Positions 1-64,000 of a stretch of 64,000 nt of DNA are shown one piece after another. Origin of the DNA: Lingula anatina (Eukaryota; Animalia; Brachiopoda); the NCBI GenBank assembly GCA_051362555.1, contig CM120644.1, forward strand, positions 12,546,567 through 12,610,566, given 5' to 3'. How positions within the stretch are numbered: the stretch's first letter is position 1; each line of letters opens with the position of its first letter. Both the position numbers and the translations under genes were made by a program. Under the pieces are notes generated by a model, which ran no database searches, was not told the origin of the DNA, and saw only the letters and a list, made by a program, of their open reading frames with translations.

Positions 1-84
1 GCAATCGCTGAATTCTGTTTTACGGAAAATCCTGACAACGAATACAACGAGTTCTACGGTCCGCTCGTTGACAATGAAAATTGA
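1..84 (+). CDS. EF-hand SCP/photoprotein-like protein, copy A (3' end only)
   Basis: Frame 1 reads AIAEFCFTENPDNEYNEFYGPLVDNEN*, matching the C-terminus of the downstream paralogs; truncated by the window start. Confidence 0.85.
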   Translation, partial: AIAEFCFTENPDNEYNEFYGPLVDNEN

Positions 85-1474
85 TGTTTTTTTTTCTATC
101 GCCAAAAAGAGCAAAAAACAAAAAAAAAAACAAAAAAAAAAAAAACAAATATTTTGCCCAAATAATTATTGAGTTTACAAGACATAAACAGTGACGGTTA
201 CATCATTATATGTTTTAAATATTAGTTCATCGTAAACATATTGTATGTTAGACACGTGTATAAGTTTTTTTAGATAAATATTTTAACACGTAGTATGAAT
301 TGTATGAGACCATGCAATCAACCTTACCGATATGGTCGGATGCTGTATGCTTCTGTCAAAATTATAAGCTTTTATTTCAAATGTAGTCCATTTGAATGCA
401 AAAAAAAAAAAACTTTTTTCACAAAATAAGCCTCAACTTTCATGATGTTCACCTTTAATTCTTGTAAATCTACCTTTGCCGTCATGCAGTATTTTCATCT
501 CAATAGTTTTATCTAAACACATGCTGACATTTCCAAAGGCCTGACGCCTTGCGCTAGTTACATTTGCCGAATAGCCAAATATACAGTAGTGGCCTTCTTT
601 ATGCTGTTCAGAATTGGTTAATTTTGCATCAAAAGTAAATGATGATTGAGTGCACTTAAATATGTATTAGTATCTTCCCCTGTACCTTTGACAGTGTTGC
701 TGTCTTTTCTAAGATTTCAAGCGAGATGTACCATTAAAGATAGACCGAGGTCCTTTTCTCATAGATCTGTATACTAAAGCTACATGTATTATACCGGTAC
801 ACTTGCAAAGGCCCTTACGTAAAAGTACGCACGATACTCCCCAACACAAGTTCGTTCCTTGCTCTTTACCTAATTAATAATAACTTTACATATATAGTTT
901 AGTTTAGTTTAGTTTATTTCACTGTAACATATGCATCCACTTGTGTGGATGAAAATGACAATATGAATACAATTTTTGTGAATATGTTATTAAACAATCA
1001 CAATGAGTAAGGATATTTAATTATTTACTATTTAAAAGAGAGATCGAGGCTCCGTACAGGCGATTCTTTTACGTAAAACGTAGGGATTAAAGTTGTCAAC
1101 TTCACAAGGCGTAAAAGTGCAACGCCAAAGTAAACCGTTCCTACTCGATGAGAAAAGGGTCTCAGTCTCGAGAAACTTGGTGACACGCCATTGCTATAAT
1201 GAATTGCAGATACACATAATATATGCGATACGAAAACTAACGGCCCCGAACTTCATTGCGTTCAAATCAGCTTACAAAACGAGTTGATATGCGATACTTA
1301 AATGTTGACTGGGTGAAAATGAACACAAAAGAAAGAGCTTCTCTCACATTTTAATGAATATGTCTTTTTGTAACCTGCATACAAATGTTTTATTCAGACC
1401 ACACAATCATTCGTAACATAGAACAAGCGTGTGAAATTAAAGCACCTTGCGGGCCAAAAATTTCTTGCAAAGCA

Positions 1475-3272
1475 ATGCTGAATATGTCCAGACTTATTCA
1501 ACACCGCCTGCTTGGGCTAGCGATGATAGGACCACCTAACAGAAAATATGGAAGATTTATCCTACTTGCACAAAACTTATCAAAGAAGATACAGCCGCCC
1601 GTATTTGTTAAACAAAGGGAAATGACGCCAGTTATCCACCTCAAGCAAGGCCTGGTGAAACAGTCATGGCGTTTTAGAAAGGTTAGTGATATAAGATATT
1701 GTTTTAAATCTTTCGTCTCCATGTGCTCATTTTCAAGTCAATAAATCCTTGTCTAAAATACTATCAAAGCAAGACATAGAGCTCTCAGTAATGTTCAATT
1801 CCAAAGCGAAGATTTGTTAAAAAAAGGTAGTACTTTTGTCTGCGATATATCATGTCATGAAGCAATTAAAGTAATTTTTGACATCTATCAGGCTTTTGAT
1901 AGTGGATATATTAATGATGGTAAGTCTGGGTCATACTGCGCTTGCAACTTTTTTGTAACCCTTTGGCAAATTCAGTCGCAAGGAGGTTGTCATAGGTTTT
2001 TAAGTGGTTGCATAATGTTGCTTACAGGTTGCAAGCTATCATTGACACATAAACATTTTTTGTGCACCGACAACAGATGCGACTGAGGATGACAAATATT
2101 GGTACCCCAATGGTTGCTTATCGGTCTTTTCTTTGTTGCCAGTAGTTCGTTATAACCAGACTAAAACCAGGCCACTTGCAACTGCACGGTTAAACAAGGA
2201 CTTAAGCATAATGAATTTCGGGGTTCGAAAGAACCGCCCCTTTTGCTGGGAAAAGGTCCACTCTGGGTAAAATTTGATCTAGGTACACGAAGTTTTTATG
2301 GAAAAAGGTCCACTTTACTGGCCAAATGTGAATAAATACAACAAGCAATATTGAATAAGTGCCGAAGTGTAAACTTTGTATTTCCGTGCTCTTTCAGCCT
2401 GTGGAATACCCTCAAATAACTGGCTCGGTTCACTGGAGACGAAAAATGCGCACCTTATTTAGGGCCTTCGACGTAAACGGTGATGGTTACTTGACAAAAG
2501 AAGATTTTGAGATGAGCGCCAGGCGTGGTTCAGAGTACATGAATCTTGATGGTAAGTGTATTTTAATAAATGTATTTTAATACACAAAATTAAATTTTTG
2601 AATATAAATAGAAATATTGGTTTCATATTGTAGGCTCGTTTGGCAATAAAAGCAATATTGTGTTTCTTTAATATTTTATCATTTATCCAGTAAGTAACCC
2701 TTTTTTATTTCGCACAGACGCGTGCACACGCATTTAACGTACAAATGTGTCTTTCAGTCAAAACAATTAAAAAACAAATATAAAAAAGGACTATTGTAAT
2801 ATACATAGTCATTGTCTATTTATATATATACTGTAATGTATACATTTCAGACGAAAACACTAAAATTCTTCTAGACCAACGCCTTATCTACTGGAGAGAT
2901 TCAATTTCTAAAGATTCGACAGGTAGGAATACAAGTAAAATATTCGAGGATCAGTTCGTGGAGAATCAGCTCGTCAACATGAACGACATCAATTTCCGAG
3001 AAATTTACTGTGATATCCTTTCTTCGAGATTTCAAATGATGGATCTTGACGGCGATGGACTTATTTCTCCAGATAAACATGCTGCTATTTTCTACAGTTT
3101 CAATATCCCTACTGAGCACTCAAAGAAAGTATTCGACATCATAGATAGCGACAGTGACGGCTTCATTACCCAAGAAGATTTCATTCACGCATATATTGAA
3201 TTTTATTTAACCGAAAATCCTGACAACAAATACAACGAGTGCTACGGTCCGCTCGTTGACAATAAAAATTGA
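1475..3272 (+). CDS. EF-hand SCP/photoprotein-like Ca2+-binding protein, copy B (intact); 260-aa form with basic leader and possible 192-aa short form
   Basis: Exons: leader 1475-1681 (GT donor, phase 0) or ATG-only 1917-1919 (ATG|GTAAGT); 2398-2551 (PVEYPQITGSVHWRRKMRTLFRAFDVNGDGYLTKED..); 2851-3272. Phases are consistent. EF loops DVNGDGYLTKED, DLDGDGLISPDK, DSDSDGFITQED; degenerate EF2 and C-terminal YGPL as in the invertebrate SCP / luciferin-binding / aequorin superfamily. Confidence 0.85.
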
Positions 3273-4886
3273 TGTTTTTTTTCTATCGCCAAAAGAGAAA
3301 AAACAAATGTTTTGCCCAAATGATTGTCGAGTTTACAAGAAACACATATGTACTGCAATGAAAATAACATTTCATATATTAAGTTTTCGAGATAAGGACC
3401 TAAATATACGGGATCAGTAAAAAAAGGCAAGTACAGAAATAAATGCCGAATGTGTAAAACACAAAATGAACAAAATGACCTATGAATTCCAGGAGAGGAC
3501 TGTTGTACTTGTATATTACCTTAGTCACATATAAAGTAATATAAATGAATGTAGACGTTTGTTCGTGAAATATTTGTTGTGAGACGATAACACATGATGC
3601 TAAAACTCTCTGAAATATATTCAAAGATTTGATATATTACAATTAATTTAATAGCTTGTAACAGGCACGTAGTTTGCTCTAGCATTAGCTTGCACTGACA
3701 CTAAAAGCAGATATCAAGTCTTTTCATAAAGTAAAAATGTTATGTAGCTTAAAAGAAAAGCCGTGAATAGGAACACCAACAGTTACATCAATATTTATCG
3801 TAAACATACCCCATATTACACACCTGTATAAGTTTTCTTAAATTAATATTTTTACACGCAGTATGAATTGTATGAGACCAATCAACCTTACCGATATGGT
3901 TGCATGCTGTATGCTTATGTCAAAATTAAAAGCTTTTATTTCAAATGTTGTCCATTTGAATGTAAAAAACATTTTTCACAAAATAAGCCTCAACTCTCAT
4001 GGCGTTCATCTTCAATTCTTGTACATCTTCTTTTGCAGTTATGTAGTATTTTCATGTCTGTAGTTTCATCTAAAAACACACTGCCATTTCCACAGGTCTG
4101 ATGCCTTGCGCTAGTTGTATTTTCCGAATAACCACAGATACAGTAGTAAAATTAAAGAACCAATGCTAGAATTGTAGAATTGGTTAATTTTCCATCATAA
4201 GTATGTAAATGATTACCCAGTGCCCTAGCATCGTCTGCTGAAAGCCTGCACCCTTTTCATTAAAGATTTGAAGCGGGATATACCATTAAAGATAGACTGA
4301 GGTCCTTTTCTCATAGATCGGTATTCTATAGCTACATGTATTATACCGGTACACTTGCAAAGGCCCTTACATAAAAGTACGTGCGATACTCCCCAACACA
4401 AGTTCGTTCCCTGCTCTTTACTTCATTAATTTTAAGTTTACAGCAAGATCGAGGCTCCTTATAGGCGATTATCTTACGTAATACGTAGGGTTTAAAGTTG
4501 TCAATTTCGCAAAGTGTAAAAGTGCAACGCCAAAGTATACCGTTCCTGCTCGATGGGAAAAGGGTCTCAGTCTCGAGAAACTTGGTGACACGCCATTGTT
4601 ATAATGAAATGCAAATACACATAATATCTGCGATAAGAAAACTAACGGTCCCGACCTTTATATAACGTTCTGACTATCAGCTTACTAAACGAGTTGATAT
4701 GCGATACTTAATTGTTGACTGTGTGGAAATGTACACAAAAAACACAACTTCTTTCACATTTCAGTGAAAATGTCTTTTTGTAGCCTGCATACAAATATGT
4801 TTAATTCAGACCAAACTATCATTCGTAAAATAGAACAAGCGTGTGAACGTAAAGCGCTTTTCGGGCCAGAAATTTCTTGTAAAGCA

Positions 4887-7110
4887 ATGCTGAATATGCC
4901 AAGACTTATTCAACACCGCCTGCTTGGACTAGCGATGATAGGACCAACAAACAGAAAATATGGGAGATTAATTCTACCTGCTCAAAACTTATCAAAGAAG
5001 ATAACAGTGCTCGTATTTGATAAACAAAGGGGAATGGCGCCAGTTATCCACCTCAAGCAAGGCCTGGTGAAACAGCCATGGCGTTTTAGAAAGGTTGGTG
5101 ACATTAGATACTGTGTTAAGTCATTCGTCTCCATGTGTTCTTTTTCAAGTCAATGAATCTTTGTCTTAAATAATATCAAAGCAAGACAACAATAATATTC
5201 AATTCCAAAGTCAAGATCTGTTAAAAAAAGGTGGTACTTTTGTCTGCGATATATCATGTGATGAAGCAATCAAAGCAATTTTTGACATCTATCACGCTTT
5301 TGATAGTGGAGATTTTTATGATAGCAATTAAGTCTGGGACATACTTTGCTTGCAACCTTTTTGTAACCCTTTGGCAAACTCAGTCGCAAGGAGGTTGTCA
5401 TAGGTTTTTAAGTGGTTGCATAATGTTGCTTACAGGCTAAAAGCTATCATTGACACATAAACCTTTTTTGTGCACCGACAACAAATGCGACTGAGGATGA
5501 CAAATATTGGTACCCCAATGGTTGCTTATCGGTCTTTTCTTTGTTGCCAGTAGTTCGTTATAACCAGACTAAAACTTGCAACTGCACGGTTGAACAAGGA
5601 CTTAAGCAAAATGGAATTTATAAGCATCATTATTACAGTGCTGGTTGCAATACAAATTAGATATTTAGCTATAGCAATGTATGTTTTCTTACAATCGTTA
5701 AAAAAAGAAAGCGCGTGACGAAACTAACCCGACTTCCAAGTATACAGCAGCCAGCACGCTTCCTGGTCTTTATGAAGGTTCCATTTCACTAGGTTTTCTT
5801 GTCTTCTGAGAGGGAAATAGATGTGAATTCAGCTACCGTCATAAGTTTGCAACACATATAATCTGTGCGACTTTGTGGTTACCAGTCGGCAATCGATCGC
5901 TACAGCCCTGCAGCCGTTTCCCATTTATCAAGTGGTCGCTGACAGGTTGTGTATCGCCCTGCAAACGGTGTTCGACTGGTAAACTATAGGTTGAATGTGG
6001 TTTTTAGAGGTTGCTTATACCATACATACCGCCACATTGTTGTGCAAGAAGTTGCCGATCAAAATATACCAAAGCTTCTTATTCAGCTCTCAAAGTGATC
6101 ACAAGCGACCACCAGATTTTGTGGTTGTTAAAAGGTTGTCAAAAGGTTGCAAGCACAGTTTGACCCGTGCTTTACTGGCCAAATGTGAATAAATACAACA
6201 AGCAATATAACATAAGTGCCCAAGTGAAACCTTGGTATTTCCTTGCTCTTTCAGCCTGTGGAAAACCCTCAAATAACTGGCACCGATCATTGGAGACGAA
6301 AAATGCGCACTGTATTTAGGGCCTTCGACGTAAACGGTGATGGTTACTTGACCAGAGAAGATGTAGAGATGAGCGCCAGGCGGAATTCAGAGTTCATGAA
6401 GCTTGATGGTAAACGTATTAATTTTTAATATAAATGACAATATTGGTTTCATACTAAAGGCTTGTTTGGCTATAAAAGCAATACTATATATTATGTTTCT
6501 AAAATATTTTATCATTTATCCAGTAAGTAGGCCTAACCCTTTTTATTTCGCACAGACGCGTACACACGCATTTAACGTATAAATGTGTCTTTCAGTCAAA
6601 ACAATTAAAAAACAAATATAAAAAAGGACTATTGTAATATACATAGTCTTCGATCTATTTGTATATATACTGTACCGTAAACATTTCAGACGAAAACACC
6701 AAAATCCTTCTTGACCATCGCCTTACCTTTTGGAGAGATTCAATTTCTAAAGATTCGGCAGGTAGAAATATAAGTAAAATATCCGAGGATCAGTTCGTGG
6801 AGAATCAGCTCGTCACCATGAACAACAATAATTTCCGAGAAAGTTTCTTTGATATCCTTTCTTCAAGATTTCAAATGATGGATCTTGACGGCGATGGACT
6901 TATTTCTCCAGATGAACATGCTGCTATTTTCTACGGTTTCAACATCCCTACTGAGCACTCGAAAAAGTGTTCGACATCATAGACAGCGACAGTGACGGCT
7001 TCATTACCCATGAAGAGTTCATTCGCGCATTTATTGAATTTTATTTAACCGAAAATCCTGACAACAAATACAACGAGTTCCACGGTCCGCTCGTTGACAA
7101 TAAAAATTGA
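4887..7110 (+). pseudogene. EF-hand SCP-like copy C; single 1-nt frameshift (pseudogene or homopolymer sequencing error)
   Basis: Leader exon 4887-5093, exon 6255-6408, exon 6690-7110 (421 nt vs 422 in B). One A is missing in the run at ~6962-6966; the short-form ATG|GT donor is degraded at 5318-5330. Confidence 0.75.
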
Positions 7111-8183
7111 TGTTTTTTTCTATCTACAAAAGAGAAAAACAAATATTTTACCCAAATGATTTTTGAGTTTACAAGAAATGCATATCTAATGCAATGAACA
7201 TAACATTTCATATATTAAGATTCGAGATGAGTGCCTGAACATACGGGAACAGTAAAAAAAGACACGTATGTTAAGATCATAAACTAACAATATTATGCAG
7301 CTTATGAATTGTATGAGACCAATCAACCTTCCCAAAATGGTTGAATGCTGCTGAATGTTTAGTACAAGGGACAAAATAGACAATAAGTAAAAAAACTGTA
7401 AAATTAAATCATTTTCAGTACGAAGTAATTGCTTGTAACAGGAACATGGTTTGTTCTAACTCGCACTGACACTAAAAACTGATACGTTTTTCATAAACTA
7501 ACGATGTTATGCAGCTCTTCCACATCTAGGACGCCGAACAAGTGGATGCTCGTTGATCTTATCTGTACGCTTCTGTCATACTTGTAAGCTTTTATTTCAA
7601 ACGACTCCATTCGAATGTTAAAACTTTTTTCACAAAATAAACCTCAACTCTCATGACGTTCACCTTCAATTCTTGTAAATCAGTTGCAGTATTTTTATAT
7701 CAATAGTTTTATCTAAGCACATAATGACATCTCCACAGGCCTGTTGCCTGGCCCAAGTTACATTCCCAACAGACACAGATAAGTTGGTACAATTAAAGAA
7801 TCAATGGTAATCATGCTGTTAAGAATTGGTTAATTTTCCATCAAAAGTATCAAAATGATTATTGAATGCCCTTAAATAGGTACTATTATCTTCTGCTTTA
7901 TGCCTGTACCTTTGACAGCGTTGCTGCCTTGTTTTTATTTTCTTTTTTTTTTAGATTTGAAGCGGGATATACCATTAAAGATCAGCTTACAAAACGAGTT
8001 GATATGCGATACTTAAATGCTGACTGGGTGAAAAAGTACACAAAAGAAACGGCTCCTCTCACATTTCAGTGAATGGTTCTTTTGCAGCCTGCATACAAAT
8101 GTTTAATTCAGACCACACTTCGTAATACAGAACAAGCGTGTGAACTTTAGGCGCTTTTCGGGACAGAAATTTCTTGCAAACTA

Positions 8184-9286
8184 ATGCTGAATATGCCAAG
8201 ACTTATTCAACGCCGCCTGCTTGGGCTAGTGACGATAGTACAACCTTACAGAAAATATGGGAGATTTATCCTACCTGCGCAAAACTTATTAAAGAAGATA
8301 GAGCTGCCCGTATTTTCTAAACAAAGGGAAATGACGCCAGTTATCCAGCTCAATCAAGGCCTGGTGAAGCAGCCACTGCGTTTGAGAAAGGTAAGTGATA
8401 ACTGATACTGTGTGTGAAGTCTTTCGACCCCATATGTACCTTTACAAGCCAATAAATTCTAATTGGCACCGATCATTGGAAGCGCAAGATGCGCACCTTG
8501 TTTAGGGTCTTCGACGTAAACGGTGTTGGTTGCTTAATAGAAGAAGATATGGAGATTTTCGGCAGACGTACTGCAGAGTATATGAAGCTTAATGGTATAT
8601 GTATTAATTTTTGTTAAAAAATGTTGGATTCGTGTTTTAATTGCAGGCCTGCTTGGTAATGAAAATGATACGTAATTGTTTCTAAACCATATTATTATAT
8701 ATTTTTCTAAACGATATTAGAAACTTATTTTATTTTTGCACAAACATTTCACTTTTATGTCATTATCAGCGAAAATCAATAAAAATATCAACCTACTCCA
8801 GCAGTATTTAAATATTCACATATATTCGCGTATTTTATTTTAAACATACGGTACTGTGTATATTTCAGTCGAAAACACCAAAATTTTTATTAACCAACGC
8901 CGCACCTACATGAGAGATTCAATTTCTAAAGATTCGACAGGAGAAAGTAAAGGCAAATTATTCGAGGATGATTTCGTGATGACCTCGTCAACATGAATGA
9001 AAGCAAGTTCCGAAAAATATCCTTTGATATCCTTTCTTCAAGATTCCAAATGATGGATATTGATGGAGATGGACTTGTGTCTCTAAATGAACATGCTGCT
9101 TTTTTCTACAGTTTCAACATCCCTTCCGAGTATTCAGATAAAATATTTGACATCATGGACGCTGACAATGATGGCTTCATCTCCAAGGAAGAGTTTGTTC
9201 ACGCACGCACTGAATTCTGGTTCACCGAAAATCCGGACAACAAATACAATGAATGCTTTGGTCCACTCATTGACATTGAAAATTGA
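8184..9286 (+). pseudogene. EF-hand SCP-like copy D, pseudogene
   Basis: Leader exon 8184-8390 is intact. A deletion at ~8461 removes the ATG exon, the acceptor and the start of the next exon. EF1 is decayed (DVNGVGCLIEED). The last exon 8869-9286 is 4 nt short (frameshift near 8978). Confidence 0.85.
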
Positions 9287-9907
9287 AACGATGTTTTCTA
9301 TTACCGGTTACCAAATACTTCAAATGATAATTCGGTTCACTAAAACGCAATATAAACTTAAATGTTGCACGGCATATTAAATATCAATATTCTAGACGTA
9401 AGTCTTATATATACTAAATATATGCGATTTATTAAACTAACAGAAACGGTTGATGTCGAAGAGGTTAAAGCACAAAATGAACAAAGTCATATTTGGATCT
9501 AGTTAAAGGACTGTTGCAACAGGACAAGTATACAAACTTACATGCAACATACAAAATGACTGTAACGATTCTTGTGGTTGATAGTGAAATTTTCTGTTGT
9601 GAGACGATAAAACATAATGTTGACGCTCGATCACTCATATAGATTCAAAATTTATATGTATTCTGATACATACCCTGTATTATATTTCAGATTGAAGCTG
9701 CACACGTGTTCTCTGACACTATAAGCTGATATTATTTTTTTTTCTATCGCCAAGCTCTAGCGATGATATTGAACTTAGTTGGCAACAGCTGTGCATCAAA
9801 CTGTATATCATATCTTTTAAAAATAAGTTTACTGCTAATGTATTTCATTATTGTACCACCAGCGTAGGCGCTGGCGGTACACATGGTTTTAGTCCCGACC
9901 CGTATGT

Positions 9908-9969
9908 TCCGCCGGCTCCTGCGGCTCCGCCGGCTCCTGCGGCTCCGCCGGCTCCTGCGGCTCCGCCGC
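9908..9969. repeat. 18-bp GC-rich minisatellite (TCCGCCGGCTCCTGCGGC x ~3.4) inside the HINE
   Basis: Direct reading; it occupies the position of the microsatellite typical of HINE/DINE-1 elements. Confidence 0.85.
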
Positions 9970-10874
9970 CAAGTCACCGTTACCGCTTCTCCTCCTAGAC
10001 GGTAAGGGCCTCCATACCCATCTCTTGGATTTAGGTCACCTATAATCTCAACTCGTTCCACGTAAAATTTGGGCTTTGTCGGTATTGGGGTCTAGGTGTG
10101 GCACTCATTGCAATGCACCCTTGTCCAAAAATGGCAAAATTAAATGCTAATTATCTCCCCTACGGAAGGAATTTTGGGAAAAATTTCTACAGACAGCTTT
10201 CCAAAAGTCATATGTGTAGATTTCATATATGCCCTTGGATTTGACCTTTGACCTTTATTTCAAGGTCAAACAGGCCAAAATTTTCAAAAAAACAAAATTT
10301 TTGCCGAAAAAAAAATTATTTGCGGCCTTATTCAGATACCACACAGACTTAACTAATAATAATTATGGAAAGTGTTACCCTTCGGGTCATCTTTCATCTC
10401 CGTGAACTTTGGGTCAATCGGTGCATTTTCACGGTAGTAGCGGCCATAAGATATCGAAACTTAAAACTGTCTCTAATTTGGGAACCGTTAATGCTAGACA
10501 CCCATTCTCTTTTGCATTTTGTAGAGCATGTAAAGCCCAACACTGGAGGTGGTCTCCGTTTTTTTGTATTCCATACCGTTTTCGAGTTACGCTGTATCAA
10601 AAAGTACATATTGGTGATGAAAGCAAAATGTGTAGTACGGTAATGGATAATAAATTTTGAATTCCGGAAAAATAAAACATAAGGCTTGGCAAAGCAGACA
10701 ACTTGTGGTCAAAAATAACATTATTTCATCAAATTTGAACATCTGGAACTTCAGAGCACCTCCCATTTCAAGAATTTTGACCAAAATGACCTTTTCTTTA
10801 TTTTAATTAATTTTTTCTGTAGGAAATTTATGGCACATTATGGTAACTCCAAAATTATAACATTTAGTCCCTTA

Positions 10875-12310
10875 TATCTCCAAAACTGGCAGAGATAGGT
10901 CCATAGTTACTATTGAAGTTGAATAGGAAGTCATATACTGGCAATCTAAATGTGACCTTAAAATTGACCTTTGACCTACTTTTCACAATGAACTGAACTT
11001 TGCAAATTTTGCTTCCCTTTTATCTCCAAAACTGGCAGAGATAGGTCCATAGTTTCTATTGAACTTGAATAGGAAGTCATATACTGGCAATCTAAATGTG
11101 ACCTTAAAATTGACCTTTGACCTACTTTTCACCATGAACTGAACTTTGCAAATTTTGCTTCCCTTTTATCTCCAAAACTGGCAGAGATAGGTCCATAGTT
11201 ACTATTGAAGTTGAATAGGAAGTCATATACTGGCAATCTAAATGTGACCTTAAAATTGACCTTTGACCTACTTTTCACCATGAACTGAACTTTGCAAATT
11301 TTGCTTCCCTTTTATCTCCAAAACTGGCAGAGATAGGTCCATAGTCTCTATTGAACTTGAATAGGAAGTCATATACTGGCAATCTACATGTGACCTTAAA
11401 ATTGACCTTTAACCTACTTTTCACCATGAATTGAACTTTGCAAATTTTGCTTCCCTTTTATCTCCAAAACTGGCAGAGATAGGTCCATAGTTACTATTGA
11501 AGTTGAATAGGAAGTCATATACTGGCAATCTTAATGTGACCTTAAAATTGACCTTTGACCTACTTTTCACCATGAACTGAACTTTGCAAATTTTGCTTCC
11601 CTTTTATCTCCAAAACTGGCAGAGATAGGTCCATAGTCTCTATTGAACTTGAATAGGAAGTCATATACTGGCAATCTACATGTGACCTTAAAATTGACCT
11701 TTGACCTACTTTTCACCATGAATTGAACTTTGCAAATTTTGCTTCCCTTTTATCTCCAAAACTGGCAGAGATAGGTCCATAGTTACTATTGAAGTTGAAT
11801 AGGAAGTCATATACTGGCAATCTAAATGTGACCTTAAAATTGACCTTTGACCTACTTTTCACCATGAACTGAACTTTGCAAATTTTGCTTCCCTTTTATC
11901 TCCAAAACTGGCAGAGATAGGTCCATAGTCTCTATTGAAGTTGAATAGGAAGTCATATACTGGCAATCTAAAAGTGACCTTAAAATTGACCTTTGACCTA
12001 CTTTTCACCATGAACTGAACTTTGCATATTTTGCTTCTCCTTTATCTCCAAAACTGGCAGAGATAGGTCCATAGTTACTATTGAACGTGAATAGGAAGTC
12101 ATATACTGGCAATCTAAGTGTGACCTTGAAATTGACCTTTGACCTACTTATTATCATGAACTGAACTCTGCTAATTTCTTTTTCTTTTAACTCCAAACCT
12201 GGCAGAGATAGGCCCATAGTTTCTATTGAAGTTGAATAGGAAGTCATATACTGGCAATTTACTGTGACCTTGGAATTGACCTTTGACCTACCTTACGATG
12301 AACTTAACTT
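10875..12310. repeat. 146-bp tandem satellite, ~10 copies
   Basis: TATCTCCAAAACTGGCAGAGATAGG recurs at 10875, 11021, 11167, 11313, 11459, 11605, 11751, 11897, 12043 and ~12188; contains the TTGACCTTTGACC motif. Confidence 0.95.
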
Positions 12311-12797
12311 TGATTGTACCATTTTTAGTTATATATATATTTTTTGCATATTTTGAAAATTCTTGTTGATTGCATTTTTACAGCTTGGCAAGCACAAGAC
12401 TGGTGGTTGTGTTCCTTATTTTGTATATGTGGGGGTCTATACGAATGCGCTTGCTCCAGCTGGTGGTACAATATTCGGAGGCGGTATCGCCTCTCTGATC
12501 CTCTAGTTAACATATGCATTTAAGCATTCTTGATGTATTTCAGCATCCTTAGGTGTTTACATGTAGCATGGTTTGCATGCGACTAATCACAGTTACTCGT
12601 ACGATTGCTTTTGAATATGTACAGTAAGATAGAAATGGACAAATTTAACCATTTTTAAATCCTTAACAAATAAAGTGACCTATCATATAAAATCATCCAC
12701 GGTGGAATGAGGGTAGAAAACTTGTCCATTCATTGAGTTTAAACTAAAAGCCGTGGCAGTACTTTGAGGTCAGTCATAAGCCACTTCTTTAAACGAA

Positions 12798-15700
12798 CTA
12801 GATTTGAGCTGCACTTCCATCGCCCTGGTTGTTGTCACTTGTGTTAGCGTCTCCGTTCTCTATGGCACGAGAAGGCTTCTTATCGCCTACGTCATCGAAC
12901 AACGCCTCGATGTAGGGCCGCAATGGCGACCAAAGCGACGGTTCCATCTCCCCCCTTTTGAGTGCGATAAGCTGTAAAAATCATAGACATAGTTGGAAAA
13001 CCAATCAAAGAAAACAGCATTAAAAAGATATTAGGCGTTTGATTGGTTGAACGCGATTCATTGGGTCCAGTCTTTGATAAGACAAACAGACCTCCAAAAA
13101 TTTTCAGAATTAATCCATACAAAACATGAAATAACTTTCACAAGTATATACGGCAACTAACATGGCGTCCATCCTCAGCATCTGTCTCTTTTTTTTTCAT
13201 GCCAAAAAAATATTTCACAGGTTTAAAAATTTTCCCTAAACCAAACAGTCAAATTCATATGTCATTTTAGAATAGTGACTTACCTTGGGAATCAAAAGCA
13301 ACAAAATCGTAGCTATGATAGCGAAGAGCGTGAAGCCAGCTATAACGCCAAAGTTGACGTTTGGCTCTTCTTGTACGAGGACACCTACTGGAACTCCGAC
13401 AACAGTCGCCAAGGCAATGATAACCATAGCCAAACCAACTTGACTGCTGTCTCCAGCATCTCTCTTCACCGACATCACCCTACAAAAAATGAAAAGAAAA
13501 TAAATACTAATATCACGTTATGTCAAATAGCAGAATAGATGGAACCGAAAAATCAATCCATGACATTGGTAGAAACTTTTTAAACATGTATGTGGGGACT
13601 ACACGGGGTACTGTACAGTAAAAAGGTTGAAAATCAACTTCAAACATTATATCAATAATTTGTTTCCATGTTGTGTCTGACGTGATTTGAAAGTGTTGTG
13701 GATGCGACAGATACATGTAGTACCGGAGTAATATAAAAAAGTCAAAATTTTATAATGAAATGTTATCTTCCCCACATAAAAAATTATAAATTTTAATTCA
13801 TTTGAGTATATAACTGTTATCTTGTAGTATGCATGATGGAGGATAAATTGGCACTTTTTGTTAGTTTGAAGGTGAAAATTTTCATGAAAAAATAAAGAAA
13901 ACTAAAAATGTGTATTTTTCCACCCAATGACTACTATAAAAAGGCTATGGTACAGTAGTAAGATGAATACCTGTTTCAAAATGTATCAATTTTCACCAAA
14001 AGTTTCACCACCAAACTTTCAAATACTAACACAATATACGTCACAATGCAAACCATGTGGAAAACAATATAATAGTATGGTGACTAAATACACTGTTTAA
14101 AATAGGTTTTTTTTCTTCGTTGGAGTATATATCACATATGGCTATGAATATGAACATTTTTCATGACTTTTTATTTATTTTTTTGCACCGAATATTTTTC
14201 CACCAAACTTACAAAACTTTCCCATATATTCCTCATAAAGTATACTTAAGGGAATGATGTTGAAATGATCACCAAATATCAAATTAATAGCTTTTTCATG
14301 GTGGTAAAATACACATCTTTTAATTCCATTTCCTCATTTAAATTGTCATCTGCAAACTAACAAAATAAGTAATGTATACTCCATTATGCAAACTACAGGA
14401 CAAGAGTTAATGCTTAAATAAAATAAGATTTATAAAGTTGTGTTTGGAGGGGGGGGGGTAAAAATTTCAAGGGGGAGTTACATTTTCATTATGAACATTT
14501 GACTGGGTAGTCACATTTTCATAATAAAAACCTGACTGGGCCGGAGTCACATTTCTGGGGGAGTCAGATTTTCATGGTACACCTGTATGTTGGATGTGAC
14601 GATGTAGATATTGGTTCACGTACCAGGTAGGCCAGACCAAGCAAACAGAGACCAGCAACAGCAGACCCTTGTACACGATAAACGCAATGGACCAGCCCAT
14701 AGCACTCCCGCTGTGACATTGGCGATAGAGAGTCTGGTACCGCACCATTTTGGCAGCATCTCGCTAATTTTGAGAAGGAACGGGAGTCATATATCCGCGA
14801 CTAACTGTGAAACAGCAGCTGAGCTAATGTACTGTTCGCACTTGTGCCACTTTTTGGTACAATATCAAAAAAGTAACAAAACAGTGTGACTTTGAAGAAC
14901 AATTACCAACTTCATAAGTAGTTGAGACCAAAAGCAATATTTTCTCTTTCACAAAGTACTTGTGCATACAAACCGTAGCGACTACCAGTGTGGGTTTACT
15001 TACAATTTCGGGTAAATGCCTATCTTTCACCACAAGTGGGTCAGTCAACTGCCAGATAAGCAACATCAGAATATCAATAACCAACAGTACGGCAACTCCA
15101 GACAGCATGCGCAGTTCTACTTGCAGACCCTGGTAAAGATATTCTGTATATAAAACTCCGAAAAGAACAACTGCAACCGTAACGTTAACGTTTTGGTTTG
15201 CCACATTAAAGATGAACGACATACATGGGTATATGTGAGGTATACGTATAGGTATACTAGTATATATGTGTGTGGTAAATGTGTGAAATAGCACAGGATC
15301 TGCAGCTGCAATTAAAGCATTTAATGTATCTTGTTTCGTTGATAATGAATGTGTCTGCGTGGGTTAATCATTGTATTTGTCTGTGTTCCTTTGCATGTCA
15401 GTGTTTTGGATTACAAGAGATGCGAAAGTCTGTTGTTCGTAAGATTTTAGTGGATGCACAACTCATATGAGGCAAAATAAAGGGTTGATCACTACAAGTC
15501 TTAGTCAACTTCTCAGTTAGATAATAACCATTGGTCGTGTCCTATATGCAGTTTGCAGGATACGACATTATCATGAACGCGACTATTCAACAGCTGCAGC
15601 AGTGTGCAAGATGTTAATAAAACGCTGCATCTTACTCAAGGCCAAAAATTAAATTATATTAAAAATTCACCCAATCCTGCCGATAACGAAAGAGGCGATA

Positions 15701-18700
15701 CACTCCCCACATCTTCAGCAGCATGGTACCAAACGACAGTGTAAACCCAGTCACAAATAGCCAGACAAAGGCATTACATGGTACATTGCTAGTCGACGAC
15801 AGCTGTGTTGCACTGCCTGGAACAAATAACCCTGGTTTTGTAATATAGCAGTGGCGGATTTAATGGGTACCAGGGGTGTCCTGACCCCTCCCCCTCTTCG
15901 ATTTCTGCTTAAAAAACGCAAAAAAAAAACATCTAGCTAAATCATAGTTCTAAACCCTACCAAATGGCGCCTTCCAAAACACCATTTTTTTCGAGGTCCT
16001 CGAGCGTGGACCTAACCTGAAGCCAAGGGAGGAGGGAGGGGGTGGTCGGCCTCGCAATTCGAGGCCTGGCAATCCCTATAAAACGGACCCCTACAAAAAT
16101 TTCTGGATAGACCCCCTGTATAGGCCTATGTTTAGTAAGTATAATACACCTAAAACAAACATGATATCTTTTTAATGCGACACGACAGAATCACAGATAC
16201 ATGTATTTAAAAATGGGCTATCATAATTCACAGATCATACAGGAGTGTGTTTCCTTAAGAGAGATAAATTGAAATCGACTTGCACGACTGCTCACCTTGA
16301 AGAATGACATTGACAGCCAGGAAGATGCATCCCAGTGCAATGACACTGTTCATCAGTGGCCATGAGTTTTGAATTAACCTAAAAATTAAATGTATTGTGT
16401 ACGTTGTGATCGTCTTTGCTGATGTGAAAGGAATGGTAGTCCTAGGAATGGAAGTCCAGGCTACAGGATCCCATATGGTTAGTATATGTTGGGGAAGGTC
16501 GTAGTATAGGAGCTTGAATATGGGACGAACGTCATCTGTACAAAGTGCTACCATTCCTGTCACACCAGTGCCTCTGAAGCCAGAAAACAGGTATAATATT
16601 TAGTGCAGTTAACCTTGATACACCCTTCTCATGTGGAAAAAACGTGCAATGATTCGTTTGTACGATATTGTGCAGATGATTGATTGAAATTTCACACTTA
16701 ACATGACACTTAACATGACAGTTATATCTACGACTTCCTGTCTACCCTGGTTCCAATACATACTGTGTCTTCCATTTGACTATCGTAACTAACATGAACA
16801 CAACAGTGAGAACTATTGATATCACAGCGATCACAGTAAAGGCTATTTTTAGTTCGTCTGCGACAACCAGTAGTTTTCGGACCGTCCTGTACCCAGATTG
16901 CGGTATATGGCCGCCTATCGAGAGAAAAACAAAACATGCCTCCATAAATGTTTAGAACGCATCGGGTGATTAATACTTAGAACTACTTGCAATGTTCAGG
17001 ACAGCTAGTCCATTTGGACAACCCCCCCCCCCCCAAAAAAAAAATTAATTAATTAATAAATTGATAACACGCAGGAGCTACATGCATGGACAACAAACCA
17101 ACAAACGGGGATACTACAAATGGCTTCAACTGTGCATCATCAGGGAAGTTTACACTTTGGCTTAAACTAATTTTTTTTCCTGCTTATGTAACTTTCCTAG
17201 CCAAAACTGGAAATTCCCCCTGTTATATTTATTTAAGCCATACGCAAGTAAATAAAGGGAGACGCAGGTTTGTGGAGATACATGTAGATCTTTGAAGACA
17301 TACTACCTGGGTTCAGACAATAAAATATTGGTGAATGAATTTTAATGTTTGGCGATCAGCACACTGAATAGGTAGAACAACCGCAGAACGCACCATGAGA
17401 ATACCACAGGTCACTAATCTTCTCCGACAACGTAATGTTCCGGGATTTCTGGTCGTAAACACCAAACAATAAAGCTGTACCGTCTGAAATCAGAAATAGG
17501 GTTCCAATTTATCAATGATTTCAGGATATAAAGAACTTTATATGTAGGGGGGCATAGATAAAGAACTGGATGCACCTTTCCTTCTTTCTCACACCCACAC
17601 ACGTAGGTAAACGCACACTCACAAACACAGACGCACACTAAAGCAATTTCTCCACTGGTGTTGTATATTTCGGCATGGGTTCATTGGCGAACTTGTTATA
17701 TTTGGTATTGTGTAACTCGTTTGCTTATCTATCTAAGCGATTAAAAAAATAATAATAATATTGTGAGTGTTTGTTTGACTGGTGGCAGTCGGGTATGAGG
17801 TGGTTGTGTGTGGCTTTATTACACTCCATCTAGATGTGTGCTGAAAACCTACTTCTTATTTGCTCCATAGACAGCCAGCTCATTCGACTTCCATGGGGTG
17901 AGAAAGACACGGGACCCTTGAAAGAGAAAAAATCTCACGATTTTACATAAGCAGTGGCGGTTGTGTGTTTGGGAGGGGGGTTAGCACGTGTGACTCCCTT
18001 AGTTTACAAGTTACTCCCTTGAAACTTTAACTATTGATACGAGGCAAAGTCTGGCAATGTTCCATCTTTGTGCCCTACATGTAAAACTCATACAAAAACA
18101 GTTTTCTTTGCAATGACAAGCGGTGCAATTTCTTATCCTTGTGCTACCACCAATACCATACAAAATAGAATTAGAAGCAAGCAACCCTTTCACTTTAAAC
18201 GTGTATCACTGGAAACGCAAAAGTAAATTTCAAAATGAAAGTTTTACACAATTATGGTAAAAATACACCAAACTCCCCATTTAGTGAATCTTGTCAACCA
18301 ACTCTTCACCTACACTATAATACATCTGCCAAACGTTGAAATACTTACCGACGCACCGAAGAAGTTGGTGCGATCCAGTTCTGGAATCAAAGCGTCCGTC
18401 ACCGTGCCGAGATCGGTGAACTTGAAGTTGGTGATTATTCTTGGCGGAAGACGAGACAGGCTCTTGTTTAAGGCCAATGCAGCCGCCCATATGGCATCAT
18501 AATTCAACTGATATAGTATTCTTCTGGTGTCGTCATTGTACCAAGCTTGTTCTTTCATTTCCCTCAAAATTTCTACAGGATCCTAAATCAATCACCCTGA
18601 GCTTCAGAGATAACTTGACACTATAACCTCTTCACTATAGCCTATCTTCATCGTGTCAAGTTACCTCTGACGAAAATAGTTTGACCTAGTTTATATAAGC

Positions 18701-21700
18701 CAATCGAATCCAAGTTTCAAAAATTTTCACCAAAGTTTGGTGAAAACGTTGATTGGTTGACCGTCAATCGGCAATCCTCGGCTGATTCCGCAAGCTCCAT
18801 ACTAACAACAAAGTGCGGAGACATCCGAGTAGTTCCGAGTGCATAACCGTACACAAAGATAGCATGGCGTCTCCTACGAGTGACTACGTGAAATAATGTG
18901 TTAAGTTATCTCTTGATTCTTTGCAAAATATGAGTATATCGGAATTGAAACCAGAGCAGTTTGAGGCCCTGCATCATTATCTACTGAGGGATGATGTCCC
19001 TGATATTCAGCCTTATCTTTGATTGGTCCAAATTTGAACAAAGCGCGCTTTGACTCGTTCGCGTTCATTGGCTAGATCGTTCAATGAGTCATTGAGTGCG
19101 GGCTTTAAATTTGATTGGCGGGCGGCGGAGGCAATCGAATGTGGTCAGAGGTAACTTGACACGATGAAGATAGGCTATAGTGAAGAGGTTAGTGTCAAGT
19201 TATCTCTGAAGCTCAGGGTGAAATCAATACACCTGTGTATATACATATATCAACAACAACGCTTATCGACAGTTTCAGTGCTCCGTAAGTTTTCATTTTA
19301 ATAGACTGTGTATTGTTAATATTATAGCTTGAAATGCGTGCACGATATGTGTGTGTGAGAGAGTTTGTGTTTGTGTGTGTGCATGGGCGTTGTGAGCCTA
19401 CAGGTATACAGGTACCTTTACTGTAAATGGGCGTTTTGGTTCATATCCAACTTCGCTGGCATGTTTAGCGTCAGCGCGGAATGTAATGAACTGCCCTTCT
19501 GCCGCTTGGACCACCTGCTCCGCGTTGCAAGAGAGTTTCCGTTTTTGGTGCATGTTGGATGCGAAGTTGCGGTAGTCTTTAACGAATTCCATCAAACTCA
19601 GCCAAACATATTTCTTTCCAATCAAGCCATATTTGTATGCCTGTTTGAATAAAAAAATTATAAGCAAACATGCAATAAAATGCAAATAAAAGCAAATGTT
19701 AGTACAATTGGAAAATGCCAAATACTACATACAATGACACTTTTATAGCATTTTCAGTCCCAAGAAGTGTAGCCAGTTACACTTGAGATTGGATTGTCGT
19801 TGTCTAGCTACCGATGTGACGGGAATGGATGTCCGCATAGAACTGTACTCCATTTCCGATTACTTTTACAGGTGGCAATTGTCCCAAATGCTAGCCCTAA
19901 CCTATAGTAATCATATGGTACCCCGGACTTCCTTTCCTAGGACTACCACTCCTGTCACACCGGTAATCCACTCGAAAACATCACCATCTGCTCTTAACAC
20001 GACAGGCAGTGTTTATAAAGCTGATAGAATATCTATAATCTGGTGGGACGTATGTTCAGCCTATAGCACTCACTGCCGTTTTAAATCTATTACCTGACAA
20101 AACACATGACAAAGCGATGAGCCCAGTCCGTCAGCGTGATGCATGATTACCCTTGCGTCCAGTTCCTAGAATGGCAGAAAAATAGTTAATTTTATATAAT
20201 AAGACCCCATTGAAACCAAAGCATGATGCATCCCTCTTGAATAGCTTAATATGGCTTAGTTTAAATCCACATTTATAATTATAAAGTCTCACCTTCAGTT
20301 TTTCCATAACTTGGCCTAGCTGCTCTACTCTATAGAATAAAGAAGTGACAATTTCTATGCCGGACTGTCTTAGCAGTATCTCCACTTCCTTCGACATCTA
20401 CTCGGAAAAGAAAAAGCAAGCACAGTGTTATTCTTAAAAAAAAAACAATATTTCTTCAAACATGAGTGCAGGTTTCGCACTCAGACACACTCACAGTAAT
20501 TCAAACGTTAAATTATAAAATTCGTTTTACTTATTCATCAAATTAATCACATGAGACTAATTTTGCATTTCATGCGTGATACACAGGCAAATAGAAGCCT
20601 AATAATACATGTAGAATCCTTTCAAAATAGAAAGAAATATTAGGCCCGTATCCAGGGGGGAGGTTCGGGGGGTTCAAAAAAACGCCCCTTTGTCCCAGGA
20701 AAAGGTTCCCTCTGGGTAAAATTTTATCAAGGTATATGAATGTTTCATGGCAAAAAGGCCCACTTTTTAAGAAAAAGACCCCCCCCCCCCTTTTGAAATT
20801 GCTGGCTACGGGCCTGTATGCTGTCAGCTTAATGGAAATGTCAGCATCCACTTTACCTCTGTAAACGGCCTCTTGTCTTCCGCCAGCAATGCCACGCGGG
20901 TCCAACCGAAACGCTTGACAAAATCCACTTCTATAGTGACAACGTCCAGCCAGGAGCCGACTGTCCGGTAAAAGTAAGGGAAGACGAGTCTTTGGGATAA
21001 AGTGGAAGACGAGCTACCGGTCGAGATCTGCAATAACCATGTATCTACAAAAGGATCGGTTGATTCTCCGCCAGAAATAAGTTGTAGTGAGCAAAGGTTG
21101 GGACATGTAAATGTGACAGTCGAAGGCCGCATTTACAACAGCAGGCTACCTAGTCCGCGGATCAAATATGGCCGACCCACTTGAATGCTTGTTGCACTTT
21201 TCCGCGGGAAATGTATTGAGTGTCTGTTACAGGGATAGGCGGCAAGCTTTTAAGTCAGTCGCCGTATTTGATCCACGGACTAGTTAGTCGGCTGTTCTAA
21301 ATGCGGCGAAGTTTACTGCATCGGAAGTTCAGAGTATCATTAGAGTAGCCTTTTCTCTGACCACAGGTGCGCTCTAGTAGTCTGAAATCGCCGATACTTA
21401 AAATGTACGTACACTAATATATCCTGATATCAGAAGGTTAACCTAGCCTGAGTTCCGGATCCAGACAAAGATTAAATCTTTTTTTTTTTTAATTAGCGCA
21501 TAAATTAAGACACTGTGATCTGATTGAGACTATAGTTAAAAGTTTTTTTAAAATTTGGCTCAGGTGCATCATACCTGTATCATCTTCAGTTTCCCCGTGA
21601 TCTCTCCTATCACATCCGTCTCCGTGACGCTGCCGTGGTGCAGCAGCATCATTACCGGCGGGTCTGTTTTTGACGTCATCAACTCTTGTAGTTTGGCCAC

Positions 21701-23704
21701 AGCGTTTCCTACATGGTACATCGATTCGTTTGCAGGCACCTTTAGATAAGAGAAACATTGGTTAAGTTATCAGTGCACTGATTTTCTGTAAAGGCTATTA
21801 AGTTCGGTGATTATTTTAGCCTGAAATTATTCCAAGATTAAAGATTAATAATATTTTTCTTCATTCCAGTGCCATTGTGTAGGTAAGGCATAAAATATAA
21901 GTTTTCAGCTATTTGTGCCAATTTATAGACAAAACTAGGCGAAATGATACATTTACGGAAAGATGAAGCCAACAGGTTTTGACTTGGTACCAACCACGAA
22001 AGTGATGTTCAGGTTAACATAGACTTTAGCACAAACACAGTGTTGGTGGGCATTATTTTTGAAACGTATAGACTCAGGCCTACCCAACTACCAGACTCGG
22101 CACCGAATGATCCAGAATTCACCGGTAGATCAGACCACACTACCCGTTTTCAAGGTGTGTATCAGATCGCATTACACAGTATCATACCCTGAACAAATTT
22201 TGATTGGTGATGCAATGCTTTTCAACCCCGCTGAGAATCGTCACTATCACATCGCGTATTAGGCAAGAGCGGTGTCGCGTCTGATACTGTGTAATGCGAT
22301 CTGATACACACCTTGAAAACGGGTAGTGTGGTCCGATTTACCGGTAAATTCTGGATCATTCGGTTCCGAGTCTGGTAGTTGGGTAGGCCTGAGACTGGCA
22401 TATGCCATGTGTGTCACATGAGAGTCGATAGCAGCTCTTGTAACTGGGGGTTACATTGTATGAAGTGAGTGTTCAAACGGGTACCTGAAGGTTTACTGTC
22501 CTTACGTTGGGGGCAATGTTTCCTGACCGTAGGGTCATTTTGGTTAAACATACTTGGTAATGGAAACTTAATATTGCTGATAAGGTTTGTGATAGGGAAT
22601 TACGTGACATTAAAGGGATAATAACTTCGTTTTGGCCAAAAATGAATTTTCCTGGAGTAAACAACGAATTTCCCATACTCACCACTGGTTAATGAATCCA
22701 TTTTCACATTCAAAGTCAGTCCCTGTTTTTTCTAAAAAGTTTGGTTTTTTTATAATCTCTAAAGAGATTATAACAGAGTATAGCCATCAATGGAGGTCAC
22801 GTGGTCTAAAGACAAGCTCTGATGTCAGAATAATAGCTGTAACTGCCGTTTTGTGGTAAAACAGAATATATTATATTTCTATGAGTTGTTCACAATGTTT
22901 TATTGTGAAATATAGATCTCATACGAAGAGTTATTATCCCTTTAAAAATACTCTTCACGCCTTTGAACCACCCCCAGTCATTTCTATTCATGAAAACATG
23001 CTTATATTTCGTGATGCATACCTTGAAGACGCCTTAAATATTGTTTATACCCCGTAGATCTTACCTGAAGATCATGTAATGTCTCTATTATCTTTTCAGT
23101 CTTGTCAGGTAGTCATGGCAACATGCGATAGGTGTATTTTACACGACACGGGTCGGTCATACAATACTCCGCGCCATTTTCTTTTGTTACGAAATGAAAA
23201 TTAGACCATGTCCGGTGAAGGACAGGCAAGGCAAATGTCGTAGCAAAAGACTGGTCAATCATTTACAACTTAACTAAAACTTATTTAGAATGGAATTGAA
23301 CCCAAGTGCAGCTACGGGTCAAGCGGTCGTAAGAAAAAGAAAATTGCTTTTTTTTTTGGCTACAAGAAAAGTTCTTTTTGTGGCTAAATCCTGTGCAGAG
23401 TGCCTCAAAGCAAAAGAAATATTGCCTTGTTATTGCTGATTGAATACATACCGTTTTGTAGAAGTAGACAATTGTTATGAGATATTTTAATTTACAATTT
23501 ACATCAACAGCTCGCATCTAGTCTTTCTGCTCTGCTAAGACCCATGCCCCCCGCCCACATCTTTACACAACTCATTTTGTCAGATTCAAACTTTTATGCT
23601 GGTCTGTTGTAAACAGTGTATATGATATGCATACGAATATAAACTGCCATTTACAGTGTAGACATTCATCTACGCAAAATATTTCTTCCCCCAAGCCCTT
23701 ATTG

Positions 23705-23745
<41 letters not shown>

Positions 23746-24907
23746 CTTGTTTTTGTGTTTTTTTCCACATTTAGCAGCGCTATCAATATCGTTTACAGTT
23801 TGACATTTTGTCATTACGTTTTATTCAATCTATTCAGACATTCTCACATTCAAAGGGACGATATAATAATATAATGGTATAATGTATGAGGCACCCTCGT
23901 CTTCTTACTGCTAATAAGGACATTTTACATTTATAATTTATAATCTTGTGTAAATCTTGTTTGTTGTCACCACATCATGTCAGTCTTATGGTATGCAACC
24001 TTCTTCAATTACAACGACCATGGGTGGGACAACAGAGGGATTGGACTGACTACCCGTAATCTTAATCAAAAAGCTGGCAAAGACAGGTGGAACTTATTTA
24101 ACTACTGCGATCAATTTCAGCAGTAAACGAGCTTGATAAAAGTACGTGCCTGGGCGTTCTTTTAAAACTGAAGGGCACACCTGACTGAACTATTTACATA
24201 ATAGGGGACAGGTGAACTGTGCATACACCATAAGGAACAAATGGAAATGTTTAAAAGATGGTGTCGACGCCGACAACCCGTTATTCGAGAGATATTGTTG
24301 GGCCGGCTCACTGTGAGATATATACATCTTTTAAAGTTGTAATTATTGAAATATTCTGACCATTACGTGACAAATTCATTTCAACGGAGCCACACCCCCA
24401 TTCAATTAACAGCAGAAAGCAAACTTGTGAAAAGGGAAAAATTCCGGAAGCGTAATGTAATAGGTGCGACACAGATTAAACCCGCGGTCCACTTATTTTA
24501 AGTTGACATAGTATTTGCATACATCTAATATTGAATGAATGTTTTTCGGCTTTTCAAATTTTGCAAGTTTTTCTGACTAGTATTCTTTTTTCGTTGTCCT
24601 TATATTGAAAATAACATTAAAAATACTTCAGACAGACTAGACGGACATTTATCCTTGATTCATATACAAAAATAATGAATTATGGGTTAACTCCACTCAC
24701 CGAAGTGTTTTTGATGACGAGACGCAGCGTGTGCCCTGACAGCACTTCGGGATGGTTGTTGATGTCGTTGAGGGCCAGCTGCACAGGGCCGTACATTTGC
24801 TCGTCGGGCGTGCCAATCGGAGTGAGCATACCGAAGTAAATACCAGCACCAGCAGTAACACGGAGATACAGGCCCAATAACAGCGCAATCCTGCAAAACA
24901 CCTCCAT
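12798..24907 (-). CDS. GABA-B-receptor-like class C GPCR, copy 1 (16 exons, 782 aa)
   Basis: Exons (minus): 24907-24701, 21739-21575, 21027-20857, 20397-20293, 20165-20094, 19640-19416, 18582-18349, 17916-17853, 17483-17394, 16914-16764, 16378-16296, 15816-15671, 15129-15004, 14763-14624, 13479-13284, 12971-12798. All are GT-AG and phase-consistent, 2349 nt in total. Signal peptide; VFT motifs (LALNDINNHPEVLSGHTL, GSSSSTLSQRLVFPYFYRT, YDAIWAAALALNK, FFGASGPVSF); no Cys-rich domain; 7TM motifs (GFTLSFGTMLLKMW, IWQLTDPL, YKGLLLL, IPKLIAL). Confidence 0.92.
13790..14432. repeat. Old AT-rich foldback/MITE-like inverted repeat in GPCR intron 14 (also 29068-29686; centre deleted at 48113-48300)
   Basis: Arms such as TGCATAATGGAGGATACATTGGCA..TTTGTTAGTTTGCA and TGCAAACTAACAAAA..TGCCAATGTATCCTCCATTATGCA are reverse complements; boundaries approximate. 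Confidence 0.6.
18593..19220. mobile_element. Non-autonomous DNA transposon, ~78-bp TIRs, 8-bp TSD
   Basis: CACCCTGAGCTTCAGAGATAACTTGACAC... / ...GTGTCAAGTTATCTCTGAAGCTCAGGGTG. TSD AAATCAAT at 18585-18592 and 19221-19228. Empty site in GPCR copies 2 and 3 (~33342, ~51862). Confidence 0.9.
20641..20816. mobile_element. Short MITE-like element (AGGCCCGTA...TACGGGCCT termini)
   Basis: Terminal inverted repeats; absent from the same intron in copies 2 and 3; related fragments near 2220-2320 and 61500-61610. Confidence 0.6.
21126..21307. repeat. Old inverted-repeat element in GPCR intron 2, shared by all three copies (also ~35640-35821, ~54140-54321)
   Basis: GCCGCATTTA..CTAGTCCGCGGATCAAATATGGC pairs with GCCGTATTTGATCCACGGACTAG..TAAATGCGGC. 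Confidence 0.6.
22075..22391. mobile_element. Palindromic MITE, ~110-bp TIRs, 5-bp TSD
   Basis: CAGGCCTACCCAACTACCAGACTCGG... / ...CCGAGTCTGGTAGTTGGGTAGGCCTG. AGACT is duplicated (22070-74, 22392-96). Empty site GTATAGACTGGC in copies 2 and 3. Confidence 0.88.
22614..22941. mobile_element. Non-autonomous TTAA-targeting element (Kolobok-like termini)
   Basis: TTAA|AGGGATAATAAC...GTTATTATCCCT|TTAA; empty site GTGACATTAAAAATAC in copies 2 and 3; second copy at 62653-62989. Confidence 0.85.
23707..23740. repeat. (TG)n microsatellite
   Basis: Direct reading. Confidence 0.9.
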
Positions 24908-26369
24908 TTTTAAACGCGTAACTTCATTTAACAAGCTCGTCGCTGCACTTTGTCCGTATGACAGTGAATTGTCCTCGTCCGATTAACTTCGAGAAGGTTC
25001 ACCTGGCGCAGACGCAGACTTAAAACGACCCAGTTATGAAAGGTGATTTTAGCCTGTTTTAGCAGTTAATGCCAACTTTTTGCAGTGCAAACCAACGACC
25101 TGAAAGATATGATCTAAATGAGGCTGGGTCTTTTTTTTTTTTTTTTTTTTTTTGGAAATTATTTTGGGACTTCAGAATGATGACGCGTTGAAGACTTATC
25201 AAGACCAGTTCTTGTTTAACTGTGTAACTTTCTAATGCATCTGAGAGGACACGCATACTTTGAAATGTGCAAGTCACTCGCGTGTTTAGAGAAAAAAATT
25301 CCGCGGGCTAAGGATCCCAGCACACGTTGTTGTGAGTGCCCTAGCGTTTCATAGACACTGAGAACATGGAAAGAATTGCAAATGTATAGAAAACGTGTGA
25401 AAATAAATTGCTTGGTTATCGTTTGTTTAGCTCTTTCTTTCTGTTTACTCAGTATATTTGAAGAAGGCACACTATCATTATCTGTTGTTGCTATTGATTT
25501 TGTAAGAAATCGTACACTACCTTTGGTGGGAATGGTAAATATGATGTCAGGTTTTAAGTATGAAAATTCGTTTTTATAGTGTATTCTTCAGCTTTCCCCC
25601 CAACATTTAATGCCAAGGTCAAGCCATTGTAAACACTGCAAACACATACACGTCACGTAAGACACGCATTTGCAATCTTTATGCCTCTAGCAACATCATG
25701 AATACCATTAGAGACAATGTTTTTTTAATCAGACAAGTTTTGTACATCCAGAATGATGAAAATTCCGATGTTCTCCGCGCGGCACAGAGAGGGTTGATAA
25801 ATACAATCATTGGCTCTGGCGGAGACCAATTTGTTGTATTGTTTATCTTAGAAAGGTATTAATGACGGTCCACGGTCTCTATCCACCTCCCAAAATAATT
25901 TCAGACCAAATTTCCAAATCTTTGTCTAATCTGATATATATCTGTTTTAATCCAATTACATGAAATATTGCACCCGTTTTATAAAAAAAAGCGCCGTTAA
26001 TATTTCAAACCAAATTTACCTTGTCAAAGTTGACTACTAATATATGGATATATCATAAACTGATGCAGATCATATTTTTGTCTAAACATTTAAACCTTTT
26101 CTGGAATTAATACACATAATATCTGCTATAAGAAAACTAACGGCCTCGAACTTAATAGCGTTCTGACTACCAGCTTACAAAACGACTTGATATGCGATAC
26201 TTAAATTTGACTGGGTGAAAATGTACACAAAGAAAGAGCTTCTCCCACATTTCAATGAATATGTCTTTCTGTAGCCTGCATACAAATATGTTTTATTCAG
26301 ACCACGCTATCATTCGCAACAAGAACAAGTGTGTGAAATTAAAGCGGGCCAAAGATTCCTTGCAAAGCA

Positions 26370-27352
26370 ATGCTGAATATGTCAAGACTTACTCAACGCC
26401 GCCTTCTTGGACTAGCGACGAGAGTACAACCTAACAGAAAATATTGGAGATTTGTTCTACCTGCGCAAAACTTATCAAAGAAGATAACAGTGCCCGTATT
26501 TGATAAACAAAGGGAAATGACGCCAGTTATCCAGCTCAAGCAAGGCATGGTGAAGCAGCCACTGCGTGTGAAAAAAGTAAGTGATATCTGATACTGTGTG
26601 TGAAGTCTTTCGATCCCATGTGTTCTTTTTCAAGTCAATAAATTCTAGTCTAAAATTATATTTAACCAAAACAACTCTAAATAATTTTCAATAAGCACAG
26701 CAAAGATTGCTGAATAAAAAAATTGGCGCTATGTCTGCGACACGTTGATATGACGAAGCTAACCATCCACTATACAGCAACCCCATCTTTATTTTCGATC
26801 CGCCTCCACACTTTTTATCGAGGAGATTTTTATGATAGCAAGCTTTAATTTTTTTACTGCCAAATGAGAGAAGATTCAACAAGCATTATTCCAACAGAAG
26901 TATAACCTTGGATTTTCTCGAATCGTTCAGCCTATCGAATACCCACAGCTGACTGGCACCGATCATTGGAAGCGAGAGATGTGATTTCTAAAGATTCGAC
27001 AGGAGAAAGCAAAGGCAAATTGTTCGAGGATGAGTTCGTGCAAAATCACCTCGCCAACATGAATGAAAGCAAGTTCCGAAATATATGGTTTGATATCCTT
27101 TCTTCAAGATTCCAAATGATGGATATTGATGGAGATGGACTTGTGCCTCTAAATGAACATGCTGCTTTTTTCTACAGTTTCAAAATCCCTTCTGAGTATT
27201 CAGATGAAATATTTGACATCATGGACGCTGACAATGATGGTTTCATCTCCAAGGAAGAGTTTGTTCACGCACGCACTGAATTCTGGTTCACCGAAAATCC
27301 TGACAACAAATACAATGAATGCTTTGGTCCACTCATTGACATTGAAAATTGA
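26370..27352 (+). pseudogene. EF-hand SCP-like copy E, pseudogene
   Basis: Leader exon 26370-26576 is intact. The exon starting at 26931 reads PIEYPQLTGTDHWKREM*, because a deletion at ~26975 fuses it out of frame to the last exon and removes EF1 and the intron. Confidence 0.85.
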
Positions 27353-28239
27353 AACGATGTTTTCTATTATCAGTTACCAAATACTTCAAATGATTATTCA
27401 ACCATTATTCAAATTTAACCATTTTAAAAACACAATATATACTTACATGTGGCATGGCTTATTACATATCAATATTCTAGACGAACGTCCTAAATATACT
27501 AATATGTGCAATTTATGAGAATTACAGAAACGGTTGGTGCCGAAAGGGATTTAAGCATAAAATGAGCAAAGTCATATTTGGATTTCAGTTAAGGACTGTT
27601 GCAATAGAACAAGTATAGAAATTTGGTAACATACGTACTAAATGACTTTAACGATTGTTGTGGTTGATAGTGAAATTTCTGTTGTGAGACGATAAAACAA
27701 TGTTGACGCTCGATCACTCATATAGATTCAAATATATATTCTGATACATACTCATATAGATTCAAATATATATTCTGATACATACCCTGTATTATAGAAA
27801 TCAAAATCTTTTTCAGTTTGAAACTGCACACGTGTTCTCTGACACTAGAAACTGATCTGATTTTTTCTACCGCCAAGCTCTAGCGATGATATTGAACTCA
27901 GCTGGCAACAGCTGTGCATAAAACTGTATACCATGTCTTTTTAAAAAAGTTTACTGCTTATATATTTTATTATTCATATATGTATTTAACATTCTTGATC
28001 TAGGTGTTTACATGTAGCATGGATTGCATGCGACTAATCAAAGTTAACCGTACGATTGCTATTGAATATGTACAGTAAGATACAAATGGACAAATTTAAC
28101 CATTTTTAAATCCTTAACAAATAAAATGACCTATCATATAAAACCATCCACGGTGGAATGAGGGTTGAAAACTTGTCCATTCACTGAGTTTACAGTGGCA
28201 GTTCTTTGTGCGCAGTCATAAGCCTCTTCCTTTAAGAAA

Positions 28240-28982
28240 CTAGATTTGAGCTGCACTTCCATCGCCCTGGTTGTTGTCACTTGTGTTAGCGTCTCCGTTC
28301 TCTTTGGCACGAGAAGGCTTCTTATCGCCGACGTCATCGAATAACTCCTCGATATAGGGCCGCAATGGCGACCAAAGCGACGGTTCCATCTGCCCCCTCT
28401 TGAGTGCGATGAGCTGTAAAAATCATAGACATAGTTGGAAAAACAAATCAAATGTAAAAGCATTAAAAAGATATTTGGCGTTTGATTGGTTGAACGTGAT
28501 TCTTTGGGTCCAGTCTTTGATAAGACAAACAGACCTCCAAAAAGCATGAAATAATTTTCACAAGTATATACGTCAACTAACATGGCATCCATCCTCAACA
28601 TCTGTCTCTTTTTTTTTCATGGACAAAAAATAAATATTTCACAGATTTAAAATTTTTCCTTAACCCAAACAGTCAAATTAATATGTCCTTTTAAAATAGT
28701 GTCTTACCTTGGGTATCAAAAGCAACAAAACCGTAGCTATGATAGCGAAGAGCGTGAAGCCAGCTATGACGCCAAAGTTCACATTGGGCTCTTCTTGTAC
28801 GAGGACACCTACTGGAACTCCAACAACAGTCGCCAAGGCAATGATAACCATAGCCAAACCAACCTGACTGCTGTCTCCAGCATCTCTCTTCATCGACATC
28901 ACCCTAGAAAACATAAAAAGAAAATTAATACTAATATCACGTTATTTCAAATAGCAGAATAAATCAATAAAGATGGAACCAC

Positions 28983-29014
<32 letters not shown>

Positions 29015-32000
29015 ATGACATTGGTAGAAACTTTTTGTATGTGGCCCCTCACAAAACTTTATTATCAAATCTTATTTTATTTGAGTATATAGCTTTTATC
29101 TTGTTGTATGCATAATGGAGGATACATTGGCACTTTTTGTTAGTTTGCACGTGAAAATTTTCATGAGAAAATAGGAAAATTAAAAATGTGTATTTTTCCA
29201 CCCAATGACTCCTATGATAAGGCTATGGTAAGATGAATACATGTTTCAAAAATTATCAATTTTCACCAAAATTTTCACCACCAAACTTTCAAATACTAAC
29301 AAAATATATGTCACAATGCAAACCATGTGGAAAACAATGGTATGGTGACTAAATATAAAATAGGGTCTTTTCTTTATAGGAGTCCAAATCCCATGGGTAT
29401 GAATATGAACATTTTTCATGATTTTTTTTTTCTTTTTTTGCACCAAATATTTTACCACCAAACTTTCAAATATTTCCAATATATTCTTCATTAAGTATAC
29501 TTAAGGGAAAGATGTTGAAAAGATCACCAAATATCAAAGCTTTTTCATGATGGTAAAATACACATTTTTAATTTTCTTATTTTCTCATTAAAATTTTCAC
29601 CTGCAAACTAACAAAATATGCCAATGTATCCTCCATTATGCATACTACAATATAAACGTTAATACTTAAGTAAAATAAGATTTATAAAGTTTTTTTTTTT
29701 GGGGGGGGGGGGGGAGGGGGGTCAAAATTTCATGGGAGCAGTCACATTTTCATTATGAAAATTTGACTAGGGAGTCACATTTTCATAATGAAAATCTGAC
29801 TGAGGAGTCACATTTTTCTGGGAGCCAGATTTTCATGGTACACCTATGTATTGGATGTGACGGTGCAGATACTGGTTTACGTACCAGGTAGGCCATACCA
29901 AGCAAACAGAGACCAGCAACAGCAGACCCTTGTACACGATAAACGCAATGGCCCAGCCCATAGCACTCCCGCTGTGGCATTGGCGATAGAGAGTCTGGTA
30001 TCGCACCATCTTCGCGCCATCTCGCTAATTTTGAGAAGGAACGGGAGTCATATTATATATCCAAGACACACTGTGAAATAGCAGCTGAGCTAATGTATTG
30101 GCCGCACATGTGCCGCTTTTTGGTACAATATCAAAAATATATTAAAGCAATGTGATTTTGAAAGAAAAAGATTAATTACCAACTTGATAAGTAGTAGAGT
30201 CAAAAAGCAATATTTTCTCTTTCACAAAGTGCATATACACTGTGGCGACCACCAGTATGGGCTAACTTACACTTTCGGGTAAAAGCCTATCTTTCACCAC
30301 CAGTGGGTCAGTCAACTGCCAAATTATCAGCATCAGAATATCAATAACCAACAGTACGGCAACTCCAGACAGCATGCGCAGTTCTACTTGCAGACCCTGG
30401 AAAATATATGCTGTATATAAAGAACAACTGCAATCGTAACGTTTTGGTTTGTCACATTAAAGATGAACGACATACATGGGTATATGTGAGGTATACGTAT
30501 AGGTATACTAGTATATATGTGTGTGTGGTATATGTGTGAAATAGCACAGGATCTGCAGCTGCAATTAAAGCATTTAATGTAGCTCGTTTCGTTGATAGTG
30601 AATGTATCTGCTTGGGCTGATCATTATATTTGCCTGCGATCCTTTGTATGTGTTTTGAATTTCACAGATGTGACAAACCGTTGTTCGTGAGATTGCAGTG
30701 GATGCGCAGCTCATATTAGACAGAATTAAGGGTTGACCACTACAAGTCTTAGTCAATTTTTCAGTTAGATAATAACCATTCATTTTGTCCCATATGCAGG
30801 GTGCAGGACAATGTCATGAATACAACAATTCAAAAGCAGCAGCAGTATGCTAGATGTTAACAAAATACTGCTGTTTTTTCAGAGCGAGAAATTACATTAA
30901 AAACTCACCCAATCCTGCTGATAACGAAAGAGGCGATACACTCCCCACATCTTCAGCAGCATGGTACCAAACGAAAGTGTAAACCCAGTCACAAATAGCC
31001 AGACAAAGGCATTACATGGTATATGACTAGTCGACGACAGCTGAGTTGCACTGCCTGGAAAAAATAACCTGGGTTTGGAATATAGCAGTGGCGGATTTAA
31101 AGGGTGTCAGGGGTGTCCTGATCCCCCCCTCTTCGATTTCTGATTAAAAAAAAACGCACCGAAAAACGTCTAGCTAAATTATAGTTCTAAACCGTGCTAA
31201 ATGGTGCCATTTGCCTTTCAAAACTCGCTCGAGGCCCTCGAGCGTGGACTGGACCTGAAGCCAAAGGGGGAGGGTCGGCCTCGCAATCCGAGGCCTGTCA
31301 ATCCCTATAAAACGGACCCCTTCAAAAAATTCTGGATAGGCCCTGTATAGGCCAATGTATAGTACGCATAATAGGCCTACACCTAAATAAACATGATAAT
31401 TTCTTTTATAAAATGTGACACGACAGAAGTCACTAGCACAGATATTTTTAAAATGTGCTATTATAATACATGGATCATACGGGAGTTTGTTTCTTCAAAA
31501 AAGATACCTTGAAATCGACTTGCGCGACAGCTAGCTCACCTTGAAGAATGACATTGACAGCCAGGAAGATGCACCCCAGTGCAATGACGCTGTTCATCAG
31601 TGGCCAGGAGTTTTGAATTAACCTGAACATTAAATATATTGCGTAAGTTGTGATCGTGTATGTCATTGTGACAGGAATGGTAGTCCTAGGAATGCAAGTC
31701 CAGACCATAGGGTCCCATATGGTTAGTACATGTTAGGGTAAGTCGTAGTATTGGAGCTAGAATATGGGTAGGCCCCTACTACCATTCCAGTCACACCGGT
31801 GCCTCTGCAGTCAGAAAATATAGGTATAACAATTAGGGCAGTAAACCTTAATACACACTTCTCATTTGAACAAAGGAAAAAATCGTGCAATGGATCGCTT
31901 GTACGATCTTGTGCAGATATTGATCTATGATTGATTAAATTTTCACACTTAATGACAGGTAGGCCCTATGTGTACGCATTCCTGCCCACGCTGGTACCAA

Positions 32001-32278
32001 TACATACTGCGTCTTCCATTTGACGATCGTAACTAACAGGAACACAACAGTGATAACTATTGATATCACAGCTAGCACAGTGAAGGCTATTTTGAGTTCG
32101 TCTGCGACAACCAGTAGTGTTCGGACCGTCCTGTACCCAGATTGAGGTATAACGCCACCTATCGAGAGAAAAAGTATGCCTTACACACTTGCTCAGAATG
32201 CATCGGGTGATATTACATTTAAAACTATTTACAATGTTCAAGACAGGTAGTCCACTTGGACGACCCCCCCCCCAAAAA

Positions 32279-32352
<74 letters not shown>

Positions 32353-35300
32353 AAAATAAATAAATAAAACAAACAAATTGCGCTACATGGACAACAGGGC
32401 CAATTCCAACAGGGATACTACAGATGGCTTCCAGTGTGCATCAACCGGGATGTTTACATTTTAGCTGAAACTAATTTTTTTCCTGCTTCTGTAACTTTCC
32501 TAGCCAAAACTGGAAATTTCCCCTCTTATATTTATTTAAGCCAGATGCAAGTAAATAAAGGGAGACGCAGATATGAGGACATAGATCTATGAAGACATAC
32601 TGCTTGGGTTCAGACAATAAAATATTGGTGAATGAATTTCTATGCTGGATTATCAATGCACTGAATAGGTAGAACCACAACGCACCATGAATGTACCACA
32701 GTAAACTGATCTTCTCCGACAACGTCATGTTCCGGGATTTCTGGTCATAAATACCAAACAATGTAGCCGTACCGTCTGAAATCAGGAATAGGATATCAAT
32801 TTTTCATTATGATTTCAGGCTATAAAATCTCTTAGTACAACTGTATTTCTTTTAGATGGGGGCATACACAAAGAGTCACATGCACGTAAGCACACTTTCT
32901 TCCTTCTCTAACTCACACACGCGGGCAAAGGCAGAAACCTACTTCTTATTTGCTCCATGGACAACCAGCTCATTCGACTACCATGGGGTGAGAAAGACAC
33001 AGGACCCTTGAAAGAGAAAAAATCTCATGATTTTATTTTCAGTGAATCTTGTCAACCTACTCTTCGCCTAAATGATACTACATCTGAAAAACGTTGAAAA
33101 ACTTACCGACGCCCCGAAGAAGTTAGTGCGATTCATTTCTGGCACCAAAGCGTCCGTCACCGTGCCCAGATCGGTGTATTTGAAGTTGGTGATTATTCTT
33201 GGCGGAAGACGAGGCAAACTCTTGTTTAAGGCCAATGCAGCCGCCCATATGGCATCATAATTCAACTGATATAGTATTCTTCTGGTGTCGTCATTGTACC
33301 AAGCTTGTTCTTTCATTTCCCTCAAAATTTCTGCAGGATCCTAAAAAATGCACCTGTGTATACACATATATCAACAATGTCGATTATCGACAGATTTCAC
33401 TACTCTATAAGTTCACTAGTTTCCCGTCTTTAAGAGACTATGTATTGTTAATATTATAGCTTGAAATGCGTGCACGAAGTATGTGTGCGTGTGCGTGTGT
33501 ACCTTTAATTACCTTTACTGTAAACGGCCGTTTTGGTTCATATCCGACTTCGCTGGCATGTTTAGCGTCAGCACGGAATATAATGAACTGTCCCTCTGCT
33601 GCTTGGACCACCTGCTCCGCGTTGCAAGAGAGTTTCCCCTTTTGATGCATGCTGGATGCCAAGTTACGGTAATCCTTAACGTTTTGCATCAAAGTCAGCC
33701 AAACATATTTCTTTCCAAACAAGCCATATTTGTATGCCTGTTTGAAAAAAAAAACAATAAGCAAACCACAAACTATGCCAAATATATATGTTCTATGTCG
33801 TTTTTACAATATTGTGTTGTGTTGTACTGGCATACGGTACATGTATCATTCTATCCCCCCTTTCAAAATACAAAAAAACGTAATCTAACCCTTTCATCTT
33901 TCTAAGGGTTAGGCACGACACCTTTTCAGAACCACAGAACCAATGTTTCAGAAGGAAACACAAGAGGGTCAATTTTTATCTGCTCCAGTCAGTCTCCGTC
34001 ATTGTCTTGATATAGATATGTCATTATAGGAATCAGCGACAGCAAATAAAAGCTGAAATAAAATGCAAATAAAAGCAGCAAATGTTAGTACGATTGGAAA
34101 ATGCCAAATACTACATACATTGGCACTTTTATAGCATTTTCAGTCACAAGAAGTGTAGCCAGTTACACGTCGGATTGGATTGTCGTTGCCTAGCCACCAA
34201 TGTGACTGGAACGGATGTCCGCTAGGAACCGTAGTCCGTTTCCAATTATTTTGTACAGGTGACATTCGTCCCATATACTAACCCCAATACTCCGATCAAC
34301 CCACACCTCTAGTAATCATATGGTACCCCGGACTTCCATTCCTAAGACTAACATTCCTGCGACACCGGCAATTCACTCAAAAACATCTCCATCTGTTCCT
34401 AACCCGGCAGACAGTGTTAATAAAGCTACTTTAAGCTATACTGGAATATTTGTAATTTGGCCGTTGGTTCAGCCCACAACACGCACTGTGTGCTATCGTT
34501 TTAACCTTACCTGACAAAACACGTGACAAAGCGGTGAGCCCTGTCCGCTAGCGTGATGCAGGATTACCCTTGCGTCCAATTCCTAGAATGAAAAAAAAAA
34601 ATAAATAAATAAAAAACTAGCTAATTTTATACGAAGGTTATTCAATGTGTATTGAGTAGGGCAAATATAGGAGAGTGACCTCATTGAACACAGGGCATGT
34701 TGCATCCCTCCCATTATATCTTGGATAGCTTTATTTGGCTTAGTTTCAAACCCAAAAATTCATATTGTAGTTTAAATTTATTCATTTATAATTAAAGTGT
34801 TACCTTCAGTTTTTCCATCACTTGGCCTAGCTGCTCTACTCTATAAAATATAGAAGTGATAATTTCTATGCCCGACTGTCTTAAGAGAGTTTCCACTTCT
34901 TTCGACATCTACTCGGAAAAGAAAAAGAAAACACAGTGTTATTCTTGAAAAAATATCCAATATTTCTTCAAACACAGGCACAGGTTTTTCATTCAGACAC
35001 ATACTCACAACAATTAAGCCGTCAAAATGTAAAATTCGTTTTTCTTATTAATCAGATTTATTACATGAGGCTAAATTAATTTTACATGTCATGCGTAATA
35101 CATGTACATAGGCAGATTACAATACTAGAATTCCCTCAAAGGCAAAGAAATATTATTCTGTCAGTCACCTGGAAATGTCAACATTCACTTTACCTACCCT
35201 CTACCAGGGCGGCAGATCGATTTTTCACAAGATATTCACAGACATGTCTTTAGATAAATAGACAGTCATTTCATTGTCTAGCTTTTTCATGATTTCCCTA

Positions 35301-38300
35301 TAATATATATCTGCCACATTGGTAGAGGGTGCACCTTACCTCTTTATACGACCCCTTGTCCTCCGCAAGCAATGCCACGCGGGTCCAACCGAAGCGCTTG
35401 ACAAAATCCACTTCTATAGTGATAACGTCTAGCAGTGAGCCGATTGTCCGGTACAAATACGGGAACACGAGTCTTTGGGATAGTGTGAAAGACGAGCTAC
35501 CGGTCGCGACCTACAATAAACATGTATCTATAAAAGGATCGGTGGGTCCACCGTGAGAAATTTGTGGTGGTGGGCAGAGTTGAGACACGTAAATGTGACA
35601 GTCTAGTTCCCGCCGATAGACAAGGGAAGGGCGGAAGGGCAGCATTCACAACCGCATACTAACTAGTCCGAGGATCAAGTGTGGCCGACTCACTTGAATG
35701 CTTGTTGCATAGTCTCCGTGGGGAGTCTATACAGTGTATATTACGGGATAAGACAGCGAGCTTTTAAATGGATCGCCATATTTGATCCGCGGTCTAGTTA
35801 GCCCGCTGCTCTGAATGCGGCCAAGTTCATCTACAGCATTCAGAACAGCTCAGAGTATCATAAGACTAGCCCACTCTCTAACCAGTAGTGTGGTACAAAA
35901 CATTGTATCGCTGATACTTTACTTTTGCATACTACAGACTTGACATTTAATATGGAATATTTCAGTTTCGAAGGTATGCCTAGGTGAAAATGCATTCTTT
36001 TTTTCACAAACTCCGATCTCATATAAGATATGTGAATGGAGAAGTGTGTAGTCAGGTGTGTCGCTACCAATAAACTGAATACCAGGTTTGTTGCGCTGCT
36101 GCATTATGTAATATGCAGTGATTTACTTGGGTAGTGTTCCTTTGGGCTGGTCAAAGCTTGGGTTTGGCAAAGCATGGTTCTTTCAAAAAAGTATTCATAT
36201 GTCGGCAACTGCTGCATAGAATAATTTAAAATTTTGCATGCAAGTGGTCTGGTTTGCTGTGTGTAAAATGAGCTATGCAGTGCTTTACAAATTTGTTAAT
36301 CTGTGGCAGAATGGCGCGAAAAAGACAGGCATTGCCAGACAGATAATTGTGCCAAACGAAACGGTCCGCACAGTTTTATAGAGTAATGCCCAGCCTGATG
36401 TACCTACACAGAGGCCACACCCAATGTATTGAAATCTTACCACCAGGACACAGGACCCACTGTCTTTCGGGATATGCTGTTGCAACTAAACAAAAGCCAC
36501 CCAGTCCATTCAGAATGAGGGGTAAATTGCCACCAAAATGCACTTTTCAAGGCCCTCAGCTTACACCAAACTGGTTTTAGCAGGTTAGAATACCAGACGA
36601 CTTCCAAGGAACCCACTGTAAACAGCAAAACATCGTTGTATGTTTCTCTAATGAATTGGGGACATTGACTGTTTCTGGGTTGAACACTGAAATCTCGTGG
36701 CTTTCTGTATTGAGGTCAGATTTCACCTGTACCGCTCAACAGTCAAAACAGAGTTTACAGACATCCAAAAGAGGCCAACGACGAAGCGTGTGCCGCATCT
36801 AAAGTGACTAAGGTCATTAACAGCGTCAGTATTTGGAGTGGAAATCACATTGGTGCCAAAACACCAATGGTAGTCAACGACGAAAACCTGAACCAGATCA
36901 AATAAAGAAATAATCTGGGAACCATTTGGCTATCATTTGATAGGGGGCAACTTAGGAACAATTTTAGGTTGCACGGTGAGATTGCCGGTTCTTACAGAGC
37001 ACTTTTAATAGCAGATTACTTACAGAACCTAAGGAATGAGCAGCTACCTTGGTCATCAAAATCACCATATTTGAACCACATAGACAATATGTGGGTAGGC
37101 CATTACTCGCCGAATCAATGGCCTACATGATCTACAACAAAACTGGACCAAATGGGACAGATTTTGACCGATGCCTGGACTGTTATTCCAGATTGAACTT
37201 AAAAAACCTATCCCAAGGAATCCGTTGACACTTGAGAGCGCTGGTAGCAGCCTGAAGAGGTCATGCGTAACAGCGGCCGTTACTGTGACTAGACACTGAC
37301 ATGAGGGTCCTTTGTGGAGCGTGTAACTCCTTTACAGACAATAATTTGGAAAATCTGGAGGTCCAAAATATCTCTTTTAATGGTTGTCGTATGACATAGA
37401 ATAGGCAATGTGTTTTTGCTTGCTTCTTTGTCGAATTCCATTAATTAACTGATGTCACAATGACATCAAAGAGGTAATTTAAAGTTGTTAAAACACGATT
37501 TTAATCCTTATTTTCATTTATCAGTCAGCTAAATAGGAAAAAAACTGATGAAAAATGATTTGGAAAAAAATATTCCATATTAAATGTCAAGTCTGTATTA
37601 CACCCTGATATCACAGGGTAAACCTAACACGAGTTCCAGATCCAAATCAAGATAAAAGATTAAATCTTTTATTTTAAGTCAGCGCATAAGTGAGCCAATG
37701 TGATCTGAATGAGACTAGAGATGCAGTGTGTTAACATTTTGTTTTGGTGTATCATACCTGTATCATCTTCAGTTTCCCCGTGATCTCTCCTATCACATCC
37801 GTCTCAGTGACGCTGCCGTGGTGCAGCAGTAACATTACTGGCGGGTCCGTTTTTGGCGTCATCAGCTCTTGGAGCTTGGCCACAGCGTTTCCAACATGAT
37901 ATACAGATTCGTTCGCAGGCACCTTCAGATAAGAGAAAACAATGTATCAGTGCACTGATTTTCTGTAAAGGCTATTAAGTTCGGTGATTGTTTTAGACTG
38001 AAATTATTCCAAGATTAATAATGCCCATATTTTTTTCTTCATTCTGGCGCCATTGTATAGGTAAGGCATAAAATATGAGTTTTCAGCTATTTGTGCCAAT
38101 TCATAGATAAAACTACATTTACGGAAAGATGAAGCTAACAGGTTTTGACTTGGTACCAACCACGATTTTCAGGTTAATATAGACTTAAGCACAAAAACTA
38201 ACTGTGTTGGTGCGCATTATTTTTGAAACGTATAGACTGGCATATGCCATGTGTGTCACATGAGAGTTAATCTTGTAACTGGGGGTTACATTGTATGAAG

Positions 38301-40136
38301 TGAGTGTTCAAACGGGTACCTGAAGGTTTACTGTCCTAACGTTGGGGGGCAAGGTTTCCTGACCTTATGGTCATTTTGGCTAAACATTCTTGGTAATGGA
38401 TACTTGATCTTGCTGTTAAAGTTTGTGATAGGGAATTACGTGACATTAAAAATACTCTTCACGCCTTTGAACCACCCCCAGTCATTTCTTGTCATGAAAA
38501 GATGCTTATATTTCGTGATCATACATTAAAGACGCCTAAAATGTTGTTTATGCCCCGTAGATGTTACCTGAAGATCATGTTTTTAAGTCCTTATTATCTT
38601 TTTTAGTCTTGTCAGGTAGTCATGGCAACATGCGATAGGTGTATTTTACACGACTCGGGGCGGTCAGACAAAACTCCGCACAATTTTCTTCTGCTGTGAA
38701 ATTAAACCCAGACTGTTCCTGGTGAAGGTCCGGGAAGGCAGATCCACATTTAGCAGCACTATCAATATTTTTACAATTTGACATTTTGTCATTTCATTTT
38801 ATTCAATCTATTCAGCTATTCTCACATCCAAAGGAACGATCAAAATTTGAGAGGGCATGTGCCACCCCATTCTAAACCTTACAGAGACAAGTATTTAAAT
38901 TATACATATATTTGCCTTAACGCGCTGCCAATGACTAGTAGACTATAGTAGGATTGCGTATAATGTATGTGGCACCCCTCGTCTTCTTACGGTTAATAAG
39001 GACATTTTAAATTTATAAGCTTGTTGTTTAAAGTTTTTGTTTGTTTGTTTGCTTGTTTTTTATTTTTATTTTTTTATTTATTTATTTTTTTTTTGGGGGG
39101 GGAAGGGGGGGTCTTTCAATCTACAGTCAGCTTTGGCCTGTCTTATTTTAATTATCATCATTTTAGGAGACCGTACCAGAACGATAAGGTCACCATATCA
39201 TGTCAGTCTTACGGTATGCAACCCTCTTCAATTACAACGACCATGGGTGGGACAACAGAGGGATTAGATTGACTCCGCGTAATCTTAATCAAGCAGCTGA
39301 CAAAGACAAGTGGAACTTATTAAGCTACTGCGATCAATTTCAGCAGTAAACGAGCTTGATATAAGGGCGTTCTTTTAAAACTGCAGGGCATACATGACTG
39401 AACTATTTACATTGCTAATAGGGGAAAGGTGAACTGTGCATACCCCATAAAGAACAAATGGAAATGTTTAAAAGATGGCGTCGAGACCGAGAACCCGTTG
39501 TTCAAGAAATATTGTTGGGACGGCTCACTGTGAGATATATACATCGTTGAAGTTGCAATTATTGGAATATTCTGACCATTACGTGAGAAATTCATCTCAA
39601 CGGAGCCCCCACGCTCGACATCCCCATTCAATTAACTGCAGAACGAAAAATTGTGAAAAGGGAAAAAATCCGGAAGCGTAATGATAATAGGTGCGACACA
39701 AATTAAACCCGCGGTCCACTTATTTTAAGTTGACATAGTATTTGCTAACATCTAATATCGAATGAATGTTTTATCAGTTTTTCAAAATTTGCAAATTTTT
39801 CTGACGAGTATTCTTTTTTTTGTTGTCTTTATATTGAAAATAACATTAAAAATACTTCAGACAGACTAGACTGATATTTATCCTTGATTCATATACAGAA
39901 ATAATGAATTATGGGTTAACTCCACTCACCGAAGTGTTTTTGATGACAAGACGCAGCGTGTGCCCTGACAGCACTTCGGGATGGTTGTTGATGTCGTTGA
40001 GGGCCAGCTGCACAGGGCCGTACATTTGCTCGTCGGGCGTGCCAATCGGAGTGAGCATACCGAAGTAAATACCAGCACCAGCAGTAACACGGAGATACAG
40101 GCCCAATAACAGCGCAATCCTGCAAAACACCTCCAT
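28240..40136 (-). CDS. GABA-B-receptor-like class C GPCR, copy 2 (16 exons, 782 aa; chimeric)
   Basis: Exons: 40136-39930, 37922-37758, 35510-35340, 34908-34804, 34582-34511, 33737-33513, 33340-33107, 33006-32943, 32775-32686, 32158-32008, 31622-31540, 31054-30909, 30396-30271, 30024-29885, 28903-28708, 28413-28240. Exon lengths are identical to copy 1; no stops seen. Confidence 0.92.
32287..32348. repeat. (AT)n microsatellite
   Basis: Direct reading; much shorter at the paralogous site ~50846. Confidence 0.9.
35195..35331. mobile_element. 137-bp MITE with ~9-bp TSD next to the GPCR exon-3 donor (orthologous copy 53708-53844)
   Basis: TACCCTCTACCAG..GGCAGAT / ATCTGCC..TGGTAGAGGGT. Flanks CACTTTACC / CACCTTACC. 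Absent in GPCR copy 1. Confidence 0.75.
35935..37595 (+). mobile_element. Decayed Tc1/mariner-family transposon
   Basis: TIRs CAGACTTGACATTTAATATGGAATATTT, TA TSD, absent from copy 3 (~54433). Remnant peptide QLPWSSKSPYLNHIDNMW at 37041-37094 matches the Tc1 WPxxSPDLNPIENxW motif; no intact ORF. Confidence 0.88.
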
Positions 40137-40357
40137 TTTTAAACGCGTAACTTCATTTAACAAGCTCGTCGCTGCACTTTGTCCGTATGACAGTGAATTG
40201 TCCTCGTCCGATTAACTTCGAGAAGGTTCACCTGGCGCAGACGCAGACTTAAAACGACCCAGTTATGAAAGGTGATTTTAGCCTGTTTTAGCAGTTAATG
40301 CCAACTTTTTGCAGTGCAAACCAACGACCTGAAAGATATGATCTAAATGAGGCTGGG

Positions 40358-40391
<34 letters not shown>

Positions 40392-41510
40392 AAATTATTT
40401 TGGGACTTCAGAATGATGACGCGTTGAAGACTTATCAAGACCAGTTCTTGTTTAACTGTGTAACTTTCTAATGCATCTGAGAGGACACGCATACTTTGAA
40501 ATGTGCAAGTCACTCGCGTGTTTAGAGAAAAAAATTCCGCGGGCTAAGGATCCCAGCACACGTTGTTGTGAGTGCCCTAGCGTTTCATAGACACTGAGAA
40601 CATGGAAAGAATTGCAAATGTATAGAAAATGTGTGAAAATAAATTGCTTGGTTATCGTTTGATTAGCTCTTTCTTTCTGTTTACTCAGTATATTTGAAGA
40701 AGGCACACTATCATTATCTGTTGTTGCTATTGATTTTGTAAGAAATCGTACACTACCTTTGATGGGAATGGTAAATATGATGTCAGGTTTTAAGTATGAA
40801 AATTCGTTTTTATAGTGTATTCTTCAGCTTTCCCCCCAACATTTAATGCCAAGGTCAAGCCATTGTAAACACTGCAAACACATACACGTCACGTAAGACA
40901 CGCATTTGCAATCTTTATGCCTCTAGCAACATCATGAATACCATTAGAGACAATGTTTTTTTAATCAGACAAGTTTTGTACATCCAGAATGATGAAAATT
41001 CCGATGTTCTCCGCGCGGCACGGAGAGGGTTGATAAAATACAATCATTGGCTCTGGCGGAGACCAATTTGTTGTATTGTTTATCTTAGAAAGGTATTAAT
41101 GACGGTCCACTGTCTCTATCCACCTCCCAAAATAATTTCAGACCAAATTTCCAAATCTTAGTCTAATCTGATATATATCTGTTTTAATGCAATTACAGGA
41201 AATATTGCACCCGTTTTATAAAAAGAAAAGCGCTGTTAATATTTTTAATCCATTGATGTCACGAAGCAAACCATCCACTGCATGGGCCGATCTTTATTTT
41301 CGATCCGCCTCCGCACTTTTGATCGAGTTTTTTTTTTTTTTTTTTTAATTTTTTTTTTTATTGACATCACAAAACAAAACGTACATTTTCACACTAAACA
41401 CATATTACAACATATATGCAACAGACACAAACTAACATACAGTAGTCTCATTGGACATTAACAGCACAAGGGAGTGACAGAATACGTTGCACAAAGTAAC
41501 AGTACACATA

Positions 41511-42070
41511 ACACAAACTGATTAACATCGTTACATATAAACAAACAAACAAACCAGCTTATTATCATATATGAGTCGCACCGGATTCTACATATTACTA
41601 CGTGCCATTTATACCACAGTCACAATATATGTTATTATGCCGATTTTCATAACAGAAAGCATCACTCACTTACATAATCATACAGAACAAATAAGCGTAC
41701 AATAGTCTCCACTTAGCTGTGAACCCAAGTACACATAACAAGTTGCTACACATGACACGAACTGATTAACATATATCGTAACATATAAACAAACAAACCA
41801 GCTTTTATCATATACAAGTCACACCGGATTCTACATATTACTAACGTAACACAAAACACAAACTGATTAACATCGTTACATATAAACAAACACACCAGCT
41901 TATTATCATATATGAGTCGCACCGGATTCTACATATTACTACGTGCCATTTATACCACAGTCACAATATATGTTATTATGCCGATTGTCGGGAATAACAG
42001 AAAGCATTACTCACTTACATGATCATACAGAACAAATAAGCGTACAGGTACACATAACAAGTTGCTACAC
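41511..42070. repeat. Imperfect internal direct repeats in the LINE 3' UTR
   Basis: The block ACTGATTAACAT..ACATATAAACAAAC..CCAGCTT..CACCGGATTCTACATATTACTA starts at ~41517, ~41761 and ~41862. Confidence 0.8.
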
Positions 42071-42243
42071 ATTACAAACTAACGTATAACAAGTATCCAT
42101 GAACAATCTGGTGCAACACAAAAGACTTACAGTACGGACTATCGAGATGTGAACTTAGGTACGCAAAGATATTAGACATGCACAATTAGCTATGGCTCCA
42201 AACAGTAAGAGGTTGTCATACCCTCGACACGTATTGTATCATT

Positions 42244-44448
42244 CTATGTAAGTCTAAGTATTAAATTGTGCAAGCATACGTACATGGCCTTAAGGTGGCC
42301 CAAATTCTGTACTGAGTCCAGATATTTTTTAGCAAATTCGACGAAAGAAATAAGTAATAATTGTTTGTTTCTGCACCTAAAGCTGTAGATATAGTATTTG
42401 ATTAACATATGTAGGACATTATACGCATCTTTGTTATTTTCTTTTTTGTCAAGAATTCCAAATATAAATGTTGTTTTCTCTAAAGTCATATTCAGCTTGT
42501 CTTTGATTACATTTAAAAAGGTCTCAGTTACAGAACAATCCCATAGTACATGAATAATTGTCTCCGTCTCTTTCTCGCACCTTTTGCAAAGGGGGGTGTT
42601 AACCAAACCAGTTTTTGCAAGATAACTATTTGTCGGTAATATATGTTGATTTATTTTATACTGGAACCATTTAAATTTAGGACTGATAGGAAGGTTGAAA
42701 GGCAGTTTATTTATTAGAGACCACTCTTTGTCATTAATATTAAACAATTTATTCCAATTAATTTTGCCCTTTGAAATAGAAGCATTCATACTAAGTATTT
42801 TATAAAAATCTTGGCAGCCCTTCTTACTTTTAAAGAAGATACTTAAATACTCTGGGAGTTTAGGGAGCATTACTTCAGATTCGTTTATATCATGCAATTT
42901 CAAGTATCGCTTAATAATGCTTACCACCCCTTGATATTCTAGGAAGTTGGTCTGAATACCATATCGCTTATTTATTTCTTCTTGTGAGAAAAAGGTAATT
43001 GTTTTAGTGTCTTTTATAAAGTCCCTTATTGCAGATATACCTTTATTAAACCAGTGCTTATAGTATATTACCTTATTGTCTACTCTTAGGGCTTCATTAT
43101 ACCAGACAGGGGTGTCCAACACGGGCTTGTTTTCCCCCCTTAGCTTGTCTTCCTTAACCCTGAGTTCTTTCCATGCAAGTAACACATCCCCCCAGAACCA
43201 GTTTTGGCAAACTTTTAGACATTTATTCAAATACGCATTACCACCCACTGACAAAAGTTCAAAATTTAGATATTTAGCTACGATAATTTGCCATTTTTTC
43301 CTTTTTGTATAAATACGTCTAATCCATGTTAATTTTAGTGATGATATCAGTGAAGGCAAGTGTATCATTTTGATACCACCTTCATCGTAATTTTTAATAA
43401 TTATATCCCGCTTAACTTTATCGATCTTTGAGTTCCACAAAAAGTGGAAGAGGTCACTCTGAAGGTCATTGATAAACCTTTGACTAGGATTCGGTAAGGA
43501 TATAAACAAATGATTTAATTGGGAAATTATTAAGGATTTTATAATTATACACTTGCCGATGGGGGTGATCATTCTTCTGTTCCATCCATTAAGAATAGAC
43601 TTAATTTTTACTAATTTCTTATCAAAATTAAGTTTGGGGATTTGAAATAGATTAACATGAAATTCAATTCCTAACAGATTAAACTGGTGCTTTCCCCAAT
43701 CAAGATGCATATGAGGCAAAAATTTTAAATTACTGAACTTCATACGTCCTATCCATACTATTTTTGTTTTATCTTTGTTTATTTTCAACCCTGATATTTT
43801 TGAAAATTTATCTAATTCAATCATAAGTTCGGATAAAGACTTTTCTGAGCCATCAAGCATCACAGTCGTATCGTCTGCGTATTGAGTTAATAAAATGGGG
43901 GCGTCATCAATAGTGATACTTTTTATATTATTGTTATTCTTGAGTATTATTGAGAGTATTTCCGCGCATAAAATAAACAAATAGGGGGCTATTGGGTCTC
44001 CCTGCCTGCAGCCTCTTTTAATGTAAAAGGACTCTGAGAGATTGCCTCCTTGATTTATTGCTGATTGTGCACCCTTATTAAAAGTATTTATCCATTTGAT
44101 AATATTTTCACCAAAGTTAAAAAAAACTAGTACCCTGTCAATAAATTTCCACGACACAGCGTCAAAGGCCTTTTCGAAATCTAATAGCACTAACATTCCA
44201 GGAATATCGTTATCTTCTGTGTATTGCATAATATCGTATACAGTACGGATACTTTCCCCGATGTATCTCCCGGATATAAAACCGCATTGATCGTCTGAAA
44301 TAAGTTTGCCCATGTATTTCTTGACTCTGGATGCTATGACTCCGGAGGCTATTTTATAGGTAACGTTTAACAAAGAGATCGGTCTCCAGTTTTTCAAGTA
44401 TTGCTTGGGCTTTTCACCCTTAGGGAGACAAGTAATTATACTAGTGGA
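42244..44448 (-). CDS. LINE ORF2 remnant: reverse transcriptase plus C-terminal zinc-binding domain
   Basis: Stop-free ~735 codons with NWRPISLLN, LDFEKAFD, RQGDPIAPYLF, QYADD and CKRC..ETIIHVLWDC. Starts at the RT N-terminus; no APE domain. Confidence 0.92.
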   Translation of the reverse strand, partial: STSIITCLPKGEKPKQYLKNWRPISLLNVTYKIASGVIASRVKKYMGKLISDDQCGFISGRYIGESIRTVYDIMQYTEDNDIPGMLVLLDFEKAFDAVSWKFIDRVLVFFNFGENIIKWINTFNKGAQSAINQGGNLSESFYIKRGCRQGDPIAPYLFILCAEILSIILKNNNNIKSITIDDAPILLTQYADDTTVMLDGSEKSLSELMIELDKFSKISGLKINKDKTKIVWIGRMKFSNLKFLPHMHLDWGKHQFNLLGIEFHVNLFQIPKLNFDKKLVKIKSILNGWNRRMITPIGKCIIIKSLIISQLNHLFISLPNPSQRFINDLQSDLFHFLWNSKIDKVKRDIIIKNYDEGGIKMIHLPSLISSLKLTWIRRIYTKRKKWQIIVAKYLNFELLSVGGNAYLNKCLKVCQNWFWGDVLLAWKELRVKEDKLRGENKPVLDTPVWYNEALRVDNKVIYYKHWFNKGISAIRDFIKDTKTITFFSQEEINKRYGIQTNFLEYQGVVSIIKRYLKLHDINESEVMLPKLPEYLSIFFKSKKGCQDFYKILSMNASISKGKINWNKLFNINDKEWSLINKLPFNLPISPKFKWFQYKINQHILPTNSYLAKTGLVNTPLCKRCEKETETIIHVLWDCSVTETFLNVIKDKLNMTLEKTTFIFGILDKKENNKDAYNVLHMLIKYYIYSFRCRNKQLLLISFVEFAKKYLDSVQNLGHLKAMYVCLHNLILRLT

Positions 44449-45350
44449 CGAGTATAAGAAAAAAGGTAAAATTAACATAATTTGTCATTGTAGGCTATCT
44501 TATACTGTAGTGCAACAGCTTATCCGAGGTAAGGGCGTACGCCTTGAACCTCTCGCACTTACACTTGCTAGGTATTCCCTTTCACTTACACAGAATAACA
44601 TGAGCTGTAAACTGTCCATTTTGACATACACACTTACACAAACGTTCACACACACACATATCCACAATACACGAGTCATCACTACAAAATGCCTAGGACG
44701 TACTACGAGTCCTAGAAAAGACAAAGCAGCGGTAACACTCACGACGCTTGCATACATCAACTAGCCGTCGGTCACGTGCACAGACACGGTGATTGTATTG
44801 TTGTTACAAACTGTAAAATATCGGTATGTTCTATACTACACATGTCGGCTGGGACACCAAGGGGCCCTTTTTGCGTTTGTGACATGAGCGAATAATAATA
44901 GGAGTTTAGTTCCCCGTCATTGCCTATTAAGCAATATATATATTGAGCAATGTGCACATAATCGTAGCCAAATACTCCCAATAGGTACGATGTCCCCTTC
45001 TATTCGGAGCGTACGTATAGCAACCGACAATGAAAATTGAACATTGTTGAATACATCTTATATTTGCATGTATTGTCAATAGCTTAGCTAGTAGTACCAC
45101 ATGTATAACAGCATACCGTATCTCGAGAAACGAGAGTGTGTGGTCATCCGTTGCCCACATCAGCAAGACGCCTCGTGAATACCTGTATTATAAAAATATA
45201 TGATCAATAACTCAAAACTATATACAATTATTACTATCAAGTACACAACCGAGACACAGATAATCTGTACATATATTTACCATAGAAGCACCTCACCCAC
45301 ACATGCGTTTGACTATATAATCTATGTATATATATCGAGGAGTTTTTATG

Positions 45351-46282
45351 ATGGCAAGCTTTAAATTATTTTACTGCCAAATGTGACAAGATTCAACAAG
45401 CAATTACGACAGAAGTATAACTTTGTTTTTTTTTTAATCGTTCAGCCTATCGAATACCCACAGCTGACTGGCACCGATCATTGGAAGCGCAAGATGCGCA
45501 CGTTATTTAGGGCCTTCGACGTAAACGGCGGTTACTTTACAGAAGAAGACATGGAGATGACCAGCAGACGTACTGCAGAGTATATGAAACTTGATGGTAT
45601 ATGTATTAATTTTTTGTTTAAAAAATGTTGGATTCGAATTTTAATTGTAGGCCTGCTTGGCGATGAAAATAATGTAATTGTTTCTAAAACATTTTATTAT
45701 ATTATTTTTCTAAAACATATCCGAAACCTATTTTTGTACAAAAAATTCACGTTGATGTCATTATCAGCCAAAATCAATTAAAATATCAACCCACTTCGGT
45801 AGTATTTAAGCATTTATTTATATCCACGTACTTTTTTTAAACAAACTGTATATATTTCAGACGAAAACACCAAAATTTTTCTAAACCATCGCCGTACCTA
45901 CATGAGAGATGTGATTTCTAAAGATGCGACAGGAAAAAGTACTAGCCAAGTATCCGAGGATGAGTTTGTGCAGAACCTCCTTGTAAACTTGAATGAAAGC
46001 AAGTTCCGAGAATTTTGGTTTAATATCCTTTCTACAAGGTTTCAAATGATGGATCTTAATGGAGATGGACTTGTGTCTCCAGAAGAGCACGCTGCTCTTT
46101 TCTACGGTTTCAACATCCCTTCTGAGCATTCAGATAAAATATTTGACATCATGGACACTGACAATGACGGCTTCATCTCCAAGGAAGAGTTTGATCACGC
46201 GTACACTGAATTCTGGTTTACCGAAAATCCTGACAATAAATACAATGAATGCTTTGGTCCACTCATTGACATTGAAAATTGA
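45351..46282 (+). CDS. EF-hand SCP/photoprotein-like copy F (open frame, ~191 aa, no leader exon)
   Basis: ATG 45351-45353 followed by a putative GC donor (GCAAGC); exons 45446-45596 and 45861-46282. One-codon deletion in EF1 (DVNG-GYFTEED); EF3 DLNGDGLVSPEE and EF4 DTDNDGFISKEE are canonical. The start exon is inferred and expression is uncertain. Confidence 0.72.
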
Positions 46283-47113
46283 AACGATGTTTTCTATTAC
46301 CGGTTACCAAATACTTCAAATGATTATTCAGTTCACTAAAAACACAATATATACTTACATGTGACATATAGCATATTACATATCAATATTCTAGACGAAC
46401 GTCCTAAATATACTAAATGTGTGCGATTTATGAGAGTAACAGAAACGGTTGGTGCCGAAAGGGATTTAAGCATAAAATGAGCAAAGTCATATTTGGATTT
46501 CAGTATAGAAAGCCAAGTATAGAAATTTGGTAACATACGTACAAAATGACTTTAACGATTGTTGTGGTCGATAGTGAAATTTCTGTTGTGTGACGATAAA
46601 ACATAATGTTGACGCTCGGTCACTCATATAGATTCAAATATATATTCTGTTACAAACCCTGTATTATAGAAATCAAAATCTTTTTCAGGTTGAAACTGCA
46701 CACGTGTTCTCTGACACGAGAAACTGATATGATTTTTTTCTACCGCCAAGCTCTAGCGATGATATTGAGCTTAGCTGGCAACAGCTGTGCATAAAACTGT
46801 ATACCATATCTTTAAAAAAAAGTTTACTGCTTATATATTTCATTATTCACATATGTATTAAAGCATTCTTGATCTAGGTGTTTACATGTAGCATGGATTG
46901 CATGCGACTAATCCAAGTTACCCGTACGATTGCTATTGAATATATACAGTAAGATACAAATGGACAAATTTAACCATTTTTAAATCCTTAACAAATAAAA
47001 TGACCTATCATATAAAACCATCCACGGTGGAATGAGGGTTGAAAACTTGTCCATTCACTGAGTTTACAGTGGCAGTTCTTTGTGCGCAGTCATAAGCCTC
47101 TTCCTTTAAGAAA

Positions 47114-50100
47114 CTAGATTTGAGCTGCACTTCCATCGCCCTGGTTGTTGTCACTTGTGTTAGCGTCTCCGTTCTCTATGGCACGAGAAGGCTTCTTATC
47201 GCCGACGTCATCGAATAACTCCTCGATATAGGGCCGCAATGGCGACCAAAGCGACGGTTCCATCTCCCCCCTCTTGAGTGCGATGAGCTGTAAAAATCAT
47301 AGACATAGTTGGAAAAACAAATCAAATGTAAAAGCATTAAAAAGATATTTGGCGTTTGATTGGTTGAACGTGATTCTTTGGGTCCAGTCTTTGATAAGAC
47401 AAACAGACCTCCAAAAAGCAAGAAATAATTTTCACAAGTATATACGTCAACTAACATGGCATCCATCCTCAACATCTGTCTCTTTTTTTTTCATGGACAA
47501 AAAATAAATATTTCACAGATTTAAAATTTTTCCTTAACCCAAACAGTCAAATTAATATGTCCTTTTAAAATAGTGTCTTACCTTGGGTATCAAAAGCAAC
47601 AAAACCGTAGCTATGATAGCGAAGAGCGTGAAGCCAGCTATGACGCCAAAGTTCACATTGGGCTCTTCTTGTACGAGGACACCTACTGGAACTCCAACAA
47701 CAGTCGCCAAGGCAATGATAACCATAGCCAAACCAACCTGACTGCTGTCTCCAGCATCTCTCTTCATCGACATCACCCTAGAAAACATAAAAAGAAAATT
47801 AATACTAATATCACGTTATTTCAAATAGCAGAATAAATCAATAAAGGTGGAACCAAAAAAAAAAAAAAAAAAAAAAATCCATGACATTGGTAGAAACGTT
47901 TTGTATGTGGGCCCTACACGGGGTACAGTAAAAAGGTTGAAAATCAACTTCAAACAATATGTCAATAATTTGTTTCCATGTTGTGTCTGACGTGATTTGA
48001 AAGTGTTGTGGATGCGACAGATACATGTAGTACCGATGTAACATAAAAATCTGACTCCAAATGTCAAAATTTCATAATGAAATTTTAACTCCCCCTCACA
48101 AAACTTTATTATCAAATCTTATTTTATTTGAGTATATAGCTTTTATCTTGTAGTATGCATAATGGAGGATACATACACATTTTTAATTTTCTTATTTTCT
48201 CATTAAAATTTTCACCTGCAAACTAACAAAATATGCCAATGTATCCTCCATTATGCATACTACAATATAAACGTTAATACTTAAGTAAAATAAGATTTAT
48301 AAAGTTTTTTTTGGGGGGGGGGGGGGAGGGGGTCAAAATTTCATGGGAGCAGTCACATTTTCATTATGAAAATTTGACTAGGGAGTCACATTTTCATAAT
48401 GAAAATCTGACTGAGGAGTCACATTTTTCTGGGAGCCAGATTTTCATGGTACACCTATGTATTGGATGTGACGGTGCAGATACTGGTTTACGTACCAGGT
48501 AGGCCATACCAAGCAAACAGAGACCAGCAACAGCAGACCCTTGTACACGATAAACGCAATGGCCCAGCCCATAGCACTCCCGCTGTGGCATTGGCGATAG
48601 AGAGTCTGGTATCGCACCATCTTCGCGCCATCTCGCTAATTTTGAGAAGGAACGGGAGTCATATTATATATCCAAGACACACTGTGAAATAGCAGCTGAG
48701 CTAATGTATTGGCCGCACATGTGCCACTTTTTGGTACAATATCAAAAATATATTAAAGCAATGTGATTTTGAAAAAAAAGATTAATTACCAACTTGATCA
48801 GTAGTAGAGTCAAAAAGCAATATTTTCTCTTTCACAAAGTGCATATACACTGTGGCGACCACCAGTATGGGCTAACTTACACTTTCGGGTAAAAGCCTAT
48901 CTTTCACCACCAGTGGGTCAGTCAACTGCCAAATTATCAGCATCAGAATATCAATAACCAACAGTACGGCAACTCCAGACAGCATGCGCAGTTCTACTTG
49001 CAGACCCTGGAAAATATATGCTGTATATAAAGAACAACTGCAATCGTAACGTTTTGGTTTGCCACATTAAAGATGAACGACATACATGGGTATATGTGAG
49101 GTATACGTATAGGTATACTAGTATATATGTGTGTGGTAAATGTGTGAAATAGCACAGGATCTGCAGCTGGAATTAAAGCATTTAATGTAGCTCGTTTCGT
49201 TGATAGTGAATGTATCTGCTTGGGCTGATCATTATATTTGCCTGCGATCCTTTGTTTGTGAGTGTTTTGAATTTCACAGATGTGACAGACCGTTGTTCGT
49301 GAGATTGTAGTGGATGCGCAGCTCATATTAGACAGAATTAAGGGTTGACCACTACAAGTCTTAGTCAATTTTTCAGTTAGATAATAGCCATTCATTTTGT
49401 CCCATATGCAGGGTGCAGGACAATGTCATGAATACAACAATTCAAAAGCAGCAGCAGTATGCAAGATGTTAATAAAATGCTGCTGCTTTTTCAAAGCGAG
49501 AAATTACATTAAAAACTCACCCAATCCTGCTGATAACGAAAGAGGCGATACACTCCCCACATCTTCAGCAGCATGGTACCGAAGGACAGTGTAAACCCAG
49601 TCACAAACAGCCAGACAAAGGCATTACATGGTATATGACTAGTCGACGACAGCTGAGTTGCACTGCCTGGAGCAAATAACCTGGGTTTGGAATACAGCAG
49701 TGGCGGATTTTGGGGGTGTCAGGGGTGCCTTGACCTCCACCCCCCTTCGATTTCTGATAAAAAACGCACTAAAAAACGTCTAGCTAAATATAACCCGTGC
49801 CAAATAGTGCCTCGAGCGTGGACTGGACCTGAAGCCAAGGGGGGAGGGTCGGCCTCGCAATCCGAGGCCTGTCAATCCCTATAAAACGGACCCCCTTCAA
49901 AATGTATAGTAATGTATAGTACACATAATAGGCCTACAACTAAAACAAACATGATAATTTCTTTTTTAAAATGTGACACGACAGAAGTCACTAGCACAGA
50001 TATTTTTAAAATGTGCTATTATAATACATGGATCATACGGGAGTTTGTTTCTTCAAAAAAGATACCTTGAAATTGACTTGCGCGACAGCTAGCTCACCTT

Positions 50101-53100
50101 GAAGAATGACATTGACAGCCAGGAAGATGCACCCCAGTGCAATGACGCTGTTCATCAGTGGCCAGGAGTTTTGAATTAACCTGAACATTAAATATATTGC
50201 GTAAGTTGTGATCGTGTATGTCATTGTGACAGGAATGGTAGTCCTAGGAATGCAAGTCCAGACCATAGGGTCCCATATGGTTAGTACATGTTAGGGTAAG
50301 ACGTAGTATTGGAGCTAGAATATGGGTAGGCCCCTACTACCATTCCAGTCACACCGGTGCCTCTGCAGTCAGAAAATATAGGTATAACAATTAGGGCAGT
50401 AAACCTTAATACACACTTCTCATTTGAACAAAGGAAAAAATCGTGCAATGGATCGCTTGTACGATCTTGTGCAGATATTGATCTATGATTGATTAAATTT
50501 TCACACTTAATGACAGGTAGGCCCTATGTGTACGCATTCCTGCCCACGCTGGTACCAATACATACTGCGTCTTCCATTTGACGATCGTAACTAACAGGAA
50601 CACAACAGTGATGACTATTGATATCACAGCTAGCACAGTGAAGGCTATTTTGAGTTCGTCTGCGACAACCAGTAGTGTTCGGACCGTCCTGTACCCAGAT
50701 TGAGGTATAACGCCACCTATCGAGAGAAAAAGTATGCCTTACACAGTTGCTCAGAATGCATCGGGTGATATTACATTTAAAACTATTTACAATGTTCAAG
50801 ACAGGTAGTCCACTTGGACCCCCCCCCCCCTCCAAAAAGAAAAAAATATATATATATATTTAAAAAAATAAATAAATAAAACAAACAAATTGAGCTACAT
50901 GGACAACAGGGCCAATTCCAACAGGGATACTACAGATGGCTTCCAGTGTGCATCAACCGGGATGTTTACATTTTAGCTGAAACTAATTTTTTTCCTGCTT
51001 GTGTAACTTTCCTAGCCAAAACTGGAAATTTCCCCTCTTATATTTATTTAAGTCAGATGCAAGTAAATAAAGGGAGACGCAGATATGAGGACATAGATCT
51101 ATGAAGACATAGGCCCTACTGCTTGGGTTCAGACAATAAAATATTGGTGAATGAATTTCTATGCTCGATTATCAATGCACTGAATAGGTAGAACCACAAC
51201 GCACCATGAATGTACCACAGTAAACTGATCTTCTCCGACAACGTCATGTTCCGGGATTTCTGGTCATAAATACCAAACAATGTAGCCGTACCGTCTGAAA
51301 TCAGGAATAGGATATCAATTTTTCATTATGATTTCAGGCTATAAAATCTCTTAGTACAACTGTATTTCTTTTAGATGGGGGCATACACAAAGAGTTACAT
51401 GCACGTAAGCACACTTTCTTCCTTCTCTAACTCACACACGCGGGCAAAGGCAGAAACCTACTTCTTATTTGCTCCATGGACAACCAGCTCATTCGACTAC
51501 CATGGGGTGAGAAAGACACAGGACCCTTGAAAGAGAAAAAATCTCATGATTTTATTTTCAGTGAATCTTGTCAACCTACTCTTCCCCTAAATGATAATAC
51601 ATCTGAAAAACGTTGAAAAACTTACCGACGCCCCGAAGAAGTTAGTGCGATTCATTTCTGGCACCAAAGCGTCCGTCACCGTGCCCAGATCGGTGTATTT
51701 GAAGTTGGTGATTATTCTTGGCGGAAGACGAGGCAGACTCTTGTTTAAGGCCAATGCAGCCACCCATATGGCATCATAATTCAACTGATATAGTATTCTT
51801 CTGGTGTCGTCATTGTACCAAGCTTGTTCTTTCATTTCCCTCAAAATTTCTGCAGGATCCTAAAATATGCACCTGTGTATACACATATATCAACAATGTC
51901 CCTTATCGACAGATTTCACTACTCTTTAAGTTTACTAGTTTCCCGTCTTTAAGAGACTATATATATATTGTTAATATTATATCTTGAAATGCGTGCACGA
52001 TGTATGTGTGCGTGTGCGTGTGTTCCTTTAATTACCTTTACTGTAAACGGCCGTTTTGGTTCATATCCGACTTCGCTGGCATGTTTAGCGTCAGCACGGA
52101 ATATAATGAACTGTCCCTCTGCTGCTTGGACCACCTGCTCCGCGTTGCAAGAGAGTTTCCCCTTTTGATGCATGCTGGATGCCAAGTTACGGTAATCCTT
52201 AACGTTTTGCATCAAAGTCAGCCAAACATATTTCTTTCCAAACAAGCCATATTTGTATGCCTGTTTGAAAAAAAAAAAAAAAAAAACAATAAGCAAACCA
52301 CAAACTATGCCAAATATATATGTTCTATGTCGTTTTTACAATATTCTGTTGTGTTGTACTGGCATACGGTACATGTATCACTCTATCCCCCCTTTCAAAA
52401 TACAAAAAAAACTTAATCTAACCCTTTCATCTTTCTAAGGGTTAGGCACAACACCTTTTCAGAACCACAGAACCAATGTTTCAGAAGGAAACACAAGAGG
52501 GTCAATTTTTATCTGCTCCAGTCAGTCTCCGTCATTGTCTTGATATAGATATGTCATTATAGGAATCAGCGACAGCAAATATAAGCTGAAATAAAATGCA
52601 AATAAAAGCAGCAAATGTTAGTACGATTGGAAAATGCCAAATACTACATACAATGGCACTTTTATAGCATTTTCAGTCACAAGAAGTGTAGCCAGTTACA
52701 CTTCGGATTGGATTGTCGTTGCCTAGCCACCAATGTGACTGGAACGGATGTCCGCTAGGAACCGTAGTCCGTTTCCAATTACTTTGTACAGGTGACATTC
52801 GTCCCATATACTAACCCCAATACTCTGATCAACCCACACCTCTAGTAATCATATGGTACCCCGGACTTCCATTTCTAAGACTAACATTCCTGCGACACCG
52901 GCAATTCACTCTAAAACATCTCCATCTGTTCCTAACCCGGCAGACAGTGTTAATAAAGCTACTTTAAGCTATACTGGAATATTTGTAATTTGGCCGTTGG
53001 TTCAGCCCACAACACGCACTGTGTGCTATCGTTTTAACCTTACCTGACAAAACACGTGACAAAGCGGTGAGCCCTGTCCGCTAGCGTGATGCAGGATTAC

Positions 53101-56100
53101 CCTTGCGTCCAATTCCTGGAATGAAAAAATAAATAAATAAAAAACTAGCTAATTTTATACGAAGGTTATTCAATGTGTATTGAGTAGGGCAAATATAGGA
53201 GAGTGACCTCATTGAACACAGGGCATGTTGCATCCCTCCCATTATATCTTGGATAGCTTTATTTGGCTTAGTTTTAAACCCAAAAATTCATATTGTAGTT
53301 TAAATTTATTCATTTATAATTAAAGTGTTACCTTCAGTTTTTCCATCAGTTGGTCTAGCTGCTCTACTCTGTAAAATATAGAAGTGATAATTTCTATGCC
53401 CGACTGTCTTAAGAGAGTTTCCACTTCTTTCGACATCTACTCGGAAAAGAAAAAGAAAACACAGTGTTATTCTTGAAAAAATATCCAATATTTCTTCAAA
53501 CACAGGCACAGGTTTTGCATTCAGACACATACTCACAACAATTAAGATTCGTTTTTCTTATTAATCAGATTTATTACATGAGGCTAAATTAATTTTACAT
53601 GTCATGCGTAATACATGTACATAGGCAGATTGCAATACTAGAATTCTCTCAAAGGCAAAGAAATATTATTCTGCCAGTCATCTGGAAATGTCAGCATCCA
53701 TTTTACCTACCCTCTACCAGGGCGGCAGATCGATTTTTCACGAGATCTTCACAGATATGTCTTTAGATAAATAGACAGTCATTTCATTATCTAGCTTTTT
53801 CATGATTTCCCTATAATATATATCTGCCACACTGGTAGAGGGTACAACTTACCTCTTTATACGACCCCTTGTCCTCCGCAAGCAATGCCACGCGGGTCCA
53901 ACCGAAGCGCTTGACAAAATCCACTTCTATAGTGATAACGTCTAGCAGTGAGCCGATTGTTCGGTACAAATACGGGAAGACGAGTCTTTGGGATAGTGTG
54001 AAAGACGAGCTACCGGTCGCGACCTACAATAAACATGTATCTATAAAAGGATCGGTTGGTCCACCGTGAGAAATTTGTGGTGGTGGGCAGAGTTGAGACA
54101 GTCCAGTTCCCGCCGATAGACAAGGGAAGGGCGGAAGGGCAGCATTCACAACCGCATACTAACTAGTCCGAGGATCAAGTGTGGCCGACTCACTTGAATG
54201 CTTGTTGCATAGTCTCCGTGGGGAGTCTATACAGTGTATATTACGGGATAAGACAGCGAGCTTTTAAATGGATCGCAATATTTGATCCGCGGACTAGTTA
54301 GCCCGCTGCTCTGAATGCGGCCAAGTTCATCTACAGCATTCAGAACAGCTCAGAGTATCATAAGACTAGCCCACTCTCTAACCAGTAGTGTGGTACAAAA
54401 CATTGTATCGCTGATACTTTAATTGTGTATACTATTATACCCTGATATCAGAGGGTAAACCTAACACGAGTTCCAGATCCAAATCAAGATAAAAGATTAA
54501 ATCTTTTATTTTAAGTCAGCGCATAAGTGAGCCAATGTGATCTGAATGAGACTAGAGATGCAGTGTGTTAACATTTTGTTTTGGTGTATCATACCTGTAT
54601 CATCTTCAGTTTCCCCGTGATCTCTCCTATCACATCCGTCTCAGTGACGCTGCCGTGGTGCAGCAGTAACATTACTGGCGGGTCCGTTTTTGGCGTCATC
54701 AGCTCTTGGAGCTTGGCCACAGCGTTTCCAACATGATATACAGATTCGTTCGCAGGCACCTTCAGATAAGAGAAAACAATGTATCAGTGCACTGATTTTC
54801 TGTAAAGGCTATTAAGTTCGGTGATTGTTTTAGCCTGAAATTATTCCAAGATTAATAATGCCCATATTTTTTCTTCATTCTGGCGCCATTGTATAGGTAA
54901 GGCATAAAATATGAGTTTTCAGCTATTTGTGCCAATTCATAGATAAAACTACATTTACGGAAAGATGAAGCTAACAGGTTTTGACTTGGTACCAACCACG
55001 ATTTTCAGGTTAATATAGACTTAAGCACAAAAACTAACTGTGTTGGTGCGCATTATTTTTGAAACGTATAGACTGGCATATGCCATGTGTGTCACATGAG
55101 AGTTAATCTTGTAACTGGGGGTTACATTGTATGAAGTGAGTGTTCAAACGGGTACCTGAAGGTTTACTGTCCTAACGTTGGGGGGCAATGTTTCCTGACC
55201 TTATGGTCATTTTGGCTAAACATTCTTGGTAATGGATACTTGATCTTGCTGTTAAAGTTTGTGATAGGGAATTACGTGACATTAAAAATACTCTTCACGC
55301 CTTTGAACCACCCCCAGTCATTTCTTGTCATGAAAAGATGCTTATATTTCGTGATCCATACATTAAAGACGCCTAAAATGTTGTTTATGCCCCGTAGATG
55401 TTACCTGAAGATCATGTTTTTAAGTCCTTATTATCTTTTTTAGTCTTGTCAGGTAGTCATGGCAACATGCGATAGGTGTATTTTACACGACACGGGGCGG
55501 TCAGACAAAACTCCGCACAATTTTCTTCTGCTGTGAAATTAAACCCAGACTGTTCCTGGTGAAGGTCCGGGAAGGCAGATCCACATTTAGCAGCACTATC
55601 AATATTTTTACAATTTGACATTTTGTCATTTCATTTTATTCAATCTATTCAGCTATTCTCACATCCAAAGGAACGATCAAAATTTGAGAGGGCATGTGCC
55701 ACCCCATTCTAAACCTTACAGAGACAAGTATTTAAATTATACATATATTTGCCTTAACGCGCTGCCAATGACTAGTAGGATTGCGTATAATGTATGTGGC
55801 ACCCCTCGTCTTCTTACGGTTAATAAGGACATTTTAAATTTATAAGCTTGTTGTTTTAAGTTTTTGTTTGTTTGTTTGCTTTTTTTTTTTTTTTTTTTTT
55901 TTTTTTTTGGGGGGGGGGGGGGGGAAGGGAGGTCTTTCAATCTACAGTCAGCTTTGGCCTGTCTTATTTTAATTATCATCATTTTAGGAGACCGTACCAG
56001 AACGATAAGGTCACCATATCATGTCAGTCTTACGGTATGCAACCCTCTTCAATTACAACGACCATGGGTGGGACAACAGAGGGATTAGATTGACTCCGCG

Positions 56101-56947
56101 TAATCTTAATCAAGCAGCTGACAAAGAACTTATTAAGCTACTGCGATCAATTTCAGCAGTAAACGAGCTTGATATAAGGGCGTTCTTTTAAAACTGCAGG
56201 GCATACATGACTGAACTATTTACATTGCTAATAGGGGAAAGGTGAACTGTGCATACCCCATAAAGGACAAATGGAAATGTTTAAAAGATGGCGTCGAGAC
56301 CGAGAACCCGTTGTTCGAGAAATATTGTTGGGCCGGCTCACTGTGAGATATATACATCGTTGAAGTTGCAATTATTGGAATATTCTGACCATTACGTGAG
56401 AAATTCATCTCAACGGAGCCCCCACGCTCGACATCCCCATTCAATTAACTGCAGAACGAAAAATTGTGAAAAGGGAAAAAATCCGGAAGCGTAATGATAA
56501 TAGGTGCGACACAAATTAAACCCGCGGTCCACTTATTTTAAGTTGACATAGTATTTGCTAACATCTAATATCGAATGAATGTTTTTCAGTTTTTCAAAAT
56601 TTGCAAATTTTTCTGACGAGTATTCTTTTTTTGTTGTCTTTATATTGAAAATAACATTAAAAATACTTCAGACAGACTAGACTGATATTTATCCTTGATT
56701 CATATACAGAAATAATGAATTATGGGTTAACTCCACTCACCGAAGTGTTTTTGATGACGAGACGCAGCGTGTGACCTGACAGCACATCGGGGTGGTTGTT
56801 GATGTCGTTGAGGGCCAGCTGCACAGGGCCGTACATTTGCTCGTCGGGCGTGCCAATCGGAGTGAGCATACCGAAGTAAATATCAGCACCCACAGTAACA
56901 CGGAGATACAGACCCAATAACAGCGCAATGCTGGAAAACACTTCCAT
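47114..56947 (-). CDS. GABA-B-receptor-like class C GPCR, copy 3 (16 exons, 782 aa)
   Basis: Exons: 56947-56741, 54759-54595, 54023-53853, 53436-53332, 53115-53044, 52260-52036, 51859-51626, 51525-51462, 51294-51205, 50716-50566, 50180-50098, 49666-49521, 49006-48881, 48635-48496, 47777-47582, 47287-47114. Same exon lengths and splice signals as copies 1 and 2. Confidence 0.92.
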
Positions 56948-59450
56948 TTTTAAACGCGCAAATTCATATAATAGGCTTGTCGCTGCACCGTGTCCGTATG
57001 ACAGTAAATTGTCCTCATCCGATTAACTTCGAGAAGGTTCGCCTGGCGCAGACGCAGACTAAAAACGACCCAGTTATGAAAGGTGATTTTGGCAAGGTTT
57101 TGCAGTTTATGCCCTTTTTCTCAATGCAAACCACAACCTGAAAGATATAATCTTAATGAGGCTAGATAGTTTTTTTTTTGTAAATTATCATATGACGCGT
57201 TAAAGGCTAACCAAGACCAGTTCTTGTTTTAAAACTGTGTCCTAAAGTATCCGTGAGGACACGACGTGAATAATGTGAAATGTGCAAGTCACTTGCGTTT
57301 CGAGAGAAAACATTTTCCCGTGAGCTTAGGATTCCAGCAGACGATCTTGTCGCACAGACGAACTGGTCAGCACAAGGGTAGAAAAGGAGTGAAAGGATTG
57401 AGTTTTTTTTTCTTCAGCGTCCTTCGCTTACATTGAGAAGGTGGAAAGAATTGCAATCGTAGAGAAAATAAATTGTTTGATTATCGTTTGATAAGCTCTT
57501 TCTTTCTACTCAGTATATTGGAAAGGGGCAAATTTCCTTTTTCATTATTTGTTGTTGCTGTTGATTTTGTTTAAAAAAAATCGTATAGAATCTTTGATGA
57601 AAATGTAGATAAGATGTCAGGTTTTAGAGGAAAAGTACCAATAACACCATGAAAATTCGTTTTAAAAGAGTATTTTTCAGCTTTCCCCCGTACATTTAAT
57701 GCCAAGCAGGTCGACCAGAGTTCGACAATACGAACTCACGCGTGTCACGTAGGATGCGTATTTGTAATCTCAATGCTTCTAGCAACATCATGAATACCAT
57801 TAGGGACAATATTTTTTTTATCAGACAAGTTTTGTACATCCAGAATGATGAAAATTCTGATGTTCTCCGCGCGGCACAGAGAGGGTTGATAAAGTACAAT
57901 CATTGGCTCTGGCGGAGGCCAATTTTTTTTTTTTTAATATCAGAAAAGTGATATTGACGGTCAAAGTTGACTACTAATATATGGATATATCTTACACTGA
58001 AGCAGACTATATTTTTGTGTAAACATTTAAACCTTTTTTGGAGCTAAAATCATTTTATGAAACCGGCCCATCTACATACAGTGCATGGCTGATCTACTAC
58101 AGAGCATAGAGTTGACCTCTCCCCCTCCCCCCAAACAAAAATAATAATAATAATGAATAAATCAATAAACAGACCCATAAGAAATTCATTAAATCCCAAT
58201 AAGGTCTATCACATTCCTACCGGATTTTCCGGATTTTTGGTGTGATTGCTCCCCACAATTCACACGAGGGTTGTTCTTGTACAAATGGTGCTGGGAAAAT
58301 CTCCGAAAAAAAAAATTTTTTTTTGTCACTCTGCACTCTCGTCTTCACACGTGCAGATGTAGTTGCTTCCATCTGGCCAAAAGTTACCAGGGCGCATCAG
58401 AGGCAAGTGCACATAAATATTCTGCTGTTTTTATGCTGTGTAACGAGCGGAATGATACAATAGAAGGTACTTTTGCCGTGCCCTGAATAGACGTATGCCC
58501 TCGTCAACGTTATGTATTTGCGAGTCGAACCAAAACATAAACCTTCTTATTGTGTTTAACATGGCAGAACCCTGGATCTAAGGGACCGTTCAGATTGAGT
58601 AATGCCGACCTAGTCAGTACTCCACGGGACACTCAGTGAATGCAATCAGATTAACAGACTAACACGCCTCCTAACGTTGAGTAGAGTACGAAAAAGCTGT
58701 TGATTATACTAGTACGTTGGAAACAATAAGGATGTGTTCGTCTGTTAATTTGATTACATTCGGCGAGAGACTCTGCGGAGTTGGTGCGCATTAGCTAAGT
58801 CGACAGAACTCCTACGGAAAGGTCCCTTATAGAATTAACGAGTATGGACACGTCTCTATTCAGCTTGGAAGACCTGCGGCAGGGTGACGGGTTTCGCATA
58901 TCTTTCTCCCTCCTCTCTTTTTTTTTCTCTCTCCTGCAGTGAATGACTTGCAATATTTTATCTCCATACTGATGCATAAATAAATCATTATGAATTCATT
59001 GTCGTGCTCGAGGTGATATTGTGCCAAATTCGTTTCTATCAACGTCGCGTTTTTGTCTTTTTTTTAATCTGTCAACTTCTATCTGTTCTGTTGATCAAAT
59101 ATGATCCCAACTCAGCGTGTTTTCTGCGATTTAACATCATTTAGAACGCATATGTCAAAAAAAAAAAAAAAAAAAACATCAGCCTAGAGTTACCATTTCC
59201 CTGTATTATATGTAAGCAAAATACTGGTACTCTACGACCTGTAAATCAACTTTAATGATTCCAAGTCATGTAAGGCAATCGTTTATGAAATATGAATATA
59301 AATTATGGGTTGTATATGAACAGTATTATCCGTAATGCCTGACCCGTACGTTTTCACAACCAGTGCCACATAAAGGTGTCACTACTCTTACGTTGACGGA
59401 ATTCCTTCCAAATCACTAAGGAGTTTGCCCTACGGGAGTGGGACTTCTTG

Positions 59451-59523
59451 TCACAGTGAAATAGGTTATTATTCATATGTTTATATGTCACAGTGAAATA
59501 GGTTATTATTCATATGTTTATAT
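59451..59523. repeat. 37-bp tandem duplication
   Basis: TCACAGTGAAATAGGTTATTATTCATATGTTTATAT occurs twice in tandem. Confidence 0.85.
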
Positions 59524-60953
59524 ATCTCTTGCAAAATGAAGGTAAAAAGTAATCATTTGAAAAGAAATGCAGGGTCGAAACGTTGTTTTGTATCATTATT
59601 GATAGCCTAAGGTAAGAAAAACGTTTGTTTAGTAACGACTTCTTTTTTTATTACCAACGGTGGCATGGTTTGCTTGTGAAGGGCTAATAATGTGCAGAAC
59701 AAAGAAAAAAGGGCACGGTTTATTTACACGTTTTTTATTACCAATCTTCTATATATTCTTGGTTTAAAATTTTATGTATACGGCCTGTAGAGTACGAAGT
59801 AAAAGCCATTTGTCGACCAAAACATAGTACCCTTCAGTCAAAAATGATCACATTTTGTGAATCACTTTCAGTTAAAAAAAACAACAAAAAAACAAAAAAA
59901 AAAAAAAAAAAAAAAAAAAACGCACAATAAGTATTAAACAAAACTAAAATACCAATGACTTTGAAGATTCCCTCTTCATATGTCAACATATAATAAATTC
60001 TAGCTTATTGTATACAAAACCAAAATAGTATTAAAGCTCTTTAGTATGCAGAATCAACACAACATATACATAGTATATTGCTCCTTTGAGAGTGAAACTG
60101 TTCTGCTTGTACCCAGTAATGATCCAAAATCATTGTCCCGCCATTGTCACATTGAATACTTTCCCTTGCAAAGTTGTCCAACGATTCTTACCAAGACACC
60201 AAGCTCATCCTGATGTCTATCAAAACACCTGTGGTTTTCCTGAATATTTTTGCAGCCATACCCAAACGTGCTGCAGCATAAAAATGGTCCACTTAGGATT
60301 TCTTCACAAACCATCCTAGCTGCCCGTTTTTTTTCCATATCTGTATCAGTATTTCCTTGTAAGCATTGCACATTCTGTATCACCTTTCACAATATTCACA
60401 CACCAACATGTATGTAGAAACGATGTGAAGCAGCTGATGCTACATTCCAGCACATAATCAAGTCAGGTAATATAATAAATAGATCAGAGTTCCATATCTA
60501 ACAGCAAGTCTCTGAGCAGATGTAAAGGTCTTATGCTCCCTCTCTTTCTCTATAATTATGTATGTTTATGTATATTTAATTATATTATGGCAAGCTGCTT
60601 TGAAATACCATACATGAAGAGTTGCCAAATGTTCCCAATTCTTTATAATAAAAGATGCTTCACAACAACTGCTAAACTTAGAGTTATTTACGCTCCAATA
60701 TCTCCATCTAACACAGCTGATGATATCATTTTTTTTGTTTTTTCCTTTTCAACCAATTGATTTTCTTCGCCTTCAAGTGTCGTATTCTGTTATTTATCAA
60801 GGTGGATACAGCCGTCCTGGTTAACCATCGCCTTAAGTCCATTCAGATTTAAAGAAAATCCATCCATTTGATTGAAGTTAAATCTGAGCCCCTACTGAAA
60901 GATCCAGAGGACCATGTTCACTGAGCCTGCTCATCACACATCAATAAACAACA

Positions 60954-61162
60954 GGCCCCAGTTTCACAAAAAAACTGAAGTCAAGTTCCCTTGCTAAAAA
61001 CTTAATTACCAAGGTAACATGGTCACATGGACACATCTTGCCCTATCAGGAGCAGTGTACGCCGTAACAGCACTCTCACGGATATTCTAGTCAACTAAGC
61101 TAGGGAACTGAATAAAGTTTTTTTTTTATTATTATTTTTTTTTATTTTGTGAAACTGAAGCC
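60954..61162. mobile_element. MITE-like element in the presumed DNAJB6-like 3' UTR
   Basis: Imperfect TIRs GGCCCCAGTTTCACAAAA / TTTTGTGAAACTGAAGCC with inner AGTTCCCT / AGGGAACT. Confidence 0.55.
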
Positions 61163-61262
61163 AGATGGACACATTTTAGAACTGAAGACACTGGCAACTC
61201 TGACTATGGCACAGTCAATGTTGATACAGTATTTTCTATAGAATAAAGTGCTGTTGTTGCTT

Positions 61263-62057
61263 TCAATATGATATGGCCTCTGCTTGCTGTCCATTTACTG
61301 TTTTTGATTTGACCTTTCCGTCCTCTTCTACAGTAACTGTTTCCACACCATTTTCCACAACTCTGAAAAAAATTATGATAATAATAAGAATAATAATGAA
61401 TTATGAATAATAATTGAAACTATAACAGTAACAATCATAAAAATACAGCAGGTTGGTGTAATTCTGATGTTAAGTAATCTTCCATCAAAATTTTTGTGTT
61501 TTTAAAAAAGTGGACCTTTTAACCATGAAACTTTAGCGTGCCTAGAACAATTTTTACCCCTGGCAGATTTTTTCCCCAGCAAAAAGTACGGTTTGTTTGA
61601 ACCCCCCTGGCTATGCAGTGGAGTATTGGGGGGGGGGGGGGGGGGGGGGTCAGGTGGGTCCTGACCCCCCCTTCAGTTTCTGAAACATATATCCCACCAA
61701 TATTCTCTTTAAATTAGAATTTTGACTAGCTAAATTATAGTTTTAAACTGTACCAAAGGGCACTATTTGCTCTCCAAAACACCTATAAATTTTCAGGCCT
61801 CGATCCCTACACCAAGGGGGCGAAAGTTGGCTTCACATCTGAGGCATGTCATTCTGCCGGCCCCCCCCCTCTTCAAATAATCCTGGATCCCCCTGGCTAC
61901 AGGCCTGAGAAACCACCAAACACAAACAATGAAACCAGATACTCACTTTTTTGTTACTACTTTCTTCCCATTGACAAATCTCGTGGATGTGGATGTGGAC
62001 CTAAAGTTTCCACCCTGCCTTGGTCCACTGAATGCAGAACCCGAGAATGTGGTGAAA
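61263..62057 (-). CDS. DNAJB6: DnaJ homolog subfamily B member 6-like (MRJ), last two coding exons
   Basis: Exons 62057-61947 and 61362-61263 splice to [69 protein letters not shown], matching the S/T-rich and C-terminal domain of DNAJB6/DNAJB2-type chaperones. J-domain exons were not found in the window. Confidence 0.85.
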
Positions 62058-62652
62058 CTGTGGGAACAGAAAAAGAGAAAACAGAATTAAATATTCCATT
62101 ATGATAATAACTAAATTTCTCTCTCTGGCTGTGTTTTTTTTTTTTTTTTTTTGATCACTTAATCTGTTGCTTTCTATGTACACAAATCCAGGTCCTGGAT
62201 AATAATTTGTTAATATTTCCCTTTAGCTTTTAAGTCTGCAACTCAAGGGAATTAGCATATAAAATATACTAAAATATCGATTAATAAATTACTGTTTTGC
62301 TGGAATGGTACCAATAACACATTTAATGGAAATATCCACCCCTGTATACTTCACAGATTGTTAAATATTCTGAAACACAAAGGCATACAAGATGCAATAA
62401 CTGTCGGATCCCCAAACCATGTTTGTACTTTATCCCTTTGAACCAAGCATCATATTTGTGATATATATATATATATAATTATTATTGTATCTTAGTACAC
62501 ATATTTTATCTTTCAAATAAGTTGTAACATCAGGAAGATATTCTACCAGCCTTAAAAATTATATAATTTATCAAATCATCTCTCTATCTAATCGTGTGTG
62601 CATTTAGGTACATCGTTTGTGGTTTATATCCATATTAGGTGTATAATGTTAA

Positions 62653-62989
62653 AGGGATAATAACTCTTCGTTTTGGCCAAAAAATGAATTTTCCTGGAGT
62701 AAACAACAATTTTCCCATGCTTACCAATGGTTAATGAATCCATTTTTACATTCAAAGTTAGTCCCTGTTTTTTTTCTAAAAAGTTTGGTTTTTTGTTAAA
62801 ATCTCTTAAGAGATTTTAACGGAGTATAGCCATCAATGGAGGTCACGTGGTCTGAAGACAAGCTCAGATATCAGAATAATAGCTATAACTGCTGTTTTTT
62901 GTCGTAAAACAGATATATTATATTTCTGTGAGTTATTCACAATGTTTTTATTGTGAAATATAGACCTCATACGAAGAGTTATTATCCCT
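62653..62989. mobile_element. Second copy of the TTAA/Kolobok-like non-autonomous element
   Basis: Same TIRs, TTAA TSD and internal sequence as 22614-22941. Confidence 0.85.
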
Positions 62990-64000
62990 TTAAGCCAACT
63001 ACAACTTGCCCCCTCTCTCTCTCCTTGTATGTGTATGTGTTGACAAACATATTCCATGGACAGTCTCTCTCCTCAAGGTTTTATTTCAAATCCAGCTTTT
63101 CAGCTATCATACACTGGTCTTCTATGCTGAAGTCTTCTACATTTATAAGTGTTTGTTCTCTGCTTATGGGGCAAATCTTGCTTAATCAATCATTTCCCTT
63201 GGGGCTGTTGATTTTATTTCTGCATCCTCTCAAAATTATCTTCATATTTTAATCTTTTTAATTTTCAAAGTTTTACTGAAATCCTGCTAAATAAAATCCT
63301 GCTTAATAAAATAATCAAATTCAACTGCCACAGTGTAAAGCAATCATCTTCTCTAACACACCTGAGCTCTGAATGTGCATCAGAAGAAGAAAACACTGGG
63401 GCACAACTAACACACTGGCAGTATATCCCGAGTATTGTAACTCCATGTCTGAAATATATCTTACTCATCAAATGTACATTAAATTATATACCCTCAGCTT
63501 ATGAACACACATATACTGACAAAGCATTAACAGTGGGCCCAAAAAGTTGGCAGAGAACTTATAATCCTGGAAAGGGAAAAGGGGGAAAAACAAAGTATCG
63601 ATCCAGCCAGGAGTATTGCATAACATGAATAACCAGAGTCAAGCTGTAGTGGCAGTACAGTCTTACCAGCATGTCTCTTCATATCAGTGATATATTCATT
63701 TATGGCTTAACCTGTCAGTCAAAGTGTTGTGGGTGTAGCATTTCCAATGTTTATCAACAGTCTTTGAGACTAAATGATTCATTTTCTTAATGAGATGCAG
63801 TATAGACCACTTAGATATTGTCCATGTTTCAAAAATATTTTAAAAGAAAATGCCAAATTGAATGTTATTTACATTCACAGCTGCTTTATTTCAATGGATT
63901 ACTACAGACATAAACAGGATCAAAGTGGACTTATAAATTCAGTCATTATGTTAACTGTTTAATGCTTTGCAACAGCTTACCCAGAATGTCAGTTCGTCAC

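What the first reader, a model, noticed from the sequence alone, without database searches (positions are those of the whole stretch)
1475..1919. Hidden 69-codon leader exon: candidate mitochondria-targeted photoprotein/SCP-like Ca2+ binder, with an alternative ATG-only first exon
Seen: upstream of EF-hand copies B, C, D and E is an ATG-to-GT-donor segment of exactly 207 nt (1475-1681, 4887-5093, 8184-8390, 26370-26576). It has no stops or indels although the sequence just 5' of the ATG has indels, and its phase-0 donor fits the phase-0 acceptor of the PVEYPQ exon. The peptide (MLNMSRLIQHRLLGLAMIGPPNRKYGRFILL...SWRFRK) has 14 K/R and 1 acidic residue in copy B. Copy B also has ATG|GTAAGT at 1917, a calmodulin-style start-codon exon. 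Known: Arg/Leu/Ser-rich, acid-poor amphipathic N-termini are typical mitochondrial presequences, whereas classical SCPs and aequorin are cytosolic. Inference: one gene could make a 260-aa organellar and a 192-aa cytosolic isoform, i.e. a compartment-switchable Ca2+ buffer or ligand carrier.
Basis: partly seen in the sequence, partly recalled or inferred. Interest (0 to 1): 0.8.

Follow-up and report, generated by a model that had tools for sequence, protein, structure and literature searches.

The report
Mitochondrial import tag on calcium binders
The extra first exon is real and spliced, and it likely encodes a mitochondrial import tag on a large brachiopod family of calcium-binding proteins whose known relatives are thought to work in the cytosol; RNA reads gave no support for the proposed tag-free second form of this gene.

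Summary
The 207-nt exon is real. Junction 1681^2398 is crossed by 104 RNA reads in 3 of 7 runs laid, though the reads come from a paralog or allele, not copy B letter for letter. It is not hidden: four RefSeq Lingula anatina SCP-like models carry the same leader. Of 44 Lingula family proteins, 27 have basic, acid-poor leaders of 25-90 aa. Of the 23 outside the window's clade, 22 keep an Arg at one aligned site, in a motif like a mitochondrial peptidase cut site. A mitochondrial presequence is therefore likely (about 0.7). Against it, the window's clade has Gln at that site, amphipathicity does not beat shuffles, and import was not tested. The ATG-only exon at 1917 is unsupported: no junction was listed, depth just upstream is zero, the site is ATA or GC in paralogs, and it abuts a transposon-like end. 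The fold is closest to Nereis SCP, not to photoproteins. Copies C, D and E are broken; B has a Lys in place of an EF-hand III ligand. Verdict: new variant of a known kind (precedent: Clytia clytin2); the isoform switch is not supported.

The parts
1395..1474 (+). Approximate 5' untranslated part of exon 1. 1460-1462 is ATT here but ATG in the expressed paralog and in RefSeq models (74-aa leader).
   Evidence: RNA depth begins in bin 1360-1400 and rises in 1401-1441; 1462 T>G in 21 of 21 X9 reads; no ATG in the 85 nt before 1475; start bound approximate
1475..1681 (+). Copy B leader exon, 69 codons, net charge +13, predicted mitochondrial presequence; its last about 6 residues belong to the folded domain
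1917..1925 (+). ATG|GTAAGT motif inside intron 1, proposed ATG-only exon; not seen used
   Evidence: no 1919^2398 joint listed in 7 runs; depth 0 at 1852-1892 in 4 of 4 runs; ATA in C and E, GC donor in E and F
1926..2218 (.). Left part of an element with terminal inverted repeats, present in intron 1 of B and C and absent from E and F
   Evidence: C arms 5325-5382 and 6120-6177, 72% complementary; alignment; reads with shared differences at 1925-2009; transposon label is inference
2220..2316 (.). Dispersed repeat inside intron 1, very deep in all RNA runs
2398..2551 (+). Copy B exon 2 (PVEYPQ..., EF-hand I)
   Evidence: joints at both ends
2851..3272 (+). Copy B exon 3 (EF-hands II-IV, stop). 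EF-III loop position 12 is Lys (3075-3077), whereas covering X7 and X8 reads have G at 3075, giving Glu.
4887..5093 (+). Copy C leader exon; gene C (exons 6255-6408, 6690-7110) has a frameshift in the last exon
8184..8390 (+). Copy D leader exon; the exon-2 acceptor and first codons are deleted and exon 3 is frameshifted
26370..26576 (+). Copy E leader exon; gene E (acceptor 26931) has an internal deletion joining exon 2 to exon 3
45351..46282 (+). Copy F: no leader found upstream; ATG|GCAAGC at 45351; exons 45446-45596 and 45861-46282 are open, with a one-codon deletion in the EF-I loop
   Evidence: tblastn finds only four leader copies in the window; homology to E stops about 18 nt upstream of the ATG

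Best explanation
The 207-nt segment is the spliced, coding first exon of a Nereis-type sarcoplasmic calcium-binding protein (SCP) gene, and it likely encodes a mitochondrial presequence that would carry the three-EF-hand protein into the matrix, where it would act as a Ca2+ buffer or sensor. Shown: splicing of this exon in the family, the open frame, the basic and acid-poor make-up, the SCP fold, and the same kind of leader across the Lingula family. Inferred: import by the presequence route and cleavage by the processing peptidase. In most paralogs the cut would fall at the conserved R-x-[L/F/I/V/M] site about 13 residues before P-x-[DE]-Y-P. In the window's clade, where that Arg is Gln, it would probably fall at R-[E/G]-M-[T/A] nine to ten residues upstream. 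The leader is the ordinary and probably the only first exon of this clade. The ATG|GT at 1917 is most likely an unused intron motif beside an inserted element. The window holds a tandem array that turns over fast: C, D and E are broken, and B is open but has a weakened EF-hand III.
For: Junction 1681^2398: 104 reads in 3 of 7 runs. Four RefSeq models have the same leader, 40-52 of 69 residues identical to B. 27 of 44 Lingula family proteins have leaders of 25-90 aa with net charge +5 to +17, while the mature domains are acidic (-7 to -21 in the 23 scored). Arg at one aligned column in 22 of 23 non-window-clade leaders (leader background 0.108), followed by G/S/E, then L/F/V/I/M, then mostly T/S/K. 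This fits the R-2/R-3 motif as described in passages of PMC3673636. The short leaders (25-31 aa; P0021, P0056-P0063) end in R-x-F-[S/T]-type sites. No signal-peptide core: best 11-residue hydropathy 1.14, best 19-residue 0.77. AlphaFold2 leaves residues 1-68 of P0002 at pLDDT under 50, with the domain confident. Leader sequences drift (dN/dS 0.89 against 0.42 for the B/C core) while charge is kept. Best PDB match is Nereis SCP by profile (E 2e-21 and 3e-38) and by fold (TM 0.89 by target length). Precedent: Clytia clytin2 is mitochondrial through an N-terminal leader (passages of PMC4043110).
Against: The window's clade lacks the family Arg: 10 of 11 rows have Gln and 1 has Leu at the aligned site. 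B's hydrophobic moment does not beat shuffles (43rd percentile). No trained predictor was available and no import or localisation data exist. The leader alone found 0 hits among 1.84 billion representatives, no Pfam family and no usable Atlas hit. The paralogs share ancestry, so 22 of 23 is not 22 independent events. dN/dS does not single out frame 0 (frame 2 gave 0.69, reverse frame 2 gave 0.53). The RNA reads differ from B at fixed positions (for example 3075 in 64 of 64 X7 reads and 101 of 101 X8 reads), so B itself is not shown to be expressed.
Confidence: 0.7

Rival explanations
1. One gene, two compartments: B uses the 207-nt exon for a 260-aa organellar form and an ATG-only exon at 1917 for a 192-aa cytosolic form.
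For: ATG|GTAAGT is a full consensus donor in the right phase and is rare: 2 sites in 128 kb of both strands, one being this site and the other B's exon-2 donor. The two copies with open downstream frames (B, F) both have ATG here, and broken copies C and E have ATA. F has no leader in the window. Six RefSeq models in other clades start at a Met just before P-x-[DEN]-Y-P. Clytia GFP2 has an alternatively spliced targeting exon (passage of PMC4043110).
Against: No 1919^2398 joint was listed in any of 7 runs (listing needs 3 reads in a run), against 104 leader junction reads. Depth is 0 at 1852-1892 in 4 of 4 runs at 84% likeness. The donor is GC in E and F and disrupted in C, and it abuts an inverted-repeat element. 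0 of 9 window-clade RefSeq models that reach this region start at M-P-[VI]-E-Y-P. The last leader-exon residues are confidently placed on the domain. Only 6-30% of each run was read, and B's own allele was not seen, so absence is not proven.
Confidence: 0.1
2. In the window's clade the leader is no longer cut off or imported. It is a retained basic tail that binds membranes, nucleic acid or the protein's own acidic EF-hand domain.
For: The family's cleavage-site Arg is replaced. The leader is long (69-74 aa) and not clearly amphipathic. Leader +13 against a core with 21 K/R and 35 D/E. Five RefSeq models of this clade start at the internal Met with only 20 leader residues.
Against: An R-[E/G]-M-[T/A] site is kept in 6 of 6 full leaders scored, nine to ten residues upstream. 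Acidic residues stay rare despite near-neutral drift. AlphaFold2 does not dock the leader on the domain.
Confidence: 0.15
3. The protein is a small-ligand carrier or photoprotein, like Renilla coelenterazine-binding protein, sponge okadaic-acid-binding protein or clytin, rather than a plain Ca2+ buffer. This is compatible with mitochondrial targeting.
For: Renilla CBP and OABP2 are the second and third profile hits. The large, fast-diverging family (paralogs 37-81% identical to P0002) and substitutions in EF loops of some members suit ligand diversification.
Against: Nereis SCP ranks first in every comparison. Aequorin, obelin and clytin structures match at TM 0.58-0.69 and 15-18% identity, against TM 0.89 and 29% for SCP. 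No ligand was tested. I know of no bioluminescence in Lingula (recalled, not searched).
Confidence: 0.15
4. Copy B is itself a decaying, unexpressed duplicate, so the leader's role applies to its paralogs but not to this locus.
For: Three neighbours are broken. B has Lys at EF-III position 12, Val for the family Asp in G-S-D-H-W, and lacks the upstream ATG. Covering reads differ from B at those sites.
Against: B's frame, splice sites and stop are intact. The runs may come from a different population, so allele mismatch does not show silence.
Confidence: 0.35

Closest known systems
Nereis diversicolor sarcoplasmic calcium-binding protein (PDB 2scp, 1q80)
   Same: Best profile and fold match; EF-hand loops I, III and IV with a degenerate II; similar C-terminal G-P-L-V end.
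   Different: The solved chain is 174 aa with no leader; SCPs are regarded as cytosolic (recalled). The Lingula proteins add 25-90 basic residues in front. About 29% identity.
RefSeq Lingula anatina SCP-like proteins XP_013398981.1, XP_013398983.1, XP_013398984.1, XP_013399004.1
   Same: Same leader and same domain; B's core is 85% identical to XP_013398981.1.
   Different: They start five codons earlier (the ATG is ATT in the window) and keep Glu at EF-III position 12. They are automatic models; their names say nothing about targeting.
Clytia hemisphaerica clytin2 (PMC4043110, passages read)
   Same: An aequorin/SCP-superfamily EF-hand protein sent to mitochondria by an N-terminal leader; no leaderless variant of it was found either.
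   Different: Clytin2 is one luminescent photoprotein paired with GFP2, its leader is not a separate exon, and that paper found such targeting only in hydrozoans. Here it is a family of dozens of SCP-like genes in a bilaterian with the leader on its own exon.
Renilla coelenterazine-binding protein (2hps, 2hq8) and okadaic-acid-binding protein 2 (4wri)
   Same: Next-best matches, same fold, similar H-x-x-K-M-R-T start of helix A.
   Different: They hold a known small ligand and have no leader in the solved chains; no ligand is known here.

Membership tests
Cleavable mitochondrial presequence | At the N-terminus of the translated protein | tested here: met
   First exon by RNA depth, spliced in frame to exon 2; no ATG in the 85 nt upstream in B
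Cleavable mitochondrial presequence | Net positive charge, few acidic residues | tested here: met
   B: 14 K/R, 1 acidic; 27 of 27 long Lingula leaders +5 to +17
Cleavable mitochondrial presequence | Amphipathic helix near the N-terminus | tested here: inconclusive
   B moment 0.36, 43rd percentile of shuffles; other Lingula leaders range from the 10th to the 97th percentile; disordered in AlphaFold2
Cleavable mitochondrial presequence | R-2/R-3 processing motif at the family's aligned site | tested here: not met
   Met in 22 of 23 paralogs outside the clade, but Gln or Leu in 11 of 11 window-clade rows; a candidate R-[EG]-M-[TA] lies upstream in 6 of 6
Cleavable mitochondrial presequence | No secretory hydrophobic core | tested here: met
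   Best Kyte-Doolittle 11-mer 1.14 and 19-mer 0.77 in B
Cleavable mitochondrial presequence | Drives import and is removed in mitochondria | not testable with these tools
   Needs localisation, import assay or N-terminomics; no trained predictor on hand
Nereis-type SCP | Compact four-EF-hand fold, best match to SCP | tested here: met
   P0002 model: Foldseek rank 1 is 2scp, E 6e-10, rmsd 2.2 A; profile rank 1
Nereis-type SCP | Ca2+-binding loops in EF-hands I, III and IV (recalled definition) | tested here: inconclusive
   Three loop motifs in P0002, P0003, P0005 and P0038; B has I and IV, but Lys at position 12 of III
Nereis-type SCP | Soluble cytosolic protein without leader (recalled) | tested here: not met
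   Spliced 69-74 aa leader
Ca2+-regulated photoproteins (aequorin, obelin, clytin, berovin) | Closest relationship to photoproteins by sequence or fold | tested here: not met
   Photoprotein structures rank 15th or lower by fold at 15-18% identity; berovin is 5th by profile at E 2e-9 against 2e-21 for SCP
Ca2+-regulated photoproteins (aequorin, obelin, clytin, berovin) | Binds 2-hydroperoxycoelenterazine and flashes on Ca2+ (passages of PMC7590018) | not testable with these tools
   Cavity residues were not mapped residue by residue; needs a reconstitution assay
Calmodulin-style ATG-only first exon | Exon ending in ATG spliced to the next coding exon | tested here: not met
   No 1919^2398 joint listed in 7 runs; zero depth at 1852-1892
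Calmodulin-style ATG-only first exon | ATG and donor conserved in paralogs | tested here: not met
   ATG in 2 of 4 copies, ATG plus GT donor in 1 of 4

The most novel reading that the evidence does not exclude
Lingula has turned a Nereis-type SCP into a family of dozens of mitochondrial-matrix EF-hand proteins: a dedicated, tissue-restricted protein Ca2+ buffer or sensor inside mitochondria of a calcium-phosphate-shelled animal. Leaderless sister genes that start at the Met of K-K-M-P supply cytosolic counterparts, so the compartment switch runs between paralogs rather than between exons. A second unnamed family of 58 related proteins with the same kind of leader suggests that mitochondrial SCP-like proteins are wider than hydrozoan clytin2.
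Probability: 0.3. Interest if true: 0.6.

Novelty: new variant of a known kind. Interest (0 to 1): 0.35.

Why it matters
SCPs are treated as cytosolic buffers (recalled). The one mitochondrial relative I found in print, clytin2, was judged restricted to hydrozoans (PMC4043110). A review stresses that mitochondrial matrix Ca2+ buffer power still needs quantifying (passage of PMC11550887). If the Lingula leaders are presequences, a bilaterian has an expanded family of matrix EF-hand proteins that can be tested at once with leader-GFP fusions and import assays. The exon itself is already in public gene models and the more striking one-gene switch is unsupported, which limits the surprise.

Tried and rejected
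No whole genome was held, so copies outside the window could not be counted. The run search listed no RNA holder; the nine rows were raw-read runs added by species label, which is no evidence either way. Seven of the nine were laid; X5 and X6 were not. The leader alone gave 0 hits in the 50%-representative library, no Pfam family and no usable Atlas hit; these blanks show neither novelty nor absence. I considered that another frame of the 207 nt is the real one (frame 2 gave lower dN/dS, 0.69) and rejected it: it has 1-3 stops in every copy, and RefSeq and the junction phase agree with frame 0. I considered a secretory signal peptide and rejected it for lack of a hydrophobic core. I first read the RNA depth at 1870-1956 in X1 as a hint of the ATG exon; finer bins put it at 1893-1974, with differences shared among reads over the inverted-repeat end. 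I first took X1/X2 exon-2 reads for copy F; their letters match no window copy checked (B, C, E, F). The copy-F row in the tree was mis-spliced by a coordinate error of mine and is disregarded; the correct F frame is and the tree was not rerun. Paper searches for SCP with 'mitochondrial targeting', with 'mitochondrial' and 'presequence', and with 'mitochondrial matrix' and 'EF-hand' returned 0 papers each. The Lingula genome paper's main text has 0 occurrences of 'EF-hand', 'sarcoplasmic' or 'mitochondri'; a 2026 Lingula shell-proteome paper has 0 of 'sarcoplasmic' or 'mitochondri'. Supplements were not read, and subscription papers are outside the library. Look-ups of earlier scan notes found nothing relevant. 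No complex prediction was run, since no binding claim is made.

Full report
Observation. The four 207-nt ATG-to-GT segments are at the stated coordinates and are open in frame 0. They have no gaps, while the 190 nt upstream has 7 gap events. Their nucleotide identity (0.879) is no higher than the flank's (0.875), and pooled dN/dS is 0.89 against 0.42 for the B/C core. The window alone therefore shows frame retention, not residue conservation. B joins to 260 aa with the leader and 192 aa with the proposed ATG-only exon. Only B is whole: C has a frameshift in the last exon, D has lost the exon-2 acceptor and is frameshifted, and E has an internal deletion. A further copy F has no leader in the window.

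The exon is real and already annotated. All six hits to B's last exon are Lingula anatina SCP-like proteins. Four RefSeq models of 255-263 aa carry the same leader, starting five codons earlier; 40-52 of 69 residues match B. Nine RNA runs were offered by species label and seven were laid, 6-30% of each being read. Junction 1681^2398 (GT..AG) is crossed by 38 reads in X7, 41 in X8 and 25 in X9; none was listed in X1-X4, where coverage of this gene is low or absent. Coverage starts near 1395-1400, so this is the first exon. The reads are mostly 90-99% alike and differ from B at fixed sites: G at 1462 in 21 of 21 X9 reads, which restores the upstream ATG, and G at 3075 in 64 of 64 X7 and 101 of 101 X8 reads, which gives Glu where B has Lys in EF-hand III. 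The splice is thus shown for a close paralog or allele, not for B's own sequence.

The ATG-only exon is not supported. No 1919^2398 joint reached the listing threshold (3 reads in a run) in any of the 7 runs. Depth at 1852-1892, where its 5' untranslated part would lie, is zero in 4 of 4 runs at 84% likeness. The aligned site reads ATG|GT in B, ATA with a disrupted donor in C, ATA|GC in E and ATG|GC in F. In B and C it abuts an element with terminal inverted repeats that E and F lack, and the reads at 1893-2015 carry shared differences over that element. None of the 9 window-clade RefSeq models that reach this region starts at this point. In its favour, the motif is rare (2 sites in 128 kb, counting itself), and the two copies with open frames, B and F, are the two with ATG. 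I give it about 0.1.

What the leader is. Searches returned 44 Lingula family proteins; some may be alleles or isoforms. Of these, 27 have leaders of 25-90 aa with net charge +5 to +17, 5 start at an internal Met with 20 leader residues, 6 start at a Met just before P-x-[DEN]-Y-P, and 6 are truncated or fused and were left out. Among the 23 long-leader proteins outside the window's clade, 22 have Arg at one aligned column, followed by a small residue, a hydrophobic residue and mostly Thr, Ser or Lys. This matches the R-2/R-3 processing motif described in passages of PMC3673636. The paralogs are related, so this is one inherited feature kept under divergence, not 22 independent cases. The window's clade, a supported group in the tree (97/100, F row disregarded), has Gln (10 of 11) or Leu there, and an R-[E/G]-M-[T/A] site nine to ten residues upstream in 6 of 6 full leaders. 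The leaders lack a signal-peptide core, and B's hydrophobic moment does not beat shuffles. AlphaFold2 on P0002 leaves residues 1-68 under pLDDT 50, and the 71-80 block averages 89, so the last residues of the leader exon belong to the mature domain. A second, unnamed family of related EF-hand proteins also has such leaders: 58 with 30 or more residues before the domain, median net charge +6; 39 of 58 have a loose R-x-(x)-[Y/F/Q/H]-S motif but only 5 the strict R-x-[Y/F]-S. The Atlas's best feature hit for P0002 is a 296-aa arthropod SCP-like cluster (score 0.95), whose N-terminus I could not inspect.

What the domain is. Nereis SCP is the best match by profile (E 2e-21 and 3e-38) and by fold (TM 0.89 by target length, 29% identity). 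Renilla coelenterazine-binding protein and okadaic-acid-binding protein follow; photoprotein structures rank 15th or lower at 15-18% identity. Passages of PMC3570280 place Nereis SCP just outside the Renilla proteins and photoproteins, which fits. Most paralogs scored have three EF loop motifs; B has two plus a Lys-substituted third.

Mechanism. Shown: a basic, disordered-predicted leader on its own first exon, spliced in frame to an acidic three-EF-hand SCP domain, in a fast-turnover tandem array. Inferred: import by the presequence route, cleavage near the end of the leader, and work as a matrix Ca2+ buffer or sensor (about 0.7 for targeting; buffer versus ligand carrier untested). Rivals are a retained basic tail in this clade (0.15), the ATG-exon switch (0.1), a ligand-carrier role (0.15, compatible with targeting), and B being a dying copy (0.35, also compatible). 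The six leaderless RefSeq models each group with leader-bearing paralogs that have K-K-M before the domain; they may be cytosolic paralogs or incomplete models, and I could not see their DNA.

Novelty. Mitochondrial targeting of this superfamily has a precedent in Clytia clytin2, which its authors found only in hydrozoans (passages of PMC4043110). Three searches for mitochondrial SCPs returned 0 papers, and term look-ups in two Lingula genome papers found no mention in the main text. Supplements and subscription journals were not seen. Papers seen as passages: PMC4043110, PMC3673636, PMC3570280, PMC7590018, PMC13425148, PMC4595640 and PMC11550887; others as listings only. I rate it a new variant of a known kind, interest 0.35: the exon is in public models, the targeting is a good but untested prediction, and the switch is unsupported.

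Noticed in passing
window 8464-26105, 26974-41244, 45469-58042: Three tandem copies of a unit of about 13-18 kb, each with an SCP gene's 3' part and minus-strand exon-like ORFs (for example 24680-24982) that look like a class C, GABA-B-type receptor gene (label recalled, not tested).
   Followed up: no
window 42244-44484 (-): 746-aa open frame that looks like a LINE reverse transcriptase, lying between unit 2 and copy F (label recalled, not tested).
   Followed up: no
window 10868-12312: Tandem array with a period of 146 nt, about ten copies.
   Followed up: no
window 1460-1462: All four window copies have ATT where RefSeq models and 21 of 21 X9 reads have an upstream ATG that adds five residues, including a Cys.
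   Followed up: partly
window 2398-2466, runs X1 and X2: Exon-2 reads (depth 7-9) of a paralog that matches none of copies B, C, E or F, with leader depth only 0-1.5; their 5' partner was not seen, probably too divergent to lay.
   Followed up: partly
window 3525 to 1450, runs X7 and X8: Four reads join the 3' region back to just before the leader with 9 letters between; possibly read-through between tandem copies in the sampled animals.
   Followed up: no
window 2220-2316: Dispersed repeat in intron 1 with RNA depth up to about 2100 per direction, far above the gene.
   Followed up: no
window 45351-46282: Copy F is leaderless yet open, with ATG|GCAAGC and a one-codon deletion in the EF-I loop; homology to E ends about 18 nt upstream of the ATG, suggesting a 5' truncation.
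   Followed up: partly
proteins P0015, P0016, P0017, P0020, P0042, P0044: Six RefSeq models start at a Met right before the domain and each groups with leader-bearing paralogs; true cytosolic paralogs or incomplete models.
   Followed up: partly
proteins P0025-P0027, P0047-P0051 and many of P0064-P0133: A large unnamed family of related EF-hand proteins, about 235 aa, with presequence-like leaders mostly ending in [Y/Q/H]-S-T-K/Q; source organisms not named.
   Followed up: partly
window 1757-1918: Open frame in intron 1 with a weak DUF7635 match (E 0.028, 14 bits against a cut-off of 27); no RNA support beyond depth 0-2, taken as chance.
   Followed up: partly
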